Virus record (IMG/VR): IMGVR_UViG_3300035698_019747
Coordinates: 64,001 to 128,000 of that record
Length of the DNA: 64,000 nucleotides
Direction: 5' to 3' (one strand)
DNA from: a virus
Part shown: positions 1 to 64,000 of the stretch, piece after piece
Numbering within the stretch: position 1 is the first letter of the stretch
Layout of the letters: each line of letters starts with the position of its first letter
The notes under the pieces: model-generated
Database searches by the model: none
Told to the model about the DNA's origin: nothing
The model's input: the letters and a program-made list of their open reading frames with translations, nothing else
Made by a program: the position numbers and the translations under genes

Positions 1-413
1 TTTAATTCTCTATTCATTCTTCTAATAAGTGAGTTACAAAATGATAAAAATTTCTTAGCCATTATATTATCTTCTATTAAATTTATATGAAAATCTTGTG
101 GTGTACCATCATCATTACTATAATTAATATTTAATTCACCAACTTCTCTACCAGAAAATAAAATTAATTTATCTACATTTAGTCCATTCTTAGTGAATTC
201 AGTGTTTATTTTTTTAGATAATATTCTGATGGTATTTTTTTCACTATCTGTGAGAGGATAAATATCTTCTGCTATACGAGCGGTATCGTGAACCACACTA
301 TCCTTACCAAATAGCTTAATTAAATATGTAGTTTCTATTGTTCCTTCATAATCGATCGGATTTAATAAATTAACCATTAAACTTAAATTGCTTTTACTCT
401 TATCTAGTTTCAT
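1..413 (-). CDS. Hypothetical protein, 3' end runs off the window (MKLDKSKSNLSLMVNLLNPIDYEG...)
   Basis: Hand translation from ATG at 413 stays open to position 1; preceded by a TAAAC-N15-ATGTATAA motif (458-431). Confidence 0.75.
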   Translation of the reverse strand, partial: MKLDKSKSNLSLMVNLLNPIDYEGTIETTYLIKLFGKDSVVHDTARIAEDIYPLTDSEKNTIRILSKKINTEFTKNGLNVDKLILFSGREVGELNINYSNDDGTPQDFHINLIEDNIMAKKFLSFCNSLIRRMNREL

Positions 414-463
414 AAATATATCTTTTATCTTTATACATTTTTATAGTAATAAAGTTTAAAATT

Positions 464-1003
464 TTACTGTAATATACTATCACTATCATTTGAATAATCT
501 CCATTATTATTAGTAGCAGATTTTATTTGATTTGGTTTAAATATAACATAAATCGTGTTGGAATCATAATCCTCACCACCTTTCTGTTTACCATCCCTTG
601 GATCTTTTAAATTATATATTATAATACCATCAAACTCACCATCACTGTTATTAACAGATTTTATATTACGCTACAATTCATCATAATAATCATCATAATA
701 ACTATTCCTAGCATCTATAATGATTGGATTTTCTATTTTTAAATAAACCTTATATATTATTCCCCCATAATCTTGAACATGTGTCTCAGAGTCTGAAAAA
801 TAAACACCACCATTATTTCTGATATCAAGATCTTTGAAATCTTTAAATATTTCAAAATTCATTTGACTACCATGATATACTATCAAAGGATCACCCGAAT
901 TATTTACCACCTTTGAGTCACCGAACCAATATTTAAGATTATTGCTTATATCAAGTGATTCGTTTATATAATTATGAAATTTAGTTTGTATTATTTTACC
1001 CAT
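464..1003 (-). CDS. ADP-ribosyltransferase-like (ART-PolyVal-type) protein with one in-frame TAG at 671-673
   Basis: N-part has DSKVV..GDPLIVYHGS, GVYFSD and VYLKIENP; past the TAG the same frame gives EFDGIIIYNLKD...YVIFKPNQIKSATNNNGDYS, the typical C-terminus of this family, ending at TAA 466-464. Confidence 0.7.
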
Positions 1004-1029
1004 AGAATTTTAATATATATATATATATA

Positions 1030-1839
1030 TTAATAATTTACGATTATAACCTCTTGTGTGTTTTTATTAATTTTATTGCGAGAAACTTTATTGTAATCAA
1101 AATCCAAGTTTATTAGATTGTATTCATTACTTAATTTTCTTAAGGTTTCACTCTCAATACCATTATGAGTAATCAACCCAGATAACATAAATGAGTTGCC
1201 CCGATTGTCAATGCTCTTAACATATTTATAAAGATTGTCCTCTAAATCACTACTCCAATAACTATTATAACCAGCTTCGGTGTTTATATATGGTGGATCA
1301 ATATATACCATTGAATCATCTATCATAGGGAACTCGTCAAAAGATATTGAATAATAATTGATAATATCCCCATATTTAGAAAGATGATTTACATATTCAT
1401 TAGTTTTTTTAGTAGTGCTATCATTCCAACCACGCTTACCCCATGTCTGATTAAATTTAAACTTTTTATTAAAGCGCATCAAATTAGAAGTGCAACTTAA
1501 CATCAACGCCCATAACTTTTCAGGTGTTTTGGACTCATTATAAGAGGTTCGTAATTGCAAAAACTTCTCCTTATCTTCTTTACATGTAGCGAGTTCCATT
1601 GTTTTGTTTACAATATCAATAGGTGATTCTTTCAGAATTTGATGTAGATTGACTAAATCCTCAATAACATCATTGATATATATGTTATCATATTTATCTA
1701 ATATATTGGTATATACACACCCACCCCCTGTGAATAAATCAACAAAATTAGATCGGGAATAGTCCATTTTAGGTAAAATTTGTTCAAGTAATTTAAATTT
1801 AGACCCAGTATAATTAAAAGGAGTATTTATATGTTTCAT
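1030..1839 (-). CDS. dam: Dam-like (D12 class) DNA adenine methyltransferase
   Basis: PFNYTGSK, FVDLFTGGG SAM-binding motif, catalytic DPPY, C-terminal EVIIVNY. Confidence 0.9.
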   Translation of the reverse strand: MKHINTPFNYTGSKFKLLEQILPKMDYSRSNFVDLFTGGGCVYTNILDKYDNIYINDVIEDLVNLHQILKESPIDIVNKTMELATCKEDKEKFLQLRTSYNESKTPEKLWALMLSCTSNLMRFNKKFKFNQTWGKRGWNDSTTKKTNEYVNHLSKYGDIINYYSISFDEFPMIDDSMVYIDPPYINTEAGYNSYWSSDLEDNLYKYVKSIDNRGNSFMLSGLITHNGIESETLRKLSNEYNLINLDFDYNKVSRNKINKNTQEVIIVNY

Positions 1840-1850
1840 AAAGTTTAAAT

Positions 1851-2084
1851 TTATTTAATGATCATTAATAACAGTTCAGTAATCTCTTTCTCATTATATA
1901 CCCCCATACCAACAGACGATATACACTCCTCGGATTCCCAATACTCACACCACATACCACCATGAATATTTACCACTAAATGTGATCCCTTTGCTGGTGC
2001 TGATAATGCTATTTTCCATAAATTTGATACACCTATACGGGTAAACATTTTATTTTTAAAAAAGTCTTCGCTAATTTTTTCCAT
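1851..2084 (-). CDS. Hypothetical protein
   Basis: ORF in a co-oriented run. Confidence 0.6.
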   Translation of the reverse strand: MEKISEDFFKNKMFTRIGVSNLWKIALSAPAKGSHLVVNIHGGMWCEYWESEECISSVGMGVYNEKEITELLLMIIK

Positions 2085-2337
2085 TTTTATAAGGCTTTGT
2101 GCTCTTAGTTAAAGTTAAAGATGGGTCTAAACTTATCTTTTTAAGGAAATGTTTATTTCTTTTTTTACTTATATTGTTACATGTATAAATTATATTACCA
2201 TCTACAAAAAGTGTATACTTATCTTTCTTAAAACTTAAACGTGTAAAATTATTTAAATCCTCAGTTAGTACACCATTAATAATATACGTATTATCGGGGT
2301 ATAAGTAAATTGCAGTATGTATCTTATTTATAAACAT
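2071..2337 (-). CDS. Hypothetical protein
   Basis: ORF overlapping its neighbour in a co-oriented run. Confidence 0.65.
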   Translation of the reverse strand: MFINKIHTAIYLYPDNTYIINGVLTEDLNNFTRLSFKKDKYTLFVDGNIIYTCNNISKKRNKHFLKKISLDPSLTLTKSTKPYKNGKN

Positions 2338-2339
2338 TT

Positions 2340-2579
2340 TTAATCAGTTAACTCCTTAACTGTCATTATTGTTAGCTTTCTAAACTTCTGTCTAGATAAA
2401 GAACTTAAGGAAACATTAATATCCTCACTATATATATTTTTAGCATCAACTAACGCTATCCTTCCATTTCTATCAAGCCTTAAGAAAATACCACCCACAA
2501 AATTTTCTCCCCGAACACTACCACCACTTACAAGATGGTCAATGACATCTTTGAGGTCTAAATCATATACTTTTTTCAT
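2340..2579 (-). CDS. Hypothetical protein
   Basis: ORF downstream of TATATTTG element at 2617-2610. Confidence 0.7.
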   Translation of the reverse strand: MKKVYDLDLKDVIDHLVSGGSVRGENFVGGIFLRLDRNGRIALVDAKNIYSEDINVSLSSLSRQKFRKLTIMTVKELTD

Positions 2580-2788
2580 AGCGTATTTTATATTTTAATT
2601 AATTTAATACAAATATACCTAAAATAATTGAATTATATAATTTCTTTTAGATTATTATGTGGGTCTTCGTCTATTATTTCAAAGTGCATTTATATCAGTG
2701 AGTAATTTTTGATATTTACACTCTGTGCCCATAGTCAGTACAATAGCAAAGTTACTTATTTTTTTAGTACTCATCTATTTAACATTTA

Positions 2789-3073
2789 TTATATATCTTC
2801 ACCCATTCTACAAAGTATATCTTTTAAATCAAATAAAACCAAATTTGATTTATTCCACTGACTAAACGTATTATTATAATCACTGATATTAGATCCATTT
2901 TTATAAGTATCCATATTTTTAGATAACTGTGCTCTATGTATTTCTTCCTTCTCAATTAAGCTATGTATAAATTTAGTACCGTTATTATGTAGATACATAA
3001 CTGATGATAAAGCTTCCTCACATCCTATATCACCATTTCCATATTTCCTAACTATAATGTCTATATCTGTCAT
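2789..3073 (-). CDS. Hypothetical protein
   Basis: ORF in a co-oriented run. Confidence 0.65.
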   Translation of the reverse strand: MTDIDIIVRKYGNGDIGCEEALSSVMYLHNNGTKFIHSLIEKEEIHRAQLSKNMDTYKNGSNISDYNNTFSQWNKSNLVLFDLKDILCRMGEDI

Positions 3074-3076
3074 ATA

Positions 3077-3379
3077 TTAAGAAATTTTAATTAATTTATT
3101 GAATATTTTTGGGTTTGAATCTATATACTCATTAATATCATCAATGCTATCAAAATATAAATAATCTGATGCGAGGGTTTCATATGATATATAAATATGA
3201 CACTTGACAAATAACTTACCATTTATCACACCTATTTGATTAACATCATTGGGTAATTCAACATTATCATCACTATACATTTTACCATTTTTAACATAAC
3301 CATCAATATATTCAATATCATATATAAGAATACTTATTATTAACAATGGGTTAGTATATTTACCTATTAATCCACACAT
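3077..3379 (-). CDS. Small paralogue family member (C-terminal YFxxxxDIxEYIxxNPxxF motif)
   Basis: YFDSIDDINEYIDSNPKIFNKL shared with ORFs at 6052, 6349 and 6643. Confidence 0.75.
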   Translation of the reverse strand: MCGLIGKYTNPLLIISILIYDIEYIDGYVKNGKMYSDDNVELPNDVNQIGVINGKLFVKCHIYISYETLASDYLYFDSIDDINEYIDSNPKIFNKLIKIS

Positions 3380-3380
3380 A

Positions 3381-3420
<40 letters not shown>

Positions 3421-3468
3421 TTATTTGAATACGCATAAATATATCCTCGTTATTTTCTATGAAATTGT

Positions 3469-3735
3469 CTATTTCAGATTACTGCCAAAATATATTACTA
3501 TTGGTGAAATATTAGAAGCTAAATTAAACAATATATAGACACTATATTTTTTGAATACTTTTTTCCCAGATATCATATACATATCAATATTACCATGATA
3601 TAATTTTTTATTATAACATGATCTAACTTCTTTTGAATTAACATCATAATACACAGTATCCACGAATTCCTTGTCATATATAGTGACAGAACTCACATCT
3701 CTTACCTTTATATAATTAGTCAAAACCCCACTCAT
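3469..3735 (-). pseudogene. Frameshifted member of the small paralogue family
   Basis: Ends IYFGSNLK*, but another frame continues EIDNFIENNEDIFMRIQII, completing the family motif. Confidence 0.6.
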
Positions 3736-3752
3736 TTGTTGTAAATTAATTA

Positions 3753-6038
3753 TTATGAATCTATGATACCAAACTCTAGATGATACACTTTATCGTATCT
3801 AATATATGGTGTATCTGAAAATCTTGCAAGTGATCTAATAGTATCTAAATTTAGATTCTTAAGTGCCCTTTTGTTCTTAATTCTCGCTTTATAATCAAAA
3901 CGCGAATCATTATCTAAGTTATTAATAGTTTTCCGTATTCTAGATGCTGTATATTCATCTTCCTTAAATTCAACACCAAAATCAGTTCTTAGTTGGTGTG
4001 TGAAAGGACCAACCCATTGATCATTATCATGGTGTTTTACAATAAAAAATACCTCTGAACCACTAGACCGCAAAGGATTACTACCAGCCACCTTAATATT
4101 ACCATTATTTACATTTTTAAAATATTCTTTAGGGTATATGTTACTCAGGTTTTTATAACTTTTAGATAATAACTTCGTATGATAATTATTTATATCACTA
4201 CTGTTTTTAATCATGAAAGCGTTATAAATTTCATATAATTTAGATAAGGTAATACTTTGTTTATTATATTTAGAAATTGTATCATACCACTTTTTATATA
4301 AACTGATATCATACTGAGTATTGATAGCACCCTCATTTGATTTATTAGTATTATCTACTGGTTTGTATATATAAACACTAGGTGTATTAAATTCACCCCA
4401 TCTATTAACTCTCCCGAAACGCTGCACAGTAGACTGTGGTGACATACAATCCTCATAAAGTTTATCAAATGAAACATCTAATGATGCTTGTAACATAGGT
4501 GTGCCAATTACATTGTCTTTTACTAAGGTGGGTTTGGACACTTTCCCATAAGCTTTCAATAAAAAATTTAAATCCTGATTTTTCTTATCATCTAAAAATA
4601 GACTATGTAATAAGAGTTTATAATCTTTACTATTATATTTCTTAATATCCTGAGCGTTTCTTATCGAATTCTTTATAACCAAAGAATTTGTATTAGGTAT
4701 AATAGAAGGTGGTTTATCAGATACTTCTAAATTATATGGCTTTGAATGCACAGGAGAGTAATGTTTACCATTGTTCGGCAATATAACTACTTTATTTTTT
4801 GAGCCAAACAAATTGCTTATACGCAACTCTAATAAAATAGGAGTCGCTGATAACATCATAGTTTTACTATTAGTAAAATTTTTTCTAATCGTTACGATAT
4901 CTATGAAAGCCGCCATTATCGCAGACTCTGTTATAAATTCATGGTATTCATCAAAAACAACATCAGATCCTAAAATTAAAGAAGATAAATCATAATGCTT
5001 CGTCTTAAAAGTAGGTGCTAAGAAGTTATCTATATTAGTTACTATAATATCTGATTCATATATAGGGACATCAGTATTTGAATCCTTAACCTCACCAGAT
5101 AAAAGAAGCTGAACGCTAGGTATATGATCAGTATTTAAATTAGTTATTTCTTCTAGTATTGACTTATAAACCGATATAGCAATAGTGTTTCTAGGAACTA
5201 CCCATAAAAGTTTTCTACCACTTTTAATACTCCACATCAAACCAGTAAGGGTCTTACCAAATCCAGCAGGGGCATTTAATATAATAGTATTATCTATATG
5301 ATTAGATATACCCTCCTGTACTTTAAAGCGATCATCATATGTATATGCCATATCACCTACATTAAATGATATTTTTTTCTGCATATCAAAGTAACTCTTT
5401 TCGACACTTTTATGACTTATTTCCGATAAACTATTAAAACCTGATCCAATTCTATCAGCAGTAATAACTAAACTTCTAAGGTATTGTAATTTTTGGGATT
5501 CTGTTTTATTTGATAGATAAAATAGAGGTGGTTCTGAATCGATATAACTATCCATATCAATAATATCATCATCCATATCATCATATACTTTTATATTATC
5601 CTGCCCTACTACTTTTTTTAGCGCATCTAACATGGGTTTAATATCGCCACTATATTCATCGTTATCAATTATAAGAGCTTTAATTTTACCACACCCCTTA
5701 CTATTACTATTAGTATTAACACCGTGATGCCAATGTACAATATTTAGAATATGTGACTTCCCCGTATAATCATCTTTAATAAACTTTTCTAGAAATGCCC
5801 ATCCTACTTGATTATGTCTATGGTTTTGACCCGATATATCCCCATTATCTTTCAACATGTTCTGGAATTTTTGAGTCAGTTTTCCTATATCATGTAGCTT
5901 TGCTGCCACTTCCAGAATATGAAGAAAATAATCACGTTGTTCCCCAACAGTGACATTTATAGATTTGAATAATATTTTTGTTACTTCCCACACTATTTCA
6001 CAGTGAAGTATATAACTTTGATCATTTTTTGCTAACAT
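3753..6038 (-). CDS. cas3: Cas3-like HD nuclease / SF2 helicase (orphan)
   Basis: HD motifs LHC, LHDIGK, HRHN, HHG, TADR; helicase motifs APAGFGKT, DEYH, SATP, LHS, QASLDVSFD, QRFGRVNR. Confidence 0.9.
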   Translation of the reverse strand: MLAKNDQSYILHCEIVWEVTKILFKSINVTVGEQRDYFLHILEVAAKLHDIGKLTQKFQNMLKDNGDISGQNHRHNQVGWAFLEKFIKDDYTGKSHILNIVHWHHGVNTNSNSKGCGKIKALIIDNDEYSGDIKPMLDALKKVVGQDNIKVYDDMDDDIIDMDSYIDSEPPLFYLSNKTESQKLQYLRSLVITADRIGSGFNSLSEISHKSVEKSYFDMQKKISFNVGDMAYTYDDRFKVQEGISNHIDNTIILNAPAGFGKTLTGLMWSIKSGRKLLWVVPRNTIAISVYKSILEEITNLNTDHIPSVQLLLSGEVKDSNTDVPIYESDIIVTNIDNFLAPTFKTKHYDLSSLILGSDVVFDEYHEFITESAIMAAFIDIVTIRKNFTNSKTMMLSATPILLELRISNLFGSKNKVVILPNNGKHYSPVHSKPYNLEVSDKPPSIIPNTNSLVIKNSIRNAQDIKKYNSKDYKLLLHSLFLDDKKNQDLNFLLKAYGKVSKPTLVKDNVIGTPMLQASLDVSFDKLYEDCMSPQSTVQRFGRVNRWGEFNTPSVYIYKPVDNTNKSNEGAINTQYDISLYKKWYDTISKYNKQSITLSKLYEIYNAFMIKNSSDINNYHTKLLSKSYKNLSNIYPKEYFKNVNNGNIKVAGSNPLRSSGSEVFFIVKHHDNDQWVGPFTHQLRTDFGVEFKEDEYTASRIRKTINNLDNDSRFDYKARIKNKRALKNLNLDTIRSLARFSDTPYIRYDKVYHLEFGIIDS

Positions 6039-6051
6039 TATTTATAGTAAT

Positions 6052-6306
6052 TTAATTAGTTGGTAATTTATGAAGGTGTCTGAAAAACACAGGATTGTCT
6101 TCTATATACTCGTAAATATCATCCATGTTTTCAAAATAACAAACTGTTTTATAAGATGAATTAATAAAATTAATTACGATACTATAATTAGAGATTATCG
6201 CACCGTTTATTATTTTAAATCTGGTCTCTGTATCAGATAATTCTACCCAGTCACTTATATAAAATACTACATTCTTTATATATAACGTATCTATCACATA
6301 CTTCAA
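6052..6306 (-). CDS. Small paralogue family member
   Basis: YFENMDDIYEYIEDNPVFFRHL. Confidence 0.7.
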   Translation of the reverse strand: MKYVIDTLYIKNVVFYISDWVELSDTETRFKIINGAIISNYSIVINFINSSYKTVCYFENMDDIYEYIEDNPVFFRHLHKLPTN

Positions 6307-6348
6307 TATAATCTATCCTATTAGGATTTATTAATCTAAATTTAACGC

Positions 6349-6639
6349 TCATATTATTTTATTAGTGCTAAAAACCTTACCAAATATATGCGGGTTTTCC
6401 ACAACATAATCATCTATTTCATCTTCATCTTTAAAGAAAATGGTGTGTTCTTCATTAGCCCCTCTAAACTTATAGAAAATTATTATATGAGGATTCATAT
6501 AAACCCTATTACCTACTATAATATATTTATTATTCGAGTTTGAAATATTCACATTTCCAAGTTTAACCTTACTATTATGCGTTCTAATATATTCTATACT
6601 ATACCCTTCTATTGTATCTATTTTTTTAAAATGATTCAT
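6349..6639 (-). CDS. Small paralogue family member
   Basis: NPHIIIFY...FFKDEDEIDDYVVENPHIF. Confidence 0.75.
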   Translation of the reverse strand: MNHFKKIDTIEGYSIEYIRTHNSKVKLGNVNISNSNNKYIIVGNRVYMNPHIIIFYKFRGANEEHTIFFKDEDEIDDYVVENPHIFGKVFSTNKII

Positions 6640-6642
6640 ATA

Positions 6643-7008
6643 TTATTTAATTGAAAGTGAGTGGACTAATTTAATTACTTGTAAGTGATTAAATAATTGT
6701 GGGTTATCATCAATATATTCATCAATTCCCCCCACATCTTTGAAATATATATAAATATCACTGAACGCACTGCTAGTATAAAACCTTATTAGTATATATG
6801 GATTAATTTTAACCTCTTCATCAATATATACTAATTTATTATCAAGGTTATCTAGATCAAATTCAGTATTCACCCTGAATTTAGTAAATTTATCACGTTT
6901 TTTATCATAACTATATTTATATAAATTATCACATATTCTAGTCACATTATAATTTTTAATTATACCAGCGATATCAGTTGGTTTAATCATTACTTCCTTT
7001 TTTATCAT
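6643..7008 (-). CDS. Small paralogue family member
   Basis: NPYILIRF...YFKDVGGIDEYIDDNPQLFNHL. Confidence 0.75.
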   Translation of the reverse strand: MIKKEVMIKPTDIAGIIKNYNVTRICDNLYKYSYDKKRDKFTKFRVNTEFDLDNLDNKLVYIDEEVKINPYILIRFYTSSAFSDIYIYFKDVGGIDEYIDDNPQLFNHLQVIKLVHSLSIK

Positions 7009-7169
7009 TTGTCCAAGTTTTTAAAATCTATTAAATATTCTTGGGTGGGTAACCCATATATTATCCCATATCATTATCAAAATATTTACAATTTCGGGTC
7101 TATAAATAAGAATACACTATTTATACCAATACTAGATATCATATTTTTCTTCACGTACCTTTCCAACAT
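7005..7169 (-). pseudogene. Degraded remnant of the same small paralogue family
   Basis: MLERYVKKNMISSIGI..., then YFDND and HPRIFNRF fragments broken by stops/frameshifts. Confidence 0.45.
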
Positions 7170-7214
7170 ATATCTAAACTTTATATATTATGCAAATATA
7201 AGTAAAAAAAAGTT

Positions 7215-8129
7215 ATGCGCAAAATTTTAATTACAGGTGGTACAGGATTAGTTGGAAGCCAATTCAATGGTGATGAATATTATAAAATATCATCTAAGGA
7301 TTTTGACCTACGGAAACCAGATAATACAGATCTTATATTTGATACACACAATCAAATAGATAGTGTAATACACTGTGCAGCCAGAGTGGGTGGTATTAAG
7401 GCAAATATGGATTTTAAGGGTGAGTTCTTCTATGATAATATTATGATAAATACTAATCTAATAGAAAGTGCCAGAAAAAGTGGTATAAAAAACTTAGTAG
7501 CATTTCTTTCTACTTGTGTATTTCCAAACAATGTAGAGTATCCACTAACTGAAAGCAAGATATTTGATGGTAAGCCACATTCTAGCAATAATGCATATGC
7601 GTATAGTAAAAGAATGTCCGAGGTACAGATTCAAGCATATAGAGAACAGTATGGACTTAATTACAAATCTGTCATACCTACCAATATATATGGGATTGGT
7701 GATAACTATAATTTAGATAACAGTCATGTAATACCTGCACTTATACACAAATGCTTTTTAGCTAAAGAAAACAATATAGATTTTGTGGTATGGGGTTCAG
7801 GGAAGCCATTAAGGGAATTTATATACAATAAAGATGTGGCATTTTTAACAAAGTGGGTACTAAACAATTATAATGAGAGTGAACCAATCATACTTTCAAC
7901 TTCGGAGGAAATAAGCATTAGAGATATTGTTGATATGATTGTAGAAATAATTAAATTTAAAGGAAAAGTTATTTTTGATAGTTCAAAACCAGATGGGCAA
8001 TTTCGCAAGCCAAGTGATAATACAAAAATAAAAACTTATTTGCCAGATTTTAAATTCACCCCTATGTACATTGGCTTACAGGAGACTATTAGTCAATTTA
8101 TATCTAATTATGAGCATATAAGAAAATAA
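7215..8129 (+). CDS. fcl: GDP-L-fucose synthase
   Basis: ILITGGTGLVG, HCAARVGGI, FLSTCVFP, YAYSKR, PTNIYG, SHVIPALI, WGSGKPLREF, KPDGQFRK. Confidence 0.95.
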   Translation: MRKILITGGTGLVGSQFNGDEYYKISSKDFDLRKPDNTDLIFDTHNQIDSVIHCAARVGGIKANMDFKGEFFYDNIMINTNLIESARKSGIKNLVAFLSTCVFPNNVEYPLTESKIFDGKPHSSNNAYAYSKRMSEVQIQAYREQYGLNYKSVIPTNIYGIGDNYNLDNSHVIPALIHKCFLAKENNIDFVVWGSGKPLREFIYNKDVAFLTKWVLNNYNESEPIILSTSEEISIRDIVDMIVEIIKFKGKVIFDSSKPDGQFRKPSDNTKIKTYLPDFKFTPMYIGLQETISQFISNYEHIRK

Positions 8130-8188
8130 TATAAAGTTCTAATCTGACCTAGTTTTTTTAATATATAGAGAAATTAATATTAAACACT

Positions 8189-8983
8189 GTGCTTGAATCT
8201 TTAATAGAACTTTTCTCAAAAACAAATATACCCAGTGGTGTGATTGGTGGATCACTTGCTCTACTATCGGCATTACTAATAGCCTTATTTAAGTCTAAGG
8301 TCTTCCAAGAATTATTAACAGGTATATTTAACTGGAATTTTTCAATGAAAGGAAAAATATTTAAACCCAAAGAAACCAAAAAAACCAAATTAGACGAAGA
8401 AGTTATGGAAGAAAGCTTATCTGAGGATGACCTTTTAAACCATGATATATTTAATTATATAGATTTTTGGTTAACCAACCAAATCCCTAGTATGACACTT
8501 AAAAGTAGATATAGAACGGCAGTATTCAGAAAATATTTAAAAATATATTTTAAAACATATAAGTACAAACTGCATGAATATGTAAAAAGTAGAGAATATG
8601 AAAAATATACCTCTGTCGAATTAAGAAAGTCAATATTTGATCTTTTTCTTAATATTACAAAGGCCATGGAAAATGATATGATGAGTAATGATATTCCTAA
8701 CGTCATAATAACTAAGATGAAACACGCACATAGAAGTAGAAATGAATTAGCATTAGAGTTAACCATATCAGTGTGTGACCGAAACATATATGATACAAAG
8801 TTGAACAGAATGAAAGTATATTCCATACTTGGACTTATATACCCTATACTAGATAACACTATAACGAATATAGAACCAGTTTGTGATAATTTAAATGGTG
8901 AGTTAGGTGGTTTATCAATTGATGGTTTCACTGAACCTATTAGCAGACATAATCATGAAGATATCGATGGTACTGAACTTTAA
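8189..8983 (+). CDS. Membrane-anchored hypothetical protein
   Basis: N-terminal hydrophobic segment GVIGGSLALLSALLIALF; TTAATATATA motif at 8158. Confidence 0.7.
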   Translation: MLESLIELFSKTNIPSGVIGGSLALLSALLIALFKSKVFQELLTGIFNWNFSMKGKIFKPKETKKTKLDEEVMEESLSEDDLLNHDIFNYIDFWLTNQIPSMTLKSRYRTAVFRKYLKIYFKTYKYKLHEYVKSREYEKYTSVELRKSIFDLFLNITKAMENDMMSNDIPNVIITKMKHAHRSRNELALELTISVCDRNIYDTKLNRMKVYSILGLIYPILDNTITNIEPVCDNLNGELGGLSIDGFTEPISRHNHEDIDGTEL

Positions 8984-9011
8984 TTAATATATAATAAAAA
9001 TAACTTTAGTA

Positions 9012-9743
9012 ATGCATTATACACAAAACATCAATCTTATAGATAGTGAATTAAAAAAAATATTTGAGGATGTTAAGATAGATAGTAATGACTACAGATC
9101 ATTATATATTACTCTTAAAACACCACTATTAGAAAATATTAATAAAAAAATAGAACTTTCTGTTTATGTAAATCAAAGTAATCTAAACTCTGAAAACCCA
9201 AGCCTAGTATGGGGATATTATACAAATCCCAATGAAAGGATAAACTCTATTCAGTTTATGACCAAAACATCAGATATGTCTAGACTATTAGAAGAAGTTA
9301 TAACCGATAACCGATTAGACATACTTTATTTAGAATCTTTGACAATTGATGAAATAATCAATGAATCTTCTACTAATGATGATGTTATTATTTTAGATAA
9401 TACTTATATGTCATCTGATGATACTATTGAAATTTATACTGAAAATTTAAAGAAATTTTTTGAAAAAACCCTATCAGTAGATATTGATAAGATCATTTTA
9501 AAGGAATTTGATGAAAATGGTGATATAGTTAAGTGGGATAAGTTAGCAATAGGTGAAAGTATATTTGAGTTAGAATTAAGTAAATTCACTTCAAAGAATA
9601 AGGAGACGATATCCAGTAAGGATTGGTTAGAAATAGACAAAATATTAAAGTCACTACCAAATGTAGAAGACATATATTCAAATAAAGGAGCTTTAAGCGA
9701 ATCCTTATGGTTCAAAGCTGGTTCAAAAGTAAAATTACTATAA
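9012..9743 (+). CDS. Hypothetical protein
   Basis: 243-aa ORF upstream of the baseplate gene. Confidence 0.75.
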   Translation: MHYTQNINLIDSELKKIFEDVKIDSNDYRSLYITLKTPLLENINKKIELSVYVNQSNLNSENPSLVWGYYTNPNERINSIQFMTKTSDMSRLLEEVITDNRLDILYLESLTIDEIINESSTNDDVIILDNTYMSSDDTIEIYTENLKKFFEKTLSVDIDKIILKEFDENGDIVKWDKLAIGESIFELELSKFTSKNKETISSKDWLEIDKILKSLPNVEDIYSNKGALSESLWFKAGSKVKLL

Positions 9744-9758
9744 AAATAATAAAATTCT

Positions 9759-11408
9759 GTGTCATTTAAATTAACTGAAATAACCTTTGAGAAACTAAGA
9801 GAAGAAACTAATCTTTATTTACAAAAAACATATAATAAAGCATCACAACTATTCTCACCCGCTTCTCCTATGGGACATATTCTAACTATTCTTTACAGAC
9901 TCAGTGAACTCTCTTATTTATATTTAAAAAGATCAATAAATCAATTTGACCTATCTAGTAATAGTTCAGAAAATTATAATCAAATAAGAAGTGCAGCAAT
10001 TGTAGCAGGGCATAATCCATCTAGAGCAGTTTCTTCTTCTGGATTACTTAGATGTCAGTTAAAAGTATCCACTAATATAGAAAGTGATTTACCCAACGGA
10101 CAAATTAAAATCCTAAATAAGACAACTATCAAGAATCAAACTAATGGATTATTATATCATATAGATTTAGGTGGAGCAGAAGAACAAGTATTTAATGTAC
10201 AAAATGGTAAGTCATTCTTACTTAATATAGTACAAGGAGAATGGAACAGTAATGTCACGTTTACTGGAACAGGTGAACCTGACCAAAGTTATAGTGTTGA
10301 TGCTGAAAATAAAGGAATAGAAAATCACTTAGTTAAAGTAACTGTCAATGGTGAGTATTGGGAAGTGAAAAATCACATACAAGAAATGTTACCTGGTGAG
10401 AATGCAGTAGCTATAAGAACTAATTTTACTGGCGGCTTATCTATCATATTTGGTAATAATAATTTTGGTAATAACCCATTCGCTGGTAGTACCATAAGAG
10501 TAGAGTATGTTAAAACAGATGGAAGTCAGGGCAATATATACAGAAGAACAACAAATGATTGGAAATTTGTAGATGAAGTATTGACATCAAATGGAAACAC
10601 ATTAAACTTTGAGAAGTTTTTTAATATTTTTATAGAAAGGGATATAAACTTTGGAGCAAATGCTGAAAGTATAGAGCTTATGCGTAACCTTATTCCAATG
10701 AATATGAATAATTTCGTATTAGCATTACCTTCTCAATATTCATATGCTATAAAAAAATTAGGTGTGTTCTCACATGTAAATGCATATAAAGAAAATGAGA
10801 CTATTAAAATAGTAGCCACACCTAATATAAGAATATTTAAGAATAGAAATGCCGATTATTTCTCAGTAGATAAGGCAGCATTTACTTTAGATAGTTATGA
10901 GAAAAATAAACTTGACCAATACCTTAAAAAAGGTGGATATATAAGACTCACACAAAGATATAGTATTGAATCTCCTCTATTATCATATTATGTGATATAC
11001 ATTTACCTTAGACTATTTGATGATGCCATTGAAGAAAATATAAACGTTGCTATATTAGATAGTGTCAGTGAATATTTTTTAGATTTAACTAGAATAGATA
11101 GAGTTCCCAGAAAAGATATGATAAACATTATATCTTCAATTGAAGGTATTGATTCGGTTGATGTAAAATTCATAAGTAAAGATAACGAAGATTATCACAT
11201 CAATAAACCAACTGGATATAATAATAAACAAATATTCGGATTAGATGGGAGTCTAGGTGACATAGTATATAATAAAAATATATACCCAATTATAAGAGGT
11301 GGGTGGAAAGATAGGAATGGTATTTTTTATAATGAAGCACCTTTAGATGGGTTTAGTTCTATAAACATAAATGTCTTGGGGAGAACCCCAAGACAAAATA
11401 TTAAATAA
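9759..11408 (+). CDS. Baseplate wedge subunit (T4 gp6-like)
   Basis: N-terminal ITFEKL..YLQ, AIVAGHNPSRAVSS, IVQGE, IIFGNNNFGNNP..G..IRVEY..TDG..GN, GANAESIELMR; resembles the gp6/baseplate-J family. Confidence 0.75.
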   Translation: MSFKLTEITFEKLREETNLYLQKTYNKASQLFSPASPMGHILTILYRLSELSYLYLKRSINQFDLSSNSSENYNQIRSAAIVAGHNPSRAVSSSGLLRCQLKVSTNIESDLPNGQIKILNKTTIKNQTNGLLYHIDLGGAEEQVFNVQNGKSFLLNIVQGEWNSNVTFTGTGEPDQSYSVDAENKGIENHLVKVTVNGEYWEVKNHIQEMLPGENAVAIRTNFTGGLSIIFGNNNFGNNPFAGSTIRVEYVKTDGSQGNIYRRTTNDWKFVDEVLTSNGNTLNFEKFFNIFIERDINFGANAESIELMRNLIPMNMNNFVLALPSQYSYAIKKLGVFSHVNAYKENETIKIVATPNIRIFKNRNADYFSVDKAAFTLDSYEKNKLDQYLKKGGYIRLTQRYSIESPLLSYYVIYIYLRLFDDAIEENINVAILDSVSEYFLDLTRIDRVPRKDMINIISSIEGIDSVDVKFISKDNEDYHINKPTGYNNKQIFGLDGSLGDIVYNKNIYPIIRGGWKDRNGIFYNEAPLDGFSSININVLGRTPRQNIK

Positions 11409-11411
11409 TAC

Positions 11412-11936
11412 TTATATAAACGCAGTCAAATCAGCAGGACTATAATTAATTGACTTCATAATTTTATGGTCTTCTCTTAAAACAAGAAATAAACCAGCCT
11501 TCTCTATTACGCCCATATTCATTATTTCCCCTCTACCTTTATGATATTCAATTGTATCTAAAGCTTCTTGATTAGACACACAAGCCTTTGTCATATTAGA
11601 GCGATGTACCTCATCAAATGCTTCATCAAATACATCTGTAAACCCCATGGCTAATATAGCACCTGATAATACATATTGGATATCACAGAAAGCATCTAAT
11701 GCCTCTACTTTATCATAACCATCTTGTACCTCATATACATTGCTAGATGCTTTCTCACATAGGCTATGGAAGTGAATAGCAGTAGATTGACTAGTACATG
11801 ACAATTCTTCTAACTCTTCAAATAATAAAGATATCCTCAGATTTTTCAACATATCATTATCTTCTACTATTATACTTGAAATAGGATGATTAAAAGCTTC
11901 ATGGAATTCTCTTACTTGATTTAAATATTTACTCAT
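11412..11936 (-). CDS. MazG-like / PRA-PH family NTP pyrophosphohydrolase
   Basis: VREFHEAF, LLFEELEEL, EALDAFCDIQYV, FDEVHRSNMTK. Confidence 0.88.
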   Translation of the reverse strand: MSKYLNQVREFHEAFNHPISSIIVEDNDMLKNLRISLLFEELEELSCTSQSTAIHFHSLCEKASSNVYEVQDGYDKVEALDAFCDIQYVLSGAILAMGFTDVFDEAFDEVHRSNMTKACVSNQEALDTIEYHKGRGEIMNMGVIEKAGLFLVLREDHKIMKSINYSPADLTAFI

Positions 11937-11985
11937 ATTTTATTATTTATATATAACTTATACTTTAATAATAAAATAAGTTTAA

Positions 11986-12204
11986 ATGAATTGGAACAAT
12001 CACATATTAGATAACATAAATGAGTTTGGTAAGGATAAGATAACGTTAACTGAAAAGTTATATCTAGATAATTACTCAACTAGTAAAAAGGGTCACTATG
12101 AAAGTCAACTAAATATCAGATATAATTATTATACAGAATTATATAGCTATGATGGGAAAAAATATTATATCAATTTAAGACATATACAAGATTTATTAAA
12201 CTAA
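11986..12204 (+). CDS. Small protein with DUF6576-like helical module
   Basis: ILDNINEFGKDKITLTEKLYL resembles the motif in the ORFs at 13405 and 14305. Confidence 0.5.
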   Translation: MNWNNHILDNINEFGKDKITLTEKLYLDNYSTSKKGHYESQLNIRYNYYTELYSYDGKKYYINLRHIQDLLN

Positions 12205-12212
12205 AACATATT

Positions 12213-13367
12213 ATGAAGCAATTATCAAAAAAATATAAGGTTAAATATTATGACCACAATAATATGCACGACCACAAAGCTTTATATAATTCTGACTTTA
12301 TACATAGGTCGGAAATGAATAAAGATGAGAAAGATAAATTTAACAGAGGTGAATCTTTATTGGAAAGTAAATTTGGGAAAAAAATACCTAAGTATTTTAT
12401 GTAGTTCTTAAGGATAATTCATATTCCACACAAGATAATATCACGACAAATACAATACCGTGGGTCAGTCTTTCAGAAATGAAATTTAATAATATTTATG
12501 GTATTAGTGATAGTATAGAAATAATAAATTCTTGGTTAGATATTAGAAATGTTTTATTAGTAATGCCAGCTAGTAAGATAATAGAGCAGAAAAGAACATT
12601 TAAGGTTGATTACTATAATCCTGATCAGATTGTGAGTAAAAATTTCTTTTTACTCAGAAGACTTATGGATAATATAAATGATAAACCCCAATCATCACAG
12701 TTTGATAAAAACCAAATAATAAAATTTGATATATATAAATCATTAGAAACTATTTTTAATAAAAGCGTTAAAAAAGGGTCAATGGGAAGTAAAAAAATAT
12801 CCAAAAATTTTGGGTCTTGGAAAACCCCCACTAGAAATAAAGTATATTATACATATACAGCTTTCTTTGAGAAAGAGGGTAGCAATTTAGCTAATGAAAT
12901 ATCTAAATATATTGTAAATGAAAAAAAAGAAATAAATAGTGTACGTGATCTAATAAAAATAACTAAGTTTGTATTATCTAATAAAAATAGAGAAATTTTA
13001 GGACATAAAAAAATAAATGATTTTTTTTTATGAATTATATGATAAATACGGAGATATATATTTTGAGACAATCTTTAAGAGAGGTATAACTCTGAGTTGT
13101 AAACATTGGGCAAAAAGAGAAGGAGAATGGATAATAAAAGAAAACCCATTGAAAAATGGGATGAGAAATTTAGAAATCCCCCTTGGATCCACACCCATAA
13201 TAAAACAAAGATTAAATACCGATGATGAGACTTATGATAAATGGTACAAAAACGTTATTAAGGATTCTGGTGAAATACAACCTAATTTAGATGTATATCA
13301 AAGAAATGATAATAGAGGTTTATCTAAAGAAACAATAGAGTACGCAGTAACTAAATATAATAAGTAG
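12213..13367 (+). pseudogene. Probably one gene split by two frameshifts (ORFs 12213-12404, 12479-13033, 13017-13367)
   Basis: The 12479 frame is open back to 12392 (..PK/VFYVVLKDNS); the second break is in a T9 run at 13021-13029 (NDFF/YELYD). Confidence 0.6.
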
Positions 13368-13404
13368 TATATTTGTAGATTAATAATTATTTAATATATA
13401 ATAA

Positions 13405-13941
13405 ATGATACATTTTTTATTAGTAGGGGGATTTATAATTGGGATAGTCAGTATGTTAACACTATATGATATTTTAAATTATTTACAACAATTTAGAAAT
13501 TCTACCCTATTATTAAAGGAAATAATAAATGCACCCATAAGGGATTTTAATTTTAGTCATAGAATATCACATGTTGTTTTTATCAATTATAAAAAAATTA
13601 ACATTCGCATTGATTTAAATACTGATATTATTGATATTATAATTGATCAAGATAAAGTGGCTTCACTAACAGAGTATAATGCATATGAATATAAAGCTCT
13701 TTTTAAAAGAATTAGTTATATGTTCTACAGTGAAATATTTAAGGATGTACATGAAGTTAATAATATTACATACTCCAATAATATAGTACAAAATAAAGAT
13801 ATATCAGATAGTCTCATAAATGAAAAGAAATCAAATATTCCCAAATTTAATTTAGATGATATACTTGATAAAATCAGCAATAATGGAATGTTATCACTAT
13901 CCGAGGATGAGAAAAACTATTTAAGTGGTCTCAGCGAATAG
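13405..13941 (+). CDS. Membrane protein with C-terminal DUF6576-like domain
   Basis: N-terminal TM segment; LDDILDKISNNGMLSLSEDEKNYL. Confidence 0.7.
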   Translation: MIHFLLVGGFIIGIVSMLTLYDILNYLQQFRNSTLLLKEIINAPIRDFNFSHRISHVVFINYKKINIRIDLNTDIIDIIIDQDKVASLTEYNAYEYKALFKRISYMFYSEIFKDVHEVNNITYSNNIVQNKDISDSLINEKKSNIPKFNLDDILDKISNNGMLSLSEDEKNYLSGLSE

Positions 13942-14209
13942 AAAAATTTTTTCCCCCTCTTTTTTTAACCTTAGTTACTTCAATTTTATTAATATCTAAC
14001 CAATTTATTAACTCATCAATATCCTTTAAAGTATCAAATGGGAAATTTATGGGCAATTCTTTAGGGGTATAATCATATAACTTAGATAAAGTATACCAAA
14101 CAGTAACAGTGATTATTTTAGATTTTAACTGATACCATTTTTTAGTCACAACCTCAAACTCTATATGGTGACATAACATCCTAGAAAGATTTATTTTAAT
14201 ATTATCCAT
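13931..14209 (-). CDS. Hypothetical protein
   Basis: ORF downstream of TATATTTG element at 14234-14227. Confidence 0.7.
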   Translation of the reverse strand: MDNIKINLSRMLCHHIEFEVVTKKWYQLKSKIITVTVWYTLSKLYDYTPKELPINFPFDTLKDIDELINWLDINKIEVTKVKKRGGKNFSIR

Positions 14210-14304
14210 CGTGGTGATTATTTTTACAAATATACTTATAAATATGCAATGTATGTAGGGTATATCATAATATATATATATATAAATAAATAATAATCAA
14301 TATT

Positions 14305-14919
14305 ATGAACGAATTATATGCGGATTTAGAAACCTTTTTAAAAGATTATCCAGAATTATATGATAAATTATTAGATGAATTATATATTAACTTCCCAGAG
14401 GGGAAAATTGAAGATTTAGATATTATTTATTATTGGGCGGTCCTAAATAGGGATAGTGTAGATTTAAATCCGATAGATGAAGAAATCAGACACCTGATGG
14501 TGTTTGAGGAGAGATTGAATTATGAGAAAGATAAAATATACATTGAAGTATATTTTAGATATGATAATTATATAAGAGGACAAGTAGTCAATGAACTACC
14601 TATCCCAGAACTAATTATAAATGATTTGAAAAAAGTTATTGCATCTACTATGAAATTTGAACAAACTACATATAATGAAAAAGATGTAATTGATAGCATA
14701 CCAGATGATATTGAAACATATGACTTAATAGAAGATGCATTAAAAAATGCATATGAATATGAAGAGTATGAAACATTAGATGCTGATATTAGTGATAATA
14801 CTTCAGAAATAACTAAATCAGATGTGTCATTAAATTTCTTATTAGATAAAATTAAAGAAAACGGTATAGAATCATTATCAGTTGAAGAATTAGAATGTTT
14901 AAAAAAATACTCAGAATAA
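14305..14919 (+). CDS. Acidic protein with C-terminal DUF6576-like domain
   Basis: LNFLLDKIKENGIESLSVEELECL. Confidence 0.7.
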   Translation: MNELYADLETFLKDYPELYDKLLDELYINFPEGKIEDLDIIYYWAVLNRDSVDLNPIDEEIRHLMVFEERLNYEKDKIYIEVYFRYDNYIRGQVVNELPIPELIINDLKKVIASTMKFEQTTYNEKDVIDSIPDDIETYDLIEDALKNAYEYEEYETLDADISDNTSEITKSDVSLNFLLDKIKENGIESLSVEELECLKKYSE

Positions 14920-14961
14920 AAAAAAACCCCCCCATATAAATTAATATATGGGGTTCTTTTT
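14918..14961. terminator. Bidirectional intrinsic terminator
   Basis: CCCCATATA/TATATGGGG hairpin flanked by A and T tracts between convergent genes. Confidence 0.75.
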
Positions 14962-16024
14962 AGTTTACTTCTAGATTAACTTTTCGATAACTTCTATTAG
15001 CAGAAATCACCTTAACAGATACTCTTTCACCAGCATTCATATCTTTTATGGAATTATTGTTTCTAACTAAACCAGATGTCTCACCATCTAATTCGATTAA
15101 AGTACCAATATCGATATGAGTCTTTATCTCACCTTCAAGAATTTGCCCCTTCTCAATAGTATCCCATAATGATGTTGAATCTACCTGAGATAATATGATA
15201 CCCTTTTTAATAACCTCCTTAACTTTAAAGGATATTTCTTCACCTGAGTGAATGCTTCGGTTATTAAACTTTTCGGACATGATCTCATTTAGGTTAGTCT
15301 TATGAATAAGTCCTGTTAAACATTCATTAAACTCAACAAAAACACCAAATTTAGTTGTACCAGTAACATGACCAGTATAAACTTCTTCTGCATCTAGATT
15401 ATCGATATATTGTGGTATTAATTGAGTTAAATACCCCCTTCTACTAACGATCCAAGTACCCTTTTCCTTTGAAAATGATTCTACACACATCTCTAGTGTC
15501 TGTCCTATAATATCTTCTTTTGCAGTGTCGTGAATCTTATTCACACCTGCTAGGAATTGTGGGAGAAACGCATCCACAAAGCAATAGTTGCCCAAAATCT
15601 GACACACGTAACCCGCAGGGTTCATGGACTCAATTTTAACATGCACATAATCCTTTTCATCAAGTTCTCTAAGTGTTCTATGAGTTTCTTCTTTATATAA
15701 TAAAGAAACACTACCGTTGATTTCAAACCCATTAGATGCCTCTGAAATGCGTGTGATGACAATAGGCACACTGTCCCCTATATTAACATTATCGAATATT
15801 AATGTTTCTTCTTTATTATTAGGCACTCTAACAATATCCTTGAATGACCCATCAAGTAAATAATCGTCTTTATCCATACCTGTATAAATACAAGTAAATG
15901 AATTTCCTACTTTCGGAACATTGATTGAGTCTAGCATTAATTTATACATCTCTTCCGTATATGTTGATTTAGTATCAACTTCATCAAAAAGGTAATCTAA
16001 TTCTTCTACTGCTGATTTTACCAT
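14960..16024 (-). CDS. rpsA: Ribosomal protein S1-like protein (about 4 S1/OB domains)
   Basis: AFLP, WIVSRR, YTGHVTGTTKFGVFVEF..LTGLIH, GQILEGEI...GTLIEL...GLV, GERVSVKVIS. Confidence 0.8.
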   Translation of the reverse strand: MVKSAVEELDYLFDEVDTKSTYTEEMYKLMLDSINVPKVGNSFTCIYTGMDKDDYLLDGSFKDIVRVPNNKEETLIFDNVNIGDSVPIVITRISEASNGFEINGSVSLLYKEETHRTLRELDEKDYVHVKIESMNPAGYVCQILGNYCFVDAFLPQFLAGVNKIHDTAKEDIIGQTLEMCVESFSKEKGTWIVSRRGYLTQLIPQYIDNLDAEEVYTGHVTGTTKFGVFVEFNECLTGLIHKTNLNEIMSEKFNNRSIHSGEEISFKVKEVIKKGIILSQVDSTSLWDTIEKGQILEGEIKTHIDIGTLIELDGETSGLVRNNNSIKDMNAGERVSVKVISANRSYRKVNLEVN

Positions 16025-16068
16025 AAATTTATTTTTAATAGTTATTTAGTATTATATACTTAAATAAA

Positions 16069-16422
16069 TTAAAGTTTAAAATTAAATCCCTTTTTATTTA
16101 TGACATCTCTTATTTTTGCAGCCTCTTCATATCTCTCTTCTTTTATGTACTCACTTAACTGCTCATTCAACTCTTCTTCAAGTATTTCAGAGTTTGAATA
16201 TTCCAATAAACCATTAAAAAATGTATTCATTTCACTAAAACTGCAAAAGTCTATGTTTATATTATTTACATCTATACCAAGTAACTTATTACCTTTATCC
16301 ATTTTATTAATAAAGTTTTTATCAAAAGCATTATTTTCAATTAAGAATTCCACTAAGTGATTTGGTCTATTCCTGAAAATATTAAAAAGTTTTACAAGGT
16401 TGTGTCCGAAACTATTATACAT
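16069..16422 (-). CDS. Protein with C-terminal UVR (UvrB/UvrC) motif
   Basis: LNEQLSEYIKEERYEEAAKIRDVI. Confidence 0.75.
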   Translation of the reverse strand: MYNSFGHNLVKLFNIFRNRPNHLVEFLIENNAFDKNFINKMDKGNKLLGIDVNNINIDFCSFSEMNTFFNGLLEYSNSEILEEELNEQLSEYIKEERYEEAAKIRDVINKKGFNFKL

Positions 16423-16423
16423 T

Positions 16424-17107
16424 TTAAATTCTATTATATTTTATATTGAAATAGTAGTTAAACGTATAATCATCAGAAAATTTACCTTGATCAAATATCA
16501 ACCGAATAAATTTATCACTATTTATTTTAATTGTCCTAAAGTCATCAAATATGAATTCATTTTTATCTATGCTTGATTTATAATTAACCTCTAATTTCTT
16601 ACCAGAATCTTCTAAATTAACATATTCAATAAATAAATTTATTTCTGACATCTTATATAACGGTAATACATTTAAATTAATATATTTTATGATACTCGTA
16701 GATATGTTTTTATCAATAGTATCAGCATTTAAAATATTACTAAATGCTCTAGATTTCTTTATTAAAGAAAATATATAATTTGTTAAAATCTTATTAGCAT
16801 CTATCTCTAATACCCATGATGCTTTGGGTTTGATATTATCACTACTCTGTGAAGGGTCTAATGCCATTAAGTGATTATTATTTTTATCCTCAATAAGAGA
16901 ATATGATACAGAATTACTTCTCTCTTGATTTATATCAATTTGTTCACCACTCACCCTTTGATAATAAGTGACATACTCAGAACCCAATTCTATAACATCA
17001 TCTGCTGTAATCATTTTAGAACCGAAAAATGCTTTACTTTCTTGCATATTAAATGTACCAACTACGCTATCGTAAATATATTCGGGACTAACGCCATTTC
17101 TTTTCAT
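16424..17107 (-). CDS. Hypothetical, probably virion structural protein
   Basis: In an operon with large structural-type ORFs. Confidence 0.6.
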   Translation of the reverse strand: MKRNGVSPEYIYDSVVGTFNMQESKAFFGSKMITADDVIELGSEYVTYYQRVSGEQIDINQERSNSVSYSLIEDKNNNHLMALDPSQSSDNIKPKASWVLEIDANKILTNYIFSLIKKSRAFSNILNADTIDKNISTSIIKYINLNVLPLYKMSEINLFIEYVNLEDSGKKLEVNYKSSIDKNEFIFDDFRTIKINSDKFIRLIFDQGKFSDDYTFNYYFNIKYNRI

Positions 17108-17110
17108 AGA

Positions 17111-20100
17111 TTATATATTTTTTTTCACCTGTTTGTAATATACTTTATCCCAACTACTTTTAAATATATTATGATCACCTACATAATACCCAAATTCATT
17201 TACCTGAGGGTATATAGAGCGATATCTATTGGTTTTTATACGTAATATATTTGAATCACCTACCTTTGATTTAATAAATTCTTCTATTATTCCAAAACTT
17301 GATGAAGTATCTGAAAATTTATAATTCCCATATTCAAATAGGTTTATATCATAAAATACGGGATCGTAAATAGAATTAATCCTGAATAAAGAAAAAGTGT
17401 TGTTATTAAAGTTAAATAAACTAGAATCTAATCTATTAAACTCACTAGCTATAGGTTGGTCAGCATAATAATTTATTTCATCTATCTTATTGACATTATT
17501 ATTAATCATTTTCTTATTTACCTTTAATGTATCCCCGTCTATAAAAATTGAATTTCTTTTAATAGAATTATTATAAATTACTAACTCAGATGGACTCTCT
17601 ATTTGCATCATATGTGGGATATCAGATATATTATTAATATCATATCTAGTGATATTATTACCATCCCTAATATAATATTTAATACCGTTTATAAAACCAT
17701 CACTCCTTAAGCTATTTATATTATCTATAACATTATTAGCAACTAAACTTTGTGATTCTGGTTTATATAATTCATCCCGTTTAATATTATATACAGGTAA
17801 AATATTATTATTAGAATATAAGTGAACTAAAATATTCTTATATACCTTATCTATGTATATATTTATACCATTTTCAAAAGTAGAATTACCAACCATATCT
17901 ACATAAAAAGAGTTGTTAAACTTTACAATATCAAATATATTATAAGAACTACTAAGAGGTTCAAAACTAAACACAATTAATAATGATTGCGTGTTTATAT
18001 CATAATAATATAATGAACCATTAGATGTCACTAACTGATCCACACCGTAATTGGAATTATTAGAAACCTCATTTATTTTTTCCCAATATAATATCTGATT
18101 ATTATCAGTCCCTATCTCTACGTATTCTGGACTTTTAGCTACTAATTGTGTTTTAACACACTTATAAAATTCTCCCTTATAATAAGTAATATATTTTAAG
18201 TAATTAGGATTAATACCAGATACTTGCACCAATTGATTATAAGATACATCCCATTTTAAATATTCATTATCTTTCTGAAAAAATATGCTTCTATATGGAC
18301 TAGGAGGGAAAGATTCCCAGTTAGAGTTATCTACTAGAGATCCGATCGGTGATTGTATAATATCATTTGATATACATCTAAATAATTGTACTATACCATC
18401 ATTAAATCCTGATGCAGTAACTGAAATGAACGCTTGATTGTTATCATATGTGAACTCCTCTATTGTAGAATCTGGATAAACATATTCTGTTGGTGTTACA
18501 CTACCAGTACCACTACCAGTACCATACCCTGGGAAGCTGAAATGACCAGTTGAATCCTTGAACTCAGTTGGGTCAAAAATAACTATATCACCTGTATTAT
18601 AACTAACATTCCTTTCCCACTTATTTAATTTATTCCAATTAGAGTTTAAGTCCTTATCATTAAAATTATTATCTATATCCTTATCTAACGAACTATACAC
18701 TATACTAAACTTATAATCACTAAATGTATTTGTACCAGAAACATTAATGGATTCAATCGATGAATTATCATCACTAGTTATTATACTATCAACATCATAC
18801 ATGTTAACCGAAAGCCCCTTAAAAACAGTGTTATTAGGATTATCATTATCCCCCTTATTAAACTTAGAATGTTTACTATTAAATGTTATATTAAAATAAT
18901 CCACACCCAATAAATACTCACTTATATTGAATTTATCAGAAACAATAGATAGACTCTGAGACTTAACAGGAAATGTGTAACCAAAGTTATAACTAGCAGT
19001 TGAGAAAGTATAAAAATAATCTAGATTTCTCTCTGTTCTAGATGGTATTATATACTCAGTATTAGTTGTTCTATTATAACTATCACCCTTCTTATTTATA
19101 TTAAACATATAAGGATAATCATTATTAGATATACTGTTCTTTATTGCCCACTTAATTGTTTGAGGGTTTTTTCTCCATAAATTATTTAAGGCATTCTTAT
19201 CACTATTTATATCGAATAACTCACCTGTTGCTAAGTATTCACTAGAAACAGGAATAGATTCAATTTTATTTTTATATATATATTTCTCAATAGGATTAGT
19301 ATTTCCACTGAAACTTAAATCATCTTCATATAATTTAGGCTCTTCTGTTCTAGTTATATCTTCATCAAACTCAAACTCATATCCAGAGTATTTAGTATTT
19401 AAAATACTATGATCAAAATCTTTAACATCTAAGAAATTAAACTTATATATACTAAATACAATTGGTCTATTATTATTACCGTTAGATAAATCCACAACAT
19501 CAGTATTACCATTAAAAGTAACTCGCAATAAGTTGTTAACTGTATTTAAATTATAATCACTTAATATTTTCCATACTCCACTATCATTTGTTATTCTATA
19601 TAACTCACTGTTAATGTTAATAGTAATAATATCACTATTATTAATATCGTTAATTACTATATTAGTATTATCACTATTCTTTAATATATTATTAGTTATA
19701 GTTAAATATGGCTCATTTATATTACCATCCACAAACTCTGGAAATTCAATATCTGATATTATTTTAAAACTATTATCTATACGTTTTACTAAATATAAAT
19801 TACCTAAATACTCAATGAAATTATTTTTAGAACTATCATAACCCCTTTCAAAGGGATCTATTCTAATACCATCCTTTATAAAATAATTGGAACTATCTAT
19901 TTTTAATCCAGATTTCAATCTTACTGGCCTATATGCAGTTATATCGCTTATTAACTTATTATCACCATAAAACCCCATATACCTATTCAATGTCCACTTA
20001 GGAGCAGAAATATCATTAAAAAAGAAGCTTAAATTGCTTATAAATGGGTAAATGACCTTATTTTCTTTGAATTTTGATGTTAAAAAATTATGCCCTTGTG

Positions 20101-20764
20101 TAAATGTCATTTCCCTTTTAAACTCCTCTGATAATAGTTCACCTTTTTTACTTATCTGACCAGTCTCTAAGTCAACACCGTTCCAATAAGAAAATTCACT
20201 TTCTGAAAAACTTATATCTATTGACATATCAGGAAGAGTATGTATATGATTATTCAATACTTTTCCAATTTTACTTTTTGTAGTTAAATCAATATTAGAA
20301 ATTAATTTCATTTTTGCTAGGTAATTATCTCTGAAGTTAGTGTAATCTAAATCTTCAACACCATTCCCATCTAATCTAAATATCATAAAGTTAGAAGGTA
20401 TTTTTTCTATACCATCACTATATAAAGGTGCGAAAAACTCAAAACTCTCACTATATGAGCTGTTATAATTTAAATTTCCTCCACTAAGGTACAATGTATC
20501 TATCTGATCTGAATAACTGTTATAAACAGTATCAAAATCCTTTAAATCTTTTATTTTATATACCAACCTCTCAGGAGTATTTTTCCAAAACTTTCCTATA
20601 TTCTCATTTAATGTGTTGTTTAATGAAAGTATGACCTTTTTATAACGATCGTCACCAAGTGCACTATCACTATCAATAGATTCTAGATAGATATTACCCT
20701 CGCTAAAAATTATCTTAACGTTACTGGTTAATAATGGATTAGTTCGTAATAGTTGAAATTGCAT
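17111..20764 (-). CDS. Large putative virion (baseplate/tail) protein with CBM5/12-like repeats
   Basis: 1217 aa; WERNVSYNTGDIV and YKGEFYKC motifs; structural gene context. Confidence 0.55.
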   Translation of the reverse strand: MQFQLLRTNPLLTSNVKIIFSEGNIYLESIDSDSALGDDRYKKVILSLNNTLNENIGKFWKNTPERLVYKIKDLKDFDTVYNSYSDQIDTLYLSGGNLNYNSSYSESFEFFAPLYSDGIEKIPSNFMIFRLDGNGVEDLDYTNFRDNYLAKMKLISNIDLTTKSKIGKVLNNHIHTLPDMSIDISFSESEFSYWNGVDLETGQISKKGELLSEEFKREMTFTQGHNFLTSKFKENKVIYPFISNLSFFFNDISAPKWTLNRYMGFYGDNKLISDITAYRPVRLKSGLKIDSSNYFIKDGIRIDPFERGYDSSKNNFIEYLGNLYLVKRIDNSFKIISDIEFPEFVDGNINEPYLTITNNILKNSDNTNIVINDINNSDIITININSELYRITNDSGVWKILSDYNLNTVNNLLRVTFNGNTDVVDLSNGNNNRPIVFSIYKFNFLDVKDFDHSILNTKYSGYEFEFDEDITRTEEPKLYEDDLSFSGNTNPIEKYIYKNKIESIPVSSEYLATGELFDINSDKNALNNLWRKNPQTIKWAIKNSISNNDYPYMFNINKKGDSYNRTTNTEYIIPSRTERNLDYFYTFSTASYNFGYTFPVKSQSLSIVSDKFNISEYLLGVDYFNITFNSKHSKFNKGDNDNPNNTVFKGLSVNMYDVDSIITSDDNSSIESINVSGTNTFSDYKFSIVYSSLDKDIDNNFNDKDLNSNWNKLNKWERNVSYNTGDIVIFDPTEFKDSTGHFSFPGYGTGSGTGSVTPTEYVYPDSTIEEFTYDNNQAFISVTASGFNDGIVQLFRCISNDIIQSPIGSLVDNSNWESFPPSPYRSIFFQKDNEYLKWDVSYNQLVQVSGINPNYLKYITYYKGEFYKCVKTQLVAKSPEYVEIGTDNNQILYWEKINEVSNNSNYGVDQLVTSNGSLYYYDINTQSLLIVFSFEPLSSSYNIFDIVKFNNSFYVDMVGNSTFENGINIYIDKVYKNILVHLYSNNNILPVYNIKRDELYKPESQSLVANNVIDNINSLRSDGFINGIKYYIRDGNNITRYDINNISDIPHMMQIESPSELVIYNNSIKRNSIFIDGDTLKVNKKMINNNVNKIDEINYYADQPIASEFNRLDSSLFNFNNNTFSLFRINSIYDPVFYDINLFEYGNYKFSDTSSSFGIIEEFIKSKVGDSNILRIKTNRYRSIYPQVNEFGYYVGDHNIFKSSWDKVYYKQVKKNI

Positions 20765-20770
20765 GCTTTA

Positions 20771-23700
20771 TTAATTATTTTCTCCAAATCCTATTATAGA
20801 TGAATTTTGGGGTCTAAACTTAAAATTACTAACTCTACTCAATTTATTATTTGTTCCTAGTTTTTGAACAACTACTTTGCTTCTATTTATAGTGAATTTT
20901 GCTCTAAATATAAATGGTTTATTATCTGCCTCATTTTCTAATAAGAATTTAACCTTCTTAATGTGCCTAATTGTACTAGAAACATTATTCAAATCTATAT
21001 ATTCATAGTCTTTACCTGACCCACTATTTGAATCAAACGCGTTCATCTTAAAGTATATATTTATAGGTATAATTAACTCATCACCACTTTTAAATGTCTT
21101 AACTTTATCAGAATTATTCTCTACTATATTTTCTAAATTCTGAATAGAAGGATGTATACTAGTTAATAATTTAGATGAACTCTTGACAGTTGGGGATACA
21201 TCAACCCACTTTAATGTATCTAGTAATGAGTTATTATTTCCATTAAATTCAAGTATAGTATTCTCATTATAGCCCATATTATATTCTGTTGAAGATAATA
21301 CATCGGTTAATGAATTACTCCCAGAATTAACAAACTCATTACTTATATTTTCAGATAACTTATTCGCATTATTATTAGAACTACCATCAAAGTTAACTGA
21401 CCACAAAAACTGATTATCTAATTGAGTTTTAGTAGAACCACTTGAACTGTTCAATAATAATTCATCTCTGTCATTGACCCAAAATACTTGAGGTGCCTTC
21501 TTACTATATACTTGATTATCGCTTTCATAACTTCTATTACTCACAAGACCCAAAGGGGAAGAATTAGACGCATTATATATCCTAAGATAAAAATCTTTAA
21601 CTGTATAAATGTTATTTCTATAAACTCTACCCGCTATATTACTATCTTCATCATAAGTATCTAAATAATCTTCACACTCAACATTAAATTGTAATTCTGT
21701 ATCATTTTTTACTAAAAACTCTTCATCATCTCTATATAAATATACTTGAAGTACACCTCTTGTTCTATTAATTTGTTCCTCTAAACTTTGCATTCTATTA
21801 GTTAAATATCTTAAATATTCGGTAACAGATTGTTGATTGCCATTAGTATCTGGTAAACCAGACATAACCGAGTCACCATCGTGATAATATGTTTTATTTC
21901 CTACAACTATTTCATCTGCTAAATGCTCATCTACATTACCTAATTCACTCTTTAACTGAACTATAGTATCCTCTTTTAATGCTTGGTTTAATATGAAATC
22001 ATTCTCACCCACAATTGATGATAAATCCTCTGGAAATGCAATAGTTAATGTTTCACTCCAATCACTTGTAAGTGGACTATCTGGATACCCTACCTCAGAA
22101 ATAGATTTAACCCTAATCTGAACACTCTCACCCTTTTGGATAGATATATCTAATTGATTAATGTTTGGTGTATCGCCATCTGCAACATCTTCAATTTGCC
22201 AAACATATACATCTAACTCAGGATCAAATACTCGTTTTCTAACATCACTTAATATAGGTTTCCAATTTGAAAATGAAGCATTTACCAAATCTGTATTATC
22301 AGGTCTCTTTATCTCAAAAGTTTCAATCTTATTCTTATCACCACCCGTAGATAAATATCTATATTCAACCCTAAACTGAATAACCTCTTGGAGTCTACCG
22401 CCACTAACTAGTCTAGGTTCTGGGATAGCCCAATAACCCCTTGCTCTATATTTTGGTTTTATATTATTACTAGTATTAGGACTAGTAGACAATGTTATAA
22501 TTTCATTAGTAGTACTTCTAAGTAATTTAGAAGATGAATCCTTCTTATTCACTAAATCCCTTAACTGATTATCAAACGTCCTTTTTTGTGAATTACTCTT
22601 AAATGTACTTAATCTAGACTCTTTCTTCTTTGATGAAATACTCTCATCTAGCTGAACCATCTCGTTTTTAAGTTCATTCATCTTCTTGTACTTATCTACA
22701 ATTTCTTTTTTATCACTGTTATCAGTTAAATGAGAGTTTACTTGAACAACTTTGAAATTATCAGATATTAATGATACACTATTTGGTACCTGAGCTAATG
22801 ATAAAGGGGTTTTAGTCTTTACTAAATCCTTTATAACTTGCCCATAATCACTTACCCTTTCTATATAAAATTCTGACATGGATTTACCATTATCACTACT
22901 GTTAATACTATTTAAAGTTAAATCATTTGTGAAAAATCCAACACCAGAAGAGAATTGATCACTCATTATATAATTATCGCTATTAATGGCCTTAGCAAAC
23001 ACAACGTTACGCTCATCATACCCAATTGTTAATTTAACAACTTTGTTTGATACAACAGGACTATATACCTTTAGGGTGCCTTCCCCAACTGGTATAACTT
23101 CATTACCCTGTATTCTTTCTAATATTACTCTAGGACTAGAATTTGTAGTAGATACCTCTAGTATCTCATATATAGTTGATGTTTTCTCTCTATTTATAGT
23201 TAATTTATCACCGACCTTTAATGTTCTGGTTTGATTATTTGATGTTAAAACATAATCTAATGAATTGAAATTATACCACAACTTGCTATTTATACTATCT
23301 TCTGTTATTGATAATAAAGAAAAAGTGCCATTATACAAAACCTGATTAGGCTCTAATGCAAATTTCTCTTGATCATAATAAGGAACTGTGTTATTTAAAA
23401 CGCCAGGTGTTGTATTGTGCCATTGAATAAATTCATTTAATAATATATTTACCTTTCCCTTAAATCTAGTATTAAAACTAGCTAATGCAGATATTCCATT
23501 ATTAGTCAATTCCCCCTCACTATTTCTTTCAAAATCAATTATATATCTTCTAACTAAAACATCTCTTACATTATCTTCAATTTTATCTCTTAAATTTAAT
23601 GATACCTTTAAATATGGATTCATTAAACCATCAAAAAAGTGATTCTGCTCACTTTCAAATGTGCTAATCTTATTCAATTCTGATATTTGATTAGGTTGAC

Positions 23701-23986
23701 TGTTTAAATCAACTAAAACTACCTTTCTCCAAATATTCTCTGCGGTCTGTATTAGAGCACCATTTTCATTTATTGAATATAATGAATTGACATTATTATT
23801 CAAACGTTGTATCTCACTCTGTAAGAAAGACCATGATGGTACATCATACACTGTATCGTTAGCAGTAATGCTAACACTACTCTGACCAGATACCATAATA
23901 GTATTTAACTCTGATAACAGATTTAATACATTTACGTTGTAATTTACAATCTGTTCATAAACTTTAGAGAAGGAATTCTTTGTCAT
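20771..23986 (-). CDS. Large putative virion structural protein (coiled coils plus beta-rich domains)
   Basis: 1071 aa; FN3-like VQIRVKSISEVGYP..SDWSE; TATATA motif upstream. Confidence 0.55.
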   Translation of the reverse strand: MTKNSFSKVYEQIVNYNVNVLNLLSELNTIMVSGQSSVSITANDTVYDVPSWSFLQSEIQRLNNNVNSLYSINENGALIQTAENIWRKVVLVDLNSQPNQISELNKISTFESEQNHFFDGLMNPYLKVSLNLRDKIEDNVRDVLVRRYIIDFERNSEGELTNNGISALASFNTRFKGKVNILLNEFIQWHNTTPGVLNNTVPYYDQEKFALEPNQVLYNGTFSLLSITEDSINSKLWYNFNSLDYVLTSNNQTRTLKVGDKLTINREKTSTIYEILEVSTTNSSPRVILERIQGNEVIPVGEGTLKVYSPVVSNKVVKLTIGYDERNVVFAKAINSDNYIMSDQFSSGVGFFTNDLTLNSINSSDNGKSMSEFYIERVSDYGQVIKDLVKTKTPLSLAQVPNSVSLISDNFKVVQVNSHLTDNSDKKEIVDKYKKMNELKNEMVQLDESISSKKKESRLSTFKSNSQKRTFDNQLRDLVNKKDSSSKLLRSTTNEIITLSTSPNTSNNIKPKYRARGYWAIPEPRLVSGGRLQEVIQFRVEYRYLSTGGDKNKIETFEIKRPDNTDLVNASFSNWKPILSDVRKRVFDPELDVYVWQIEDVADGDTPNINQLDISIQKGESVQIRVKSISEVGYPDSPLTSDWSETLTIAFPEDLSSIVGENDFILNQALKEDTIVQLKSELGNVDEHLADEIVVGNKTYYHDGDSVMSGLPDTNGNQQSVTEYLRYLTNRMQSLEEQINRTRGVLQVYLYRDDEEFLVKNDTELQFNVECEDYLDTYDEDSNIAGRVYRNNIYTVKDFYLRIYNASNSSPLGLVSNRSYESDNQVYSKKAPQVFWVNDRDELLLNSSSGSTKTQLDNQFLWSVNFDGSSNNNANKLSENISNEFVNSGSNSLTDVLSSTEYNMGYNENTILEFNGNNNSLLDTLKWVDVSPTVKSSSKLLTSIHPSIQNLENIVENNSDKVKTFKSGDELIIPINIYFKMNAFDSNSGSGKDYEYIDLNNVSSTIRHIKKVKFLLENEADNKPFIFRAKFTINRSKVVVQKLGTNNKLSRVSNFKFRPQNSSIIGFGENN

Positions 23987-24053
23987 ATCAAAAACTTTTT
24001 TTATTATTGTATATATAAAAGGAAAGTCATTTTCTATTAACTAATTCAAACAA

Positions 24054-24602
24054 ATGGATAAAAATAAAATATTAGATAAGTTATTTGACCTAATTACCTA
24101 TATGAGAGAAGAATACAACTTATATAGATTCAATGAAAATTTACTTTTAAGTAAATATTTACCCATTAACCTTCATGACTTAGGAGAAGATTATATCATA
24201 ACAGGATCATTTGCACTGCACTTATATGGAATTTTACCAGATAAAAGAGTAATAGGTGATATAGATCTTCTGTGTTTGGATAATCCTGATAATTTTATGT
24301 ATTATAATCCACTAAAATATCAAAACCTTGAAATTATAGAAGAAGATGATGAATATATACAGAAACAATGTAAAGTTAAATTAGATGGTCAAATATTTGA
24401 TATTTTAAGAACAGAAGGTGAAGAATATAATGTTTTTATTATTAAAAAAGATGATAAAAAATATGCTATTAAAGTAGCTAAACCATATAATATAATTAAG
24501 TGTAAATTGCATTTTTTTAGAGATAAAGACAAAGAAGATATAGAAAAAATAATAGAAAAAGTTTATGAGAAATATGAAGAGTTACGACACCTCAAAAAAT
24601 AA
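24054..24602 (+). CDS. Nucleotidyltransferase-fold protein
   Basis: ITGSFALHLYG...GDIDL (GS, DxD) and C-terminal RDKDKEDI. Confidence 0.7.
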   Translation: MDKNKILDKLFDLITYMREEYNLYRFNENLLLSKYLPINLHDLGEDYIITGSFALHLYGILPDKRVIGDIDLLCLDNPDNFMYYNPLKYQNLEIIEEDDEYIQKQCKVKLDGQIFDILRTEGEEYNVFIIKKDDKKYAIKVAKPYNIIKCKLHFFRDKDKEDIEKIIEKVYEKYEELRHLKK

Positions 24603-24975
24603 ATCAATATTTGATAAAAATAAATGTTTATTTATAGTAAATGTCACATTTGATCAAAATACAAGCAGACGAAGATCAGATGAAACTTTAGCTAATATGA
24701 ACGCTTATTTTAATGATGGACACGATAATAAAGATGCTATATTCATAATAACATCATCAACAGGGGAATATAATAAAACAGATATAAAATTATTGTACTC
24801 ACCATTTAAAAACTATGCAATTGACTTAGAAAGTAGCCTAGAGAAAACCCTTGGTGAAATAATAGATGTGACTAATCATAAAATTGATAGTTTACCGATG
24901 AGTGTTGATGCAAAACAAGAACTAAGGGCTGCTATAAGGCAAGTTAATATTGAATCTATACTTAATCAAGGTTAA
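24565..24975 (+). CDS. Hypothetical protein
   Basis: ORF; C-terminal RQVNIESIL motif. Confidence 0.65.
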   Translation: MRNMKSYDTSKNKSIFDKNKCLFIVNVTFDQNTSRRRSDETLANMNAYFNDGHDNKDAIFIITSSTGEYNKTDIKLLYSPFKNYAIDLESSLEKTLGEIIDVTNHKIDSLPMSVDAKQELRAAIRQVNIESILNQG

Positions 24976-25603
24976 TATCATCTATATTACCAGACTTGAA
25001 ATTTCTCTGCTTAATCACAGGTATCTCACCTGGTGTTAACTGTAATACCTTATCTGAATTTAATTCAAAGTCAATGTCCATAAAGTTATAATTGAAGGTC
25101 AACGTAAAAGTACTTTCCTCAAATGATTGTTGGTTATATGCGAATATAATTTCTGATAAATTGGTTAATATAATTTCCTTAAAACTTATTGTATAAATTG
25201 CGTCCCTATGAATATCTAATGCAATTATTTGAAATGGACTTCCAAATATTTCTTTTACATCCAAATATGTATTTGTAAATATATCATATAATAATAAGTA
25301 ATTTAAACTACTATCAACATTTCTAAATTGTACAGTTAATTCACGAGTACTGGCTATATCATTGATGTTAGTTACAGGCTTATAATTACGCTGTTTACCA
25401 CGCATCAATGTTTGAGTAGGTGTTTGAAGTGAAAGACCAGGAAATGATATTTCCTTTATTGTTGAATTTATATAATCTAATATATTTTCATATTGTACCC
25501 AATTCTTTTCTAATAATGGTGTATATCTATCTATTATGGACTCTGGAACAATATCTTGTGGTAAGTTAAATACAAACTGTGATCCTTGTGAATTAATTCT
25601 CAT
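24962..25603 (-). CDS. Tail tube / tail completion (T4 gp3/gp19-like) protein
   Basis: IKEISFPGLSL, ELTVQF..VD..LNY, FTLTFNY pattern of tube-fold proteins. Confidence 0.6.
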   Translation of the reverse strand: MRINSQGSQFVFNLPQDIVPESIIDRYTPLLEKNWVQYENILDYINSTIKEISFPGLSLQTPTQTLMRGKQRNYKPVTNINDIASTRELTVQFRNVDSSLNYLLLYDIFTNTYLDVKEIFGSPFQIIALDIHRDAIYTISFKEIILTNLSEIIFAYNQQSFEESTFTLTFNYNFMDIDFELNSDKVLQLTPGEIPVIKQRNFKSGNIDDINLD

Positions 25604-25658
25604 AGAGTTTTTTTAATATATATTATATATAAGAAGTGCTTAAATGAAACCCACCCAT

Positions 25659-26783
25659 ATGAAATACAAACTGAAATACTATAATCAATTTATTAACGAA
25701 TCTAAAATTTCTAAAACACTATATCATGGGTCACCATATATATTTAGTGAATTTAAAAAAGGGCACACATTTTTCTCAGATACACCAAGGTTTGCAGTTG
25801 AATATTCAGAAACTAAGAGTCAAGATTATCAAATGGATAGAGAGTCTAATTTATACAAAGTTAGTGTTATTGGTAATATATTTGATATTAATGATGAAAT
25901 ATGCGAGAACGATATTAGAAAAATATTACCAAATGAAATATCTTATATTTATAATGATTTTGGTTTTGATGCTTCTCTACCTATCGATGAATTTATATTA
26001 AATATGAAAGGGTTTTTTACAAATGAACCAGTTGAAAATATAAATAATTATAAAGTAGGTGGATATTATGTAACAAATGATAACAGTAAATATTTATTTA
26101 TCAAAAAGGATAAAGACTATATTTATGGTATACTATATTCAAGTATTGAGCGAGAAATAGATGTCTATTATATGATGGATAATTATAGTGAAATATATAA
26201 AGATATAAAAAATTTCACTAAAGAATGGGGTAAAAAGCTACAAGAACCAACACATGGTGGTCACTTAAAAGCTCTTGCAACAGTACTATTTAAAAATAAA
26301 GAAATGTTTGGGATTGCTAAACCTAATGAAGAAGATCACGAAAAATTCATTGCTCTCAGAAATGATATTAGAACTCAATTAATAGATAATAATAAATATA
26401 TTAAAAAGTTTTTATTGACCACTAAAGTAGATACACTCATTGATACATGGAGATTTTATGAGAATAAAACAATTTTAGAAGCAATTATTAAACTTGGTTA
26501 TGAAGGATATGTTGCTAAAGAAGAAAATGAAAATACTTATAATATCTTTGATCCTAGTCAAAGTGTTAAAATATTAAAATATGAATTCCCATATGGTAGG
26601 GAGTTCAATGATATTAATGACTACCGAGCATTTGATGTTTATTCTTCAAATATTTATAAAGAAATGAAAAAGTTGAATATTAGTACGATTTTATATAATA
26701 GTTATGATATTTATAGTTATTATAAAGAACAACTAGACATTAAAGATGCTATCAAAAATATAATAAAGAAGTCAGAAGATTAA
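25659..26783 (+). CDS. ADP-ribosyltransferase-like protein with capsid-targeting-like N-terminus
   Basis: MKYKLKYYNQFINES, LYHGS, FFSDTPRFAVEY, LGYEGY..E..TYNIFDP. Confidence 0.6.
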   Translation: MKYKLKYYNQFINESKISKTLYHGSPYIFSEFKKGHTFFSDTPRFAVEYSETKSQDYQMDRESNLYKVSVIGNIFDINDEICENDIRKILPNEISYIYNDFGFDASLPIDEFILNMKGFFTNEPVENINNYKVGGYYVTNDNSKYLFIKKDKDYIYGILYSSIEREIDVYYMMDNYSEIYKDIKNFTKEWGKKLQEPTHGGHLKALATVLFKNKEMFGIAKPNEEDHEKFIALRNDIRTQLIDNNKYIKKFLLTTKVDTLIDTWRFYENKTILEAIIKLGYEGYVAKEENENTYNIFDPSQSVKILKYEFPYGREFNDINDYRAFDVYSSNIYKEMKKLNISTILYNSYDIYSYYKEQLDIKDAIKNIIKKSED

Positions 26784-28702
26784 AAATTTCTAAATATTGA
26801 ATTATTTAAGAAAGGGTCATTAATCAAAGAAAATGTAGTTGAACTATCACTTATAATATTCACATCACTTATAGTTTGAGTACTAACAGTAGTAGTTACA
26901 TTAACATTAGTGTTTTCATCAGCTCTTCTTCTAGTAACAATGGCTAACTCTCTATTACTATCTCTTCGTATCTCAACATCACTATTTTCTCTTTGGAAAT
27001 CCCTACCTAATTCATTTACATACTCTATACTATCACTCATAATAAATGTGCCCCCATATATAACTGAAGTCTCATTGGTTGACTCATTGGTTGAAGTAAT
27101 ATAAAATACATTAACCCCACTCTGGTATATTCTTCGAACACTATTTACATTCTCTTTTTTTAATTTAAATACAACTGTTCCATTAGTCAAGTCGTTTTCT
27201 TCACTACTTCTATATAAATCAGTACTTATTTCAGAATCGAAATTCTTGAACTTTAAACTTATCGTACCTAAATCAACCAAATTAAAATAACTTACTTTAG
27301 TTTCTACATTTTTAGCAATAGTGAATTTTATAATGTTATCAAATGGATTAATAATTAACTTTAACTTACCACTACCTTTCCATTCTCTACTATCTAATAA
27401 TGATGACTCACTTTTAACGACTACATTATTAGTACTTACTAAAACTGGCGTTGGTACCTTAACCACCTCAAAATTATTACTACTATTACTATCCCCTAAC
27501 TGATTATTAAGTTCAGCATAGTTTCTTTTATTAAGACCCTTTATAGCATCACTCAAACTAGCACCGCTTCTTAAATTATATATCTTAGCACTTTTTACAT
27601 TCTTTGTATTGATACGCACAAGGCTTCTAGAGTACTTATTAATTTCTTTGGGTAAAATACCATATGATGCTGTTCTAAGTATCACAGAACCGTCTACTTG
27701 GTCTATTATACGCATAGACACATCTATTACAGCAGTAGTAGAACTATATTTTATAATTGGTCTATATTCTAATTTTTCATTGAAATCATCATATACTGAA
27801 ATATTAATTGTTTTCCCCTTAATATTTTCCTCAAATAAAGTTATTGAATATTCAGCAAAATACCTCTTACCCATACTAACTGAATTAGTTATAAAACTAT
27901 TGAATTCCGAAATATTACCATTATAAATTCCATATATATCAAACCAATCCCCCTCGGCACTTGGCTCAACTTTAATACCCATACTTTGGTAATCAGGAGT
28001 TTGTGGAAATGATGTTTGTAATGGACTTGATAAAATATAAGTAGTTATGTCATTTAATATAGTTTTTTTAGCAATAAATCCAAACTCAACCATAACAGGG
28101 GACACCCTAGATAAACCGATATTAGATGTTAAATTATAATTTATAGTATTTGGTGAAACTATATTGTTTAATATCTGATTAGAAACCGCGTTAATAGATG
28201 GGAATGAAACTTCAATAAATTTACCCCATGTACTTCCATTTATACTTTGTGGTGGAGAAGAAATCTCTAATTCTCTATTAAACCTATTCTGATCTTGTTT
28301 ATCAAAGAAAAATTGTGATAAAGAAATTAACTTATCTTCATTACTATCAAGTGCAAGAACCTTTAAATAACAACCACCATATTCTGAGAAATTATAGTTA
28401 ACTGGAAAGTGTAATTTAATCCTATCATGTTTGATTGGTAGGTTTTGACTATATTCCTTGTCTTGTAAGAAATTATATATTGTACTATCTTTTACACCAA
28501 CACTATTTCTTATTGGATCAATGGTCACATATTGGTTAGAATACTTATTAGTTATATCAATAGTATTTTTAACTGAATAACTTTGAGTCAAATCGGTTAA
28601 GTTCTTACTGACAATATAGCTATCACCCCTTAGATAATTATCATCGTAAATGTACTCCATTAGTACATTTGAGTCAAGTTGTATAAATTTAGAATTTCTC
28701 AT
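26780..28702 (-). CDS. Putative virion structural protein
   Basis: 640 aa from ATG 28702 (MRNSKFIQLDSNVLMEY); beta-rich; AT-rich late-like motif upstream. Confidence 0.55.
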   Translation of the reverse strand: MRNSKFIQLDSNVLMEYIYDDNYLRGDSYIVSKNLTDLTQSYSVKNTIDITNKYSNQYVTIDPIRNSVGVKDSTIYNFLQDKEYSQNLPIKHDRIKLHFPVNYNFSEYGGCYLKVLALDSNEDKLISLSQFFFDKQDQNRFNRELEISSPPQSINGSTWGKFIEVSFPSINAVSNQILNNIVSPNTINYNLTSNIGLSRVSPVMVEFGFIAKKTILNDITTYILSSPLQTSFPQTPDYQSMGIKVEPSAEGDWFDIYGIYNGNISEFNSFITNSVSMGKRYFAEYSITLFEENIKGKTINISVYDDFNEKLEYRPIIKYSSTTAVIDVSMRIIDQVDGSVILRTASYGILPKEINKYSRSLVRINTKNVKSAKIYNLRSGASLSDAIKGLNKRNYAELNNQLGDSNSSNNFEVVKVPTPVLVSTNNVVVKSESSLLDSREWKGSGKLKLIINPFDNIIKFTIAKNVETKVSYFNLVDLGTISLKFKNFDSEISTDLYRSSEENDLTNGTVVFKLKKENVNSVRRIYQSGVNVFYITSTNESTNETSVIYGGTFIMSDSIEYVNELGRDFQRENSDVEIRRDSNRELAIVTRRRADENTNVNVTTTVSTQTISDVNIISDSSTTFSLINDPFLNNSIFRNF

Positions 28703-28753
28703 ATCATATATATTTAATATTAAATTTTCATATCTAATATTAATTACATATCT

Positions 28754-29170
28754 TTGACAAAATGTTATGATATGATGACCGATAAACAACTAGGTATTGA
28801 TATTTTGGATAAACCAGAAAAATATGAGGGTATAAAGCTTTTTCTTATTGCTGAGAAATCTGAAAGTTTTTTACTAGATAGAGGTTTTACTATAATTGAC
28901 TTTGAACACTATGATACTTATGTAAATAGACAAATAAACATTGATAAAGCATTAGGCAAAGAATCAGTTGTTAAAGATGATAGCAAAATCATATTAAAGA
29001 TTGTGGATTATACACTTAATCTTAAATATATTAGAGAGAATTATCCTAATCAAACTTTTATAGCCACATCATTTATCAGTGATATGACTTATATTTCAGA
29101 TTATGTATTTGGATGTACATGCTCACCCATAAGTAATATTTATGAATTAAAAAATAGAAAAAATGCTTGA
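28754..29170 (+). CDS. Hypothetical protein
   Basis: ORF (start probably at an internal ATG); RQINIDKAL motif. Confidence 0.65.
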   Translation: MTKCYDMMTDKQLGIDILDKPEKYEGIKLFLIAEKSESFLLDRGFTIIDFEHYDTYVNRQINIDKALGKESVVKDDSKIILKIVDYTLNLKYIRENYPNQTFIATSFISDMTYISDYVFGCTCSPISNIYELKNRKNA

Positions 29171-29939
29171 GATTAACACGTATGCCGACCTTAAAAAAGG
29201 TGCAGAAGAATGGAATCCTATTATGACAATTGTTACTAATATTGACACTTGTTGCGATAATATTAATTTTCCACATGAAGATTATCCAGAATATGTCCCT
29301 ACTACTAAAGATGCCATTGAATTCACATTAGAAATTCTAAATGAAAATGGGAAGTTAGTAGAAAGGGATATTAAGGAAATTCATAAAATCGCAATGAAAG
29401 GTAAACCCTATATTAGATTGGGGGATTGGCGAGATATATTAGTGACAGTTTCTGATGAATTAAGACCACCTAAACCATTTCTTATTGCATCAATGATGAT
29501 GTCTATCTTACCTATTGAACCCAATATTAATAGAGATGAATTGTTTAGTTGGTATAAAACATTTGAAACTATTCACCCATTTGTAGATGGTAATGGTAGA
29601 GTTGGTGGTATTATACTAGCTGCTATGAGTAAATTTATGTTTGATGATTATATGGTGAATACCAAGATATATCATTATACTTTGGATAATATTATAAAAA
29701 GGTTAGTAAATAAAAATGATAGCCTTTTGAGTAACCCAAAATATTTTGACCAAGAAATATCTTTAGATGAAAAGCGTTTACTATTTTTGGATAAAAAATG
29801 CCATGATACCAGTAAGATTAAAAATATACTTAAAACTGAAAATTTATTAGACATTTTCAACCAATTAATGAGCAAACGTGATATAAATTCAATTATTAAA
29901 ATGTTTAAAGCTATCAATGATGGAAAAAATTACCAATGA
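29163..29939 (+). CDS. Fic/Doc family protein
   Basis: Fic motif HPFVDGNGRVG. Confidence 0.9.
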   Translation: MLEINTYADLKKGAEEWNPIMTIVTNIDTCCDNINFPHEDYPEYVPTTKDAIEFTLEILNENGKLVERDIKEIHKIAMKGKPYIRLGDWRDILVTVSDELRPPKPFLIASMMMSILPIEPNINRDELFSWYKTFETIHPFVDGNGRVGGIILAAMSKFMFDDYMVNTKIYHYTLDNIIKRLVNKNDSLLSNPKYFDQEISLDEKRLLFLDKKCHDTSKIKNILKTENLLDIFNQLMSKRDINSIIKMFKAINDGKNYQ

Positions 29940-30144
29940 GTTACAAAAGATTAGGGTGCGGAAGTTATTATTACTCCCACCCCTCTCTCTTATAGTATTA
30001 TGTGCTATAAATATACTAATGAATTATTATATAGGAATTCCAATATTTTTTTCTATATTTGTGTTCTTATTTAGTACAATATATTTTATACTCTCAGTTA
30101 TGTTAGTATTATATAGTGATTTCAAAACAAACATTAAAAATTAA
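29917..30144 (+). CDS. Small 2-TM membrane protein
   Basis: Two hydrophobic segments. Confidence 0.6.
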   Translation: MMEKITNELQKIRVRKLLLLPPLSLIVLCAINILMNYYIGIPIFFSIFVFLFSTIYFILSVMLVLYSDFKTNIKN

Positions 30145-30483
30145 ATGATAATGATAGACTTTACAGAAGTAAGTGCGGTGAAAAAGAATAAATCAGCCAA
30201 AACAATTAGTAATTTTATAAACCCATCAGAGAATGTTTCGGTTATAGTTAATTTTGATGAGAATAACTGGGTATGTATTCTTAATTTCCAAGAACAATTG
30301 AATAAAATATTCAACGATCATAACCCCCACATAGACAGTAAGATGTCATTGGAAGAATTGAAGGATTTAGTAAACTATACTGATTCTATGATATTAAGTG
30401 AAGACTCTTCTAAAATAAAATATATTGAGTTAACAGAAGAACAAGAAAATAAAGAGTATATTAAATATAAATTAATTAATTAA
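30145..30483 (+). CDS. Hypothetical protein, possibly STAS-like (DUF4325-like), paralogue 1
   Basis: VIVNFDE..W...NF.E.LNKIF; near-identical C-terminus to the next gene. Confidence 0.6.
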   Translation: MIMIDFTEVSAVKKNKSAKTISNFINPSENVSVIVNFDENNWVCILNFQEQLNKIFNDHNPHIDSKMSLEELKDLVNYTDSMILSEDSSKIKYIELTEEQENKEYIKYKLIN

Positions 30484-30781
30484 TTATGGCATCACAGTTA
30501 AATATAAGCCCACAGGATAAAAATACAACAGCTAGAGCATTTAATGATCTTATAAACCCAAATAAAGCAGAATTCCTAAAGGGTAGAGGGATTATAATCA
30601 ATTTAGATGAAGAAGGATGGGCATGCTGCAACAACTTTTTACATGAATTGAATAAAGTTTTCCAAGGGGAAAATATTGATGTAGATCCTGATCTTGGAAT
30701 AGATTTAGAAGAATTAAAGGGTTTAGTAAACCATACTGATTCTATGATATTAAGTGAAGATTTTTCTAAAATTAAATATAT
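30352..30781 (+). repeat. ~74-bp direct repeat (30352-30425 and 30708-30781) within the tandem paralogues
   Basis: gaagaatt.aagg.tttagtaaac.atactgattctatgatattaagtgaaga.t.ttctaaaat.aaatatat occurs twice. Confidence 0.85.
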
Positions 30782-30836
30782 CCAGTTAACTCAAAGACAA
30801 AAGTATAATGAGTTCTATAAATATAGAAATATGTAG
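30486..30836 (+). CDS. Hypothetical protein, paralogue 2
   Basis: Shares LEELKxLVNxTDSMILSEDxSKIKYI with the preceding gene. Confidence 0.65.
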   Translation: MASQLNISPQDKNTTARAFNDLINPNKAEFLKGRGIIINLDEEGWACCNNFLHELNKVFQGENIDVDPDLGIDLEELKGLVNHTDSMILSEDFSKIKYIQLTQRQKYNEFYKYRNM

Positions 30837-30947
30837 CCATCAATATTAAATATTATTATATATTTAGTATATATCATGATGTTGCACCTTTTTTATGTAT
30901 TTGAAAAAATTAATATATAATATATTTAAAAAATAACTTATTTTAAA

Positions 30948-31373
30948 ATGGCTATAATTAAAAAAGTGAAAGATTTCTTTAAAAAAGATACACCTAAGGA
31001 TATGTCAAATAAACATATCACTAAAATGGATAACAATTCTGTAAATGATCAAGCAATGCCTGTTGAGAACTTCAGTGGGGTTTTAGAATATATCACTGCT
31101 GATATACATAGAATCATTAGGTTAACTTCTTACTTGAAAAATGAACTCACTGATATTTTTGGAAAACATAATGCAAGGTATAGAGGTGAATTTTTCTATT
31201 ACGTTTGGAATTTGGAATTTGATGGAGATACTTTTTGTATATTCACCGCAAATGGGAAAGGTACTACTTTTAATATTCACGCAAACCGTGAGGAAAATAA
31301 ATCAGAAAAATGTATAAACTTCCTACGTAAAATGGATGAATTATTAATAACAATAAATAAAGATGAAAAATAA
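30948..31373 (+). CDS. Hypothetical protein
   Basis: ORF. Confidence 0.7.
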   Translation: MAIIKKVKDFFKKDTPKDMSNKHITKMDNNSVNDQAMPVENFSGVLEYITADIHRIIRLTSYLKNELTDIFGKHNARYRGEFFYYVWNLEFDGDTFCIFTANGKGTTFNIHANREENKSEKCINFLRKMDELLITINKDEK

Positions 31374-31902
31374 TAAAAATACAAGCAGGTTTCTTAGCTT
31401 AGTGCTCAGACATAAACCAGAAGCTCTAGGAATCGTTTTAGATAGTAAGGGATATACTGATACCAAAATATTAATTGATGCTCTTAAAGAAGATGGTTTT
31501 GATATTGACATAGATATCTTAAAGGACATAGTTGAAACAAATGATAAACAACGTTTTAAATTTAATGAAGATTTTTCAAAGATAAGAGCAAGCCAAGGAC
31601 ATTCTGTCATTAAATTAGATTTTGTTAGAAAATTACCACCTGATATTTTATACCATGGGACAGCAAAAACTAATATGAAATCTATTATGAAATCTGGAAT
31701 ATCTAAACAGAGAAGACATCACGTACATTTATCTACCAATAAAGATACTGCACTTGATGTTGGTGGACGTTACGGTAGACCCATTGTATTAGAAATTGAT
31801 GCTAAAAAAATGAATGCAGATAATATTGAATTTTATTTATCTGATAATAACGTGTGGTTGACAGAGTATGTAGATAGTAAATATATTATAAATAATAAAT
31901 AA
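31363..31902 (+). CDS. kptA: RNA 2'-phosphotransferase (Tpt1/KptA)
   Basis: LSLVLRHKP, KQRF, IRASQGHS, LYHGT, RHHVHLS, NNVWLT. Confidence 0.95.
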   Translation: MKNNKNTSRFLSLVLRHKPEALGIVLDSKGYTDTKILIDALKEDGFDIDIDILKDIVETNDKQRFKFNEDFSKIRASQGHSVIKLDFVRKLPPDILYHGTAKTNMKSIMKSGISKQRRHHVHLSTNKDTALDVGGRYGRPIVLEIDAKKMNADNIEFYLSDNNVWLTEYVDSKYIINNK

Positions 31903-31904
31903 AT

Positions 31905-32096
31905 ATGCCAGAAGCAGTAACAGTAATAAGTAAAGCTAAAGAACTAATTGAAACAGTTGGTTCGGAGAAAGCCATTGAATTTTTTCAAGAAATAATTGAT
32001 TCAATTGGTGAACCTAAAAGCTTTGATGATGTGTGCAATATTAGTGGAAATGAATGCGCAATAAAATATATTAAAGATGAAATGAGCACACAATAA
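31905..32096 (+). CDS. Hypothetical protein
   Basis: ORF in a co-oriented run. Confidence 0.65.
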   Translation: MPEAVTVISKAKELIETVGSEKAIEFFQEIIDSIGEPKSFDDVCNISGNECAIKYIKDEMSTQ

Positions 32097-32267
32097 AATA
32101 TATGAAAAAGAATAAAGATGAAATAAGTGGTCAAATAAACGAAGAAATAATTAAATCTAGTGAATACTTGATGCCGAGTTAGAAGCAGAAGAGAAGGCAA
32201 AATTAAATAAAATAAATTTACTCCGAAGTCAGTTTGGTTTATAATATTTAAATTAAAATAAAAAATT

Positions 32268-32537
32268 ATGAAAAATAACACAATTTCAACTACCACAGAA
32301 TTATCATTCCTTGATTTATGTAGTAGAGTAGATTATTGGAAAACTAGAGCGAATCATTTTGAAGAACTTTATAACGAGGAAAGACAAGAAAATGTTACTA
32401 ATTTAAATAATAGTATAGAATCTGCTAAAAAAGGTGTCGCTAATGCATTATTATTTTCATTGAGTGCCACTGATAACCCTGATGGTAGTATGACTATTGA
32501 TAAGGATTCAAGAACAGTTTTAGCTAAATCTTACTGA
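32268..32537 (+). CDS. Hypothetical coiled-coil protein
   Basis: ORF. Confidence 0.65.
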   Translation: MKNNTISTTTELSFLDLCSRVDYWKTRANHFEELYNEERQENVTNLNNSIESAKKGVANALLFSLSATDNPDGSMTIDKDSRTVLAKSY

Positions 32538-32713
32538 TGCAAAAAAAGGCGATTGATAATCTAAATAGATATGAAAAGAACGATCGGTCTAAATCTGGAT
32601 TTCCTGATGAGGTTTCCACACAGAATTATATTATAAAAAACCGTTGCATAAATTGTAAATGCGATTTAGCATTTGGTGAAGTATTATGTGACTTAGAGTG
32701 GGAAATAATTTGA
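32537..32713 (+). CDS. Small Cys-containing protein (58 aa, not in the ORF track)
   Basis: TGATG overlap with the previous gene; RCINCKCDL..EVLC. Confidence 0.45.
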   Translation: MQKKAIDNLNRYEKNDRSKSGFPDEVSTQNYIIKNRCINCKCDLAFGEVLCDLEWEII

Positions 32714-32936
32714 TTAGTTAAAGGGAGTGTTTATTTTAATAAACACTTAAAATAAACAAGGATTAGTAGACATAAATATTAATCATTTTGATGATAACAC
32801 TATTCCAGAAACAAACTTAATAATGTTTTCATAATATATATAAGAAGAGGTATTTTTATGCAAGATAAAGACATAAAGACATACATAATGAACCATTTAA
32901 TTGATGATGAAAATTATGATAAAAAATTAAATAAAT

Positions 32937-34163
32937 ATGACTACAGAAAAAGTAGATATTGTAATAACTTATTTTGGGGAAGACCTTTCTTGGATAACCA
33001 GTCTTAATCATACCGCTATAAATGAGATAATAATATATAATAAATTAGATGATACTAAATATATACCACTTCCAAATATTGGATTAGATACACACACTAT
33101 TTTACATCACATAGTTAATAACTATAACGATTTCAACCCTACTATTTTCTTACAAGGAAACCCATTTGATTCAGGTATTAAACCATCTAATGTCTCTGAT
33201 ATTCATAAAATGATAGATGAATTACAAGATGGTGGACATACATTAAACTACCATATAAGTCCTGTAGATTCGTCTTTGATTAATGGTATGATTAGTAATT
33301 GGAAAAATAGAGAGTTGACCCCTGTGGGTACAGACATTAAATCTTGGTGTGAATCAATAGGATTAGGTGTATTAGATAATTTACCAATATATTGGGGTTG
33401 TCAATTTGGAATAAATGATATCATATTATATAATAGAGATATAGATTTCTATAAAGAACTACTTGAATTACATAAAACTAAATATACAGAACTCAGTCAT
33501 TTTTTAGAAAGAACTTGGGGGGCAATATTTAATATTTACCCATCAATTTTAAACAATAGAAATAATTTAGGTAATTACCTATCATCTTTGGGTTTAAATG
33601 GTAAGGGTGTAGAAGTGGGGGCATTCAAGGGGGAATTTTCCAAACAACTATTAGAAAATTGGAAAGGCACTCTTTATATGATTGATCCATGGAGAGTGTT
33701 AGATACTAATGAATATGATAATTTTTATAATCAAAATAACACATATCAAGATACTACTGAAAATATTAAGGGATTTGAAAATAGAGCCTTTATGTTACGT
33801 GGACTTTCTAATGATTTGGTTGAACTTTTTGAAGACAATAGCTTAGATTTTGTTTATATAGATGCTAATCATGCTTATGATTATGTGAAAGAAGATATTG
33901 ATATATGGTATCCTAAAATAAAAAAAAATGGAGTTATATCTGGATATGGTTATTGTATGTTTAATAATAAAAAGGTTGGGTGGTATGAAGATAGCACATT
34001 CGCAGAGGATAAGGTAAATAAACATATATGGGACAATGAAGAGAAAATTTATTTGGGGTTATTTGGGGTCAATCCCGCAATAGATAAATTTAGTTTAAAT
34101 AATAGTTATGAGATTAAAGTAACTGATGAGTGGTATAGTACATGGTACTTTATTAAAAAATGA
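32937..34163 (+). CDS. DUF3431-like domain fused to a class I SAM methyltransferase (Methyltransf_24-like)
   Basis: EDLSW, LPNIG.D.HT.LHHIVNNY, IFLQG.PF, HFLERTW; GVEVGAFKGEFS, LDFVYIDANHAY. Confidence 0.8.
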   Translation: MTTEKVDIVITYFGEDLSWITSLNHTAINEIIIYNKLDDTKYIPLPNIGLDTHTILHHIVNNYNDFNPTIFLQGNPFDSGIKPSNVSDIHKMIDELQDGGHTLNYHISPVDSSLINGMISNWKNRELTPVGTDIKSWCESIGLGVLDNLPIYWGCQFGINDIILYNRDIDFYKELLELHKTKYTELSHFLERTWGAIFNIYPSILNNRNNLGNYLSSLGLNGKGVEVGAFKGEFSKQLLENWKGTLYMIDPWRVLDTNEYDNFYNQNNTYQDTTENIKGFENRAFMLRGLSNDLVELFEDNSLDFVYIDANHAYDYVKEDIDIWYPKIKKNGVISGYGYCMFNNKKVGWYEDSTFAEDKVNKHIWDNEEKIYLGLFGVNPAIDKFSLNNSYEIKVTDEWYSTWYFIKK

Positions 34164-34210
34164 TAAGGGATATTTATATTTTAATAAATACTTAAAAATA
34201 AAGCCTTTAA

Positions 34211-34765
34211 ATGGATTTTAATAGATACTCTAATAGTGACCTAAATAAAGAGATATGTAAAAGTTCAGATGGGTTATTTTATCACCCAAACTTTATCAGT
34301 TCAAGTAAGATAACATTTCTAGAAAAAGTTTTAAGTACAGTAGAGTATAAGATAATTAACGGAAAGCCAATTAAATATTTTGGATTAGAATATTCACATA
34401 ATAAAACTTTACACGATACTATTCAAACAGAACTTTGCGATTTCTTTAATTTAATGAAAGGGATAGATGATACTTTTGATCAAATTTCAATTGAGTTTTA
34501 TAAACAAGATGAAGGACATACTTTTATAAAGGAAAGTAAACTATATGATGATACTGTTGTGATAATTAGTTTAGGCGATTTCAAGTATCATTTTAAAGGT
34601 GAGAAAAATTTTGAAATACTTATGGAAAAGGGTAGTCTATTAGTAATAAGTGGTGAATCTAGAAAACTTACTAGGAGAATACGATATATTAAAAATGAAA
34701 GGTTCAATACTATGGTTATACCTAGAGATGACTTCTACTTATTCACATTTAGAAAATTAAGATAA
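34211..34765 (+). CDS. AlkB-like 2OG-Fe(II) dioxygenase fold, apparently lacking metal ligands
   Basis: YHPNFIS, YFG.EY, FDQISIEFY, IISLG, EKGSLLVISGESR, FTFR; HxD and distal H missing. Confidence 0.65.
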   Translation: MDFNRYSNSDLNKEICKSSDGLFYHPNFISSSKITFLEKVLSTVEYKIINGKPIKYFGLEYSHNKTLHDTIQTELCDFFNLMKGIDDTFDQISIEFYKQDEGHTFIKESKLYDDTVVIISLGDFKYHFKGEKNFEILMEKGSLLVISGESRKLTRRIRYIKNERFNTMVIPRDDFYLFTFRKLR

Positions 34766-35434
34766 ATGCTCCCTGTATATAGTTATTAATTGATCAGTTA
34801 ATAACTGGGATAATTGATTTATATTATCTACATCTTTCTCAATCACCTCATCTAATATATAGTAATATATTTTGAAAATATCACCTACTTTCTTAATAGA
34901 CATCTTCACTATATGTAAGCCATTATTAATCGATATTTCAAAATCAAATTTAGTTTCTTCACATGGGAACATTTTAAACTTGGGGTTATATTCAACATTA
35001 GTAATAGTGAATTCGGTTATATCTCTTTTATTTAGGTAATCATTCATACTACTCGCAGGTGCTTCTGATATGAAATCTGATATATTTCTTAAATTTTTTC
35101 CAAACTTATCCTCAGTTATGATTGACTTTAGCTTATATTCCAGGTCTTCTACGCTTTCAAAATCTACCTTATTATAAATACAGTTTATATCCTTTAAATA
35201 CCAAAAACTATCTTCTACTAACTTCTGTTTCTTAGTATCAGTTCTAAATATGAATTTAGTATGCACAATAGTAGTCACACTCTCATCTTCCATTTCTACG
35301 TTTAGACCATGTATAGAGAACACTAATTTATAAAATTTATCATCCTCTGATAACTCATAAACATGTTCGAATTGCCTAGCTTTCTTTTCTTCTAAAATAT
35401 TGCGTAATATTGTATCTACATTTTTAACATTCAT
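34757..35434 (-). CDS. Hypothetical protein (late-type promoter)
   Basis: ORF; TTAATATATA at 35448-35439. Confidence 0.7.
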   Translation of the reverse strand: MNVKNVDTILRNILEEKKARQFEHVYELSEDDKFYKLVFSIHGLNVEMEDESVTTIVHTKFIFRTDTKKQKLVEDSFWYLKDINCIYNKVDFESVEDLEYKLKSIITEDKFGKNLRNISDFISEAPASSMNDYLNKRDITEFTITNVEYNPKFKMFPCEETKFDFEISINNGLHIVKMSIKKVGDIFKIYYYILDEVIEKDVDNINQLSQLLTDQLITIYREHLS

Positions 35435-35481
35435 GTGTTATATATTAAAATAATATCGTATATTTGTTTAAATAAAATATT

Positions 35482-36417
35482 ATGACAACTGACTCAGAAA
35501 TGCATAACATAATTGATGAAATTCTGGAATTATTAGATGCCCCTGAATTACTACACAAACATATAAATAAAAATAACATTTTAACATTTGATAGGTACTT
35601 AAACACTAATGATGTAAATGAACTTGTTACTACTGACTATATACATCGAAAAACTAGATTAAATATTGAAACTACTTTGACTAATATTTCCACTAGTAAT
35701 ATCAGTGATGTGATAAGTTTCATCAAGGATAATTTAGACACTTCATACATAACAGATAAAGGATATATCTCACATGATATGACGGATTTTATATTAAAAT
35801 ATATTTCAGATGAAAGGGTAGGTGAATTAATTGCTATACTAAACGAACATAAAAATATATTTGATTATAATAATTCAATAATATTTGATAATGTTACACA
35901 CCACAAAGATTTTAAAACCATTTTACATAATATACACAATTCAGTTAAGATAGAACAAATTCAATTAACTGCCGATATATCACATTTAAATGATAAAAAC
36001 CACATAGCGTTTTCTAATTGGATGTATATTATTAAGGAGTATAGTCATATTATTTCTCATTTTACAGGGTCTGGGAATGTTTTATCTAAAATATATGATA
36101 ATTTAGATAAAACATCTACTAAACTAAAAATGATAATGCTAACCAAAATGGTTAAGTGGACTAGTTATAATATAGAATATATAATATCTAAATTATCTTT
36201 ATTCGATGATCCTTCCCTTATGGAATTATTAAGTGATAAATTAAAAGTATATTTGAAGACTAAAGACATATCCTACAAAGAAGGTGAGTGTCTTAAAACT
36301 AATTATACAAGTGATAGTGAATATATTAAAATATTAAACAACAATCTCAGCTATACAAAAAATATTAATATAAATTTATTAAATGAATTTAAATCATTTG
36401 AAGACTATGAAAAATAA
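35482..36417 (+). CDS. Hypothetical helical protein
   Basis: ORF after TATATTTG at 35459; ends FKSFEDYEK. Confidence 0.7.
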   Translation: MTTDSEMHNIIDEILELLDAPELLHKHINKNNILTFDRYLNTNDVNELVTTDYIHRKTRLNIETTLTNISTSNISDVISFIKDNLDTSYITDKGYISHDMTDFILKYISDERVGELIAILNEHKNIFDYNNSIIFDNVTHHKDFKTILHNIHNSVKIEQIQLTADISHLNDKNHIAFSNWMYIIKEYSHIISHFTGSGNVLSKIYDNLDKTSTKLKMIMLTKMVKWTSYNIEYIISKLSLFDDPSLMELLSDKLKVYLKTKDISYKEGECLKTNYTSDSEYIKILNNNLSYTKNININLLNEFKSFEDYEK

Positions 36418-37279
36418 AATATTAGAAGATTTTAAAAAGGGTTTATTAAAGCCTGTGAATAAATATTTACATAATCAATATTCTAGTGTTGTAAATATGG
36501 CATTTATTGATCCAGATATTAACGTACATAAGTTAAGTACATTTATTGACTTTATATTAAATAACTCACATATTAACTCAGTAAAAAATCTATCTTTTAA
36601 TATCTATGATATTATAAGAGCTAATAACTTGGACAAATTAAAATTCGCAGAATCTATTAGAAAAATTGATTATGATAGTATTCTATTATTTCTTATTAGA
36701 TCACAACATCCAGTAACTAATTATTTATCTACTATTAAGTATGTCCAATCTAGGGTGAGTATATATGGAGTCAAAGTAGGTGATATTTTTTCTATTAAAA
36801 ATGAAGAAAATTTTACATATATTACAGAAAATAAGCAATTTTTTTCAATTGATTTTATAAAAAGCCGAAATCATTTTTCTGCACTTAGTATTAGCATAGA
36901 TGATATTAATAATACTCTCACAAAACATAAATTATTAGAAACTATGTTATTTACCCGTGAGTCCTTTATAGAATATTGTGCTATCAACTACATAATTAAA
37001 GGGGATGTACAGAATTTAATTAAAGTTATATGGCAACTAGATATGAATGTCGATAATATATTAAAAAATCCTGATATTTTTAAATTGACACAATCTAATA
37101 AATCCATTAAATATTTACTTATGAAACACACCATATCTGATGTGAAACTCAATGATAAACTTCTGATAAAAGAATTATCACCTAGGAATTTTCTTAAAGA
37201 TTATATGACTATCGATAATAGTTCTGTGGGTAATACGATGGATATATTTGAATCATTTACAGAGTGGGACTCTAATTAG
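36407..37279 (+). CDS. Hypothetical helical protein
   Basis: Likely start MKNKILED; ends FESFTEWDSN, like the preceding gene. Confidence 0.7.
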   Translation: MKNKILEDFKKGLLKPVNKYLHNQYSSVVNMAFIDPDINVHKLSTFIDFILNNSHINSVKNLSFNIYDIIRANNLDKLKFAESIRKIDYDSILLFLIRSQHPVTNYLSTIKYVQSRVSIYGVKVGDIFSIKNEENFTYITENKQFFSIDFIKSRNHFSALSISIDDINNTLTKHKLLETMLFTRESFIEYCAINYIIKGDVQNLIKVIWQLDMNVDNILKNPDIFKLTQSNKSIKYLLMKHTISDVKLNDKLLIKELSPRNFLKDYMTIDNSSVGNTMDIFESFTEWDSN

Positions 37280-37363
37280 GGATATGTGAATAATTTTGAT
37301 ATGCATATAATGTAAGTTTTTAATATTCTTATATTAATATATACTTTAAAATAAAGAGTATAG

Positions 37364-38515
37364 ATGTCAGATTGTAATCCAAATATTAACCGTTTTTTCG
37401 GTGCACTTCAAACCCATATAAAACCATATAATGGATCTTTTGTAGCAGTAGAAGGACCTAACATGACACATAAGATAACATCTATGCCCTATTTAAAATT
37501 CCCCTATCAACAAGTATTAACAGGGAGGGTAACATTAAGGGCAGGACAAACCAACTACTTATTAAACCATTTGGGTCTAGGTGATAATGCCACATTTTTA
37601 GCTATTACTGCACAATATGATAACTCTAGTAAATTTGAAGCTGATAACTATGTTCAATATAGTTACTACAGTGATAAAAATAGAATATATTCGTTCGCAC
37701 AGATGCTTGTATTAACTGGTAACTCAGAGAATAGAGTGGAACAATTATATATACATAACCCTAACCAGAATGTACCAGTTGTACTTGAGATAATGGTAGC
37801 GGTCATTGATGATTTTTATAACTTTTTTGAAGAAAATTCTGATTCTTCATCTGTTTCCAATTCAGTCACTTTTGAAAATATTTCCAATTCTGATGTGGAT
37901 ATATGGGATAATGATGATTCTATGATGATCGTTAAAAATAGTTCTGGTCAGGCAATGTTATATTTAAATTTACAAGATATTAATGCACTTAACAGAGATG
38001 GTAAGATTTTAACTATTGATGAAAAAAGTGTAGGTATAATACTACTTATATTTGTTAGTGAATTTGAAGCAACACAAGCTAAATCTAAAATAAACCAATG
38101 GATTAACGATTATAGTAATGGAGTATCATCTACTCCAATAGACGATTATGAACCTATTATAACTTTTTCAAATAGTGTAGTAGATGATCAAGTAGCAGCC
38201 GCATATGGGTCTACTTTAACTAGCTTAGATGGCGATGGTTCATTTGTATATAATAGTTCTATTAGCCTAAGTGATTATAACACAGAAATAACAAAGGTAA
38301 ATTTGAAGGATTTATTGATTTCTAAAGTAGAGGATTTCGAATCAAGCATAATAGTATTAAATGCCACCAATGCATTATTATTGAAAACAGAGGGTAACAT
38401 AAGTGTCAATAATATCGTTAACCCAGGTGAGTATTATGTGTTCTTTGATATAACTGATGCAATCGGTAATAAGGTTAATTCTGGGATTAATGTTAAAATA
38501 AATATTGTTGGGTAA
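37364..38515 (+). CDS. Putative virion structural protein
   Basis: Beta-rich, Ig-like C-terminal [16 protein letters not shown]; TTAATATATA at 37334. Confidence 0.55.
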
Positions 38516-38552
38516 CGGTTTAAACTTTTTTATTTATAACCTATATAATAGT

Positions 38553-39575
38553 ATGAAAAAAGCTTTAATATTTGGTATCACAGGACAAGATGGTTCTTAT
38601 TTATCTGAACTACTCTTACAAAAGGGATATGAAGTACATGGGGTTAAAAGACGGAGTTCTTCTTTTAATACTGAAAGGATCAATCACTTATATAATGACA
38701 CGCACAATGAAACTGATTTTTATTTACATTATGGTGACTTAGCTGATACATCTAGTATTATAAATATATTACGGAAAGTGTCACCCGATGAAGTTTATAA
38801 CCTAGCAGCTCAAAGCCATGTCAAAGTTTCGTTTGAAATACCTGAATATACTTCTGATATAGATGCAATAGGAACACTTAGAATATTAGAAGCAATAAGG
38901 TCATTAGACCTTAACACACGCTTCTATCAAGCATCTAGCAGTGAAATGTACGGAGATGTATTAGAAAGTCCACAAACAGAGAAAACAGGGTTTAATCCAC
39001 AATCACCATATGCAGTGGCTAAGGTATATGCCCATTTTATTACTAAGAATTATAGAGAGAGTTATAAAATGTTTGCTTGCTCAGGTATACTATTTAATCA
39101 CGAGTCACCCAGAAGAGGTGAAACGTTTGTTACAAGGAAAATAACTATGGCTGTTGCTAATATTTATACTGGCAGACAAGAGTGTTTATATTTAGGTAAT
39201 TTGGATGCACATAGGGATTGGGGACATTCCAAAGATTATGTTAAAGCAATGTGGATGATGTTACAACAAGAAAATCCAGAAGATTATGTTATTTCTACGA
39301 ATGAAACACATAGTGTAAGACAGTTTTGTGAAATGGCATTTAATGAATTAGATATCAATATATCATGGGAAGGTGAAGGATTAGATGAGGTAGGGAAAGA
39401 TGAAGATGATAATATCATAATTAGAATAGATCCTAACTATTTTAGACCTTCTGAGGTAGTGTACTTATTAGGGGATTCTAGTAAGGCAAGGGATAAATTG
39501 GGATGGTTTCCTGAAATTAGCTTCAAAGAACTCGTTAAAGATATGGTACGTTTTGATTTAACAAATAATAATTAA
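38553..39575 (+). CDS. gmd: GDP-mannose 4,6-dehydratase
   Basis: [66 protein letters not shown]. Confidence 0.97.
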
Positions 39576-39585
39576 AATAAATATT

Positions 39586-39831
39586 ATGAAAAAGTTATTT
39601 TTAATATTACTTAATAAATATACAGATACTAAAAGTGGGCGCATGGAAATACTTAAAATAGTTGATAAAGGGGTATATCGTGAATACTATGAACAAACCA
39701 ACTTTGGTAATCTATATAATGCATATATAGAGTTTTTAATGGCTAATGACCTTATTAAACGTATCACTAAAAATAAAGATTATAGAGAAATAGATATGAT
39801 TAGAAAAGGTATGCATAAGGCATTTGATTAA
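39586..39831 (+). CDS. Hypothetical protein (possible premature TAA; frame continues TIRFLEKPN to 39861)
   Basis: ORF and in-frame continuation. Confidence 0.6.
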   Translation: MKKLFLILLNKYTDTKSGRMEILKIVDKGVYREYYEQTNFGNLYNAYIEFLMANDLIKRITKNKDYREIDMIRKGMHKAFD

Positions 39832-39921
39832 ACTATAAGATTTTTAGAAAAACCCAACTAAGTTCTAAATATTATCCCTATATTTGTACTCTAATCTAAC
39901 AACAGCTAAATATTACATATT

Positions 39922-40110
39922 ATGAGACCGATGAGCGATGAACCAGAAAATATGACAAGAGTTCTTTTACTTGGTAAAAATGGTATAACATTATCATTTC
40001 ATTTTTATAAGGATGGTATGTTTCAGGAAGATAATAGTTCTAATTGGAATTTACCCAGTGAGTTTAAATCTTGGGTGTCTATTAAGGAGTTAAAAAGTAT
40101 AATTTTATAA
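39922..40110 (+). CDS. Small hypothetical protein (DUF551-like)
   Basis: P..MTRVLL...W pattern; TATATTTG at 39879. Confidence 0.5.
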   Translation: MRPMSDEPENMTRVLLLGKNGITLSFHFYKDGMFQEDNSSNWNLPSEFKSWVSIKELKSIIL

Positions 40111-40140
40111 TAAATAAATTACCTAAGTAATTCAATTTAT

Positions 40141-40563
40141 ATGAAAGTTGACCAAACTATAGTTGTACTAAACGACCATATTTGGTATGATAATGGGAAT
40201 GCTAAAACTGTTTGTGTTTCTTCTTGCCTAATGTATTTTGGCATTAGACCAAATAAGTATCATTATACTGGAACTACTAAAAATAGATTTGCATATAAGC
40301 AAATACTTAGACGACTTGGATATAACGTTCGTTCTCGTAAAAGTGAGTTTAAAATAGGTAAATTTTCGAAAGATATGCCTACTATGACTGAACTAAAATC
40401 AAGGCTACGTAAGTCTAATTATACTGATAATGATAAGTTTTTAGTATGTGGTTTTCAGAAAGGAAGTGCACACCTTATGGTACTAGATGGTAAAGGGGAT
40501 ATAATAGTAGATACTGCTCCCCAAAAGAAGTGGAGAATTGAGGATATTTGTTTAGTTTATTAA
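40141..40563 (+). CDS. Hypothetical protein, possible papain-like Cys-His-Asp fold
   Basis: TVCV...AHLMVLD...IVDT. Confidence 0.5.
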   Translation: MKVDQTIVVLNDHIWYDNGNAKTVCVSSCLMYFGIRPNKYHYTGTTKNRFAYKQILRRLGYNVRSRKSEFKIGKFSKDMPTMTELKSRLRKSNYTDNDKFLVCGFQKGSAHLMVLDGKGDIIVDTAPQKKWRIEDICLVY

Positions 40564-40629
40564 TTAATTAACTAAACTTTATCCAAAAATATTAATATAA
40601 GAGAGAGAGAAATTTTATATATATACGTT

Positions 40630-40698
40630 ATGAGAAAAATGATTTTAAATACTACATTATTAAGCATCAGCATTATTTTATTATTAATGGTGTATTGA
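40630..40698 (+). CDS. Leu/Ile attenuator leader peptide MRKMILNTTLLSISIILLLMVY
   Basis: 6 Leu codons, all TTA; 4 Ile codons, all ATT/ATC; directly upstream of tRNA-Leu(UAA) and tRNA-Ile(GAU). Confidence 0.85.
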   Translation: MRKMILNTTLLSISIILLLMVY

Positions 40699-40756
40699 GT
40701 CAGTATTGAAAAATTTTTCAACGCCCGACTCTTAATAAGTGTCGGGTTTATTTTTT
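40693..40756 (+). promoter_or_regulatory. Antiterminator/terminator switch of the Leu/Ile tRNA attenuator
   Basis: Terminator GCCCGAC(40723-29)/GTCGGGT(40741-47) plus TTATTTTTT; an alternative stem GAGTC(40697-701)/GACTC(40727-31) around TTGAAA/TTTCAA overlaps both the leader stop codon and the terminator 5' arm. Confidence 0.8.
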
Positions 40757-40762
40757 ATATAT

Positions 40763-40848
40763 GGTTGAGTGGTGGAATTGGTAGACACGAGGGGTTTAAA
40801 ACCCCTTGGTCAGAAATGATCGTGCGGGTTCGAGTCCCGCCTCGACTA
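40763..40848 (+). tRNA. tRNA-Leu(UAA)
   Basis: GTGGAATTGGTAGACAC D-arm, AGGGG-TTTAAAA-CCCCT anticodon arm, long V-arm, GGTTCGAGTCC. Confidence 0.95.
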
Positions 40849-40866
40849 CTAAAAATCACATATTTT

Positions 40867-40940
40867 AGTCTAGTAGCTCAGTTGGTTAGAGCGTTTCCCT
40901 GATAAGGAAAAGGTCGCAGGTTCAAGTCCTACCTAGACTA
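40867..40940 (+). tRNA. tRNA-Ile(GAU)
   Basis: AGCTCAGTTGGTTAGAGC, TTTCC-CTGATAA-GGAAA, GGTTCAAGTCC. Confidence 0.95.
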
Positions 40941-40959
40941 CTAATTAAATATAATTATT

Positions 40960-41334
40960 ATGACAAGTAGAGATTTTTGCTTTTGGTTACAAGGTATATT
41001 AGAAGTTACCGAGTTAGATAAATTTAATGAAAGACAAACACATATCATTAAAACCCATCTGTCTCTTGTATTTAAACACGAGATTAATACTGATTTATCA
41101 ATGATTAAACATTTTATGGCTAGGGATTTTTGTTTCTGGTTAGATGGGGTATTTAGTGGAACTGAGTTTCTATGTTTAAATAAACCCCAAATGGTGATGA
41201 TTTCTGCTAAATTATCACCAGTATTTAAACATGATATTGATCCTAGTATGGGTGATATTGAACACCAGGAAGGACTAAATAATATACATAGCTGGGATAG
41301 TGACCCCAATTCTGATGTTAATATGAGATGTTAA
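40960..41334 (+). CDS. Hypothetical protein with internal duplication (2x M.xRDFCFWLxG...xLSxVFKHxI)
   Basis: Repeat visible in the protein. Confidence 0.75.
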   Translation: MTSRDFCFWLQGILEVTELDKFNERQTHIIKTHLSLVFKHEINTDLSMIKHFMARDFCFWLDGVFSGTEFLCLNKPQMVMISAKLSPVFKHDIDPSMGDIEHQEGLNNIHSWDSDPNSDVNMRC

Positions 41335-41377
41335 TTCTACAAAGTAGTATATTTATTTTAAGATAAAACCTTCAATT

Positions 41378-41611
41378 ATGATGAAATATAATGAATTACC
41401 CAAAGAAATATTATCCCCTATATCTGGTGATAAAATGAGGTTAATGGACAAGTACTACCCAAATGAATGTTTTATGTCAATAGTTAATAACTATCAAGAT
41501 TCTGCTGAGTTATATGAGAATTCCGCAGCAATGTATTTATCAGAAAATGGAGAAACGATATATGTCCCATTTGATAGTGGTGACATTCCCACTAATGAGA
41601 GTCCAAATTAG
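41378..41611 (+). CDS. Hypothetical protein
   Basis: ORF. Confidence 0.6.
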   Translation: MMKYNELPKEILSPISGDKMRLMDKYYPNECFMSIVNNYQDSAELYENSAAMYLSENGETIYVPFDSGDIPTNESPN

Positions 41612-41743
41612 ATAATGATAAAAGAAATAAAGGGACTTGTATTAGGTTTTTTTATCAAATTATATCGTATTAACCTTCATATAGTTTTGTAATATATATA
41701 TAAATAGTTGTATATTTGCTGATATAATAACTAAAACCACATT

Positions 41744-41917
41744 ATGATGACAGCAAAATATTATAGCAAACCCGAAAACGTATTATTTTATGACCCGATT
41801 ACAAGATTGTTAGCAAGGATATTTGGGGCTAAACACTTTGTAATTAAATGTAGGGTTTGTGGAAAGATACCCACTGAAATATACGGAGATACTTGTTTAA
41901 GCCACAAAACTAAATGA
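41744..41917 (+). CDS. Small Zn-finger protein (57 aa, not in the ORF track)
   Basis: CRVCG...CLSH; downstream of TATATTTG at 41711. Confidence 0.55.
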   Translation: MMTAKYYSKPENVLFYDPITRLLARIFGAKHFVIKCRVCGKIPTEIYGDTCLSHKTK

Positions 41918-42090
41918 GTGTATGTTTTAACATTAACATATAAGATGGATGTGAATGGTACTGTTATCGTGTCTACTGGTTGTTCTATAATGGAGTCAAG
42001 TTACAAAAACTTAGAAATTATGAATACATATAGTAAAAACCAAAAAGCAATGTGATAAATAAACTTTTTTTTTTATTTTAATATAACAAT

Positions 42091-42360
42091 ATGGAAAACG
42101 ATTATTATATTAAACAAAAACATCTAGATAAACTAAAACATTGCTTAAAACTTATAAGTTATAGTGGTGATAGTTTAAAAGAATTATGTGCGGAGGAAAG
42201 GTCAGATATTGTTTATGGATTTGAAATAGGTAATGTAACATCTATGTTGAATAATTGTAAAATTATGATTATGAGTTTAGAAGAAGATATATCATTATAT
42301 TTGAAGCATGTAGATAATGATAGTAATAAAACTAAGTACAATACTTCTGGTGATGATTAA
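42091..42360 (+). CDS. Hypothetical protein
   Basis: ORF after a TAAAC..TAATATAA motif. Confidence 0.7.
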   Translation: MENDYYIKQKHLDKLKHCLKLISYSGDSLKELCAEERSDIVYGFEIGNVTSMLNNCKIMIMSLEEDISLYLKHVDNDSNKTKYNTSGDD

Positions 42361-42409
42361 TATATGAAAAAATTTTTATATATTTGTAGTCTAACTTAAT
42401 AAAACAAAA

Positions 42410-42607
42410 ATGAGTAATTTTTTAGATATAGATAACCTTCCAGATGACTTCAGTGGTGTTGTAATAGTTGATTATTCACCAGTAAGTGAAAGGATGTGGG
42501 ATAAAGGAGAACAAGCACTTGTCAGAGATGGTCAAATAAGACTAAGTGGGTGTTGGTTTAATTTTGATAATAGATATAAAGTTATTTCCAATAATTGGGT
42601 ACAGTGA
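42410..42607 (+). CDS. Hypothetical protein
   Basis: ORF after TATATTTG at 42379. Confidence 0.65.
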   Translation: MSNFLDIDNLPDDFSGVVIVDYSPVSERMWDKGEQALVRDGQIRLSGCWFNFDNRYKVISNNWVQ

Positions 42608-42630
42608 ACTAGATGTTATAGTAATTTATT

Positions 42631-42999
42631 ATGGATAAGGAAAGTATATTTGAATTACAAAAAATAGATTGTAATTGCAATGATTGTATATTTATGATAC
42701 GTGATTTAGAAAAGTATAAAGCTTCTGTCAAATTTCATCACGCTATACAATTGGAATATTTTAACAGTGTTAAATCAAAGTTGATTAAAAGAGCTAACTG
42801 GTGGCGAGTTAAGAAGAATGATTTAGAAAATTTTAATGATATTATGACTGAGGCAGACTCAATGGTTTTTCAATTTGATAAAAATGTAGTGTCTATTAAT
42901 TATGGTGACTGTAGTAAGTTAAATAAGAAAGTTTCTTTTATACCTAATACAATACAATTAGAAACACAAGATTGCTTTAAGCATAGAAGAGAATTATAA
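42631..42999 (+). CDS. Cys-rich hypothetical protein
   Basis: DCNCNDC...YGDC...QDCFKHR. Confidence 0.75.
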   Translation: MDKESIFELQKIDCNCNDCIFMIRDLEKYKASVKFHHAIQLEYFNSVKSKLIKRANWWRVKKNDLENFNDIMTEADSMVFQFDKNVVSINYGDCSKLNKKVSFIPNTIQLETQDCFKHRREL

Positions 43000-43003
43000 A
43001 TAC

Positions 43004-43081
43004 GGTGGGAGATTAGGCTATGTGGTAAGTAGCACAAGCCTTCTAAAAGCTTGGACAGGGGTTCGACTCCCCCTCTCACCA
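43004..43081 (+). tRNA. Atypical tRNA-like RNA; anticodon CUA (amber) or UCU in an expanded loop
   Basis: GGTGGGAG/CTCTCACC acceptor, GCTA/TAGC D-stem, CAAGC-CTTCTAAAA-GCTTG anticodon arm, GGGG-TTCGACT-CCCC T-arm. Confidence 0.7.
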
Positions 43082-43217
43082 CTTATTTTTATATTTATAT
43101 AAACAAAAATACTTAAAATGATATAATGTTAAGTACCCGACTTTGGCGGTCTGGATAAGGGGACTTAAATTTTACCTTTTGAACTATCAGGATTAACAAT
43201 TAAAATTAAAAATTATT

Positions 43218-43922
43218 ATGAAAGATGATTTAGGTAAAAGAATGAAAGAAAACTATGAAATAAGAACTCGTAGTTTTCTACCAAGAAGAACAAATGTCAT
43301 TATCCGTTTAGATGGTAAGGCATTTCACACTTATACAAAAGGATTGGATAAACCCTTTGACTATAAGTTAATGGATGATATGATGGAAACAACTAAATTT
43401 TTATGTGAAAACATACAAGGTTGTAAAATTGGATACACCCAAAGCGATGAAATATCTTTACTCTTAACAGATTATGATAACATCAAAACTTCATCTTGGT
43501 ATGATGGTCAAGTTCAGAAAATCACAAGCGTGTCAGCTAGTTTAGCTACCGCTAAATTTAACCAACTTAGACCAGAGAAATTAGCATTTTTCGATAGCAG
43601 AGTTTTCGTAATTCCTGATAAAGAAGAAGTCGTGAATTATTTTATTTGGAGACAACAAGATGCAACAAGAAATTCACTTTCTATGGCATCTCAGAGTGTT
43701 TATTCCGATAAACAGTTGTTCAAAAAGAATTCTTCTGATAAACAAGAAATGCTAATGGAAAAGGGTATTAACTGGAATGATTATCCAGTGAGTGCTAAAA
43801 GAGGTAGTAGCGTGATTAGAAAAACTTTTGATTACGAAGAAACCACAAGGAGTAAATGGGACTATACTGACATTCCTATCATAACCAAAGATAGGGATTT
43901 TATACTCGATTTACTGCCTTAA
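43218..43922 (+). CDS. thg1: tRNA-His guanylyltransferase Thg1-like protein
   Basis: IIRLDGKAFHTYT, YTQSDEISLL, QKITSVSAS, FDSR, YFIWRQQDATRNS. Confidence 0.95.
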   Translation: MKDDLGKRMKENYEIRTRSFLPRRTNVIIRLDGKAFHTYTKGLDKPFDYKLMDDMMETTKFLCENIQGCKIGYTQSDEISLLLTDYDNIKTSSWYDGQVQKITSVSASLATAKFNQLRPEKLAFFDSRVFVIPDKEEVVNYFIWRQQDATRNSLSMASQSVYSDKQLFKKNSSDKQEMLMEKGINWNDYPVSAKRGSSVIRKTFDYEETTRSKWDYTDIPIITKDRDFILDLLP

Positions 43923-43925
43923 TTA

Positions 43926-43958
43926 AAAAGAGGACTAAATATATTTTAGTCCTCTTTT
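43926..43958. terminator. Bidirectional intrinsic terminator
   Basis: AAAAGAGGACTAAA/TTTAGTCCTCTTTT inverted repeat between convergent genes. Confidence 0.85.
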
Positions 43959-43961
43959 GTT

Positions 43962-44607
43962 TTACTTCTTTTCTTTTTTATCAAATTCTCTTTCTATATA
44001 AAGATAAAGATATTTCAAATAACGTTTTTTTGTTTTATCATTTATATTTTTTTCAATATGCAACCATAAAGGATGTTCTTTTATACCTTTTATCGCCTCT
44101 TTTATATTTTTTGGTTTTCCACTCATTGCTATATCAGACAAACTCTGTGCAAATGCCATTATTTCATCTTTATTTGAGAAATATGCTTTCATATCATTTA
44201 CATCACCTAAGAACTCACCGTGTGTTTTAACTGTCTTATTCTTCATTTGTCCATGATGTACAAACTCATGTTTTAAAATATGCAGAAACAGAATTATATC
44301 AGAGATTATAATTTTGCTTCTTACCAATAACCATTCTTATGTTATTCGTCTTAGGGTTAGTTAATCCAAATATAGGATTTATTAGGATAGAATTTGCTTC
44401 CTTTCGTTTTTTATCACTATCTAAATCTGATAAAAATTCCTTTTGGTCAACTATTTCTACATTATATTTATCACATACTTCCTTTAATTCTAAAAAGCTT
44501 ATATTTGGAACACCTTTTATTTTGGAGTGAAGCTCATTAGATAATGCTTTATAATCTCCTGTTTCCCATTCAACGATAGATTCGGTATATTTAACTAAAT
44601 ATTTCAT
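43962..44607 (-). pseudogene. Zn-metallopeptidase-like protein (HEFVH...EIMAFA) split by a frameshift near 44310-44327
   Basis: N-half MKYLVKYTES..., C-half LKHEFVHHGQ...YFSNKDEIMAFA in an overlapping frame. Confidence 0.6.
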
Positions 44608-44652
44608 ATATAACTTACATTTTTAATATATATTAAAAAAAACTCAACAATT

Positions 44653-44835
44653 ATGATACCAATAACAATACCATATGAATTATTAATTATAGTAATATTA
44701 ACAATGATGATTCTAGCAGCAGGAGTTGAGGATGTTGCGTGGAAGGCATTCTTTTTTTTTCTTTTCATATTATCATTTGTGTTCTTAATCACAAAAATAT
44801 CTGGATTGAACTTAATTATATGGGGAGCATTTTAG
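44653..44835 (+). CDS. Small 2-TM membrane protein
   Basis: Two hydrophobic helices. Confidence 0.55.
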   Translation: MIPITIPYELLIIVILTMMILAAGVEDVAWKAFFFFLFILSFVFLITKISGLNLIIWGAF

Positions 44836-44997
44836 AAATTTTATGTTGATATATACAAGTATCAAAAATTAGACAACTTCGCCTACTGACTCTACATCAA
44901 AGTGTGGGTCTACACACCTATTTAAATTAGTATTTAACAAGGTTTGTCTTAAACTCACACCCCCCCACTATTTAAATATTCTAATGTTTTATTATTG

Positions 44998-45720
44998 TTA
45001 TTTTGTGATATTTTTCTTTAAATCTAATAAGAACCTATATAATTTAATAATACGAGCATAAGGTGTGGAATTTCTAAAAGCATTTAAATCTTTCATTATG
45101 AATATATTACTCTTATCAAATAATTTTTTCCAATCATTATAAACCCCCATATATTCTGTATTTTTTTTAGCAAAATTCTCAAAATTTGGATACGATATAT
45201 TACCACCTTTAAATATTTCAGAAGGGGTTATTTTACTCATATTTAGAGAACCATCACTGTCTATAATATTTTTAGCATCTCTAAATGCCCTTTCTAATTC
45301 TTCAATATCATTTAAATGTAGTACAGCTTGTTCTGCGAAAACTGATAAAGGTTGCACTAATACCTTATTATCTAATGCGGGTATTATCAATTCTTCAAAG
45401 TATGATAAGGCTTTATCTGCATTTTCTCTCTTTTTTATATCAATTAAATCTCGTCTTGTTACTTGAATGAGTTTATCTAAGTTTTTTATGAATTCTTCTG
45501 TTTCATTATTCTTAATCCAAGCACTAAACCCCTCTCCATCTAAATTAAAGTCAGTGTCTAGGTATTCATCTTGCTTTGAATTCCAATCAAAATTAAATAG
45601 GAAAAAATGACCATATTCGTCTTTTAATGTGGATTTAACATCTTCTGGAAATGAATTTATGTCTATATTATTCACATTTCCCTCATTTATATGTTCTTGT
45701 TTTGATAATAAATATTTCAT
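44998..45720 (-). CDS. Hypothetical protein with capsid-targeting-like N-terminus
   Basis: MKYLLSKQEHINE. Confidence 0.7.
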   Translation of the reverse strand: MKYLLSKQEHINEGNVNNIDINSFPEDVKSTLKDEYGHFFLFNFDWNSKQDEYLDTDFNLDGEGFSAWIKNNETEEFIKNLDKLIQVTRRDLIDIKKRENADKALSYFEELIIPALDNKVLVQPLSVFAEQAVLHLNDIEELERAFRDAKNIIDSDGSLNMSKITPSEIFKGGNISYPNFENFAKKNTEYMGVYNDWKKLFDKSNIFIMKDLNAFRNSTPYARIIKLYRFLLDLKKNITK

Positions 45721-46209
45721 TTATTTTAATAGTTTTTTTATAATACTTTCCGAGTTATTTAAAAGGTATTCTAACCCAAAGTGTTTAGGCTCTATTTCTA
45801 ATAACTCATCATATGTTACCCATTTATAACTCTCTGTTTCCCAATTTAATACTGGTTCAAAATCATCCACTAGTGCTACAAAGTTATGATAAGCAAAAAC
45901 CACTTTTTCATTTTTCTTAACTTCAAATATAGCGGCAGGTATAATTTTATGGATTTCTCCTTTATATCCAGACTCTTCTACTAATTCATTTATAGCACCT
46001 TGTATAGGACTATTGGTTTCTTGGTCATCAAGCTTACCACCCCATATACCAAATGTATTTGGTTCATTTACATACTTACTTCTAAGAGCAATTAATATCT
46101 TTCCTGATGTTGATATGGGCAAAATTCCCGCGCCAATATTCCCCCAGAAATTATCTCCTTCATTATTATCAAATACTTCGTAATTTTCAAATTTTTTTAT
46201 ATATTTCAT
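45721..46209 (-). CDS. Nudix hydrolase with capsid-targeting-like N-terminus
   Basis: MKYIKKFENY; GAGIL, WGGKLDDQETNSPIQGAINELVEESG, LNWETESYKW. Confidence 0.85.
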   Translation of the reverse strand: MKYIKKFENYEVFDNNEGDNFWGNIGAGILPISTSGKILIALRSKYVNEPNTFGIWGGKLDDQETNSPIQGAINELVEESGYKGEIHKIIPAAIFEVKKNEKVVFAYHNFVALVDDFEPVLNWETESYKWVTYDELLEIEPKHFGLEYLLNNSESIIKKLLK

Positions 46210-46242
46210 ATTTAACCTTTTTTTCACTTTTTTTAATTATAT

Positions 46243-46440
46243 TTGTTTATGAAAAATTTCATAATAAAATATATTTACAAAAATAATAAAGCCTTTTTCA
46301 CTTTAATCGGATTGTTAATCGGATCAGTAATTGGTTACTTTATGGGACAATTACATTTAGAGCATACTTACATTATCTCAATACCATCATCAATTATTGT
46401 ATTAGCATATTTAGATATAAACGGTGGGTTAGATTTATAA
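46243..46440 (+). CDS. Small 2-TM membrane protein
   Basis: Two hydrophobic segments. Confidence 0.55.
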   Translation: MFMKNFIIKYIYKNNKAFFTLIGLLIGSVIGYFMGQLHLEHTYIISIPSSIIVLAYLDINGGLDL

Positions 46441-46451
46441 ATAAATTAAAA

Positions 46452-46940
46452 TTATACTTCTGCGCCAATAGACTTAGCAACAATTGATATCGCCATAAGA
46501 ACAGCAAATGCTATAAACCATGGCTGTGCATTATATGCTGATTGCTCTATTATTGTAATTGTAGCAGAAACAATAGCCGTTATAATACCAGAACCCAGTG
46601 CTATATTACCTAATATATTAGAAATTTTTCTAGCTATTTTTTCTACTTTATTATCTTTATCCATAGATTCTTTTAATGATATATCAAATTCACTTTTCTT
46701 AAAATCACTCATATTTATTGATGCTAAGCTATCAATAACACCATTATCGTTATTAACACCCTTTAATATACTCATAACTTCAGTCTTCACTTTATTGATA
46801 ATATCTACTAACATATTAGCATGCTCTCCTATAAATGGTATTCTTTTAATAACATTCATTATATTACCTTCTAGTAAAATTTCATAATTATTTTTTTTAA
46901 GTTCTCTTTCAAATATTTTATATGTTTTTAAATTATTCAT
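46452..46940 (-). CDS. Protein with capsid-targeting-like N-terminus and C-terminal TM hairpin
   Basis: MNNLKTYKIFE; two C-terminal hydrophobic helices; adjacent to the amidase. Confidence 0.65.
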   Translation of the reverse strand: MNNLKTYKIFERELKKNNYEILLEGNIMNVIKRIPFIGEHANMLVDIINKVKTEVMSILKGVNNDNGVIDSLASINMSDFKKSEFDISLKESMDKDNKVEKIARKISNILGNIALGSGIITAIVSATITIIEQSAYNAQPWFIAFAVLMAISIVAKSIGAEV

Positions 46941-46952
46941 ATTAAGTTTTTT

Positions 46953-47702
46953 TTATCCAATTAGCTTTTGGTCATCAATCTGCTGTATAGCTTCATAGTG
47001 ATATTTAGCAATCTTTTTTCTTCCCTCTTCACTCATTAATATTTCCTTACATTCCCTAGGATTAGTCATAAAGAAATTCTCTGTTAGAATAGCTGGCATA
47101 ACAGTTTTAGTTAATACCCAAAACTTTGCTTCCTTATCCACATCACCATCTCTTGCATCAGTTCTTAATTTACCTAGTGGAAATTCTTCTCTCCATGTTT
47201 TGGCGAATGTATCAGCTACCTTATCACTTAATGTTTGCCCTGGACTAGTATAAACACTCCAACCTCTAGCATTTTGTCTATTAAATGCATCACTGTGTAT
47301 AGAAACATAAATCATTATTCTCTTTTTCTTTCCCTTTTTTTGTTCATTTACATTTAACATATTAGCCAAATCAGTTCTTATTTTAAGAGGTGTATCTAAC
47401 TGATTATCTATAAGATTCACATAAGATATGTTTCTCTCTTCTAATTCCTTTGTGATTCTTAAAACAAAATCTCTATTAGACTCACCTTCAAAAAGCTGAG
47501 TGCCATCAGGCCATATTGGGGAACGTTTCCCTTCGGTTTGGTAGATACCATCAATGACACCACCATGACCACTATCTAAAACCCATATATAATTTGAAGA
47601 ACCCTCAAAAACAGTGTATTGATTCCCCCTATATTCTTTTGAATATTTAGTTTGGTTTGATCTTATTATTTTTGGTATTCTTGGTATTTTCCACGTTTTC
47701 AT
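46953..47702 (-). CDS. N-acetylmuramoyl-L-alanine amidase (Amidase_3), probable endolysin
   Basis: VLDSGHGG, FEG, SIHSDA, MPAILTENFFMTNPRE. Confidence 0.92.
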   Translation of the reverse strand: MKTWKIPRIPKIIRSNQTKYSKEYRGNQYTVFEGSSNYIWVLDSGHGGVIDGIYQTEGKRSPIWPDGTQLFEGESNRDFVLRITKELEERNISYVNLIDNQLDTPLKIRTDLANMLNVNEQKKGKKKRIMIYVSIHSDAFNRQNARGWSVYTSPGQTLSDKVADTFAKTWREEFPLGKLRTDARDGDVDKEAKFWVLTKTVMPAILTENFFMTNPRECKEILMSEEGRKKIAKYHYEAIQQIDDQKLIG

Positions 47703-47735
47703 ATCATATCATATTATTTTTATATTAAGTTATAC

Positions 47736-48116
47736 TTACTCCGAATCCGAAGTCATTTTTTTAAATAAGTCTTGAATTGCTATTTTAGTACTCATTACTA
47801 TATAATCATATAAACTATTCGTTGAACCTATTTCCTCTGGGGAAGAAGTGAAATGAACAATATCACTCAAAACACTATCTATATCATTCATATTCTTTAA
47901 ATAGAAATCATACACATCACTGTCGTTTACTAGTCCTATTATAGTAGTTTCACTATCACCTATATAACTTTTCATTGTTTTTAATTGTAAGCTACTATCA
48001 CCACTATTGGTACTCTTTTTTAAGATATCAATCAATTCATTCTGAACTTCTTCAAAGTCATCTGAAATTTTAACCTTAGTTGCTAAATCCTCTCTTATTA
48101 TTGTGAACTTCTTCAT
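47736..48116 (-). CDS. Hypothetical protein
   Basis: MKKFTIIRE start. Confidence 0.7.
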   Translation of the reverse strand: MKKFTIIREDLATKVKISDDFEEVQNELIDILKKSTNSGDSSLQLKTMKSYIGDSETTIIGLVNDSDVYDFYLKNMNDIDSVLSDIVHFTSSPEEIGSTNSLYDYIVMSTKIAIQDLFKKMTSDSE

Positions 48117-48361
48117 GTGTATCTTATATTATAGTTATTTAATTTATATTTTTCTAACTTTGATATGATATAATCTATATCAGTATCAGACCAAGTTATA
48201 TTGCCCCCTAATGGGTATCGTTCATTATCTAGAATTTTGATAAACCTATTAGCCACCTTCACTCTCTTTTCATTTAATTTATCCTTAAAAGATTTGTCTA
48301 TTCCATCGATAGTTTCTTGGTTTATATTTAGTTCAAAAAATTTTTTTAATTTCTTGGGCAT
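48113..48361 (-). CDS. Hypothetical protein
   Basis: MPKKLKKFFE start; TTAATATATA at 48388-48379. Confidence 0.65.
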   Translation of the reverse strand: MPKKLKKFFELNINQETIDGIDKSFKDKLNEKRVKVANRFIKILDNERYPLGGNITWSDTDIDYIISKLEKYKLNNYNIRYT

Positions 48362-48398
48362 ATTTCTTTTCTTTCTTTTATATATTAAAAAAAAATTG

Positions 48399-48406
48399 TA
48401 TATTTG
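48399..48406 (+). promoter_or_regulatory. Bacteroidota sigma-70 -7 element TATATTTG (representative copy)
   Basis: Also upstream of genes at 2610(-), 7193(-), 13368, 14227(-), 35459, 39879, 41711, 42379, 46238, 51788(-), 58734. Confidence 0.8.
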
Positions 48407-48409
48407 TAT

Positions 48410-48615
48410 AAAATAGCCAGAGGTTGTATCGCTCCACGGAGAGGAAATTCAGGACAACATTGCTCACGGAAGGAGGGTTAGACAAAAGCCCGTTTGCACT
48501 TCCCAGGTTGCAACACGAACAGACTTAGTAGGTGAGCAATACTTTTATAGTCGGGTTAGTGGCAAATAGGTAAATGATACATTAAAACAGGATTCTGATT
48601 ACGCTCAGCTATTTT
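48410..48615 (+). ncRNA. rnpB: Minimal RNase P RNA (type A catalytic core, S-domain nearly absent)
   Basis: CR-I GAGGAAATTCAGGA (48441-54) and CR-V ACAGGATTCTGATTA (48587-601) form P4 with bulged U and compensatory changes; P1, P2, P5+CAA, P6, P7, P15-P17, L15 GGU and CR-IV TAGGTAAATG all identified; TATATTTG promoter at 48399. Confidence 0.9.
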
Positions 48616-48654
48616 TTATTTTTAAACAAAAAAATTAAATACTAATATATACAT

Positions 48655-49203
48655 ATGAACAATAAAACAATCGCCATTTTTGATTTTGATCAAACACTTT
48701 ACATGTGTCCACTCCCAACACCTGAGAATCGAGAGAAGCTATCTAAAGCTATAGATTATACAAGAAGTGGGTGGTGGGGCAGAGGTGAAAGCCTTAACTT
48801 AGATGTATTTGATATACTTCCCAACCCACACATTAAGAGTCAGTATGATATACATTCTGAAATTGGTAATAAACGATTTATGCTAACTGGTAGAATCTTT
48901 CGACTTAAAGAAGCTGTTAGAAATGTGTTTAGAAAAGATGGTTTTAGTTTCGATGGGGAATATTATGCAGATGGTAGAAGAACTATAGATTATAAATTAG
49001 CTATTATTGATGAATTAGTTGAAACACACAATCCATCAACTATATATTTCTATGATGATAGAGAAGAACATATTCAAGAATTTCGTACTAAAGGGGACGA
49101 GTTAAAGGATACTAAAGGAATTGACTTTTACCAGTACCAAGTTTTTATTGATGGTTCTGGTATTATTGAAGTTCCATATGGACAGAAAGGGGTGGTCGAA
49201 TAG
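48655..49203 (+). CDS. HAD phosphatase (PNKP / Swiss-army-knife RNA-repair-like)
   Basis: FDFDQTL, MLTGR, YK, FYDDREEH. Confidence 0.8.
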   Translation: MNNKTIAIFDFDQTLYMCPLPTPENREKLSKAIDYTRSGWWGRGESLNLDVFDILPNPHIKSQYDIHSEIGNKRFMLTGRIFRLKEAVRNVFRKDGFSFDGEYYADGRRTIDYKLAIIDELVETHNPSTIYFYDDREEHIQEFRTKGDELKDTKGIDFYQYQVFIDGSGIIEVPYGQKGVVE

Positions 49204-49254
49204 ACCCCCTTATTTTTCACCCCATGTTTTACCACAAGATCTACATCTCTCAAT

Positions 49255-49455
49255 TTAACCACCCATTAACTCATCTACGGAAGAGTGTTTACATATATAT
49301 TGCGCTTCATATTCTTTCATTTTAATGTCATTTTTATCACCTACCATTATAATCTTGCGATAATCACTTGTCTCACAACCCTCTTTGTGTTCTTTCTTTA
49401 GTGTATCATATCTCTTTTTACTTATCATAATATCCAATCTAATTTCCTCATTCAT
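49255..49455 (-). CDS. Hypothetical protein
   Basis: ORF in a co-oriented run. Confidence 0.55.
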   Translation of the reverse strand: MNEEIRLDIMISKKRYDTLKKEHKEGCETSDYRKIIMVGDKNDIKMKEYEAQYICKHSSVDELMGG

Positions 49456-49757
49456 TTATCAACACTACTTGATAATATCTTATCAATATTAGCTTTCCTT
49501 GTCTCATATATATTTTTCTCAACATATCTTCCGAGTATTGAATTACATTCTTCACCAATACTGTTATAATAAAATTCTTCTATTATAATTAATTCATAAT
49601 TTTCATTTACCCCCTTAGTTACTTTTTTAACAGTTAACTTATTCATATCTATGCCTTCTGGCCAGTCAAAATATGGATTAACTGATATAACTCTCCTAAT
49701 GCTTATTATATCCCCCTTACATATTTCTCCTATGATAACATCACTATTTTCTTTCAT
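49452..49757 (-). CDS. Hypothetical protein
   Basis: Likely start MKENSD; C-terminal RKANIDKIL motif. Confidence 0.6.
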   Translation of the reverse strand: MKENSDVIIGEICKGDIISIRRVISVNPYFDWPEGIDMNKLTVKKVTKGVNENYELIIIEEFYYNSIGEECNSILGRYVEKNIYETRKANIDKILSSSVDK

Positions 49758-49767
49758 GTGTATTATA

Positions 49768-51102
49768 TTATTTTTTGATTGAATGTTTAACACGCACTTC
49801 CTTCAATCTATTTGGTGTTAAATATATAATATTCTCTAAATAATTTAATTTTTTACCTATTCTGTAAGTGAATATATAAGGAGTGAATTCTTCGCCTCTA
49901 ATCTGTTTATTGAAATCTATATTTATATCCAACACTTCACTCATAGTTTTTAAAGGTTTTTTATCAACTGCAATACCAACTACTAAATCACCTATTACAT
50001 GTTCCCCATTACTATATAATACAGAATCCCTACTCCCCTTTTTATTTTTTATATATACATATCCTCTATAAACAAGTTCATATCTAAATTCCACTTTTTT
50101 AAGTTCAAAATTTATAAGTGATTGTATATAAACATCATCTTTTTTAATAACACTGCCGTCTTGCACATATACAGGATAAGGCGAATTATCTATGATATAT
50201 TTCATCATACTTGGTATTGTGCCATTTATAGTTCCTTTAGTTGTGAAGTAATCACTTAAATTATTTTCAAATCTAACTGATTTTTTAAGATTTTCAATTT
50301 TATTTTTATTTATTATTAATTTAGTGACATATCTGCTTATATTTTTTATAGGATTAGTCATCTCTTCCCATTCATCAAAATGTCCGTTATTATGTGATTT
50401 ATATCTAAATGGACTTATTTTATAATTATTTGATAATTTAGATGCATCTATTTCTAATTTTAAGAAACTTGTTGGAGCATCCCCTAGATAAGAGTTCATC
50501 ATTTTATTTCTGGTAAAAGATATCTTACCACTATTTGAAGCTATATAAGGTGAAAGCTTATCATTATCTATAATAAACTTAAATTTATTATTATCTATAA
50601 TATGATATAAATTCCCATAATTCACACCTTCAGTTATATTTGTGTTTTCTATATTTGTTATAATTGATGTTCTACCCCTTAGTTGATAAGCATAATCACT
50701 TGGTATATCTCGTTCTAAGAAACGCTTGTTTATAATTGCTCTTTTATTTGTAGCACCAGTTCTCATATATTTCTTATCCTCAGCATCAGTATTCACATGA
50801 GTGATATATATTTTTGTTGGTTTTATATTCTTTAAGAAATCTACTGTTATATCTGTTACTGTTCTTAAAATACCTATTGCATCACTTGTCCCCAATTCTT
50901 CATATTGAGTTTTATAATTTGTCACATCATAACTTCTAGCATACTCGCCTTCAATAGCATCACCTAAATTCTCAAAATTAACGATAAATTCTAAATCATC
51001 TTTACCCTTAAATGTATATGAATAATTACCCATATCATCTTTTATAAATGATGTGAAATCATACTTCTCATTTATTTGATCATATTTAAATAAGTATTTC
51101 AT
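49768..51102 (-). CDS. Multidomain protein with capsid-targeting-like N-terminus and an ART-like middle domain
   Basis: MKYLFKYDQINE; NLYH...ISFTRN...LEIDASKL...DEWEE. Confidence 0.6.
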   Translation of the reverse strand: MKYLFKYDQINEKYDFTSFIKDDMGNYSYTFKGKDDLEFIVNFENLGDAIEGEYARSYDVTNYKTQYEELGTSDAIGILRTVTDITVDFLKNIKPTKIYITHVNTDAEDKKYMRTGATNKRAIINKRFLERDIPSDYAYQLRGRTSIITNIENTNITEGVNYGNLYHIIDNNKFKFIIDNDKLSPYIASNSGKISFTRNKMMNSYLGDAPTSFLKLEIDASKLSNNYKISPFRYKSHNNGHFDEWEEMTNPIKNISRYVTKLIINKNKIENLKKSVRFENNLSDYFTTKGTINGTIPSMMKYIIDNSPYPVYVQDGSVIKKDDVYIQSLINFELKKVEFRYELVYRGYVYIKNKKGSRDSVLYSNGEHVIGDLVVGIAVDKKPLKTMSEVLDINIDFNKQIRGEEFTPYIFTYRIGKKLNYLENIIYLTPNRLKEVRVKHSIKK

Positions 51103-51106
51103 AACA

Positions 51107-51116
51107 TATATATTAA
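51107..51116 (-). promoter_or_regulatory. Putative late promoter TTAATATATA (representative copy)
   Basis: Found shortly upstream of starts at 1003, 8189, 25659, 35434, 37364, 44607, 48361, 51102, 54991, 58693, 63209. Confidence 0.6.
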
Positions 51117-51139
51117 AAATATATATTATTATTTATTTG

Positions 51140-51211
51140 CACGCATGGTGAGACTCGAACTCACATCAACGGTTTTGGAGACCGTTATCCTACCAATTGG
51201 ACGACACACAT
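51140..51211 (-). tRNA. tRNA-Trp(CCA)
   Basis: ACGGT-CTCCAAA-ACCGT, GTTCGAGTC; GU-rich acceptor stem. Confidence 0.9.
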
Positions 51212-51219
51212 ATTTCTTG

Positions 51220-51313
51220 TCTAGAGAACGGGATTTGAACCCGTGGAGCATACTATCTGTGTACACTCAGCCGTTTCCAAGACGACTTGCTTAAACCACT
51301 CGCACATCTCTAG
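51220..51313 (-). tRNA. tRNA with UGG anticodon (Pro) on a long-variable-arm body
   Basis: CTAGAGA/TCTCTAG-A, GAGTGGTTTAA D-loop, GTCGT-CTTGGAA-ACGGC, 8-bp V-arm GAGTGTAC/GTATGCTC, GGTTCAAATCC. Confidence 0.85.
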
Positions 51314-51317
51314 TTTG

Positions 51318-51390
51318 TCGGGAAGGTAGGAATCGAACCTACTAACTGATGCTTCCAATGCACCCGTGCTTAAACCTTAGTCACTTCCCG
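51318..51390 (-). tRNA. tRNA-Pro(UGG), A37, irregular D-arm
   Basis: CGGGAAG/CTTCCCG-A, GGTGC-ATTGGAA-GCATC, GGTTCGATTCC. Confidence 0.85.
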
Positions 51391-51398
51391 ATATTTTG

Positions 51399-51472
51399 TA
51401 TAGTAGGTGGGATTCGAACCCACGTGCTCCACATCCCAAATGTGGCGAGATAAACCTCTCCTCTACTACTAT
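51399..51472 (-). tRNA. tRNA-Pro(UGG), G37 but A1-U72
   Basis: ATAGTAG/CTACTAT-A, CCACA-TTTGGGA-TGTGG, GGTTCGAATCC. Confidence 0.88.
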
Positions 51473-51481
51473 ATGTATTTG

Positions 51482-51552
51482 TTGGGCTAACAGGACTCGA
51501 ACCTATAATCACTCCTTCAAAGGGAGCTGTTATGCCATTTAACTATAGCCCA
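51482..51552 (-). tRNA. tRNA-Gln(UUG)
   Basis: TGGGCTA/TAGCCCA, GCTCC-CTTTGAA-GGAGT, GGTTCGAGTCC. Confidence 0.93.
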
Positions 51553-51554
51553 AT

Positions 51555-51585
51555 AAAAAACCCACTCGGTTATGAGCGGGTTTTT
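51555..51585 (-). terminator. Second terminator of the Gln/Pro/Trp tRNA attenuator
   Basis: AAAAACCCGCTC-ATAACC-GAGTGGGTTTTTT on the minus strand. Confidence 0.85.
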
Positions 51586-51604
51586 CTGTTATATATTGTA
51601 TATA

Positions 51605-51637
51605 ACAGAAAAGTCCTCTCATAAATGAGAGGACTTT
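51605..51637 (-). terminator. First terminator of the Gln/Pro/Trp tRNA attenuator
   Basis: AAAGTCCTCTCAT/ATGAGAGGACTTT followed by TCTGTT. Confidence 0.75.
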
Positions 51638-51658
51638 GCTTTAAAAGTTTTAAAAATC

Positions 51659-51742
51659 TCAAGCAATAGTCTCCCATCCGAATAATCTCGGTTGCGGTTG
51701 CCATTGCTGGTTGATAGTGATATTTAAAACTAAATTTTTCAT
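51659..51742 (-). CDS. Gln/Trp/Pro attenuator leader peptide MKNLVLNITINQQWQPQPRLFGWETIA
   Basis: Run CAG CAA TGG CAA CCG CAA CCG directly upstream of the tRNA-Gln/Pro/Pro/Pro/Trp cluster; N-terminus resembles the Leu/Ile leader. Confidence 0.88.
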   Translation of the reverse strand: MKNLVLNITINQQWQPQPRLFGWETIA

Positions 51743-51810
51743 TACTGTATATATATTATTTTTGTTGTTCCTTTCTTAATTATAGTGCAAATATATGAAA
51801 AAGTTTTATA

Positions 51811-52182
51811 TTATCTGCTAATAAATCTAAAATTTTTGAAATTTATGTAATATGGTGCTTTTTGTGTCTTATATTCCCCATCTAAATCTAAAAAGTGATA
51901 TAACCCTGTCTTATTCATTACTTGACATACAGGGATGTTACTTGAAAAATTACCACCAAAAAAGAAATGTACACCACCCAATTTATCACTCATGTTAATT
52001 CTATTTGATATGGAATATATGTTACCCAACTCACTGATGATAAAATCACCCACAGATATATTTTTAACCCATTCTTTCTGTATATTTTTATTAAATACAC
52101 ATTCTATAATATGTTGTTTAGATAACCCTAAGAATTCCTCAGGTAAGTGTTTTATTAAATATTCCCTATTAAATGTTGTCAT
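51811..52182 (-). CDS. Hypothetical protein
   Basis: ORF. Confidence 0.65.
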   Translation of the reverse strand: MTTFNREYLIKHLPEEFLGLSKQHIIECVFNKNIQKEWVKNISVGDFIISELGNIYSISNRINMSDKLGGVHFFFGGNFSSNIPVCQVMNKTGLYHFLDLDGEYKTQKAPYYINFKNFRFISR

Positions 52183-52234
52183 AATATATGTAATTTTATT
52201 ATGTTATATATGTAATAAATATGTTAAAGTTTAC

Positions 52235-54991
52235 TTATTTGTATATAACATACATATTATCTAAATCATCATCTTCGTAATTATACTCTATAAAATCATT
52301 GATACCTAATTGACCATAGTAATCTGAACCTATAATATATTCAGCTAACTCTTTTTCATATATATAATTAGTTAAAATGTTGGCTATTTCCACATCATCA
52401 AAACCCTGATCACTAAGATGATATTTTGAATCAGTAGTGGCACTTTCTATTTCCTCATTATATAACTCCTCTGCCTTTTCATCAATATCACTATCTGAGT
52501 ATTCCATATATTCAGAATCATCATCCTCTATTTTCTCTATTTCCTCATCAATCTCTTCAATATTATTTAGTATTTCAGATATATGTTCTTTATATTTAGT
52601 TACCTCAGAAGTTATATTATCTTCTAATTTTTTCAGAATAGTATTTAACCTATTCTTTCTATCTAAATCCTCACTATTTATTATAAGATTTTTTATTTTA
52701 TCTTTTTTTGAATTTAAATCCATATTAAGTGAAGCAATAGTATCTTTAAGTGATTCATTATTTTTAACAAAATCACTTCTTCTTATATTTAAATCCCCAC
52801 ACCTTTGCTCACCCTCTTCTGTTAGTGTTTTTTCTATATTATTATTACTTGGGTCTAATTTTATTTCTTCTACAAAATCCAATTCACTTCTCACATGTTC
52901 ATTAGCGAAACGTTCGCCATTAATACAATATTGAGGTATAAATTCTGGGAGGTGACCACTTTCTATTTGAGATAATACAGAATTCATAGCAGCCTCTTCT
53001 ATATCATCATATAAAATAACATTCCATGTTTTACCTGCTTCATCAACTTCTATATGTATTCTATAAAAAAGTTCAAACTCATAGTCATTTTCAACAACAT
53101 TTTTAAGTAATAAATACTTTCTATAATCACCACTTTCATAATCACCTTCATCTAATTCACCATTCTCATAGAGATACTTAAATAATGGTTTAGCATATTC
53201 ATCACCATTATACTTAGAATAATTATCATCACTATACTTATATTTTGATTGAACAACCCTATCTATTAGTTCCTGATAAGTCTTATTGGACATTGATCTT
53301 AATAAATGTGAAATAGTTTTATATTCAGATGGTATATCCTCAATTGAATTACCTGTTATAAACCCATTACCATCAATATTATGCATATAGAAATCATTAA
53401 AACCTGTTGATATTTTAATGTCTGATATTAAAAAAGGGTCAAAATAATCCCTAGAAGAGTCAAATATAATATAATAATAGAATTTGTTAATTTCTTGTGA
53501 ACCATTACTTGAAATAAAATATTCTGATAGATTATAAGTCTTGGTAGATATGTTTCTAAAAGCATCTACTCTTCTTGTATTATAATTAATTGGATCTTTA
53601 ATAATAAATTCAAATAGGTATATATCACCTACCTTACTAGAGGTTATATCTAAACCTTGTTGTTGTAGGTCTGAATTATATAATTCTTCAATTTCATTTT
53701 TTAAATCTACTTCTATTTTCATATATTTTTCAGTTATATCCTTAGCTTTTAATATATCCTTATTATTGACTATAATGTCTATAATATACTTATCAGGAAT
53801 AGTAGTATCAAAATTTGTCAAATTCTGATCAGAAAACTCATTATATGACACACCATTATATATATACATCTTTATTTTATATTGAAATCCTTTCTGATTT
53901 ACATTTTTGGAAAAATCATATATTATATAGAAATTATAATCACCCACTTCATCACCACCATAACTAAATGGGTTAACAGTATTGAATTTATGTATATTAA
54001 ACTGTTTTTCATTACTTACCCCTAAGCACATTATATCTGGATTATTAGAAACCTTTAATTGTTCCCCACTATCACCTTTTATTAACCCATTCTTAAACTC
54101 AAGTGTTGTCATACCAAAATTTAAGTCATCTAACATATTAATGACGTTATCTGGTAAATTATCAGATAAATTATCATCATTTTTATTATGTATATTAGTA
54201 ATCATACCCATATCATTTGTGGTAAAACCAACTAGGTGTAGGTTATCATATATTTCTAAGCTATAATCCCATATAAAAAATTGTCTTTTAAAACCACTTG
54301 TGTGATTATTGAATGAAGAATTACTTGTTACTATACACCATGATGAAGCACCTAATTTAACGGATGCATCATAGTCAGTTATCTCTGCTAATATGAGACC
54401 ATCATCAATGTTTTGATGCATAAGTTTAGCACCATCTAGTTCAGTTATATCCTTTATAGTTTTTGGATAAGACTTATCACTGTTCTTAGTGATAAAATCT
54501 TTGAGGTAATCTAATATACTACCCCTTGTTTTAAACTTTGATATTTTAACAGACAACTGTTTTAATAAACCCATTGAATGTAGTTCAATAGATATGTTTC
54601 TGAAATCATTATCCTTTATATCAATTAAATTCTTTTGTTCCCTAGGTAATATATTATAAACTTTTTTGATACGGTTGTTATTATCTATTGTATTTATTTC
54701 ATCCTTTAACAATTCAAAGCTATTATACTTTAATGGCTCTTTACTAAGTAATGAAGAATGTTCTTTTAACCATTTTAAGAGATCAACTATTTCGTCCATT
54801 GACACTTCCTGAGTAAACATATACTTAGTCATTAAACCTAAGTAATTAATATTTTTAAATATTTTAATGTTGTTTTTTTTCAACTCTACATAAGAAGGGT
54901 TGTTTATACTAATACCATCTTTTTTTAAAATAGCTAAGGCTTGTTGCTTATTTTCTAATATCTTTTTACTAAATTTTCTGATGAATTGCAT
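52235..54991 (-). CDS. Large protein with capsid-targeting-like N-terminus, G-x-x-x-WCI domain and C-terminal coiled coil
   Basis: MQFIRKFSKKILE; ASVKLGASSWCI...FNNH...QFFIWD...IHNKNDD, shared with ORF 61473-63209. Confidence 0.7.
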   Translation of the reverse strand: MQFIRKFSKKILENKQQALAILKKDGISINNPSYVELKKNNIKIFKNINYLGLMTKYMFTQEVSMDEIVDLLKWLKEHSSLLSKEPLKYNSFELLKDEINTIDNNNRIKKVYNILPREQKNLIDIKDNDFRNISIELHSMGLLKQLSVKISKFKTRGSILDYLKDFITKNSDKSYPKTIKDITELDGAKLMHQNIDDGLILAEITDYDASVKLGASSWCIVTSNSSFNNHTSGFKRQFFIWDYSLEIYDNLHLVGFTTNDMGMITNIHNKNDDNLSDNLPDNVINMLDDLNFGMTTLEFKNGLIKGDSGEQLKVSNNPDIMCLGVSNEKQFNIHKFNTVNPFSYGGDEVGDYNFYIIYDFSKNVNQKGFQYKIKMYIYNGVSYNEFSDQNLTNFDTTIPDKYIIDIIVNNKDILKAKDITEKYMKIEVDLKNEIEELYNSDLQQQGLDITSSKVGDIYLFEFIIKDPINYNTRRVDAFRNISTKTYNLSEYFISSNGSQEINKFYYYIIFDSSRDYFDPFLISDIKISTGFNDFYMHNIDGNGFITGNSIEDIPSEYKTISHLLRSMSNKTYQELIDRVVQSKYKYSDDNYSKYNGDEYAKPLFKYLYENGELDEGDYESGDYRKYLLLKNVVENDYEFELFYRIHIEVDEAGKTWNVILYDDIEEAAMNSVLSQIESGHLPEFIPQYCINGERFANEHVRSELDFVEEIKLDPSNNNIEKTLTEEGEQRCGDLNIRRSDFVKNNESLKDTIASLNMDLNSKKDKIKNLIINSEDLDRKNRLNTILKKLEDNITSEVTKYKEHISEILNNIEEIDEEIEKIEDDDSEYMEYSDSDIDEKAEELYNEEIESATTDSKYHLSDQGFDDVEIANILTNYIYEKELAEYIIGSDYYGQLGINDFIEYNYEDDDLDNMYVIYK

Positions 54992-55063
54992 ATACAGATG
55001 TCTTTTATTTATAATATATTCTATATATTAAATAAATCTACATTTCTTTGGTAGTATTATAAT

Positions 55064-55309
55064 TTACTTTTTATACATAAATTTCTCAATATCAATAAAA
55101 TCCCCTTCTGTCTCTATTCCGTTCATATCTTCACCATAATATAAACCATCTTCTATTTTATTTATTTTAATATATTCTCCATTTTTAAGGATAGCATTTA
55201 CATGTTTATTTTCACTATAGCTTGATAGATAAGTAGTTGCATCCTTATATGCCTTGTTATGACCATATATGCTTTTCGAAAATTCCCAGAATTCCAATAA
55301 AATATTCAT
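55064..55309 (-). CDS. Hypothetical protein
   Basis: ORF. Confidence 0.6.
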   Translation of the reverse strand: MNILLEFWEFSKSIYGHNKAYKDATTYLSSYSENKHVNAILKNGEYIKINKIEDGLYYGEDMNGIETEGDFIDIEKFMYKK

Positions 55310-55385
55310 ATTTATTTAAACTTTTTAATTTACTATCTATATATAAAAAAGTTACTTGAAATGGATACGTTAAGCTAAATTATTT

Positions 55386-55413
55386 TAAACTTTTATCAAA
55401 CCAAGTAATATAA
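55386..55413 (+). promoter_or_regulatory. Bipartite TAAAC-N14/15-xxATATAA promoter (representative copy, upstream of SSB)
   Basis: Similar spacing at 38521, 40573, 42060, 43100, 48623, 61045 and on the minus strand at 458, 11984, 16078. Confidence 0.7.
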
Positions 55414-55472
55414 TAATAAGAATAGCTTAACAAACAAAAGTTAGCAAAAATAAAAATAAAAAAAGCAAAATT

Positions 55473-56579
55473 ATGATGAACAGAGAACTATTTAACGATG
55501 AAGCGTTAGAACAAAAATCAACTTACGAAAGTAACGCGAACGAAAGAGGTCTAGACGGTCTATACCGTGTTGACCTATCAAAAATAAAACCTGAACATAA
55601 AAAAAGAGGATATAAGGCTAGACTTAGACTATTATCTAATATTTCTTCAAATCGGGATTATTTCCAAGCATTTATGGGAGATAATTATAATGAAGATGCT
55701 GAGGTAGCAATGGGACCATCTTTTTATAGAAAAATTACTCACTTCTTAGATATTAAGAAAGATGAACTAAGTCACCTAAGAGGGTACTATGATGACCCAA
55801 GTAACATCAACCCATTAACTGGTACTAGATTTGGTTCTGCTAAATTTGGACCATTAGCAACTACTTACTTTAACTTAAATAAGTCCAAAAATGCTTTAGA
55901 GCAAAGTAGAGCAGCTATGATTAAGTATCAGAACAAATACTTCTCTTATGTTCTAGTAATAGAAGATGAACAACAACCAGAATTAGAAGGCAAAATTATG
56001 ATCTTCTCATATGGTAACCAAATTATGAGTATCATTGATGATGAGAAAGATGGGAATATCACTGGTGAAAAATGTATCGTTTTTAGCCCAGAAACTGGTA
56101 AAGATTTAATCTTACTAGCTAAAGAAAATTCATTTACTAATGATAATGGTAAAGATGTTATTGCACCAGAATATACGAAATCAACTTTTGTTGAAAGAAG
56201 TGCGATAAAAATTCGTAACAAGGATGGTGACCTTAAAGAATTACCACTTGATGAAAATGGTAAACTATCAGATGCACATTGGGAAAAATATGTCGCATTT
56301 CTATTAGAAAGAGATGTTCAATTAGAGGATTGGGCCGGTAAAGCTTGGACTGAAGATCAACAAATTAAAGTGAGTGATGCAATTAACTACTTTACTGGAA
56401 AAACACCAACAAGTTCAGTACCTACTTCTAGTGAAAGTGTAGTTGAAGACTTCTCTTTTGATAAAGGATCTAGTAATGATGGTTTTGATGACGAAGATTT
56501 CAGTGATAGTGACTCTAACGAAAAATCAAGTACCGCAGATGAATTTGATGACTTTGATGATATTGATGATGACTTTTAA
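55473..56579 (+). CDS. Single-stranded DNA-binding protein (T4 gp32-like)
   Basis: YKARLRLL, YFSYVLVIEDEQQPELEGKIMIFSYG, GKDL.L, PEY.KS.F, long acidic tail ending DDIDDDF. Confidence 0.85.
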   Translation: MMNRELFNDEALEQKSTYESNANERGLDGLYRVDLSKIKPEHKKRGYKARLRLLSNISSNRDYFQAFMGDNYNEDAEVAMGPSFYRKITHFLDIKKDELSHLRGYYDDPSNINPLTGTRFGSAKFGPLATTYFNLNKSKNALEQSRAAMIKYQNKYFSYVLVIEDEQQPELEGKIMIFSYGNQIMSIIDDEKDGNITGEKCIVFSPETGKDLILLAKENSFTNDNGKDVIAPEYTKSTFVERSAIKIRNKDGDLKELPLDENGKLSDAHWEKYVAFLLERDVQLEDWAGKAWTEDQQIKVSDAINYFTGKTPTSSVPTSSESVVEDFSFDKGSSNDGFDDEDFSDSDSNEKSSTADEFDDFDDIDDDF

Positions 56580-56597
56580 TAAAGTAAAATATGAAAT

Positions 56598-56635
56598 AAA
56601 AAAGGAAATAGACAGTTTGTCTATTTCCTTTTTTT
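56598..56635 (+). terminator. Intrinsic terminator
   Basis: AAAGGAAATAGACA/TGTCTATTTCCTTT plus T tract. Confidence 0.85.
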
Positions 56636-56718
56636 GTTAAAAATGTAAAAAAAATATCATAATATTTTATATAACATGGAGATGGGTTTAGATTATATAT
56701 AAAAAAACACAAGTAGAT

Positions 56719-57642
<924 letters not shown>

Positions 57643-57655
57643 TATTTTATATAAT

Positions 57656-58033
57656 ATGATAAATAAAAAGTACCTAGAACAAGCAGCTAGAATCCGAAAG
57701 GATTTTATAAATATAAATAGTGATTTAGAAATAGTTTCTACTGAATTATTTTCCCTAAAAGATAGATTGGAAAAATATAAGACAGACCTTAAATCACTTA
57801 CGGATGATCCTGATATAAGCAATGATGTTTTAAATTCTAACGCTATGGATATTTTAAATGATATGGCACGCGAACAAGATACTATAAACAATATTTATAA
57901 ACCCATTAATGAAAAGATGGAGAACCTTAAAAAAGAGGAAATTGAGTTATTTTCTAATTTGAAAAAAGAATATCCTAGCTTGTCTGACACAGAACTAGTA
58001 AAAAAAATTACTAATTTTATCGGGGGGATGTAA
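57656..58033 (+). CDS. Coiled-coil hypothetical protein
   Basis: Likely start MINKKYL. Confidence 0.7.
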   Translation: MINKKYLEQAARIRKDFININSDLEIVSTELFSLKDRLEKYKTDLKSLTDDPDISNDVLNSNAMDILNDMAREQDTINNIYKPINEKMENLKKEEIELFSNLKKEYPSLSDTELVKKITNFIGGM

Positions 58034-58046
58034 ATATTCATTATAT

Positions 58047-58445
58047 TTGGAAAAAATTATTATGAACAATACCACATCATTGCACGGATATATAACTTAT
58101 AAATATGTAGGAAATCACTTAGTTCCTGTACTAGTAGATGCTAGTGGATACATAATAGTTATCGCATATAAGATACAAGAAATTATTTTAAATAATAGTG
58201 ACTCAAAATTATCATTTAAATACATGATAACCGATGGGATATCAACAGAATCTATTTTAAGTAAAGGTTCTACTCCAATGCTTTCTGATAGTAAAATAGA
58301 TATATATTTTGATAAATATGATATTGATTATGGGGAATATAATGATACTGATTATGTTAACACCATGGTTTTAGGTGATTTGGATTTATGTAAGGTACTT
58401 TCTGATAATAATGGACATTTTATGCATTTATGCATATCTCTTTGA
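58047..58445 (+). CDS. Hypothetical protein
   Basis: ORF. Confidence 0.6.
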   Translation: MEKIIMNNTTSLHGYITYKYVGNHLVPVLVDASGYIIVIAYKIQEIILNNSDSKLSFKYMITDGISTESILSKGSTPMLSDSKIDIYFDKYDIDYGEYNDTDYVNTMVLGDLDLCKVLSDNNGHFMHLCISL

Positions 58446-58453
58446 ATATTAAA

Positions 58454-58693
58454 TTAAAGTTTAATGCTTTCTGATAGACCTATCTTTGTTCTGATATTAT
58501 CCTTAATAGAGTCTCTTATATTATTTAGTTCCCCCTCTGGTAAATCATATTTACTCATTATATCGTCTTGCTGACTAACAAAGTCTCTTATCTGATCTAC
58601 ATCTGGTACGGTGTCTATTTCTTGCATGAATTCATCAAAGTTTTCTTTAATAACTTTATATACTGCGTAAGTTTCAAATTTAAAAGTTTTCAT
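58454..58693 (-). CDS. Hypothetical protein with capsid-targeting-like N-terminus
   Basis: MKTFKFE; TTAATATATA at 58723-58714. Confidence 0.65.
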   Translation of the reverse strand: MKTFKFETYAVYKVIKENFDEFMQEIDTVPDVDQIRDFVSQQDDIMSKYDLPEGELNNIRDSIKDNIRTKIGLSESIKL

Positions 58694-58748
58694 AAATTGG
58701 ACTATATTTTCTTTATATATTAAATATTTTTATTATATTTGCACTGTT

Positions 58749-58901
58749 ATGAAGGTAGAAAAAGCACAAATATATAAAACCATGCGCAAAGTTAGTAGAG
58801 AAATCTACCTAGATAAACCATATATAAAGGGTGGTGCTCATGTTAATTATAAGAAGTATACTAGAAAATTAAAACATAAAATTGATCAAAATGAACGATA
58901 G
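58749..58901 (+). CDS. Small basic protein, ArfA-like candidate (50 aa, not in the ORF track)
   Basis: MKVEKAQIYKTMRKVSREIYLDKPYIKGGAHVNYKKYTRKLKHKIDQNER; TATATTTG at 58734. Confidence 0.6.
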   Translation: MKVEKAQIYKTMRKVSREIYLDKPYIKGGAHVNYKKYTRKLKHKIDQNER

Positions 58902-59175
58902 AATTAGAGATTTACAACGTGAAATTGAACGCGAACAATCAAATATAGATAATTGTAATCATAGTTGGGGAAAGCCATATAGCAACCCCGAAACAAAACG
59001 TGAACCATATGGATATAAGTTAGTTGGACATGGCAGTGACGTTTCGTATGAGTCAGAAGGATATAGGGATGTAAATGTCCCTAGATGGACAAGAGATTGT
59101 ACTATATGTGGTCACAGTGAACACACACATAGCACTGAAGCAGTTATTAAAGAACATCGCCCTAAATTCGGCTAG
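58891..59175 (+). CDS. Zn-ribbon hypothetical protein
   Basis: CNHSW...CTICG. Confidence 0.7.
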   Translation: MNDRIRDLQREIEREQSNIDNCNHSWGKPYSNPETKREPYGYKLVGHGSDVSYESEGYRDVNVPRWTRDCTICGHSEHTHSTEAVIKEHRPKFG

Positions 59176-59177
59176 AT

Positions 59178-59651
59178 ATGAGAATAACTATACTGAACAG
59201 AAAGAAGTTTAAAGAGTTGATGATAAGTAGAAATATAACACCTTCCAATGTTAATGGTCAGGAAAATAAAAATACTTACCTTATATCAATTAACAATACA
59301 CACACTCAACATACATACTCTTATTTTGAAGAAGTATATGCCTCTAATCTACTCAAATTATATTTTGATGATGTAACATATAATGCATCAGGTAATGTCT
59401 TATTTGACTCTAAAATGGCTAAAGAAGTACTTAGGTTTGCTAATTTTATTAAATTAAATGAAACAGATAATACAGAGATTATCATACACTGTAGTGCAGG
59501 TATTAATAGAAGTGGTAGTATTGGTAAATTCTTATCCGATTTCTTCATTTATACATATGATCGGTTAATGTTAGAGAACCCTCAAATTATGGGTAACTCA
59601 GTAGTTAATAACCTACTATACAGAGAATGGGTTTATTATGATTATGATTAA
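59178..59651 (+). CDS. Cys-based (PTP/dual-specificity) phosphatase
   Basis: LISI, L.FDDV, IIHCSAGINRS (HCxxGxxR). Confidence 0.88.
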   Translation: MRITILNRKKFKELMISRNITPSNVNGQENKNTYLISINNTHTQHTYSYFEEVYASNLLKLYFDDVTYNASGNVLFDSKMAKEVLRFANFIKLNETDNTEIIIHCSAGINRSGSIGKFLSDFFIYTYDRLMLENPQIMGNSVVNNLLYREWVYYDYD

Positions 59652-59659
59652 AATAAAAT

Positions 59660-59904
59660 ATGGAAAAATAAAAAGACGAACAATTAGATAAAAAACTATT
59701 TAAAAGTGGGTCACATCTTATGAGTAAATGTAAAGTATTTGATAACCAATCTTAGATGAAAAAAGGAGATATTGGTAATAATTAATGCTGTTACATTGAG
59801 TCTACCATACTAAAAATATATCAAAAGCATATAGGTCTATTGATTTAAGGGATGCTATTATGGTAAATAATCTAGAAAAAGTTGAAGAGATATTAAGGGG
59901 TTAG
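59660..59904 (+). pseudogene. Decayed gene remnant
   Basis: Coding-like fragments (...AYRSIDLRDAIMVNNLEKVEEILRG*) interrupted by stops/frameshifts. Confidence 0.4.
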
Positions 59905-59926
59905 TTATTTAACTAACCCCTTAATA
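59891..59926. terminator. Hairpin/terminator between convergent genes
   Basis: TATTAAGGGGTTAGTT/AACTAACCCCTTAATA perfect inverted repeat. Confidence 0.8.
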
Positions 59927-59935
59927 TTTAATATA

Positions 59936-61018
59936 TTATTTTTTGAATCCAACTTTTGTTTCCTCTTTTTCCTCTTCCCCCTCGTTATATATATCTGATA
60001 ATCTCAAATTAAGCCCTCTACCATCCTTTCCTAAAGATTCTAATAGTCTATCTGCTTTGTCTGATTTCAACCCCTTAAACTCAAACTCATTTAATAACCT
60101 ACCCTTTCTAGTTAATGCTTTATCAATATTATTTCTGTTTGTATTAAATGTACAAATTATCTGAAATTTTAGACAATCACCCATTATACCATCGGTGATA
60201 TTTAATAGGTTACTGACACCCTGATCACCACCACCTGTTCTCTCCATAATAACGTTCTCCGCATCTTCTATTATAATAACGCTATTCGGATACCTCATAA
60301 AGAATGGAATCATATCTGGTTCAGATATTCTGCTAGAAAGAGAGGGTGGTACAAATATTAACCTTTTATTAATATTTCTAATTAAGTGTCTTAAAAATGT
60401 GGTCTTACCTGTCCCATGTGTACCATGGAATAAATATAAACCTATTTTATCAGAATTTAGATTTTCAACTAACTTGTCATAACCATCCACTAAGTCTTGA
60501 TTATAATTTGTATCAATATTTAGTTCTTTATACTTATCATCAATTTTAAAATCGGTTAAGTAAAACCCATTTGAAAAAGATAAAATAAATACCGAATTAT
60601 CATTTACTTCATCAGTATACTTATCATAAATTTCCTTTATAATGTCTTTAAATTCATCACATATAGGGGTTTCCGAATATATATCAATACACCCTGAACT
60701 AGGACTACTGAAATTAATAACTATTTTATTTTTAATATCAACCATTATAGTTGATCCCTCCACCTCGGTCATAATCAAACTATCCTCAGTATCCATTTCC
60801 CCTTTATCTGTATAGTTACTATAACTAGACCTATTCTGTATTAGGGTTAAATCGAACTTTCCCATAAATGTTTCCACTAATACGTCATATGCAGTTTTGG
60901 GTATATCAAATACTGTCCATTGGTATTTATTTATCACATTAAAATTATCATAGAAAGCAACCTCTGATAATGATTTCATATTCAATACATGTTCCTTATA
61001 AATATCTTTTTCTTTCAT
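59936..61018 (-). CDS. AAA+ ATPase
   Basis: LFHGTHGTGKT, IIIEDAE, LLNITDG, TFN, DKALTRKGRL. Confidence 0.9.
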   Translation of the reverse strand: MKEKDIYKEHVLNMKSLSEVAFYDNFNVINKYQWTVFDIPKTAYDVLVETFMGKFDLTLIQNRSSYSNYTDKGEMDTEDSLIMTEVEGSTIMVDIKNKIVINFSSPSSGCIDIYSETPICDEFKDIIKEIYDKYTDEVNDNSVFILSFSNGFYLTDFKIDDKYKELNIDTNYNQDLVDGYDKLVENLNSDKIGLYLFHGTHGTGKTTFLRHLIRNINKRLIFVPPSLSSRISEPDMIPFFMRYPNSVIIIEDAENVIMERTGGGDQGVSNLLNITDGIMGDCLKFQIICTFNTNRNNIDKALTRKGRLLNEFEFKGLKSDKADRLLESLGKDGRGLNLRLSDIYNEGEEEKEETKVGFKK

Positions 61019-61091
61019 ATATAACTAATCTTTTTTATTTATACTAAACAAATTTATAAATGTTTTATATAAATAAAAAGTTTTTACATAT

Positions 61092-61463
61092 ATGAAAGGA
61101 AAAATTATACTAATTGATTGTGATGGAACTATTTGTGATGATATTAAAAATGAAGATTCACATTTATATGCTACTGCTGACCATTATCCAGATGCACTTA
61201 AAACTATAAATGAGTGGTATGATAATGGTGCACATATTACCTTTTTCACAGCAAGGGAAGCAAAAGATAGAGAAGTCACTATTAAGTGGTTAGATGAAAA
61301 TGGATTTAAATATAATGGTCTCATCACAGATAAACCCAGGTGTAATAACGATGATGATGAATATATTTGGATAGATAATAGAAAGGTTAGAGGTATAACA
61401 TATAAGACTAAATGGGGAAACCTAGAAAAAACAACTAAAGAGATATTTACTTTTGGGGATTAA
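61092..61463 (+). CDS. Small HAD-family phosphatase
   Basis: IDCDGTI, FTAR, WL, KP, WIDN. Confidence 0.88.
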   Translation: MKGKIILIDCDGTICDDIKNEDSHLYATADHYPDALKTINEWYDNGAHITFFTAREAKDREVTIKWLDENGFKYNGLITDKPRCNNDDDEYIWIDNRKVRGITYKTKWGNLEKTTKEIFTFGD

Positions 61464-61472
61464 ATTCCAATA

Positions 61473-63209
61473 CTATATATCCATTTTGATAGAATTACTT
61501 GTAATGTACGCAAGTAATTCTTTATCATTTACTATAACATCTTTACTTATATCCATTTCCTTAAACCCCTCTTTACTTTTGGGTATAGATACTTTATATA
61601 TGTCTATACCTAGCATTTTAGACATAGTATAAATCGTAACTAACTCATCAGGTGTATTGAATAAACTTTTATAAATAAAGTCACTTTCTATCACATCATT
61701 ATCTGATAAGTATATATACTTATAATACTTATCATAATTACTAATTGCCTCATCAGAGTAAGATAAGTATTTGAACACTACATTTATTGGGGTGTGTAAA
61801 TTTACAATTCCCTGAGATTGTACCCTAAATCGCTCAGTATCTAATAATTCTCTATCCTTAAAGTATTCCCTTATGGGATTATATATTTTCTTATCATAAA
61901 ATATATCAGTATTCTTTTCAAAGCATAATATTTCTGGGACGTGTTTAATAACTTCTATATTAGCCTCTGTACTATGATCCTTATAGTTATAATTACTTGA
62001 GTCATGTCTGATTATTTTCACTTTATCTAATGCACCCATTAAGTTATATAACCTATTATCATATTCTTCTTTATATTCTAAATATAACTCTCTGGATATA
62101 GTTAATAATTTTATTTTTAAATCATCATTAACTATTTTAAATATGTGGGATTTTATGAACCTATCTGAGTCTTCCATTGCTGCTCTAATTATAACATCTT
62201 CGCCAATATTCTTTATATCATCTTTATTCGTTAAATAAAATATCAAGCTAGGCATAACATTATACGCATATTCTCTATCTTTACCACCATTTAAAACATC
62301 TGCCAATAAAGTATACTCAGTTCTTAAACTCTTATTATATTTGGCATATTTTAATATCTGTTTAGGTAATATATTACTTATATTTTTAAATATTTTATTG
62401 TGTGGTATGTCCTTAATTACTACCTTATCATCTACCTTATCATGGGCATCATATGTGCTATCAGGATATATGGTTATTCCTAATTTCGAATTGCTATTGA
62501 ACTGCTCTTTTGAAAAATCCCATATAAAATATTGAACACCTCTACGCTTTCCTATATAGTTATCAAAGTTAGTACTACTCGTATATGATATACACCATTG
62601 AGTTGAACCCATTTCTATTGATGCCTTATGACTATATACCATAGCTATCAGTGTTTCTTTATCGCGGAATATTAAATCAATTCCCTCAGTATTATTTATA
62701 TCATCAAAAGTTTCTTTCATTTGAGCTGTCATAGATACCATATAGTTCTCAAATGATTTAAAAAATGCCGATAAATCATTATCTTTTAATGATGCCACTT
62801 TAGACATAAACCCACTTTTATATAAATCAAAGTCTAATTCCAATACGATGCTTTTAAACTTTTTGTAATTTTCTGGAGTGTTTTTTATCTCACTTCTGAA
62901 TGGATTAGGTACGAGTTTTAAAAACTTGTTAGCCTTTTCAATAAGAGTCATCTCATCTAATTTATCAGTTATCTGTTCAACTGTATCTAGTTTAGTTAAG
63001 TCAACCTTATTTTGTTTTAGGGTATTCCTATGCTTTACCATCCTATCATATAAATTCTCTAATTGATGAATTGGTATATCTGCCGAGAATTCAGAAAACT
63101 GCTTTATGAATTTTGGCTCTTTCCTCAAAAATTTAAAAATATCTTGTGAGTTATTATTATTCTCACTATCTTTGCTCTCGTTGAATACATCGAAATATTT
63201 GATGAACAT
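61473..63209 (-). CDS. Protein with capsid-targeting-like N-terminus and G-x-x-x-WCI domain
   Basis: MFIKYFDVFNES; ASIEMGSTQWCI...FDNY...QYFIWD...AHDKVDD. Confidence 0.7.
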   Translation of the reverse strand: MFIKYFDVFNESKDSENNNNSQDIFKFLRKEPKFIKQFSEFSADIPIHQLENLYDRMVKHRNTLKQNKVDLTKLDTVEQITDKLDEMTLIEKANKFLKLVPNPFRSEIKNTPENYKKFKSIVLELDFDLYKSGFMSKVASLKDNDLSAFFKSFENYMVSMTAQMKETFDDINNTEGIDLIFRDKETLIAMVYSHKASIEMGSTQWCISYTSSTNFDNYIGKRRGVQYFIWDFSKEQFNSNSKLGITIYPDSTYDAHDKVDDKVVIKDIPHNKIFKNISNILPKQILKYAKYNKSLRTEYTLLADVLNGGKDREYAYNVMPSLIFYLTNKDDIKNIGEDVIIRAAMEDSDRFIKSHIFKIVNDDLKIKLLTISRELYLEYKEEYDNRLYNLMGALDKVKIIRHDSSNYNYKDHSTEANIEVIKHVPEILCFEKNTDIFYDKKIYNPIREYFKDRELLDTERFRVQSQGIVNLHTPINVVFKYLSYSDEAISNYDKYYKYIYLSDNDVIESDFIYKSLFNTPDELVTIYTMSKMLGIDIYKVSIPKSKEGFKEMDISKDVIVNDKELLAYITSNSIKMDI

Positions 63210-63242
63210 AGTAAATTTAGTAACTTTAACTATATATTAAAA

Positions 63243-63710
63243 ATGAAAGATTCATATAAAAAAATGCTATCCCCTATTTATTTAGGTGGTAAAAAAGAAC
63301 CTTATTTACTCTTGATTGTTCTAGTACTATCTATTAACGTTGGACTAATGTGCCCAGAGGTTTGGTTAGAATATTTTATTTATGGACTACTAACGATTGG
63401 TTCTATTAAATCACCAGATATCATTTACTATTTATTTTTACAAAAAGAGAGTCTTGAAAAATATGATCACTGGATTGAGTATATGAAAGGACAAGAGTAT
63501 AAATCTATTTTATCAATTGGTACAATAGTTTGTTGGTTTTTCTACTTATCCACGTTAATATTATTATATAAAAGCATAATATCTATTGAATTTATAGATG
63601 GCGATGGTGATGGCGTTAATACAATACTATTTATCATTAATATTACATTCATCCTAATAAACATACTATCTATTCGTGATTACTTTAAAACAATGATTAA
63701 GATATTTTAA
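63243..63710 (+). CDS. Multi-TM membrane protein
   Basis: About 4 hydrophobic segments. Confidence 0.65.
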   Translation: MKDSYKKMLSPIYLGGKKEPYLLLIVLVLSINVGLMCPEVWLEYFIYGLLTIGSIKSPDIIYYLFLQKESLEKYDHWIEYMKGQEYKSILSIGTIVCWFFYLSTLILLYKSIISIEFIDGDGDGVNTILFIINITFILINILSIRDYFKTMIKIF

Positions 63711-64000
63711 ATAAATGACACACGATTAGATATCATAACCTTAACACTCCAATTAGGCTTCTCTTTCTTTATATATTCAACGAAATTTTTAGCACTTTCT
63801 AAATACCTCGCATCAGATAACATATAAACTACTTCATATATCTCTTTGTCGTTTTCTACACCGTAATTAAACGAATATAGTTTGGCATACTCAATACCTT
63901 CTAAATATACAACATCACTCTTCATAGTGAAGTCATAATCGTAGCTTATTACTGTGGTTGTGACACAAGAACTTAAAAACACTATCGCGAACACCAATAA
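63707..64000 (-). CDS. Putative lipoprotein (5' end probably outside the window)
   Basis: Hydrophobic segment ending in lipobox-like FLSSC. Confidence 0.55.
   Translation of the reverse strand, partial: LLVFAIVFLSSCVTTTVISYDYDFTMKSDVVYLEGIEYAKLYSFNYGVENDKEIYEVVYMLSDARYLESAKNFVEYIKKEKPNWSVKVMISNRVSFI

Follow-up and report, generated by a model that had tools for sequence, protein, structure and literature searches.

The tRNA operons of this phage are very likely controlled by ribosome-mediated transcription attenuation, each set of tRNAs probably being made only when ribosomes slow down on the codons that the set reads. This conclusion, drawn from sequence comparison and RNA folding, supports the attenuator interpretation given in an earlier sequence-only reading of the same DNA. 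The mechanism class is known, that of classical ribosome-mediated attenuation, and tRNA genes are a new target for it. A matching leader precedes all three multi-tRNA blocks of the phage genome, the third of which lies outside the 64,000-nt window (the whole stretch of DNA analysed). Using a rule blind to the codon content of the leader, we called about 57 units of leader, terminator and tRNA genes across some 20 phage records, including the cultured Cellulophaga phage phi4:1; where the host of a unit-bearing phage is known, it belongs to the Bacteroidota. The earlier reader knew of no attenuators on phage tRNA genes, and no description of attenuated tRNA genes was found in the literature searched, with most subscription papers lying outside the search.

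Unit 1 (Leu/Ile) is encoded on the plus strand. Its putative sensor is leader ORF 1 (40630..40698), whose 22 codons include six for Leu, all TTA, and four for Ile, all ATT or ATC. The promoter-like motif TATATATAC lies directly 5′ of the leader (40618..40626), and its promoter role is presumed. Region 2, a weak predicted antiterminator (40697..40701), overlaps the stop codon and pairs with the terminator 5′ arm at 40727-40731. The intrinsic terminator itself (40724..40756) combines a hairpin of -10.8 kcal/mol with a U tract and is followed by tRNA-Leu(UAA) (40763..40849) and tRNA-Ile(GAU) (40867..40941).

Unit 2 (Gln/Pro/Trp) is on the minus strand. Its putative sensor, leader ORF 2 (51659..51742), has 27 codons, with four Gln, two Pro (both CCG) and two Trp, and a Gln/Trp/Pro control block at codons 12–18. 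TATATATAC again lies directly 5′ of the leader (51747..51755), and the element TATATTTGC (51787..51795) is found further upstream. Region 2 (51662..51677) is predicted to form an antiterminator of -13.5 kcal/mol with the 5′ arm of terminator 1 (51606..51637; -15.1 kcal/mol plus U tract). A perfect AT-rich spacer hairpin (51581..51611) lies between this terminator and terminator 2 (51555..51583), which directly precedes tRNA-Gln(UUG) (51481..51552). The block continues with three tRNA-Pro(UGG) genes and tRNA-Trp(CCA) (51139..51211). The first tRNA-Pro gene (51398..51472) is followed by one detected by Rfam only and not by ARAGORN, with its anticodon read from the sequence (51318..51390), and by a third with a long variable arm (51219..51313). 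The intrinsic terminator proposed after each leader was confirmed as a hairpin with a U tract, unit 2 carrying a second terminator. In unit 3 (Ser/Arg), beyond the window, leader 3 (genome 53831-53908) contains seven Ser codons and the rare Arg codons CGT and CGC and precedes tRNA-Arg(ACG) and four tRNA-Ser genes. No leader unit was found upstream of the lone CUA tRNA at 43007.

Two likenesses that had been taken as signs of a single leader family did not hold. Of the 185 ORFs in the phage genome, 42 have AATATATA in the 80 nt preceding them, with peaks 4 and 19–21 nt before the ATG; we therefore rejected TATATATAC as a marker of leaders, and it appears to be a general promoter-like motif of the phage. 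Likewise, the similar N-termini reflect an A-rich Lys/Asn/Thr/Ile start common to most leaders and also present in the host trp leader. TATATTTGC, which we take from the consensus TAnnTTTG to be the -7 element of the Bacteroidota primary sigma factor, also lies 5′ of leader 3 and of the host trp leader.

The codon content of the leaders carries the main signal. Short ORFs precede about one third of the other terminators here by chance, so it is the codon match, rather than the presence of an ORF, that is informative. With the codon usage of the genome as background, codons readable by the leader's own tRNA block number 10 of 21 in leader 1 (2.1 expected, P=1.4e-5), 8 of 26 in leader 2 (1.2 expected, P=1.6e-5) and 9 of 24 in leader 3 (2.1 expected, P=1.1e-4), which bears out the match claimed for the two clusters in the window. 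The fit of each of the three leaders is confined to its own block (P 1e-4 to 1e-5), cross-matches being close to expectation (top cross-match P=0.04).

The predicted co-variation with downstream anticodons also held in relatives. In a discovery set of 43 blind-called units, the mean match z was 3.1 versus 0.02±0.23 after permutation (0/100,000), and when the set was made non-redundant by operon type, none of 2000 permutations was as good. In a validation set of 17 units, from phages picked by ClpC homology alone, z was 2.75 versus 0.0±0.35 (0/100,000). Units share ancestry, and pooled P values therefore overstate their independence. Within single genomes, the true assignment of leaders to operons ranked first in six (1/6 four times, 1/120 and 1/720) and within the best two of 40,320 in a seventh. 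The match extends to isoacceptors: operons whose only Ile tRNA is Ile-TAT have ATA in the leader (11/13), those with only ATY-readers have ATY (9/10), CGN-only Arg operons have CGN (12/14) and AGR-only operons have AGR (7/8). Homologous leaders keep their frame through synonymous changes; in the Gln/Pro/Asp family, for example, such changes affect 61 of 153 identical-residue pairs. The six genomes with the best sampling split 16–20 amino acids among their operons with little overlap. G-ending codons exceed the AT-rich background (CCG 14/33 versus 1.7%, GTG 12/18 versus 14%), and part of this excess may serve RNA pairing.

The proposed trp/his-type geometry was borne out in the pooled sets, where both antiterminator pairing and codon position went beyond controls. 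Own antiterminator duplexes averaged -12.1 against -8.0±0.33 for swapped ones in the discovery set and -12.35 against -8.15±0.6 in the validation set (0/100,000 in each), and 20 of 40 single units were better than 95% of swaps. Matched codons make up 54% inside the permissive zone versus 21% past it (50 units, Wilcoxon P=8e-10); they peak 12–19 codons before the stop, and none falls in the last eight. For the window itself, the claim that the terminator 5′ arm can pair with the 3′ end of the leader stands for unit 2, where the -13.5 kcal/mol pairing is equalled by 3% of swapped controls; in unit 1 the pairing is a 5-bp helix of -7.7 kcal/mol, matched by 59% of swaps.

Folding with a ribosome walked along the leader gave a similarly divided outcome. 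In unit 2 the arm is sequestered at 0.82 with the ribosome at codons 9–19 and at 0.08 without a ribosome, and in unit 3 at 0.97 at codons 8–14, 0 at the stop and 0.0 without a ribosome. These two units have a predicted anti-antiterminator, while in unit 1 sequestration is 0.63 without any ribosome and an anti-antiterminator is absent; the pooled mean without ribosome is 0.47. Permissive ribosome positions in units 1 and 2 begin at the first codons. In unit 2, a duplex is possible between the 5′ arm of terminator 2 and the 3′ arm released from terminator 1 (-10.9 kcal/mol, equalled by 0.25% of shuffles), and this tandem-terminator relay is the lowest-energy intermediate with the ribosome at codons 12–18, not at the stop. 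Wherever the ribosome stands, the complete terminator is the favoured structure at equilibrium, which means that switching must be kinetic, as is assumed for classical attenuators; the antitermination fold was obtained in silico, and we infer its kinetics.

The proposed sequence of events would begin with RNA polymerase starting from a promoter just ahead of a leader of 15–40 codons, which a ribosome would translate. With fast cognate decoding, the ribosome would reach the last eight codons and the stop, covering region 2, so that the terminator would fold and no tRNA would be made. Where functional aminoacyl-tRNA is scarce, slow decoding would make the ribosome pause 10–20 codons before the stop, leaving region 2 free to pair with the 5′ arm of the terminator, so that transcription would run on into the tRNA block; terminator 2 of unit 2 would be disarmed as well, by the 3′ arm released from terminator 1. 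Each unit would form a negative-feedback loop, because it yields the very tRNA that it senses, and in a full phage genome three to eight such loops would share nearly all 20 amino acids between them. The likely trigger would be a host tRNA pool lost or overloaded during infection, nuclease cleavage included.

Chance assembly of Leu/Ile-rich short ORFs and hairpins from AT-rich DNA was suggested by the 28% GC genome, in which TTA and ATT are common codons. It is already refuted by the permutation tests in both sets and has a negligible likelihood: rare GC-rich codons occur in the Gln/Pro/Trp and Ser/Arg(CGN) leaders, and 85 Bacteroidota chromosomal tRNA blocks yielded no unit, the sole calls being the C-terminus of EF-Tu before tRNA-Trp. 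The base composition of these host blocks is similar to that of the phage. It is also highly improbable that the small ORFs are micro-proteins or untranslated by-products and the terminators constitutive ends or processing signals, which a phage antiterminator or internal promoters would overcome. This reading would suit the hydrophobic leader 1, which resembles a membrane peptide and whose antiterminator is weak, the AT-rich promoter-like DNA that separates terminator from tRNA in some units, and the frequency of short ORFs before other terminators. Against it, the peptides vary from unit to unit and yet follow the anticodons, both the positional profile and the pairing with the own terminator far exceed controls, and in a relative a Leu-rich, mostly TTA leader precedes a lone tRNA-Leu(TAA). 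Very unlikely, too, is that the leaders tie tRNA transcription to the global translation rate (slowdown, antibiotics, toxins), with codon content secondary. Any pause upstream of region 2 would open the antiterminator, as the early permissive codons of units 1 and 2 illustrate, and a cyanobacterial trn array answers general translational stress (PMC8421152, PMC10272220), but this would account neither for the own-block-only match nor for the way in which operons share out the amino acids.

A more serious alternative, though a doubtful one, departs from attenuation by tRNA loss in its trigger only: the attenuators would read amino-acid starvation (uncharged tRNA) or host physiology, and the tRNAs would be a fitness aid in starved hosts instead of a counter-defence. 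Classical leader peptides sense amino-acid supply, and uncharged and missing tRNAs look alike to a ribosome. Ser leaders sample both Ser codon boxes whatever anticodons were called, using AGY codons (11/27) even where no AGY-reading tRNA was called, although ARAGORN may have missed genes. Against starvation, lack of an amino acid would not be cured by extra tRNA, Ile and Arg codon choice tracks the specific anticodon and not the amino acid alone, and the phage carries genes of tRNA maturation or repair type (Thg1, a HAD/SAK domain protein and a CCA-adding enzyme). RtcB, the PF09414 RNA ligase and RF00010 RNase P gave no match in the 56%-complete record.

Extending the attenuation model, large Bacteroidota phages might possess a modular surveillance panel of the host tRNA pool, replacing only those tRNAs that are attacked; we offer this tentatively. 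Each attenuator would then report the loss of given isoacceptors or, because G-ending codons are in excess, of wobble modification. If true, the panel would let phages counter tRNA-cleaving immunity in an inducible, codon-specific way, and operon groupings would record which tRNAs hosts target. The reason for tRNA genes in phages has been an open question for more than 50 years, codon compensation being set against replacement of depleted host tRNAs (PMC10264068). A switch responding to slow decoding, if true, would show phage tRNAs to be a conditional backup and would directly read out which tRNAs fail in infection. Attenuation would then reach beyond amino-acid enzymes, to tRNA genes and into viruses, in the form of feedback on the sensed molecule. 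The leaders would also predict tRNA genes overlooked by gene finders and could act as codon-specific biosensors. Cultured pairs open to study are Cellulophaga phage phi4:1 with C. baltica, and Maribacter phage Panino.

Matching leader units were not found in Bacteroides phage DAC19, IAS virus, Bacillus JBP901, Vibrio 2.275.O, Aeromonas BUCT695, L026/L027 or three ClpC-picked records with at most seven tRNAs, nor in Streptomyces Braelyn, which gave one non-matching call. An exact 21-mer from the start region of leaders 2 and 3 had zero matches among viral contigs, and an NrdA search of genome contigs returned no loci.

Among known systems, translational stress induces the cyanobacterial trn operon (L-array), which TrcR represses (PMC8421152, PMC10272220). 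It is similarly a mobile tRNA array silent until translation is impaired, but it relies on a ribbon-helix-helix repressor that acts on one array as a whole and is not codon-specific, and a protein repressor is not needed in the leader/terminator design of the phage units; the words attenuation and leader are absent from the text of PMC8421152. Phage tRNAs able to replace depleted host tRNAs are known as counter-defence, as in T5 tRNA-Lys against PARIS (PMC11464382) and the anticodon-nuclease evasion hypothesis (PMC10264068). These papers concern nuclease-resistant tRNA sequences, without a demand-driven switch, and attenuation and promoters are unmentioned in PMC10264068. No Rfam leader, T-box or riboswitch family reached threshold here: Thr and Phe leader matches scored 28–30 bits against a threshold of 55, on hairpins only, and the T-box model had no match at gathering in the window, nor at E<=1 in 39500-53000. 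In T-box riboswitches the specifier loop binds tRNA directly, without translation. They too switch between terminator and antiterminator according to how far a specific tRNA is charged (PMC4695836), whereas in the phage units an open reading frame containing several types of codon provides the signal.

The closest likeness is to amino-acid operon attenuators. Like the phage units, these combine a short ORF that carries control codons and has region 2 at its end with an intrinsic terminator 20–30 nt past the stop and with mutually exclusive folds. Such leaders include trpL, hisL, pheL and leuL, the multivalent thrL and ilvL, and pheM before pheST. They regulate enzymes, transporters or synthetases, whereas the phage units are viral and regulate tRNAs, their output is the sensed molecule and the leader set of one genome covers nearly all amino acids. 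Bacteroidota hosts have the same kind of control on their trp genes (Bacteroid-trp leader, Rfam RF01692), and the Flavobacterium trp leader resembles the phage leaders in its TATATTTGC promoter element and N-terminal style.

Both window leaders that the sequence-only reading had proposed, tiny ORFs enriched in the codons of the tRNAs downstream, proved to be real. Leader 1 (40630-40698, +; 22 codons, including six TTA and four ATT/ATC) is separated by a terminator (40724-40756, +) from tRNA-Leu(UAA) and tRNA-Ile(GAU), and 10 of its 21 codons match its own block, the tRNA genes directly behind it (2.1 expected from genome codon usage, P=1.4e-5). In leader 2 (51742-51659, -; 27 codons), codons 12-18 form a Gln/Trp/Pro block; downstream come two terminators and the genes for tRNA-Gln, tRNA-Pro(UGG) in three different versions and tRNA-Trp; 8/26 codons match (1.2 expected from genome codon usage, P=1.6e-5). 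An out-of-sample test is supplied by the genome itself: its sole other multi-tRNA block, Arg-ACG plus Ser GCT/TGA/GGA/CGA (genome 53980-54452), is preceded by a 25-codon leader 3 (genome 53831-53908) with seven Ser codons and two Arg codons, the latter being the two rare ones read by ACG and not the common AGA. Its own-block codons number 9/24 (2.1 expected, P=1.1e-4), a terminator lies behind it, and its upstream elements are the same as those of leader 2. The four tRNA-Ser genes form two near-duplicate pairs with differing anticodons (GCT/GGA and TGA/CGA), apparently through tandem duplication followed by anticodon change. The bodies of the three Pro(UGG) genes are very different; one (51219-51313, -) combines a long type-II-like variable arm with a normal Pro acceptor (C1-G72, A73), and 91-nt Pro(UGG) genes also occur in the compared records L056, L058, L059, L061 and L062. 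Just upstream of unit 1 (leader 1, its terminator and tRNA block) lies a GDP-mannose 4,6-dehydratase gene (38505-39575, +), probably part of a sugar-modification cluster.

The window covers bases 64001-128000 of a linear virus record of 152,402 bp (28.3% GC, standard code; completeness 56% by CheckV). Genes for a terminase, tail sheath, baseplate and NrdA make the virus a large myovirus. We infer a Bacteroidota host from the best matches of a conserved ClpC stretch, mostly in this phylum, from the tRNAs, which match Cellulophaga phages and three 635-735 kb phages, and from the TAnnTTTG promoter elements present in the genome.

Co-variation between leader codons and downstream anticodons, the check proposed by the sequence-only reading, was found in two sets of relatives. 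Units were called by a rule that took no account of amino-acid content. It asked for a terminator (<= -10 kcal/mol) no more than 190 nt ahead of a tRNA and, with its end 5-75 nt ahead of that terminator, a best-start ORF 12-45 codons long. The discovery set (LR745206, LR756502, LR756501, the cultured phages phi4:1 and Panino, and IMG/VR and metagenome contigs), with false calls retained, yielded 43 scorable units, and the match between leaders and their own operons reached z 3.1 versus 0.02+-0.23 when permuted (0/100,000; 0/2000 with one unit per operon type). In six genomes the true leader-operon assignment ranked first, and in a seventh it was one of the two best among 40,320. Because this set had been reached partly by tRNA and terminator queries, a validation set was assembled with ClpC homology as the sole criterion for choosing phages; five of its eight tRNA-bearing records contained a total of 17 units (z 2.75 versus 0.0+-0.35, 0/100,000).

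Ile codons were ATA in 11/13 cases before TAT-only operons and ATY in 9/10 before ATY-only operons, and Arg codons also tracked the anticodon (CGN 12/14, AGR 7/8), Ser codon choice doing so less than Ile and Arg. Leaders over-use G-ending codons, with CCG at 14/33 versus 1.7% in the studied genome. The operons of the six best-sampled genomes split 16-20 amino acids with small overlap, and three units cover 19 called amino acids in phi4:1; the seven covered in the studied genome fit a half-complete record. By similarity, leader 2 groups with four Gln/Pro/Asp leaders; Trp replaces their Asp codons and tRNA-Trp replaces the tRNA-Asp of their operons, which suggests co-change, the homology of such short peptides being uncertain. 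Six phages that differ in host or type gave no matching unit, nor did 85 chromosomal tRNA blocks sampled from ~35 Bacteroidota genomes. Two compared records (L007 and L008, about 15200-15800) contain nested units, in which a longer run of tRNA genes encloses a poly-Gln leader with a terminator; these apparently lack a promoter of their own and would gate only the tRNA-Gln genes. A Bacteroidota chromosome (L311; G132:C34, ~6900-9500) carries a tandem array whose units, ~365 bp long, each combine a copy of a tRNA 3' end with a terminator and a short ORF; by eye, the ORF resembles a GIY-YIG nuclease.

The shared upstream motif and the alike N-termini, initially taken as signs of one leader family, do not mark one. 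AATATATA stands at fixed distances ahead of 42 of the 185 ORFs and is therefore a phage promoter-like motif, and the N-termini follow a general style found in the Flavobacterium trp leader too. Leaders 2 and 3 have an extra host-type TATATTTGC element ~45 nt upstream. A short ORF ahead of a terminator is common by chance; the evidence is the codon match. In phi4:1, Panino and record L057, the spacing between the TAnnTTTG element and the leader ATG is a mere 4-5 nt, which would make the mRNA of these leaders leaderless; the start codon of one phi4:1 leader is GTG.

The leader 3' end (region 2) pairs with the 5' arm of its own terminator at -12.1 kcal/mol versus -8.0+-0.33 when swapped among units in the discovery set (0/100,000), and at -12.35 versus -8.15+-0.6 kcal/mol in the validation set (0/100,000). 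Of the two window units for which this alternative pairing had been claimed, it stood for unit 2 (-13.5), which like unit 3 (-11.0) beats 97% of swaps; unit 1, at -7.7, falls short of this. The complete terminator is always favoured at equilibrium, and thus the switch must be kinetic. Each RNA was folded with the footprint of a ribosome placed on every codon in turn, at the stage when the 3' arm of the terminator has yet to emerge. In unit 3, the arm is sequestered at 0.97 with the ribosome at codons 8-14 (the Ser/Arg block) and at 0 both at the stop and without a ribosome, a predicted profile of textbook attenuator folding. For unit 2 the value is 0.82 up to and including codon 19, falls to 0.32 at the stop and is 0.08 when no ribosome is present; the corresponding values for unit 1 are 0.66 (through the last Leu), 0.02 and 0.63. 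Across 50 units, codons are matched in 54% before the switch boundary versus 21% after it (Wilcoxon P=8e-10); the excess is greatest 12-19 codons ahead of the stop, and the last eight codons show none. In unit 2, the 3' arm of terminator 1, freed once the antiterminator (2:3) pairing forms, pairs with the 5' arm of terminator 2 (-10.9; 0.25% of shuffles), a relay that is energetically the best intermediate while the ribosome stands at codons 12-18 but not once it reaches the stop.

The sequence itself shows the leaders and terminators, the co-variation of codons with anticodons, the alternative pairing and the geometry. Ribosome-mediated attenuation of the phage tRNA operons is very probable, and the predicted tRNA attenuators are a real, widespread feature. 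The host polymerase would use the promoter ahead of the leader, ribosomes would translate the leader, and the choice between terminator and antiterminator would be made kinetically. A ribosome would pause alike on an uncharged, outnumbered or cleaved tRNA, and we infer the trigger more weakly than the other steps; extra tRNA would help only if the tRNA were outnumbered or cleaved, not uncharged. Given isoacceptor tracking and the tRNA-related genes of the phage (Thg1, a HAD/SAK domain protein and a CCA-adding enzyme), we lean towards repair of the host's tRNA pool as the role of the units. According to the available parts of two papers, phage tRNAs counteract tRNA-cleaving defences, and those parts describe no attenuator-type control of tRNAs (PMC11464382, PMC10264068); a specifically anti-defence role of the attenuated operons seems rather doubtful. 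The units are predicted to work as trpL/hisL and the multivalent thrL/ilvL attenuators do, and the host phylum has such an attenuator for trp (RF01692), but they fall outside these families in having tRNA genes as targets, and no Rfam leader family matched them at threshold. What is new is this target and the proposed feedback logic, the mechanism itself being already known. A cyanobacterial trn array is induced by stress through the repressor TrcR (PMC8421152, PMC10272220); attenuated tRNA genes are nowhere described in the literature covered, mostly outside subscription journals.

No leader/terminator unit was found for a lone tRNA with a CUA anticodon (43007-43080, +), of amber suppressor type and called Pyl by ARAGORN; despite this tRNA, TAG serves as stop in 9 of 106 long ORFs of the genome. 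Downstream of it lies the Thg1 tRNA-His guanylyltransferase gene (43218-43922). The tRNA nucleotidyltransferase (CCA-adding enzyme) is encoded at L003:15508-16632 (genome 33508-34632), and CCA is not encoded in most tRNA genes of the phage. An intergenic RNA (48410-48615, +) has motifs similar to the conserved regions I and V of RNase P, with no Rfam support found at E<=1, and the HAD/SAK RNA-repair domain gene lies behind it at 48655. Elsewhere in the window, a 761-aa helicase (3753-6038, -) has weak PHROG matches.

Follow-up and report, generated by a model that had tools for sequence, protein, structure and literature searches.

We have found that a phage tRNA-Leu(UAA) gene and the tRNA-Ile(GAU) gene that follows it are preceded by a short open reading frame and an intrinsic terminator which, on the basis of sequence and folding models, very probably work as a ribosome-mediated transcription attenuator gating both tRNAs (Table 1). 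The anatomy of this unit, the match between the codons of the leader and the anticodons of the downstream tRNAs, the mutually exclusive folds predicted for the RNA and the conservation of the arrangement were established from sequence and computation. In silico we found a leader before the terminator, enriched control codons and exclusive folds, as in ribosome-mediated attenuators, with kinetic precedence being assumed. The proposed mechanism is that of classic attenuation with a new target, tRNA genes. The window, the whole 64,000-nucleotide stretch that was analysed, extends from base 64001 to base 128000 of a viral contig of 152,402 bases (G+C content of 28%, estimated completeness of 56%), which is a piece of an uncultured jumbo phage. 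The contig encodes baseplate proteins and a gp32-type ssDNA-binding protein, and its nearest GenBank relatives are uncultured phages of 635-735 kb (33-39% identity). The same genome also carries genes for tRNA repair or maturation enzymes, a Tpt1/KptA RNA 2'-phosphotransferase (31363-31902) and a Thg1-like protein (43218-43922).

Table 1. Features of the attenuator units (positions refer to the window unless another record is named)
Feature	Position	Strand	Details
Candidate phage promoter motif TAAAC-N17-ATATA	40573..40599	+	precedes 12% of ORFs, against 1% for random positions
ATATATA-type box, candidate promoter or initiation element	40614..40625	+	4-5 nt before the leader ATG
Leader ORF, 22 codons	40630..40698	+	ATG 40630, TGA 40696-40698
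Antiterminator	40697..40731	+	GAGUC 40697-701 / GACUC 40727-31 and GU 40703-4 / GC 40723-4; -10.7 kcal/mol
Intrinsic terminator	40723..40756	+	hairpin 40723-40747, U-tract to 40756, one A at 40750
tRNA-Leu(UAA)	40763..40849	+	tRNA search; no encoded CCA
tRNA-Ile(GAU)	40867..40941	+	tRNA search; no encoded CCA
Sister leader ORF of the Gln/Pro/Trp block, 27 codons	51659..51742	-	QQWQPQP run and a second Trp; p=8e-5
Two tandem terminators of the Gln/Pro/Trp attenuator	51555..51637	-	51637-51609 and 51585-51555
tRNA block Gln(UUG), Pro(UGG), two atypical UGG tRNAs, Trp(CCA)	51139..51552	-	
Third attenuator: Ser/Arg leader, tRNA-Arg(ACG) and four tRNA-Ser	L001 831-1455 (G000 53831-54452)		outside the window
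Three matched leader attenuators of the cultured Cellulophaga phage phi17:2	L306 7519-11117 = KC821609 87518-91116		

The leader contains six Leu codons, all of them TTA, and four Ile codons, three ATT and one ATC, while ATA and CTN are absent; this confirms the initial annotation, in which 10 of the 22 codons had been described as TTA or ATT/ATC with no other Leu codon and no ATA. These ten control codons are placed between codons 5 and 19. Leu and Ile represent 10 of the 21 residues against 17.8% in the genome background (p=0.0016), and none of 2000 dinucleotide shuffles of the sequence before the terminator gave an equivalent ORF at this distance from it. ATA, which had been noted as common in the surrounding genes, accounts for 52% of the Ile codons of the genome, and the caveat that TTA is the commonest Leu codon anyway was also justified, as it represents 59% of them. 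Because of these genome-wide shares, the synonymous choice made by this leader given its amino acids (0.59^6 x 0.48^4, about 0.002, or 0.005 counting TTG) is, at this single locus, suggestive only of tuning at the anticodon level.

The leader peptide is hydrophobic (Kyte-Doolittle 19-residue mean of 2.16) and 14% of the shuffles yield some ORF at this distance from the terminator, as could be the case if the ORF had arisen by chance or encoded a small membrane peptide, the terminator behind it were simply constitutive and the tRNAs were transcribed from another start. However, the sibling leaders are hydrophilic (-0.29 and -0.17) and the Leu homologue scores only 0.87, the U-tract ends 6 nt before tRNA-Leu and therefore leaves no space for a separate promoter, the content of the leaders follows that of the tRNA blocks in 17 genomes (see below), and control ORF-terminator pairs located before unrelated phage or bacterial tRNAs are mostly unmatched. 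We consider this explanation largely refuted and its probability very close to nil. The conserved membrane peptide with free codon choice that the initial annotation had raised as an objection falls with it, as the siblings are hydrophilic and their codons follow the downstream anticodons.

Upstream of the leader, the TAAAC-N17-ATATA motif is enriched 12-fold before ORFs, and an ATATA lies no more than 25 nt from the ATG in 42 of 57 leaders. A Shine-Dalgarno sequence is missing before the 40630 leader, and words resembling it were found before 0 of the 57. A TAnnTTTG motif precedes two leaders of this genome (at 51795-51785 in the case of the Gln/Pro/Trp unit) and is two-fold enriched upstream of ORFs. 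This motif is present before both sister units and absent before the 40630 unit, and therefore the timing of the latter may differ from that of its sisters. TAnnTTTG promoters and the lack of Shine-Dalgarno sequences are traits of Bacteroidota. Because of these two characters of the leaders, and because the system is shared with a Cellulophaga phage, the host of this phage is probably a member of the Bacteroidota. A scan for sigma-70 promoters and terminators gave nothing above chance, and it overlooked the terminator at 40723 because its U-run is interrupted.

The terminator hairpin (-13.4 kcal/mol, z of -4.8 against shuffles) is formed by the arms GCCCGAC, at 40723, and GTCGGGT, at 40741, followed by a U-run broken by one A, and its U-tract starts 48 nt after the leader stop. 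The antiterminator stem GAGTC/GACTC, beginning inside the TGA, was found where the initial annotation had placed it, and encloses a further hairpin (40706-40721). The sequestration of the terminator 5' arm that had been attributed to this stem is partial: the loop-proximal GACUC together with G40723 and C40724 is held, but C40725-6 remain free.

To model the switch, transcripts ending before the terminator 3' arm were folded while a ribosome mask was moved codon by codon along the leader. The predicted probability of the antiterminator was about 0.99 as long as the A site lay within codons 4-19, codon 19 being the last TTA, decreased to 0.58 at codon 20 and was 0 at codons 21-23. For assumed footprints between 3 and 15 nt this boundary moved between codons 22 and 18, and the helix was always lost with the ribosome at the stop. 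In this way the logic originally proposed, OFF at the stop and ON when stalled in the Leu/Ile run, was reproduced at every footprint. When 3 nt of the 3' arm had been transcribed, the terminator paired only once the ribosome had reached codon 21 (0.92-0.96, against 0.00-0.03 at earlier positions), and with 5 nt, or with the full hairpin, it won under every mask. The initial annotation had counted terminator dominance regardless of ribosome position against an attenuator; such dominance does occur at equilibrium, but it was discarded as a refutation because the thr, leu and trp attenuators of E. coli behave alike. In fact, under the same folding the thrL, leuL and trpL arms were sequestered with values of 0.74-1.0 in the stalled state and 0 at the stop, and their terminators reached 1.0 at equilibrium. 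As the terminator is favoured at equilibrium, the phage switch must act kinetically.

The antiterminator of the 40630 unit is short (5+2 bp), with a duplex z of -1.1, and occupies rank 4 of 57. A protector or pause (1:2) hairpin is typical of trp-type attenuators, although it is not universal. It is absent from this unit (0.58 for the naked leader vs 0.63 for the stalled one), and therefore read-through is predicted when the leader is not translated, while such a helix is present in both sister units (0.07 and 0.26) and in 18 of 57 units overall.

The arrangement is not limited to the Leu/Ile genes, as each of the three multi-tRNA blocks of this genome is preceded by a leader that matches its tRNAs, with a terminator 43-48 nt past the leader stop. 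The Ser/Arg leader (L001 831-908) has a seven-codon run of Ser and Arg in which both Arg codons are the rare CGT and CGC (p=9e-4). In the Gln/Pro/Trp unit, the freed 3' arm of the first terminator can pair on into the 5' arm of the second (a segment of -20.5 kcal/mol), and a possible reading of this modelled pairing is that the tandem terminators act as a relay. A lone tRNA-like gene with a CUA anticodon and an imperfect acceptor stem (43007-43080, + strand), located just upstream of the Thg1-like gene, has no leader. As 9 of the 106 long ORFs end in TAG, the genome does not appear to be recoded. Atypical tRNAs are also found in the attenuated blocks, at 51219-51313 and 51318-51390 (- strand) of the window and at 73357-73445, 162434-162521, 162784-162869 and 163140-163224 of the nearest relative, G001. 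They combine long-variable-arm bodies (Ser/Leu/Tyr-like) with UGG, UUU, GUU, UGU or UAC anticodons and lie beside normal tRNAs with the same anticodon; they are possibly decoys or alternatively charged tRNAs.

Related phages were located through the ssDNA-binding protein and their tRNA regions were examined. Units were called blind to their content, as an ORF of 12-45 codons whose stop lies 40-70 nt upstream of a U-run that follows a hairpin of -10 kcal/mol or lower, with one Leu unit admitted at -7.3 kcal/mol. According to this, there are 58 units in 14 related phage genomes, including the one described here. When tRNA sets were permuted within genomes, the observed match score of 199 was reached in 0 of 20,000 permutations (mean of 27, maximum of 102), and the true pairing of leaders and blocks was ranked first in 11 of 12 genomes. 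In the published huge phage LR745206, which was used as a hold-out, seven units were found and the true pairing ranked 1 of 5040; LR756501, another published huge phage, has two units. Altogether, leader content tracks the tRNA blocks across 17 genomes. In G001 (56% identity), which lacks an Ile tRNA, the Leu-only unit contains seven TTA codons and no ATT or ATC, and its layout is kept with a different 10-bp antiterminator helix just after the stop. This Leu-only unit was the only close homologue of the Leu/Ile unit recovered by pattern scans for Leu-type units, and no viral contig matched the exact leader-start motif of the 40630 unit. Lone tRNA-Met(CAU) genes of the related phages, unlike the multi-tRNA blocks, consistently have neither leader nor terminator.

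The three units of phi17:2, whose leaders begin at KC821609 positions 87518, 88478 (a GTG) and 90037, provide an example in a cultured phage. Among the first 15 residues of its leaders, 11, 13 and 12 match their own blocks, against 0-5 for the other blocks. The middle leader corresponds to the annotated gp077, whose likely start is a GTG at L306 8479 with a TAnnTTTG motif upstream. Beyond this group, such units are mostly absent from the tRNA clusters of unrelated phages. Bacteroides phage DAC19 has no unit, and none was seen in Tenacibaculum phage Gundel_1, in which a hairpin precedes the Trp/Phe block and only a short upstream stretch was examined. Bacterial tRNA genes were examined in a biased sample of 75 sites located behind a U-run. 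A terminator was found at 29 of them, seven of which also had an ORF; among the seven there was one clear match, for His, and one more was a phage-like contig. The His unit (L197 2936-4600, from the bacterial MAG contig CAYRYE010000002.1) comprises a leader in which His is encoded three times, an antiterminator of 12 bp, a terminator, tRNA-His(GUG) and hisS, the latter above the TIGR00442 cut-off, and from its sequence it is an apparent cellular example of a leader before a tRNA gene.

Across the set, the leader 3' end paired with the 5' arm of its own terminator at a mean of -9.3 kcal/mol; the corresponding values were -6.1 over all swapped pairs and -7.6 for shuffles within families (0 of 20,000). 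The switch was predicted in 56 of 57 native units versus 88 of 120 swapped constructs under a lenient rule. Furthermore, the share of matched codons is 48% ahead of the predicted switch point and falls to 21% beyond it. These data bear on the idea that leader and tRNAs are coupled by another route, such as termination by Rho, an effect on how the precursor is processed or how stable it is, or an antitermination factor of the phage, the hairpin being mainly a processing or stability signal. At the 40630 locus the interrupted U-tract, the weak antiterminator and the end of the hairpin just 6 nt before the tRNA 5' end are favourable to it. However, most units have a perfect hairpin and a long U-run, placed at a constant distance of 46-66 nt from the stop, a spacing like that of thrL, leuL and trpL (45-63 nt), and each leader 3' end shows co-variation with the terminator arm of its own unit; we thus regard this alternative as very unlikely.

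The initial annotation had also proposed that the sensor is tuned to the isoacceptor and not just to the amino acid, a claim that is weak at the 40630 locus alone and is supported across the 58 units. The ratio of ATA to ATY codons in the leaders is 3/24 before blocks with only Ile(GAU) and 12/5 before blocks with only Ile(UAU) (p=1.6e-4), that of Arg CGN to AGR is 15/4 with ACG and 1/14 with UCU (p=3e-5), and that of Leu TTR to CTN is 16/1 with only UAA/CAA and 19/29 when CTN readers are present (p=1e-4). As the leaders group into about seven homologous families, these Fisher p-values overstate independence. The same contrasts are observed inside single genomes: in five genomes with both Ile types the ATA/ATY ratio is 0/9 (GAU) vs 12/5 (UAU), in four the CGN/AGR ratio is 7/3 vs 1/7, and in phi17:2 CGT precedes Arg(ACG) and AGA precedes Arg(UCU). 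The local codon backgrounds are 36-60% for ATA, 9-20% for CGN (with one outlier of 56%) and 62-80% for TTR. All these sequence comparisons make it likely that the leader codons are tuned at the anticodon level.

A plain Leu/Ile starvation attenuator, its synonymous codons reflecting AT bias or sensitivity in selective charging instead of the downstream anticodons, would agree with the share of TTA already present in the genome and with the stalling that starvation too would cause. Moreover, control codons of known attenuators are biased to starvation-sensitive isoacceptors through selective charging (PMC1183508). However, a general rule of sensitivity favours one codon per amino acid and therefore does not explain one per downstream block: within one genome ATA vs ATT, and CGC vs AGA, differ by leader according to the anticodon that follows. 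RS-family leaders keep the rare CGC and CGT even where CGN is 9-20% of Arg codons, as in most genomes, and amino-acid starvation would not be cured by more tRNA. For these reasons we find starvation sensing unlikely, though less so than the other alternatives, and prefer tuning to the anticodon. Among the matched control codons of the 58 units there is a preference for G-ending codons read by wobble, which are rare in these genomes (GCG is 73% of Ala, CCG 41% of Pro and GTG 53% of Val, with 25% for TCG and 28% for ACG), which suggests that the leaders may choose the codons most sensitive to the loss of U34 tRNAs or of their modification.

The phage unit resembles the enterobacterial thrL (Thr/Ile), ilvL (Ile/Leu/Val), leuL, trpL and hisL attenuators, which also have a short leader with control codons and a competing antiterminator, and in thrL, leuL and trpL the position of the intrinsic terminator past the stop and the masked folding are also as described here. 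In contrast to them, it controls non-coding tRNA genes and not biosynthetic enzymes or a synthetase, its codon set matches the anticodons supplied downstream, it has no Shine-Dalgarno sequence and, unlike the trp type, the 40630 unit has no protector helix. The pheM-pheST attenuator controls phenylalanyl-tRNA synthetase and thus also acts on translation machinery that raises charged tRNA, but its output is a synthetase and not a tRNA, and it is cellular, single and without anticodon matching. T-box riboswitches sense the state of a specific tRNA via a codon and also switch between terminator and antiterminator, although they bind the tRNA directly without translation. We rejected a T-box identity for the 40630 unit, as no Rfam T-box matched it at the gathering threshold or at E<=5 and its codons lie in an open reading frame. 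In phage T5, tRNA-Tyr counters retron-Eco7 (PMC11555353), and phage tRNAs have been hypothesised to serve as counter-defence (PMC10264068). In both T5 and our case phage-encoded tRNAs would substitute for limiting host tRNAs; however, the T5 case was ascribed to a strong promoter with attenuation unmentioned (PMC11555353), while the supply described here appears conditional and codon-resolved. A literature search covering mainly openly available papers found no description of attenuators on tRNA genes.

Taken together, we infer that the leader is translated, that termination is regulated and that the unit responds to a signal in vivo. RNA polymerase would start just upstream and a ribosome would translate the 22-codon leader. 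When the decoding of UUA and AUU/AUC is fast, the ribosome would arrive at the stop and cover GAGUC, the terminator would fold and transcription would end 6 nt before the tRNAs. If the matching charged tRNAs are scarce, the ribosome would be delayed at codons 5-19, GAGUC and GACUC would pair before the terminator 3' arm exists, and the tRNAs would be transcribed. As the product is the tRNA itself, this would constitute a negative feedback loop on the decoding capacity for specific codons, with one sensor per tRNA block forming a genome-wide set. Candidate signals in vivo are the cleavage of host tRNAs, the exhaustion of tRNA through phage translation, and starvation. Because extra tRNA would help only when tRNA, and not the amino acid, is limiting, the selected signal is probably that host tRNA is lost or exhausted in the course of infection, one candidate cause being its cleavage by a defence nuclease (PMC11555353, PMC10264068). 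A more tentative proposal, to which we give slightly less than an even chance, is that the units form a distributed, anticodon-resolved surveillance in which block-specific probes detect the loss of a particular host tRNA, for example through cleavage by an anti-phage nuclease, and transcribe only its replacement, functioning as an inducible counter-defence.

Why phages carry tRNAs has been an open question for more than 50 years (PMC10264068). A survey of huge phages reported up to 67 tRNAs per genome with leaders and attenuation unmentioned (PMC7162821), and LR745206, which belongs to the size class of that survey, carries seven units. The system was not expected and is widespread, and since the cultured phi17:2 has three units, the codon-compensation, starvation and anti-nuclease hypotheses can be separated at the bench. 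If these attenuators work as proposed, classical attenuation would reach beyond enzymes to tRNA genes and beyond cells to viruses, phage tRNAs would be an on-demand supply triggered by the slow decoding of particular codons, and the leaders would represent a genome-encoded list of the codons that each phage monitors.

Follow-up and report, generated by a model that had tools for sequence, protein, structure and literature searches.

A minimal phage RNase P RNA gene derived from bacterial type A and its homologs in other phages

The RNA gene and its parts

RNase P RNA is a ribozyme that shortens newly made tRNAs at their 5' end, and its S-domain is the half that reads the tRNA shape; to our knowledge, only one other ribozyme is universal in cells. 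The DNA analyzed here (the window) is a 64,000-nucleotide stretch of IMG/VR UViG 3300035698_019747, a 152-kb virus record that is 56% complete, and coordinates refer to the window unless another record is named. A 206-nt RNA gene, present as a single copy on the contig, lies on its plus strand. No ORF of 50 aa was found inside 48410-48615, the GC content of the gene is 43% versus 23-32% in the flanks and 28% in the genome, and the element is identical letter for letter in contigs from two salt-lake DNA runs. The gene and its parts, with the two strands of a helix separated by a slash, are listed below.

48399-48406, plus strand: putative -7 promoter octamer of the Bacteroidota type (TAnnTTTG), predicted start at about 48410-13
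48410-48615, plus strand: minimal RNase P RNA gene, 206 nt; 154.2 bits with model R1 (E 2e-41, model positions 1-205)
48410-48441, plus strand: P1 5' strand (48410-22), P2 5' strand (48425-31) and P3 hairpin (48432-41)
48410-17/48608-15, with three further pairs 48420-22/48604-06, plus strand: P1
48425-31/48575-81, plus strand: P2, 7 bp
48432-34/48439-41, plus strand: P3, a tiny hairpin
48442-48458, plus strand: J3/4, P4 5' strand (CR-I) and P5 5' strand, matching E. coli rnpB
48446-54/48593-600, plus strand: P4, seven Watson-Crick pairs and one G-U, with bulged U48449 equivalent to E. coli U69
48455-58/48507-10, plus strand: P5
48460-67/48532-39, plus strand: P6 pseudoknot, 8 bp (4 bp in E. 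coli)
48468-48503, plus strand: remnant S-domain, made of P7, a conserved internal loop and a variable hairpin
48468-72/48499-503, plus strand: P7, covarying
48473-74/48492-98, plus strand: stub internal loop, with U-N-R-N-A at 48494-98
48475-91, plus strand: stub hairpin, stem 48475-79/48487-91
48507-48521, plus strand: P5 3' strand, J5/15 CAA (48511-13), P15 5' strand and 5' side of L15; A48512 is equivalent to E. coli A248
48514-16/48559-61, plus strand: P15
48522-48563, plus strand: P16, P17, L17 (with the P6 3' strand, 48532-39), L15 GGU and P15 3' strand; P15-P17 covary
48522-25/48549-52, plus strand: P16
48527-30/48540-43, plus strand: P17
48554-56, plus strand: L15 GGU, kept in homologs
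48567-48581, plus strand: CR-IV (J15/2, 48567-76) and P2 3' strand; no variation at the AG and AU positions across 44 homologs
48587-48615, plus strand: CR-V (48587-601), P4 3' strand and P1 3' strand; G48591 in place of E. coli A351
48612-48623, plus strand: U-rich tract 3' of P1, a possible 3' end signal

An earlier note, made by hand-folding the same DNA, had proposed most of these elements, and every helix that it named is present in the sequence and is covered by the 154-bit match to the independent model R1. For P1, the outer pairs that it listed hold, and the three further pairs had been left out. None of the 62 proposed pairs is non-standard in the phage copy. By comparison with E. coli rnpB, three P4 pairs are changed on both sides and one has become G-U, in agreement with the compensatory P4 changes that had been put forward. 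The phage copy also carries A351G and U68-A358 (E. coli numbering); the former is common to 3 of 44 homologs and LR756501, and the exact U68-A358 variant was not encountered in the metagenome scan. P18 and P19 are absent, as the earlier note had it, and so are CR-II and CR-III; P15 is joined to CR-IV by a 4-nt linker without P18, where some homologs carry an insert.

The -7 box ends 3 nt ahead of P1. The octamer occurs in 24 intergenic copies in the phage genome versus 4.3 +/- 2.0 after shuffling and also stands upstream of two tRNA operons of the contig, which favors the proposal of a host-type promoter for the RNA gene at 48399; no -33 box is visible in the sequence upstream. The U-rich tract at 48612-48623 was not scored as a terminator in a terminator pattern scan.

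The contig carries baseplate, gp32-like and tail-sheath-like genes and is viral, not cellular. Its gp32 has its best relatives in 635-735-kb megaphages, and its amidase matches phages of Alistipes, Prevotella, Flavobacterium and Cellulophaga. A Shine-Dalgarno-like word precedes only 2 of 155 genes. Together with the enrichment of the -7 octamer, the amidase relatives and the scarcity of Shine-Dalgarno words indicate that the host of this salt-lake phage is likely a member of the Bacteroidota.

Membership in the RNase P RNA family

A search with the Rfam RNase P models, which the earlier note had suggested as a check, gave no match for the phage copy with any of them, RF00010 (gathering threshold 100 bits) included, at gathering or E-value thresholds. 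Single-sequence folding was unremarkable (MFE z-score -0.66 versus shuffles). The nested part of the proposed fold, pseudoknots not counted, amounts to -30.6 kcal/mol versus an MFE of -46, so that folding probably needs Mg2+ or protein. Since both the Rfam and the MFE checks are negative for the phage copy, the claim rests on comparative evidence.

A covariance model, R1, was built from 44 homologs with the phage copy left out. On the 64-kb window it gave one match, exactly the 206-nt element, the next best hit reaching 14.2 bits; out-of-sample family members score 78-194 bits. R1 also detects E. coli rnpB weakly (27 bits, E 6e-6) and the rnpB of Bergeyella, a member of the Bacteroidota, at 49 bits. 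In the other direction the homologs match RF00010 at 35-83 bits, under the gathering threshold, the GC-richer ones at 61-83 bits with E down to 4e-25. As R1 finds rnpB and the homologs match RF00010, the phage RNA is linked to canonical RNase P both ways. Its resemblance to the phage family far exceeds that to host-type rnpB, and a recent acquisition from the host is disfavored for this reason.

The structural features of the RNase P clan CL00002 are present: a P4 pseudoknot helix with a bulged U between CR-I and CR-V, the core helices P1, P2, P3, P5/P7 and P15, and CR-IV. Among type A features, the RNA has the P6 pseudoknot with P16/P17, the L15 GGU, A248 and a 7-bp P2; it lacks the P8-P12 S-domain, the CR-II/CR-III T-loops, P18 and a threshold score with RF00010. 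No CR-II/CR-III motifs were found in the 26-nt stub, whereas the E. coli and Arachidicoccus controls have them. Judged by comparison of sequences, the element at 48410-48615 is a minimal phage RNase P RNA gene derived from bacterial type A.

Covariation and conservation

Homologs were collected with search patterns that join CR-I and CR-V with a short gap between them; the letters within these patterns are invariant by construction and were excluded from the conservation counts. When the 17,766 column pairs of an alignment made from sequence alone are ranked by covariation score, the first 19 are all proposed pairs, which fall in P1, P2, P4, P5, P7, P15, P16 and P17, and the top scores exceed the maximum of a tree-based null. 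The covariation across related phages for which the earlier note had called is thus found. Of the cells, 85.5% are paired versus 35-45% in slid registers, with P2 at 95.5% (two-sided change in 6 of its 7 pairs), P4 at 99.2% and P5 at 99.4%. Distal P1 is misaligned in alignment A1 owing to a gap in the phage copy, and its support comes from per-sequence duplexes and the registers of alignment A3. For P6, column-wise covariation is below significance (E 0.2-6 for five pairs); five of its pairs are two-sided at 92% paired, and across 19 sequence types the duplex energy is -6.5 kcal/mol for cognate versus -2.7 kcal/mol for non-cognate strands.

In a second, independent set of 28 sequences, the four P4 positions that the search had left free pair in 111 of 112 cells, and all 28 sequences retain the GGU and the adenosines of J5/15. 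The equivalents of C247, A248 and A249, which lie outside the search pattern, occur in 42, 41 and 44 of the 44 homologs, respectively. The catalytic domain is intact and under purifying selection.

These results bear on two alternatives. A chance fold, an assembly artefact or cellular DNA would be compatible with the MFE z-score and the missing Rfam match, and is extremely improbable in view of the R1 E-value, the covariation, the recovery of the identical element from two DNA runs and the viral genes of the contig. A functional family of which the phage copy itself is decaying could be seen in the deviations at the G68 and A351 equivalents, the imperfect P1 and, again, the Rfam miss. This is very unlikely, since every deviation is compensated or common to other homologs, all proposed pairs are standard, the promoter is intact and 154 bits is typical of out-of-sample members.

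The stub that replaces the S-domain

According to the earlier note, the S-domain is reduced to one short hairpin. The reduction stands; the conserved part, however, is an internal loop on P7, and the hairpin itself is variable. The stretch enclosed by P7, 26 nt in the phage copy, ranges from 16 to 63 nt across 45 members; the hairpin may have as few as 2 or as many as about 25 bp and shows no conservation of its loop. The 5' side of the internal loop reads AG in 43 of 45 members and in all 28 of the second set; a G-C closing pair is conserved, and the 3' strand ends in an invariant A. On this 3' side, U-N-R-N-A occurs in 26 of 35 members not of the planctomycete type and, out of sample, in 17 of the 28 in the second set; shuffled controls give 1.5-1.7 and never more than 7. 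The 3-nt linker between P7 and P5 is conserved and mostly GAG. An assignment of the stub hairpin as a P9 with a GNRA loop docking on P1 is unsupported, such loops being present in at most 13 of 45 members, the phage copy not among them.

The archaeal type T RNA has been modelled with an extended P7 from the side of which a single T-loop bulges (PMC13462272). By analogy, the phage stub appears to show the type T geometry and is possibly a one-T-loop module. In U-N-R-N-A the purine is at position 3, whereas the usual T-loop has it at position 4. A contact of the stub with the tRNA elbow may be given a chance of only about one in three, because the purine is one place off and members of 156 nt do without P7.

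Distribution of the family

The pattern search yielded 63 viral loci, 27 more with a different P4, and 22 metagenomic loci. Three matches, L002 (the first exact 18-mer match), L017 and probably L022, are due to chance and are not homologs. tRNA genes were present in the fetched DNA of 65 of the 77 distinct viral members, and in 47 of the 77 a tRNA gene on the same strand lies within 100 nt. Two cultured phages, A3Wally and DLP6, carry unannotated homologs, as do three published megaphage genomes; the paper on these three carrier genomes makes no mention of RNase P (PMC7162821). In A3Wally, a Microbacterium phage (MZ150783), the RNA lies at about 93850-94070, flanked by two tRNA-Pro genes. A blastn search of GenBank phages with the element gave a match to the A/T-rich promoter stretch only, and a plasmid search with a homolog gave none.

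Members are also found in bacterial assemblies, as extras, in Gemmataceae and in Achromobacter anxifer. In the A. anxifer isolate (NZ_CAHLAR010000005.1) the mini RNA sits inside a 32-tRNA array, and a full-length rnpB is also present. That the mini RNA substitutes for rnpB in Gemmataceae was rejected, full-length rnpB being found in 51 of 61 genomes and the mini form only sporadically. About two thirds of the 66 pattern matches on genome contigs are chance matches with an unpaired P4, and several others are gapped or collapsed assemblies of canonical rnpB.

Further forms of reduction were encountered. Ultra-short members of about 156 nt in marine phages (L059-L065) have neither P7 nor stub. 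A viral contig (L020:678-886, minus strand) carries a CPR-like reduced form that retains CR-II/CR-III, and other phage RNAs, reduced independently, keep P8/P9-like or CR-II/III parts (L009:10594-10800, L026:484-674 and L039:354-589). The independence of these last three reductions suggests several captures by phages. In Microcystis phage MaAM05 (MW495066.1, L156:1148-1549), an RNase P-like RNA of about 400 nt occupies an intergenic gap; at that length it was rejected as a mini form, and it could be cellular DNA in the assembly.

tRNA genes, CCA-type enzyme and protein partner

The genes near the RNA that bear on its role are the following.

40763-40940, plus strand: tRNA-Leu/tRNA-Ile operon, no encoded CCA; candidate substrates
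48655-49203, plus strand: HAD gene of RNA-repair type downstream of the RNA (PF10307, E 5e-7; PHROG polynucleotide kinase, E 3e-5), with its own TAATATATA motif upstream
51140-51552, minus strand: nearest tRNA operon (Gln, three Pro, Trp), no encoded CCA; candidate substrates

CCA is encoded in none of the 13 tRNA genes of the contig, and the RNA gene lies 2.5 kb from the nearest of them, on the opposite strand. A class II tRNA nucleotidyltransferase (PF01743, 105 bits) is encoded outside the window (G000:C1:33508-34632, L161:1405-2529) and, by eye, has no poly(A) polymerase signature; the loop after its second motif looks short, and it may add only CC. Neither this CCA-type enzyme nor the lack of CCA in the tRNA genes is mentioned in the earlier note. 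Atypical tRNAs had been suggested as substrates. This is unsupported: all 12 tRNAs that ARAGORN detects on the contig have the D-loop GG and T-loop TTCRA of a normal elbow, and the same features are present in more than 92% of 577 tRNAs beside homologs.

Both tRNA operons of the window are preceded by tiny ORFs (40630-40698, plus strand; 51742-51659, minus strand) whose codons match the downstream tRNAs, with six TTA Leu codons plus Ile in the former and a Gln/Trp/Pro run in the latter. They are candidate leader-peptide attenuators. A TATATTTG box stands ahead of the ORF at 51742-51659 and of an Arg/Ser operon outside the window. Taken together, the tRNA genes, the CCA-type enzyme, the RNA-repair-type neighbor and the leader ORFs depict a phage that has invested in supplying and finishing tRNA.

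The absence of rnpA from the window, noted earlier, extends to the whole 56%-complete contig (PF00825), on which no HARP/PIN_5 was found either. RnpA is encoded by 1 of 53 other carriers (1 of 54 counting the phage contig) and by none of nine near-complete IMG/VR records. As rnpA is missing from the contig and rare among carriers, the mini RNA likely depends on host RnpA as a rule. The one carrier with its own RnpA is the 635-kb megaphage LR745206 (RnpA at LR745206.1:76444-76752, PF00825, 49 bits; mini RNA at 502059-502279), and the family can therefore travel with the bacterial-type protein.

Proposed function

The RNA is probably an accessory RNase P that uses host RnpA to mature pre-tRNAs. 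In favor are its homology to canonical RNase P RNA, the selection on its structure, the retained docking residues, the tRNA genes close to many viral homologs and the RnpA of one carrier. The gene would be transcribed by the host RNA polymerase from the -7 box, the ends of the transcript being set by P1 and the U-tract, and the RNA would fold with P4 and the lengthened P6 pseudoknot. Host RnpA would bind the face formed by P2-P3-P4 and J15/2. The pre-tRNA would get its CCA first, which the phage nucleotidyltransferase can supply, and would dock through CCA-GGU pairing in L15 and a contact of N-1 at A48512, after which the P4 metal center would remove the 5' leader. The P7 stub would act as a stripped-down positioning module, possibly with one T-loop-like turn touching the tRNA elbow. 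As a guess, the purpose would be extra or host-independent 5'-maturation capacity when the tRNA or RNase P RNA of the host runs short or is broken down. The C-domain of E. coli RNase P RNA cleaves on its own, about 120-fold slower, and needs P6, not P18 (PMC5839562); in line with these requirements, P6 is doubled and P18 is gone in the phage RNA.

Several observations count against an active RNase P, namely the Rfam miss, A351G, U68-A358, the gap in energy between the nested part of the proposed fold and the MFE, a nearest tRNA on the other strand 2.5 kb off, and the inactivity of the viral look-alike from camelpox virus described below. Furthermore, a benefit is not evident, given that the host is equipped with RNase P and that the phage tRNAs have an ordinary appearance.

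The ribozyme could be active with main targets other than ordinary pre-tRNAs, such as polycistronic or leader RNAs of the phage, tmRNA, or host RNAs with hairpin-CCA ends. The loss of CR-II/CR-III, the homologs without even P7, the position of the phage gene outside any tRNA operon and the cleavage of model hairpins by C-domain-only RNAs (PMC5839562) would fit such targets. The linkage to tRNA arrays is, however, strong across the family, the L15 GGU and A248 are retained, and the conserved stub suggests that a tRNA contact has been kept too, so that we consider this unlikely.

The RnpA footprint in the T. maritima holoenzyme does not include P15-P17, the GGU, A248 or P6. These elements are nevertheless conserved and covary in the phage family, which weighs against a role without catalysis, as a decoy for host RnpA or as an anti-RNase P effector, in altering host tRNA maturation. 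A mere protein decoy is also disfavored because the substrate-docking residues (A248 in 41 of 44, GGU), for which it would have no need, are kept; moreover, a phage whose pre-tRNAs have no CCA depends on RNase P activity, and one carrier brings its own RnpA. Most carriers, on the other side, have no rnpA and would compete for the host protein, and there is a precedent in the RNase P-like RNA of camelpox virus, a viral look-alike that proved inactive (PMC3001073). The decoy appears slightly less probable still than the other-target ribozyme.

The preferred reading, a pre-tRNA-processing accessory RNase P, may be extended to the family. Tentatively, and with somewhat more doubt than belief, large phages of several bacterial phyla would encode an active half-size RNase P of a new structural type that combines host RnpA, a single-loop elbow reader (none in the 156-nt forms) and a CCA-type enzyme into a tRNA-maturation line of their own during host RNA depletion. 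It would be a viral multiple-turnover ribozyme.

Comparison with known RNase P RNAs

With the E. coli M1 RNA (rnpB; type A, 377 nt, RF00010), the phage RNA shares P1-P7 and P15-P17, the 7-bp P2, the bulged U of P4, CR-I, CR-IV, CR-V, C247-A248-A249, the L15 GGU and the P6 pseudoknot. It differs from type A in its length of 206 nt, in having no P8-P14 as such, CR-II/CR-III or P18, in a P6 of 8 bp instead of 4, in the 3-nt P7-P5 linker, and in U-A at 68-358 and G at 351. Type A is essential and chromosomal, whereas the phage RNA is accessory and viral.

A length of about 200 nt and a catalytic domain with P6, P16 and P17, without P18 or interleaved T-loops, are shared with the archaeal type T. 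In type T, however, P2 is 3 bp (PMC3579882), and the phage RNA also differs from its 61-78% GC, archaeal proteins and role as the sole RNase P of the cell. The phage copy has no match to the Rfam RNaseP-T model, and the host signs are those of Bacteroidota, not archaeal. On these sequence grounds, the likeness is convergent and the phage RNA is no member of type T.

The reduced RNAs of Patescibacteria (CPR), which lack P12 (PMC8172020), are also short, about 210-220 nt, and missed at normal thresholds (L089, L111/L137 and L117), but they are cellular and keep CR-II and CR-III, both lost in the phage family. The engineered E. coli C-domain ribozyme (Eco CP RPR; PMC5839562) is likewise a catalytic domain without S-domain that needs P6 and not P18; it is artificial, whereas the phage RNA is natural, evolved and equipped with a conserved stub. 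The camelpox virus candidate (PMC3001073) comes from a eukaryotic virus, bears a loose structural likeness and is inactive in vitro, in contrast to the full conserved regions and strong covariation of the phage family. It was the only viral candidate in the full-text literature searched (subscription journals being outside the search), where neither a phage RNase P RNA nor any functional viral one was found.

This natural family, which lacks interleaved T-loops and has protein partners of bacterial type, offers a direct test of how large an S-domain RNase P requires, and it bears on the shape of the ancestral minimal ribozyme. With it, 5' maturation joins the tRNA toolkit of large phages. A whole family of RNase P RNAs is overlooked by annotation at Rfam thresholds, and compact ribozymes are on offer for guide-directed RNA cleavage. 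Because two cultured phages carry the mini RNA, the question of activity is testable now.

Other observations

Of 180 genes, 39 have the TAATATATA motif no more than 70 nt upstream. The motif has 51 intergenic copies versus 6 in shuffled sequence, with one copy at 48639-48655; it is likely a late promoter or a translation signal of the phage. One of the three Pro(UGG) genes of the minus-strand operon (51219-51313) encodes a 95-nt tRNA body with a long variable arm, which the Rfam gathering score misses. A recoding of TAG in the phage genome is not indicated, as TAG continues to serve as the stop codon of 22 of 200 long ORFs; an amber-suppressor tRNA (anticodon CUA, 43007-43080, plus strand) is nevertheless encoded. 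In planctomycete genomes, second weak RF00010 matches (G008:C1:4869928-4870109 and G004:C117:60008-61042) lie beside or apart from the main rnpB. In a 416-kb phage, a tmRNA gene is overlapped by a group I intron match (L013:426-1037).

Follow-up and report, generated by a model that had tools for sequence, protein, structure and literature searches.

Three tandem tRNA-Pro(UGG) genes of different architecture in a fragment of a jumbo phage

The tRNA operon and its leader

The DNA analysed here (the window) is a stretch of 64,000 nucleotides covering positions 64,001 to 128,000 of IMG/VR virus record IMGVR_UViG_3300035698_019747, a single record of 152,402 bp with 28% G+C. Given its CheckV completeness estimate of 56%, the record is a fragment of a jumbo phage, and its closest GenBank relatives are uncultured phages of 630–735 kb; no IMG/VR relatives were found when they were sought through the adjoining 444-aa protein. 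The proteins encoded on the record include a gp32-like single-strand binding protein, an amidase and an RNA-repair-type HAD domain, and neither TrmD nor a class IIa synthetase core of the ProRS/SerRS type was found in its 152 kb, which represent about 56% of the genome. Stop-codon recoding was considered and rejected, since reading through TAG extends open reading frames of at least 100 aa by only ~3%, and the phage therefore looks standard-code. Proline is specified by CCA (409 codons), CCT (291), CCC (82) and CCG (16), so that 88% of the proline codons of the phage are CCA or CCU.

Five tRNA genes lie on the minus strand between 51552 and 51140, in the order Gln(UUG), Pro(c), Pro(b), Pro(a) and Trp(CCA), with spacers of only 4–8 nt between them, and none of the five encodes CCA. 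They are preceded by a short leader reading frame, and the features of the locus, listed in the direction of the minus strand, are as follows:

51788..51795, minus strand: promoter-like TATATTTG of the TAnnTTTG type, read from the sequence, 46 nt 5' of the leader ATG
51659..51742, minus strand: leader open reading frame of 27 codons preceding the tRNA operon, whose peptide includes QQWQPQP and two W (translation, codons)
51555..51637, minus strand: two hairpins in the interval between the leader and the first tRNA (terminator scan and sequence)
51482..51552, minus strand: tRNA-Gln(UUG), canonical (ARAGORN; Rfam 64.4 bits; top isotype model Gln)
51399..51472, minus strand: (c), tRNA-Pro(UGG), class I (ARAGORN; Rfam 60.5 bits; top isotype model Pro)
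51318..51390, minus strand: (b), tRNA-Pro(UGG)-like (Rfam 37.1 bits; covarying family; single-sequence fold)
51220..51313, minus strand: (a), long-arm tRNA-Pro(UGG) (ARAGORN; Rfam 47.5 bits; family alignments A1 and A3; minimum-energy fold)
51140..51211, minus strand: tRNA-Trp(CCA) with A1-U72 and G73 (ARAGORN; Rfam 56.6 bits; top isotype model Trp)

The TAnnTTTG-type box is a candidate for what we take to be the Bacteroidota -7 motif. Both proline codons of the leader are CCG, the rarest proline codon in the phage (16/798), and the second hairpin is followed by a T run that stops 2 nt short of tRNA-Gln. An A1-U72 start is found in the tRNA-Trp and the tRNA-Ile of this phage, as it is in (c).

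The initial annotation of the window had described three tandem tRNA-Pro(UGG) genes with three architectures between 51220 and 51472. Their presence is confirmed by ARAGORN and by the Rfam model RF00005, which also place them on the minus strand, a point on which the annotation was silent, and its account of each gene (first pair, A73, residue 37, D arm and variable arm) is right when the sequence is read as the reverse complement. ARAGORN calls (a) and (c) as tRNA-Pro(UGG), at 51219–51313 and 51398–51472, and misses (b); with RF00005, all three genes score above the gathering score of 29 bits.

Three designs and their viral families

The three genes have in common U34-G35-G36, A73 and a 7/5 acceptor-T arm, and share these elements with canonical class I tRNA-Pro(UGG). 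Gene (c) is the closest of the three to that canonical form, with an anticodon loop U-U-UGG-G-A, a 4-bp D stem, a 9-nt D loop and a 5-nt variable loop. It conforms to the class I core and to the EF-P motif (4–5 nt variable loop, 4-bp D stem and 9-nt D loop), to which (a) and (b) do not conform, and it is the only one of the three with G37, the substrate of TrmD, (a) and (b) both having A37. For isotype assignment, profiles of 20 isotypes were built in-house from the phage tRNAs of the gathered loci after masking the anticodons and excluding the odd forms; as controls, the operon tRNA-Gln scored best with Gln and its tRNA-Trp best with Trp. Against these profiles (c) is best matched by Pro (36.2 bits, with the next isotype at 28.2). 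Its one departure is the first pair, A1-U72 in place of the canonical C1-G72 that (a) and (b) display and that is present in 48/55 of the phage tRNA-Pro set, in which A73 is found in 54/55. A1-U72 nonetheless occurs in 6/55 distinct short phage tRNA-Pro, and relatives of (c) combining A1-U72, A73 and G37 are found in loci L138, L140, L154 and L160/L176. The D arm of (c) recurs in the annotated tRNA-Pro of Cellulophaga phage phi4:1 (NC_021788), which is 84% identical to (c) over 60 nt but starts with C1-G72. Gene (c) can hence be regarded, on its sequence, as an ordinary phage tRNA-Pro except for A1-U72. The earlier suggestion that it may be poorly charged or act as a decoy does not fit its standing as the most canonical of the three, its clear match to the Pro profile or the recurrence of its first pair; (c) does lack G72, a strong determinant of bacterial-type ProRS, which could bear on its charging by the host enzyme.

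Gene (a) has C1-G72 and A73, an anticodon loop C-U-UGG-A-A, a 3-bp D stem with an 11-nt loop and a variable arm of 8 bp with a 7-nt loop, which is present in the minimum-energy fold. A first scan of IMG/VR, searching for a UGG loop 27–40 nt ahead of a T loop and leaving the acceptor unconstrained, yielded five long-arm UGG tRNAs, and all five have C1-G72 and A73. A sharper pattern matched 31 contigs with 21 distinct long-arm tRNA-Pro(UGG) sequences; because this pattern imposed CUAG...CUAG-A ends and UGG, invariance at those positions is not evidence, and the assignment of C1-G72 and A73 to the family rests on the acceptor-unconstrained scan. In alignment A3, which comprises the 15 best-aligned sequences with the arm type of (a), 97.4% of cells are paired; the variable arm itself is 98.3% paired, and seven of its eight pairs have changed on both sides. 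None of 500 shuffles matched the pairing or the covariation score of A3, and slid registers also fell far below it. The arm is 8–9 bp long and flanked by one unpaired base on each side in all sequences, with a G.U at the fifth pair in 13/15 and a conserved A-G in its loop, and A37 is present in 14 of the 15. Gene (a) displays every feature of the family, from the 7/5 cloverleaf and the 1/1 junction to the fifth-pair G.U and the arm-loop A-G, and its nearest members are those of loci L133, L134 and L118, the nearest bodies outside the family being tRNA-Ser. The possibility that the extra arm holds a copy of the anticodon was examined and discarded, the arm loops (ACAGAUA, ACAGUAG, AAAGGUA, UAAGUGU and others) showing no consistent UGG or GGG.

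The distribution of this family points to phages. No full-length homologue of (a) was found among GenBank phages, and in 185,579 prokaryote species, each represented by one genome, the pattern matched three stretches, of which one was a true tRNA, located on a MAG contig of 10.6 kb that crowds together 16 tRNAs and is probably itself a phage contig. Furthermore, in two phage genomes rated 100% complete, with arrays of 13–18 tRNAs that include their own tRNA-Ser, no NGG tRNA was found other than a long-arm one with A37. Taken with the alignments, these observations identify (a) as a member of a conserved and essentially viral lineage of its own.

Gene (b) likewise has C1-G72 and A73, with an anticodon loop A-U-UGG-A-A that includes U33, but it departs from canonical tRNA-Pro in another way. 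In place of a proper 4-bp D stem it has a 2-bp one, and its anticodon helix runs beyond 5 bp through a G.A layer followed by one or two additional pairs, leaving a variable loop of 2–3 nt; the extended helix is also present in its single-sequence fold. BLAST with (b) returned full-length relatives in two huge uncultured phages only. A pattern built on their common D region matched some 25 more viral contigs, giving 21 distinct sequences in whose alignment 96.4% of cells are paired and 15 of 21 pairs have changed on both sides, with covariation in the acceptor, anticodon and T helices. The G.A layer past the 5-bp anticodon stem is seen in 16/21 sequences, and the extra pair that follows it, which the pattern did not impose, is formed in 21/21 and covaries (CG in 17, UA in three and AU in one); beyond it, an additional A-U or G.U pair is possible. 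The D stem consists of two invariant pairs, in a D region whose sequence was imposed by the pattern and whose invariance is thus not evidence. G35, G36, A37 and A73, none of which was specified in the search, are invariant in all 21 sequences, and the variable loop was not imposed either. The first pair is C-G in 19, A-U in one and U-A in one, C33 occurs in about half of the sequences, and the only anticodon variant, AGG, remains within the proline box. The window copy shows all b-type features (the two-pair D stem, the 5-bp anticodon stem with the G.A layer and the covarying pair, a U-U-A variable loop and A73), although with the anticodon masked its isotype profile gives no clear match. The b-type pattern was found in none of 401 genomes of one bacterial phylum. 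Like (a), (b) is on this comparative evidence best placed in a conserved, essentially viral lineage of its own, in this case one with a rebuilt core.

These designs recur not only singly but also in combination. The unit formed by a short G37 tRNA-Pro followed after 7–8 nt by a b-type gene is present in the window, in L154 and in L160/L176, and three Pro(UGG) genes are also found together in L120, L156, L181 and L002, as well as on the contig that carries the closest relative of (a), where they are a c-like G37 gene, a short A37 gene with C33 and a long-arm A37 gene. Among loci with at least two Pro(UGG) genes, G37 and A37 occur together in 31/36, a count that is suggestive only, because the loci were picked for (a)- or (b)-type genes and many are related. 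In L002 and L119, where it is the long-arm copy that has G37, the short copy has A37. The same arrays contain long-arm tRNAs for Gln, Met, Lys, His, Thr and Asp and several isodecoders of Gln and Asp, so that diversification of the tRNA body is not peculiar to proline, and large phage arrays often hold two to four copies of Gln, Asp, Pro or Tyr tRNAs. The initial annotation had spoken of diversified isodecoders, and this description is borne out by separate conserved lineages and by the recurrence, in other phages, of sets of one G37 and one or two A37 genes. By its own account, the proposal would be refuted if such forms were common in host genomes, a prospect at odds with the single true match for (a) in 185,579 prokaryote genomes and the absence of matches for (b) in 401 genomes of one phylum. 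Each form being recurrent in phages and near-absent in bacteria, phages seem to keep varied spare proline tRNAs deliberately.

Serine-type body and proline-type ends in the long-arm gene

SerRS does not read the anticodon but recognises the long variable arm, and the initial annotation had proposed that (a) could be mis-acylated with serine. With its anticodon masked, (a) is indeed best matched by the Ser profile (30.1 bits, with the next isotype at 18.0 and Pro outside the top six). It shares with bacterial class II tRNA-Ser the long variable arm, the 3-bp D stem and the 11-nt D loop, and the junction of its variable arm, with one nucleotide on either side, is of the Ser type rather than that of Tyr (1/3) or Leu (1/2); in phage tRNA-Ser, a single nucleotide is found on the two sides in 41 and 39 of 62 sequences. 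The ends of the molecule tell a different story. Where tRNA-Ser ends in G1-C72, G2-C71 and G73, (a) has C1-G72, U2-A71 and A73, against a background in which phage tRNA-Ser presents G2-C71 in 62/65 (95%) and G or U73 in 60/65 (92%), and its C1-G72 is of the Pro type. In addition, C11-G24 is not retained in the (a) family, and the family arm, at 8–9 bp, is longer than the 4–7 bp of tRNA-Ser. In (a), then, the body and the geometry of the variable arm are of the Ser type and the acceptor end is of the Pro type. The 1/1 junction makes some serylation possible, and to that extent the proposal has a basis in body and arm geometry; it is not matched by the acceptor end, which lacks both G2-C71 and G/U73, and serine mischarging of (a) is unlikely. 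The Pro acceptor end, together with the role of the long-arm form as the sole NGG tRNA found in two complete phages, leads us to interpret (a) as a tRNA with a serine-type body whose identity has been switched to proline.

Proposed function of the set

We consider it probable on balance that (a), (b) and (c) are three functional tRNA-Pro(UGG) isodecoders of independent phage lineages, co-transcribed and kept as a proline-decoding set, and most likely, judging from their identity elements, all three carry proline. The three genes would be transcribed with tRNA-Gln and tRNA-Trp from one putative leader-controlled operon, and would then read the CCA- and CCU-rich proline codons of the phage. TrmD methylates G37 where it follows G36, so that only (c) can receive m1G37, and (a) and (b) would need no TrmD. 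Through their A37 and altered bodies, (a) and (b) may also look unlike canonical tRNA-Pro to host enzymes that cleave or inactivate the latter, although we know of no nuclease targeting tRNA-Pro in the likely host group. Evasion of tRNA nucleases and freedom from TrmD, both suggested by the initial annotation, are thus plausible. Recognition by EF-P, which requires a 9-nt D loop on a stable stem (PMC4890201, PMC5728406), would again be expected of (c) only. Charging of all three by the host ProRS would proceed through its main determinants, G35, G36 and A73, plus G72 in bacterial-type enzymes (PMC9976931).

The set may have been retained, in this model, since its members depend on different host factors: with one canonical and two rebuilt A37 copies, decoding would survive the failure of any one dependency, and would continue through infection if host tRNA-Pro were attacked or under-modified. 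Defences that cut tRNAs are common, and phage tRNAs have been proposed or shown to escape them (PMC10264068, PMC11555353, PMC13056530), changes in the anticodon loop having been put forward as a means of escape from anticodon nucleases (PMC10264068). E. coli ProRS charges tRNA-Pro with unmodified G37 poorly (PMC8643618); given this effect of position 37, A37 could impair prolylation. In case (a) and (b) cannot use EF-P, the phage proteins were also inspected for polyproline avoidance, and no signal was seen (26 PP observed against 23 expected). A more specific version of the model, put forward tentatively, is that large phages carry a parallel kit of A37 tRNA-Pro(UGG) on rebuilt bodies, one a long-arm form of Ser origin and the other with a reduced D arm and a longer anticodon helix, that is charged by ProRS, independent of TrmD and invisible to tRNA nucleases and perhaps to EF-P. 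If this were true, the phage would translate with host proline tRNAs disabled, and the conserved G.U and A-G in the arm of (a) would mark a specific contact with a partner.

Several other accounts of the locus have to be set against a retained proline-decoding set. The three genes might simply be redundant, all of them working and their differences having no separate function, with dosage useful in itself and the odd bodies accidental, as in the identity switch of a duplicated tRNA-Ser. The heavy use of CCA and CCU by the phage, the frequency of multiple copies of Gln, Asp, Pro or Tyr tRNAs in large phage arrays and the likeness of (a) to tRNA-Ser are all in keeping with neutral redundancy. 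Accidents of this kind, however, would have to account for the persistence of specific forms across very diverged phages (25–44% GC), for the preservation of fine detail in the arm of (a), for the recurrence of the c-b tandem and of the G37 and A37 combination, and for the retention of the long-arm form only in two complete phages, and we regard this explanation as unlikely. It is decidedly unlikely, too, that (a), (b) or both are look-alikes that do not decode and instead sequester or misdirect host proteins directed against tRNA-Pro (nucleases, toxins, modification enzymes and the like). An element of disguise could be seen in the barely paired D arm of (b), in the C33 of about half of its relatives and its indistinct isotype signal, in the lack of the EF-P D-arm motif in both genes and in the RNA-repair-type HAD domain encoded on the same phage. 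Both genes nevertheless retain the 7/5 acceptor-T arm, a normal T loop, the G18-G19 equivalents, a 7-nt anticodon loop, G35-G36 and A73, and since these elements together are what charging and use on the ribosome require, their retention argues against a decoy role, as do the service of the long-arm form as the sole tRNA-Pro of two complete phage genomes and the confinement of the one anticodon change seen (AGG) to the proline box.

Charging of (a) by SerRS, wholly or in part, would insert serine at CCN codons, and there is precedent for such an effect in the engineered, mistranslating tRNA-Ser(UGG) (PMC9258585). To the Ser-like profile, D arm and junction that speak for it are opposed the U2-A71 and A73 of the family, the C1-G72 hallmark of tRNA-Pro, the loss of C11-G24 and the longer arm. 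Moreover, proline-to-serine replacement at 2.5% of codons would be costly, the arrays with the long-arm form possess their own tRNA-Ser, and the long-arm form can be the only tRNA-Pro; as an account of (a), serine insertion is very improbable. That (a) and (b) arose from (c) by tandem duplication and persist as pseudogenes without expression is hardly credible. Although (b) is missed by ARAGORN and has the lowest Rfam score, the three genes are not close to each other and belong each to its own family, conserved across many unrelated contigs of large phages, all the helices of these families show compensatory changes while functional positions stay invariant, and the window copies have all their helices intact.

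Relation to known tRNAs

A retained set of diversified proline isodecoders has partial parallels among irregular tRNAs. Compared with tRNA-Ser and with mistranslating tRNA-Ser(UGG) (PMC9258585), (a) has a longer arm with a conserved G.U, belongs to a viral family and can be the sole proline tRNA of a phage. The allo-tRNAs and other irregular tRNAs described by Mukai et al. 2017 (PMC5389517), some of them in phages, resemble (a) in joining a long arm to an anticodon unusual for class II bodies, but they have an 8/4 or 9/3 acceptor-T arm, where (a), (b) and (c) have a 7-bp acceptor and a 5-bp T stem, and a G73 or U73 that indicates Ser identity; tRNA-Pro and UGG are not mentioned in that paper. 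The nematode V-arm-containing tRNAs of Hamashima et al., as they are cited there (PMC5389517), likewise pair a long arm with an atypical anticodon. The long anticodon stem, variable loop of ~3 nt and reduced D arm of (b) are shared with tRNA-Pyl and mitochondrial tRNA-Ser(UCN) (PMC7609411), from which the phage-borne (b) differs in retaining the D-loop G-G, a standard T loop, a proline anticodon and a Pro acceptor end, and the likeness is one of shape only. With phage tRNAs proposed or shown to escape tRNA-targeting defences (PMC10264068, PMC11555353) the genes described here have in common differences in the anticodon loop, in this case A37 in place of G37 and altered residues at positions 32 and 33, and the presence of RNA-repair-type genes on the same phage; here, in contrast, whole bodies are rebuilt and several forms stand side by side.

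No published description of a long-arm or b-type tRNA-Pro was found in a literature search. Phage tRNAs and tRNA arrays are well known; the new elements are a b-type family with a structure of its own, the combination in (a) of a Ser body, a Pro acceptor and a conserved G.U, and the recurrence of A1-U72, of the conserved c-b tandem and of the G37 and A37 sets. To our knowledge, G37 with its m1G37 methylation has been regarded as universal in proline tRNAs, and a long variable arm in bacteria as distinguishing the tRNAs for Leu, Ser and Tyr. Phages depart here from both conventions, in two conserved designs that are distinct from one another and stand beside a normal copy. Were the odd forms charged and used, they would provide a natural instance of proline decoding independent of TrmD and of a change of identity in which a serine body has acquired a proline acceptor, with a bearing on the evolution of tRNA identity, on phage resistance to tRNA-directed immunity and on the design of orthogonal or modification-independent tRNAs. 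For genome annotation, it is of practical consequence that (b) escapes a standard tRNA finder such as ARAGORN.

Extra arms in the long-arm tRNA-Pro and its neighbors

Among 15 aligned tRNA-Pro sequences bearing the long-arm type of gene (a), the fifth pair of the extra arm is G.U in 13 (alignment columns 52/66) and an A-G is kept in the loop of the arm (columns 58-59), unlike the other extra-arm positions, which covary. The same G.U is found in 1 of 48 arms of phage tRNA-Ser, and its retention together with the A-G in the long-arm tRNA-Pro may be the mark of a specific contact. The same phage tRNA arrays also hold long (82-92 nt) tRNAs for Gln(UUG), Met, Lys, His, Thr, Asp and Ala, showing that these phages generally tend to place extra arms on class I tRNAs, and as many as four isodecoders for Gln and for Asp (fetched loci L120, L137, L139, L144, L145, L146, L167, L171, L172, L174, L183 and L184). 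Contig L148 (JAJFLM010000324.1; 10.6 kb), from a MAG assigned to Deltaproteobacteria, carries 16 tRNA genes, among them a tRNA-Pro of the long-arm form, a long tRNA-Lys and one tRNA with a CUA anticodon; this contig seems to be of phage origin and to have been binned into the bacterial MAG.

Short A37 tRNA-Pro and first-pair A1

Position 33 of tRNA is almost always U. About half of the sequences in the alignment of the b-type family carry C33, as does a further, third type of short tRNA-Pro with A37 (L189 1862-1937, minus strand) from the closest relative of (a). One b-type tRNA (L146 932-1005, minus strand) has the anticodon AGG instead of UGG and is near-identical to the adjoining tRNA, an anticodon switch within the proline box. 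The A at position 1 is a general trait of the tRNAs of this phage and is not peculiar to (c), since tRNA-Ile and tRNA-Trp also start with A1-U72 and tRNA-Arg(ACG) has an apparent A1.C72 mismatch.

Phage record (G000) 53980-54052; window 40867-40941; window 51140-51211 (Trp): tRNA genes for Ile, Trp and Arg(ACG)

Leader ORF, RNA-repair domain and genetic code

Window 51659-51742, minus strand: 27-codon leader ORF preceding the tRNA operon
Window 48655-49203, plus strand: 182-aa protein, PF10307 match (E = 4.9e-07)
Window 43007-43080, plus strand: 74-nt tRNA with CUA (amber-reading) anticodon (ARAGORN)

Both prolines of the leader ORF are encoded by CCG, the rarest proline codon of the phage (16/798), which a UGG tRNA reads through wobble only; the ORF also contains CAG/CAA and two TGG codons, corresponding to the downstream tRNA-Gln and tRNA-Trp. 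The PF10307 match of the 182-aa protein is to the HAD domain found in RNA-repair proteins of the 'Swiss Army Knife' type, and its presence fits with RNA damage pressing on the phage. The CUA tRNA is absent from Rfam matches at gathering score. Despite this tRNA, the genome looks standard-code, because reading through TAG increases ORF length by only ~3% and long ORFs end in TAA (62), TGA (7) and TAG (5).

Follow-up and report, generated by a model that had tools for sequence, protein, structure and literature searches.

A putative attenuator with two terminator-like hairpins in series upstream of five tRNA genes in a salt-lake jumbo phage

The window analysed here, a stretch of 64,000 nucleotides, comprises bases 64001-128000 of a 152-kb virus record (IMGVR_UViG_3300035698_019747) that has a G+C content of 28% and an estimated completeness of 56%. 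Its minus strand carries a short leader ORF, two terminator-like hairpins (H1 and T2) with a further hairpin (H2) between them, and five tRNA genes (Table 1); genes for a T4-like gp32 SSB, an endolysin, Thg1 and a PNK-like protein are also found in the window. The phage carrying this unit is a jumbo (giant) phage from a salt lake: salt-lake metagenomes are the best-matching runs, and the regulatory stretch is letter-identical in two salt-lake DNA assemblies, one of them possibly the source sample. In the related phages L080, L101 and L102, genes for the anti-CBASS proteins Acb1 and Acb3 and a PARG-domain gene are clustered beside gp32. The standard genetic code fits the record, and stop-codon recoding was rejected, since reading through TAG or TGA left coding density the same as with table 11. 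A tRNA with a CUA anticodon, resembling an amber suppressor, adjoins Thg1 upstream (window 43007-43080, plus strand) in this genome without sign of TAG recoding, and a search of window 48361-48655 for an RNase P RNA gave no Rfam match at E <= 1.

Table 1. Features of the Gln/Pro/Trp unit, in window coordinates
Feature	Position	Strand	Remarks
Sigma-A -7 promoter element, Bacteroidota-type (TAnnTTTG)	51788..51795	-	Sole such site in 51540-51800
Phage promoter-like motif AATATATA	51750..51757	-	15 nt upstream of leader ATG; promoter function presumed
Leader peptide ORF, 27 codons + TGA	51659..51742	-	Gln/Pro/Trp make up 8/26 codons after Met
Putative sensor block Q12-Q13-W14-Q15-P16-Q17-P18 (QQWQPQP)	51689..51709	-	Read-through fold only with A-site at about 12-18
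Predicted protector segment	51701..51708	-	Pairs 51669-51662 without ribosome, giving OFF fold; P = 0.97
Leader segment able to pair T2 3' arm (51569-51562) directly	51678..51685	-	-7.5 kcal/mol; closes three-way junction in ON fold
Segment A, predicted H1 antiterminator strand	51661..51679	-	Leader codons 22-27 and first stop base, including W23
Segment B: 5' flank, 5' arm and loop of H1	51623..51641	-	Pairs A in ON fold; duplex -17.6 kcal/mol
Putative terminator 1: hairpin H1 and 8-nt tail, 4 leading U	51605..51637	-	GC-closed stem 51634-51613
Hairpin H2, 14-bp palindrome	51582..51612	-	Present in both states; holds H1 3' arm beside T2 5' arm
Predicted relay antiterminator	51570..51624	-	Outer 7-bp helix 51624-51618 with 51576-51570; extends H2
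Putative terminator 2 (T2), six leading U	51553..51585	-	Stem 51580-51561; 8 nt from tRNA-Gln
tRNA-Gln(UUG)	51481..51552	-	
tRNA-Pro(UGG)	51398..51472	-	
Atypical tRNA, read as Pro(UGG)	51317..51390	-	A32 and C1-G72/A73; missed by ARAGORN, or called Phe at relaxed score
tRNA with UGG anticodon, long variable arm	51219..51313	-	
tRNA-Trp(CCA)	51139..51211	-	

Two of the tRNA genes are unusual. The atypical tRNA-Pro belongs to a family in huge phages (also in L001, L002 and L105-L112) with odd anticodon loops, showing A32 here and C33 or G38 in relatives; such variants are possibly nuclease-resistant or frameshift-related. The gene that follows it sets a Pro anticodon on a Ser/Leu-like body, and the amino acid carried by its product is uncertain.

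The TAnnTTTG element, which we take to be the Bacteroidota sigma-A -7 consensus, is common to the Gln/Pro/Trp unit and to an Arg/Ser unit of the same genome; judged from this promoter element alone, the host is probably a member of the Bacteroidota, and a search for sigma-70 region 2 gave no match in the record at its 56% completeness. Copies of AATATATA cluster, genome-wide, 11-14 and 25-29 nt upstream of gene starts, and the motif is likely a phage promoter whose transcripts would have very short 5' leaders. H2 contains a non-consensus copy of it, at window 51597 on the minus strand. The sequence-only reading had named a separate tRNA promoter downstream of the hairpins as an observation that would contradict it, and at the level of motifs no host-type promoter was found between the hairpins and the tRNAs.

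The leader is enriched in Gln, Pro and Trp codons (binomial P = 8e-5 against genome codon usage), and seven of the eight fall in the block at codons 12-18, which matches the downstream tRNAs for Gln, Pro (three genes) and Trp; sensing of Trp would depend on a single codon, W14. Both Pro codons are CCG, which is indeed as rare in this genome as had been supposed (29/1085 Pro codons, 2.7%), and the second of them also has a structural role in the RNA. Six related Pro leaders use CCG in 6/14 and CCA in 1/14 of their Pro codons; in the genes next to them the shares are 5% and 58%. These leaders are kin and not independent. We infer from the sequence that the leader is translated.

Compared with shuffles, the region as a whole has a folding z of -8.2, and it holds mutually exclusive protector, antiterminator and terminator helices. 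All the segments that had been named as pairing partners occur once each, on the minus strand, within 51555-51742. H1 (51637-51610, -16.9 kcal/mol, stem -13.5 kcal/mol) is followed by the tail UUUUCUGU, and T2 (51585-51556, -16.4 kcal/mol) by UUUUUUAU, after which tRNA-Gln starts at 51552. Pairing of the leader 3' end with the 5' arm of H1, as the sequence-only reading proposed, exceeds chance (P = 0.0012 against synonymous recoding, 0.001 against shuffles), in a helix longer than had been stated: 51679-51661 pairs with 51641-51623 through 18 bp with two bulges (the A:B helix), burying the entire 5' arm of H1 and three bases of its loop, so that the toehold for H1 is removed. The proposed relay pairing of the 3' arm of H1 with the 5' arm of T2 was likewise confirmed, with corrections. 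Pairing of the H1 loop and 3' arm with the T2 5' arm and loop reaches -10.3 kcal/mol (P = 0.006 against pair-permuted T2), and none of 47 natural terminators pairs as strongly with H1 (best -8.9). However, the inner 14 bp form in both states and the 5-nt middle blocks contribute only 2 pairs; the part that switches thus consists of the outer 7 bp and 2 bp across an internal loop. The 14-bp palindrome between H1 and T2 was matched by 0/5000 shuffles, and H2 has a formation probability of 1.0 in the ON and OFF folds alike. The relay accords with control of T2 through H1, but it is not the only route, since the direct leader helix (51685-51678) can also pair the 3' arm of T2 (P = 0.005 against shuffles, and a nonsignificant 0.31 against synonymous recoding). 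Neither this direct helix nor the protector helix (51708-51701 with 51669-51662) figured in the sequence-only reading.

Folding at equilibrium was computed with the ribosome footprint as a constraint and with the transcript cut off at the point where T2 could begin to form. Under these conditions the read-through fold was dominant only with the A-site at codons 13-17, 12-16 or 11-15 for footprints of 9, 12 and 15 nt, respectively, and the probability of the ON fold rose as high as 0.9, for A-site codons about 12-17 alone; the read-through fold was absent at W23, at the stop codon and without a ribosome, where both terminators form. When equilibration is complete, H1 and T2 prevail despite a stalled ribosome, so the switch depends on kinetics; such an advantage of the completed terminator at equilibrium is usual in attenuators. 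The barrier from the A:B helix to H1 is 11 kcal/mol and rises to 16-18 after the relay helix closes, and the ON fold is the energy minimum once 51570 has emerged.

In a home-made coarse-grained co-transcriptional simulation, RNA free from any of positions 51694-51678 onward gave ON, whereas RNA free only from 51676 onward gave OFF, as did a ribosome at W23 or at the stop codon and the absence of a ribosome; a stall at P18 would thus be sensed only if the ribosome covers no more than about 9-10 nt past the A-site codon. In the ON runs the leader:H1 helix forms, H1 never does, the freed arm captures the 5' arm of T2, and T2 is absent. The outcome was unchanged for k0 of 1e5-1e6 and pauses of 1-5 s, with one unstable case, a stall at Q12, in which H1 transiently reached 0.9 at the terminator-1 pause. 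The prediction that one stalling event flips both terminators in series thus emerges from equilibrium and kinetic folding alike, for a stall at codons 12-18. With H2 broken in silico, T2 formed in 37% of stalled transcripts, and with the T2 loop changed it formed in 32-64% when the direct helix was hidden; with the direct helix available, the T2-loop mutant did not restore T2 in silico. A "flipped T2" in-silico mutant counts as weak evidence, since its fold came out in a shifted register. When segment A was stripped after terminator 1 but before 51570 had emerged, H1 and T2 re-formed in the simulation, whereas release after its emergence left read-through committed (both for k0 1e4-1e6).

Automated calls, not all of them curated, gave 48 leader-terminator-tRNA units in this genome and in some 12 further huge-phage records; the related single-terminator units (LR745206, LR756500-2 and IMG/VR records) are unpublished as far as we found. 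Two terminator-like hairpins occur in one of the 48, the present unit, and the other 47 have one, while sensor codons match the cargo tRNAs in all three units of this genome and in most of the 48. The second unit of the genome (window 40630-40941, plus strand) has a 22-codon Leu/Ile-rich leader and one terminator with an interrupted U-tail ahead of tRNA-Leu(UAA) and tRNA-Ile(GAU); the third, the Arg/Ser unit (L133, G000:C1:53770-54452, outside the window), has a Ser/Arg leader and one terminator followed by tRNA-Arg(ACG) and four tRNA-Ser genes. Searches for the same two-terminator layout found no homologue, pattern scans across contigs from viruses, metagenomes and genomes giving nothing or chance hits, and the relay helix is for that reason without covariation support. 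Contigs of gp32 relatives held no Gln/Pro/Trp unit, L078 having two single-terminator units, and an alignment with the Gln/Pro/Asp leaders of other phages was uninformative outside the 5' end and T2.

The Arg/Ser unit is a paralogue of the Gln/Pro/Trp unit, with a near-identical promoter and 5' UTR, and the two are collinear over the stretch that starts at the promoter and ends with the H1 tail (score 210, against 118 +/- 17 for other units). H1 aligns with the only terminator that the Arg/Ser unit has, and both the H1 stem and the A:B helix show compensatory changes; it starts 24 nt past the leader stop (others 22-48, family median 26), and it is bound by the leader end in the way that family leaders bind theirs. 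The end of T2 reads three G, six U, A and U, then tRNA-Gln, and this 8-9-nt T2/tRNA-Gln junction recurs in 5/5 other Gln-first units, whereas units of other kinds lack it. The paralogy of H1 with the Arg/Ser terminator and the conserved T2 junction argue that both hairpins are terminators by descent. Since H1 and T2 come from different unit types, and the double layout is unique among the 48 units, the unit looks chimeric, with an Arg/Ser-type promoter-leader-terminator cassette set ahead of an ancestral Gln-unit terminator that the relay would have made switchable; the direction is unrooted.

The unit might also be a relay of the his type with one working terminator, in which H1 has decayed to an anti-antiterminator or pause hairpin and T2 alone terminates, sensing and relay being the same. 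The tail of H1 is the weakest of the set: it has four leading U where 43/47 others have six or more, its U score of 3.96 is the lowest of 49 terminators (median 5.24), and its RNA:DNA hybrid, at -5.7 kcal/mol, is the most stable of the 49. The U-run of H1 is moreover accounted for by its requirement in H2 pairing, the middle hairpin of the E. coli his leader lacks a U-tail, and a fully efficient terminator 1 would leave the relay little selection. Yet H1 keeps canonical spacing, its -13.5 kcal/mol stem and 12/14 bases of the common family tail; its terminator score (d'Aubenton-Carafa-type) is still positive, at +16 exceeding the +11.7 of the genome's sole Leu/Ile terminator; and interrupted tails serve as sole terminators in other units. 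We consider a decayed H1 rather unlikely and substantial regulated termination at H1 likely.

The converse, that only H1 is regulated while T2 is constitutive or independent, and is bypassed by a phage antitermination factor or made irrelevant by an internal tRNA promoter, appears very unlikely. Cross-complementarity of H1 and T2 is above chance, T2 lies so close to tRNA-Gln (8 nt) that there is no space for a promoter downstream of it, and no host -7 box was found downstream of 51788. Antitermination factors are possible in jumbo phages, a NusG-domain gene being present in the relative L076, and there is the AATATATA copy within H2; however, most promoter-like copies have a T just before the motif, which this one does not, and a promoter there would sit upstream of T2, which would then terminate. 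With its motif non-consensus and upstream of T2, an internal promoter in H2 was judged unlikely. The switch could also be real but read general translation stress or an arrest-peptide effect and not cognate tRNA supply, since a ribosome slowing anywhere between about codons 11 and 19 can flip the fold, the exact range varying with the footprint, and the CCG codons double as RNA structure. This we hold to be very unlikely: across units with different amino acids the sensor codons track the cargo tRNAs, and related Pro leaders, though not independent of each other, avoid CCA and favour CCG. Finally, a view of the palindromes as repeats at the level of the DNA, or as processing signals, without any part in attenuation would agree with H2 being a perfect AT-rich palindrome of the kind made by template switching, but the codon match, the position-specific switching and 47 parallel leader-terminator-tRNA units make it extremely improbable.

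The reading that we favour, and think probable, is a leader-peptide transcription attenuator, dependent on the ribosome, with two active intrinsic terminators in series that gates five phage tRNA genes; that the unit is an attenuator with a working relay to T2 we regard as very likely. In the OFF state, with a ribosome that reaches the stop codon, or with no ribosome and the protector paired to segment A, H1 would form and a fraction of polymerases would stop at terminator 1, while those leaking past it would meet H2 and T2 and stop there. In the ON state, a ribosome slowed on the Gln/Trp/Pro codons 12-18 would cover the protector and leave segment A free to bury the 5' arm and loop of H1; the freed H1 3' arm, positioned by H2, would then capture the 5' arm and loop of T2, and the polymerase would proceed into the tRNA genes. 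The signal would be a shortage of charged or intact tRNA, termination would occur at H1 and at T2, and the events would presumably follow in this order. The "tight OFF control" claimed earlier has to be qualified: two stops in succession would multiply down the leak, but a single decision would open both, so that T2 casts no independent vote.

Until closure of the relay helix, which comes when the polymerase is about 45 nt past terminator 1, the A:B helix would be only metastable, and a ribosome resuming before that closure would allow H1 and T2 to re-form; T2 would thus be a second check on the duration of the stall. The simulations suggest that T2 acts as a stall-duration filter, catching the leak of terminator 1 and demanding a stall that lasts longer by about 45 nt of transcription, and the two-terminator layout predicts a measurable threshold of stall time.

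In the his leader, six alternating segments (A-F) relay the signal via a middle hairpin to the final terminator. Its leader peptide senses charged tRNA, a stall leads to the antiterminator, and the E+F stem is named in the description of this attenuator (PMC10065794). The phage unit is like his (E. coli / Salmonella hisL) in charged-tRNA sensing and in the relay through a middle hairpin to the final terminator; in his, however, only one hairpin is terminator-like and the middle hairpin is not followed by a U-tail, whereas the middle hairpin of the phage unit descends from a terminator, and the phage unit adds a constitutive spacer hairpin, three sensed amino acids and a cargo of tRNA genes. 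In our control fold of his the antiterminator was not reproduced at the chosen length, and only the his tail was used in the comparison. Tandem terminators are found in some rimP leaders (PMC2965389), and ermK of Bacillus licheniformis is outlined as a ribosome-stalling attenuator with two adjacent Rho-independent terminators (PMC4335068, citing Kwak 1991). The phage unit is likewise a predicted stalling attenuator, with two terminator-like hairpins of which H1 is a putative terminator; ermK, however, responds to antibiotic-dependent arrest and controls a methylase gene, where the phage unit has tRNA genes and sensor codons matched to them. The two-terminator layout is thus a refinement with precedents in his and ermK.

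The thrL, ilvL (ilvGMEDA) and trpL leaders follow the same logic of protector, antiterminator and terminator and sense several amino acids; they differ from the phage unit in controlling biosynthesis genes with a single terminator, in place of tRNA genes with two terminator-like hairpins. None of the Rfam Trp, Thr, Phe, His and Leu leaders or Bacteroid-trp matched at the gathering cut-off, the scores far below it including Thr_leader (RF00506, 28.4 against 55), Phe_leader (RF01859, 30.2 against 55) and Trp_leader (RF00513, 21.1 against 41), and the T-box riboswitch gave no match at the gathering cut-off or at E <= 5. The phage unit works like the attenuators of amino-acid operons, yet it is no strict member of that group, its cargo being tRNA genes. 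No published report of leader-peptide control (attenuation) of tRNA genes was found in a search that covered few subscription journals.

The unit bears on how phages regulate their tRNA genes, and on whether these serve codon supply or act against tRNA-cutting defence. The level of phage tRNA expression decides escape from such defence in the cases outlined for T5-like tRNA-Tyr against retron-Eco7 and tRNA-Lys against PrrC (PMC11555353). In the parts of that account dealing with T5-like supplementation, a strong promoter drives the tRNAs and no feedback sensor is described, whereas the phage unit has a putative leader sensor. A codon-matched leader would be a built-in reporter of which tRNAs fail in infection, and makes the question testable. 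We suggest, only tentatively and as a doubtful extension, that the codon-matched sensors meter out phage tRNAs upon specific loss of host tRNAs, for example through cleavage by a defence nuclease, with the fused terminators as a strand-displacement timer that passes long stalls only; if this were true, the timer would tell genuine tRNA loss apart from the usual slowness with which rare codons are decoded.

The genome itself allows the origin of the layout to be read: apparently a cassette was duplicated and became joined to an older terminator. The single-terminator units of huge phages resemble the Gln/Pro/Trp unit in leader N-terminus, codon-cargo match, spacing and terminator types, but the H1-H2-T2 relay is seen in none of them. 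One unit in LR756501 (L097, about 8320-8530, minus strand) has a 42-codon leader and a longer multi-hairpin relay, with 48 nt from stop to terminator and a second U-run 20 nt downstream.
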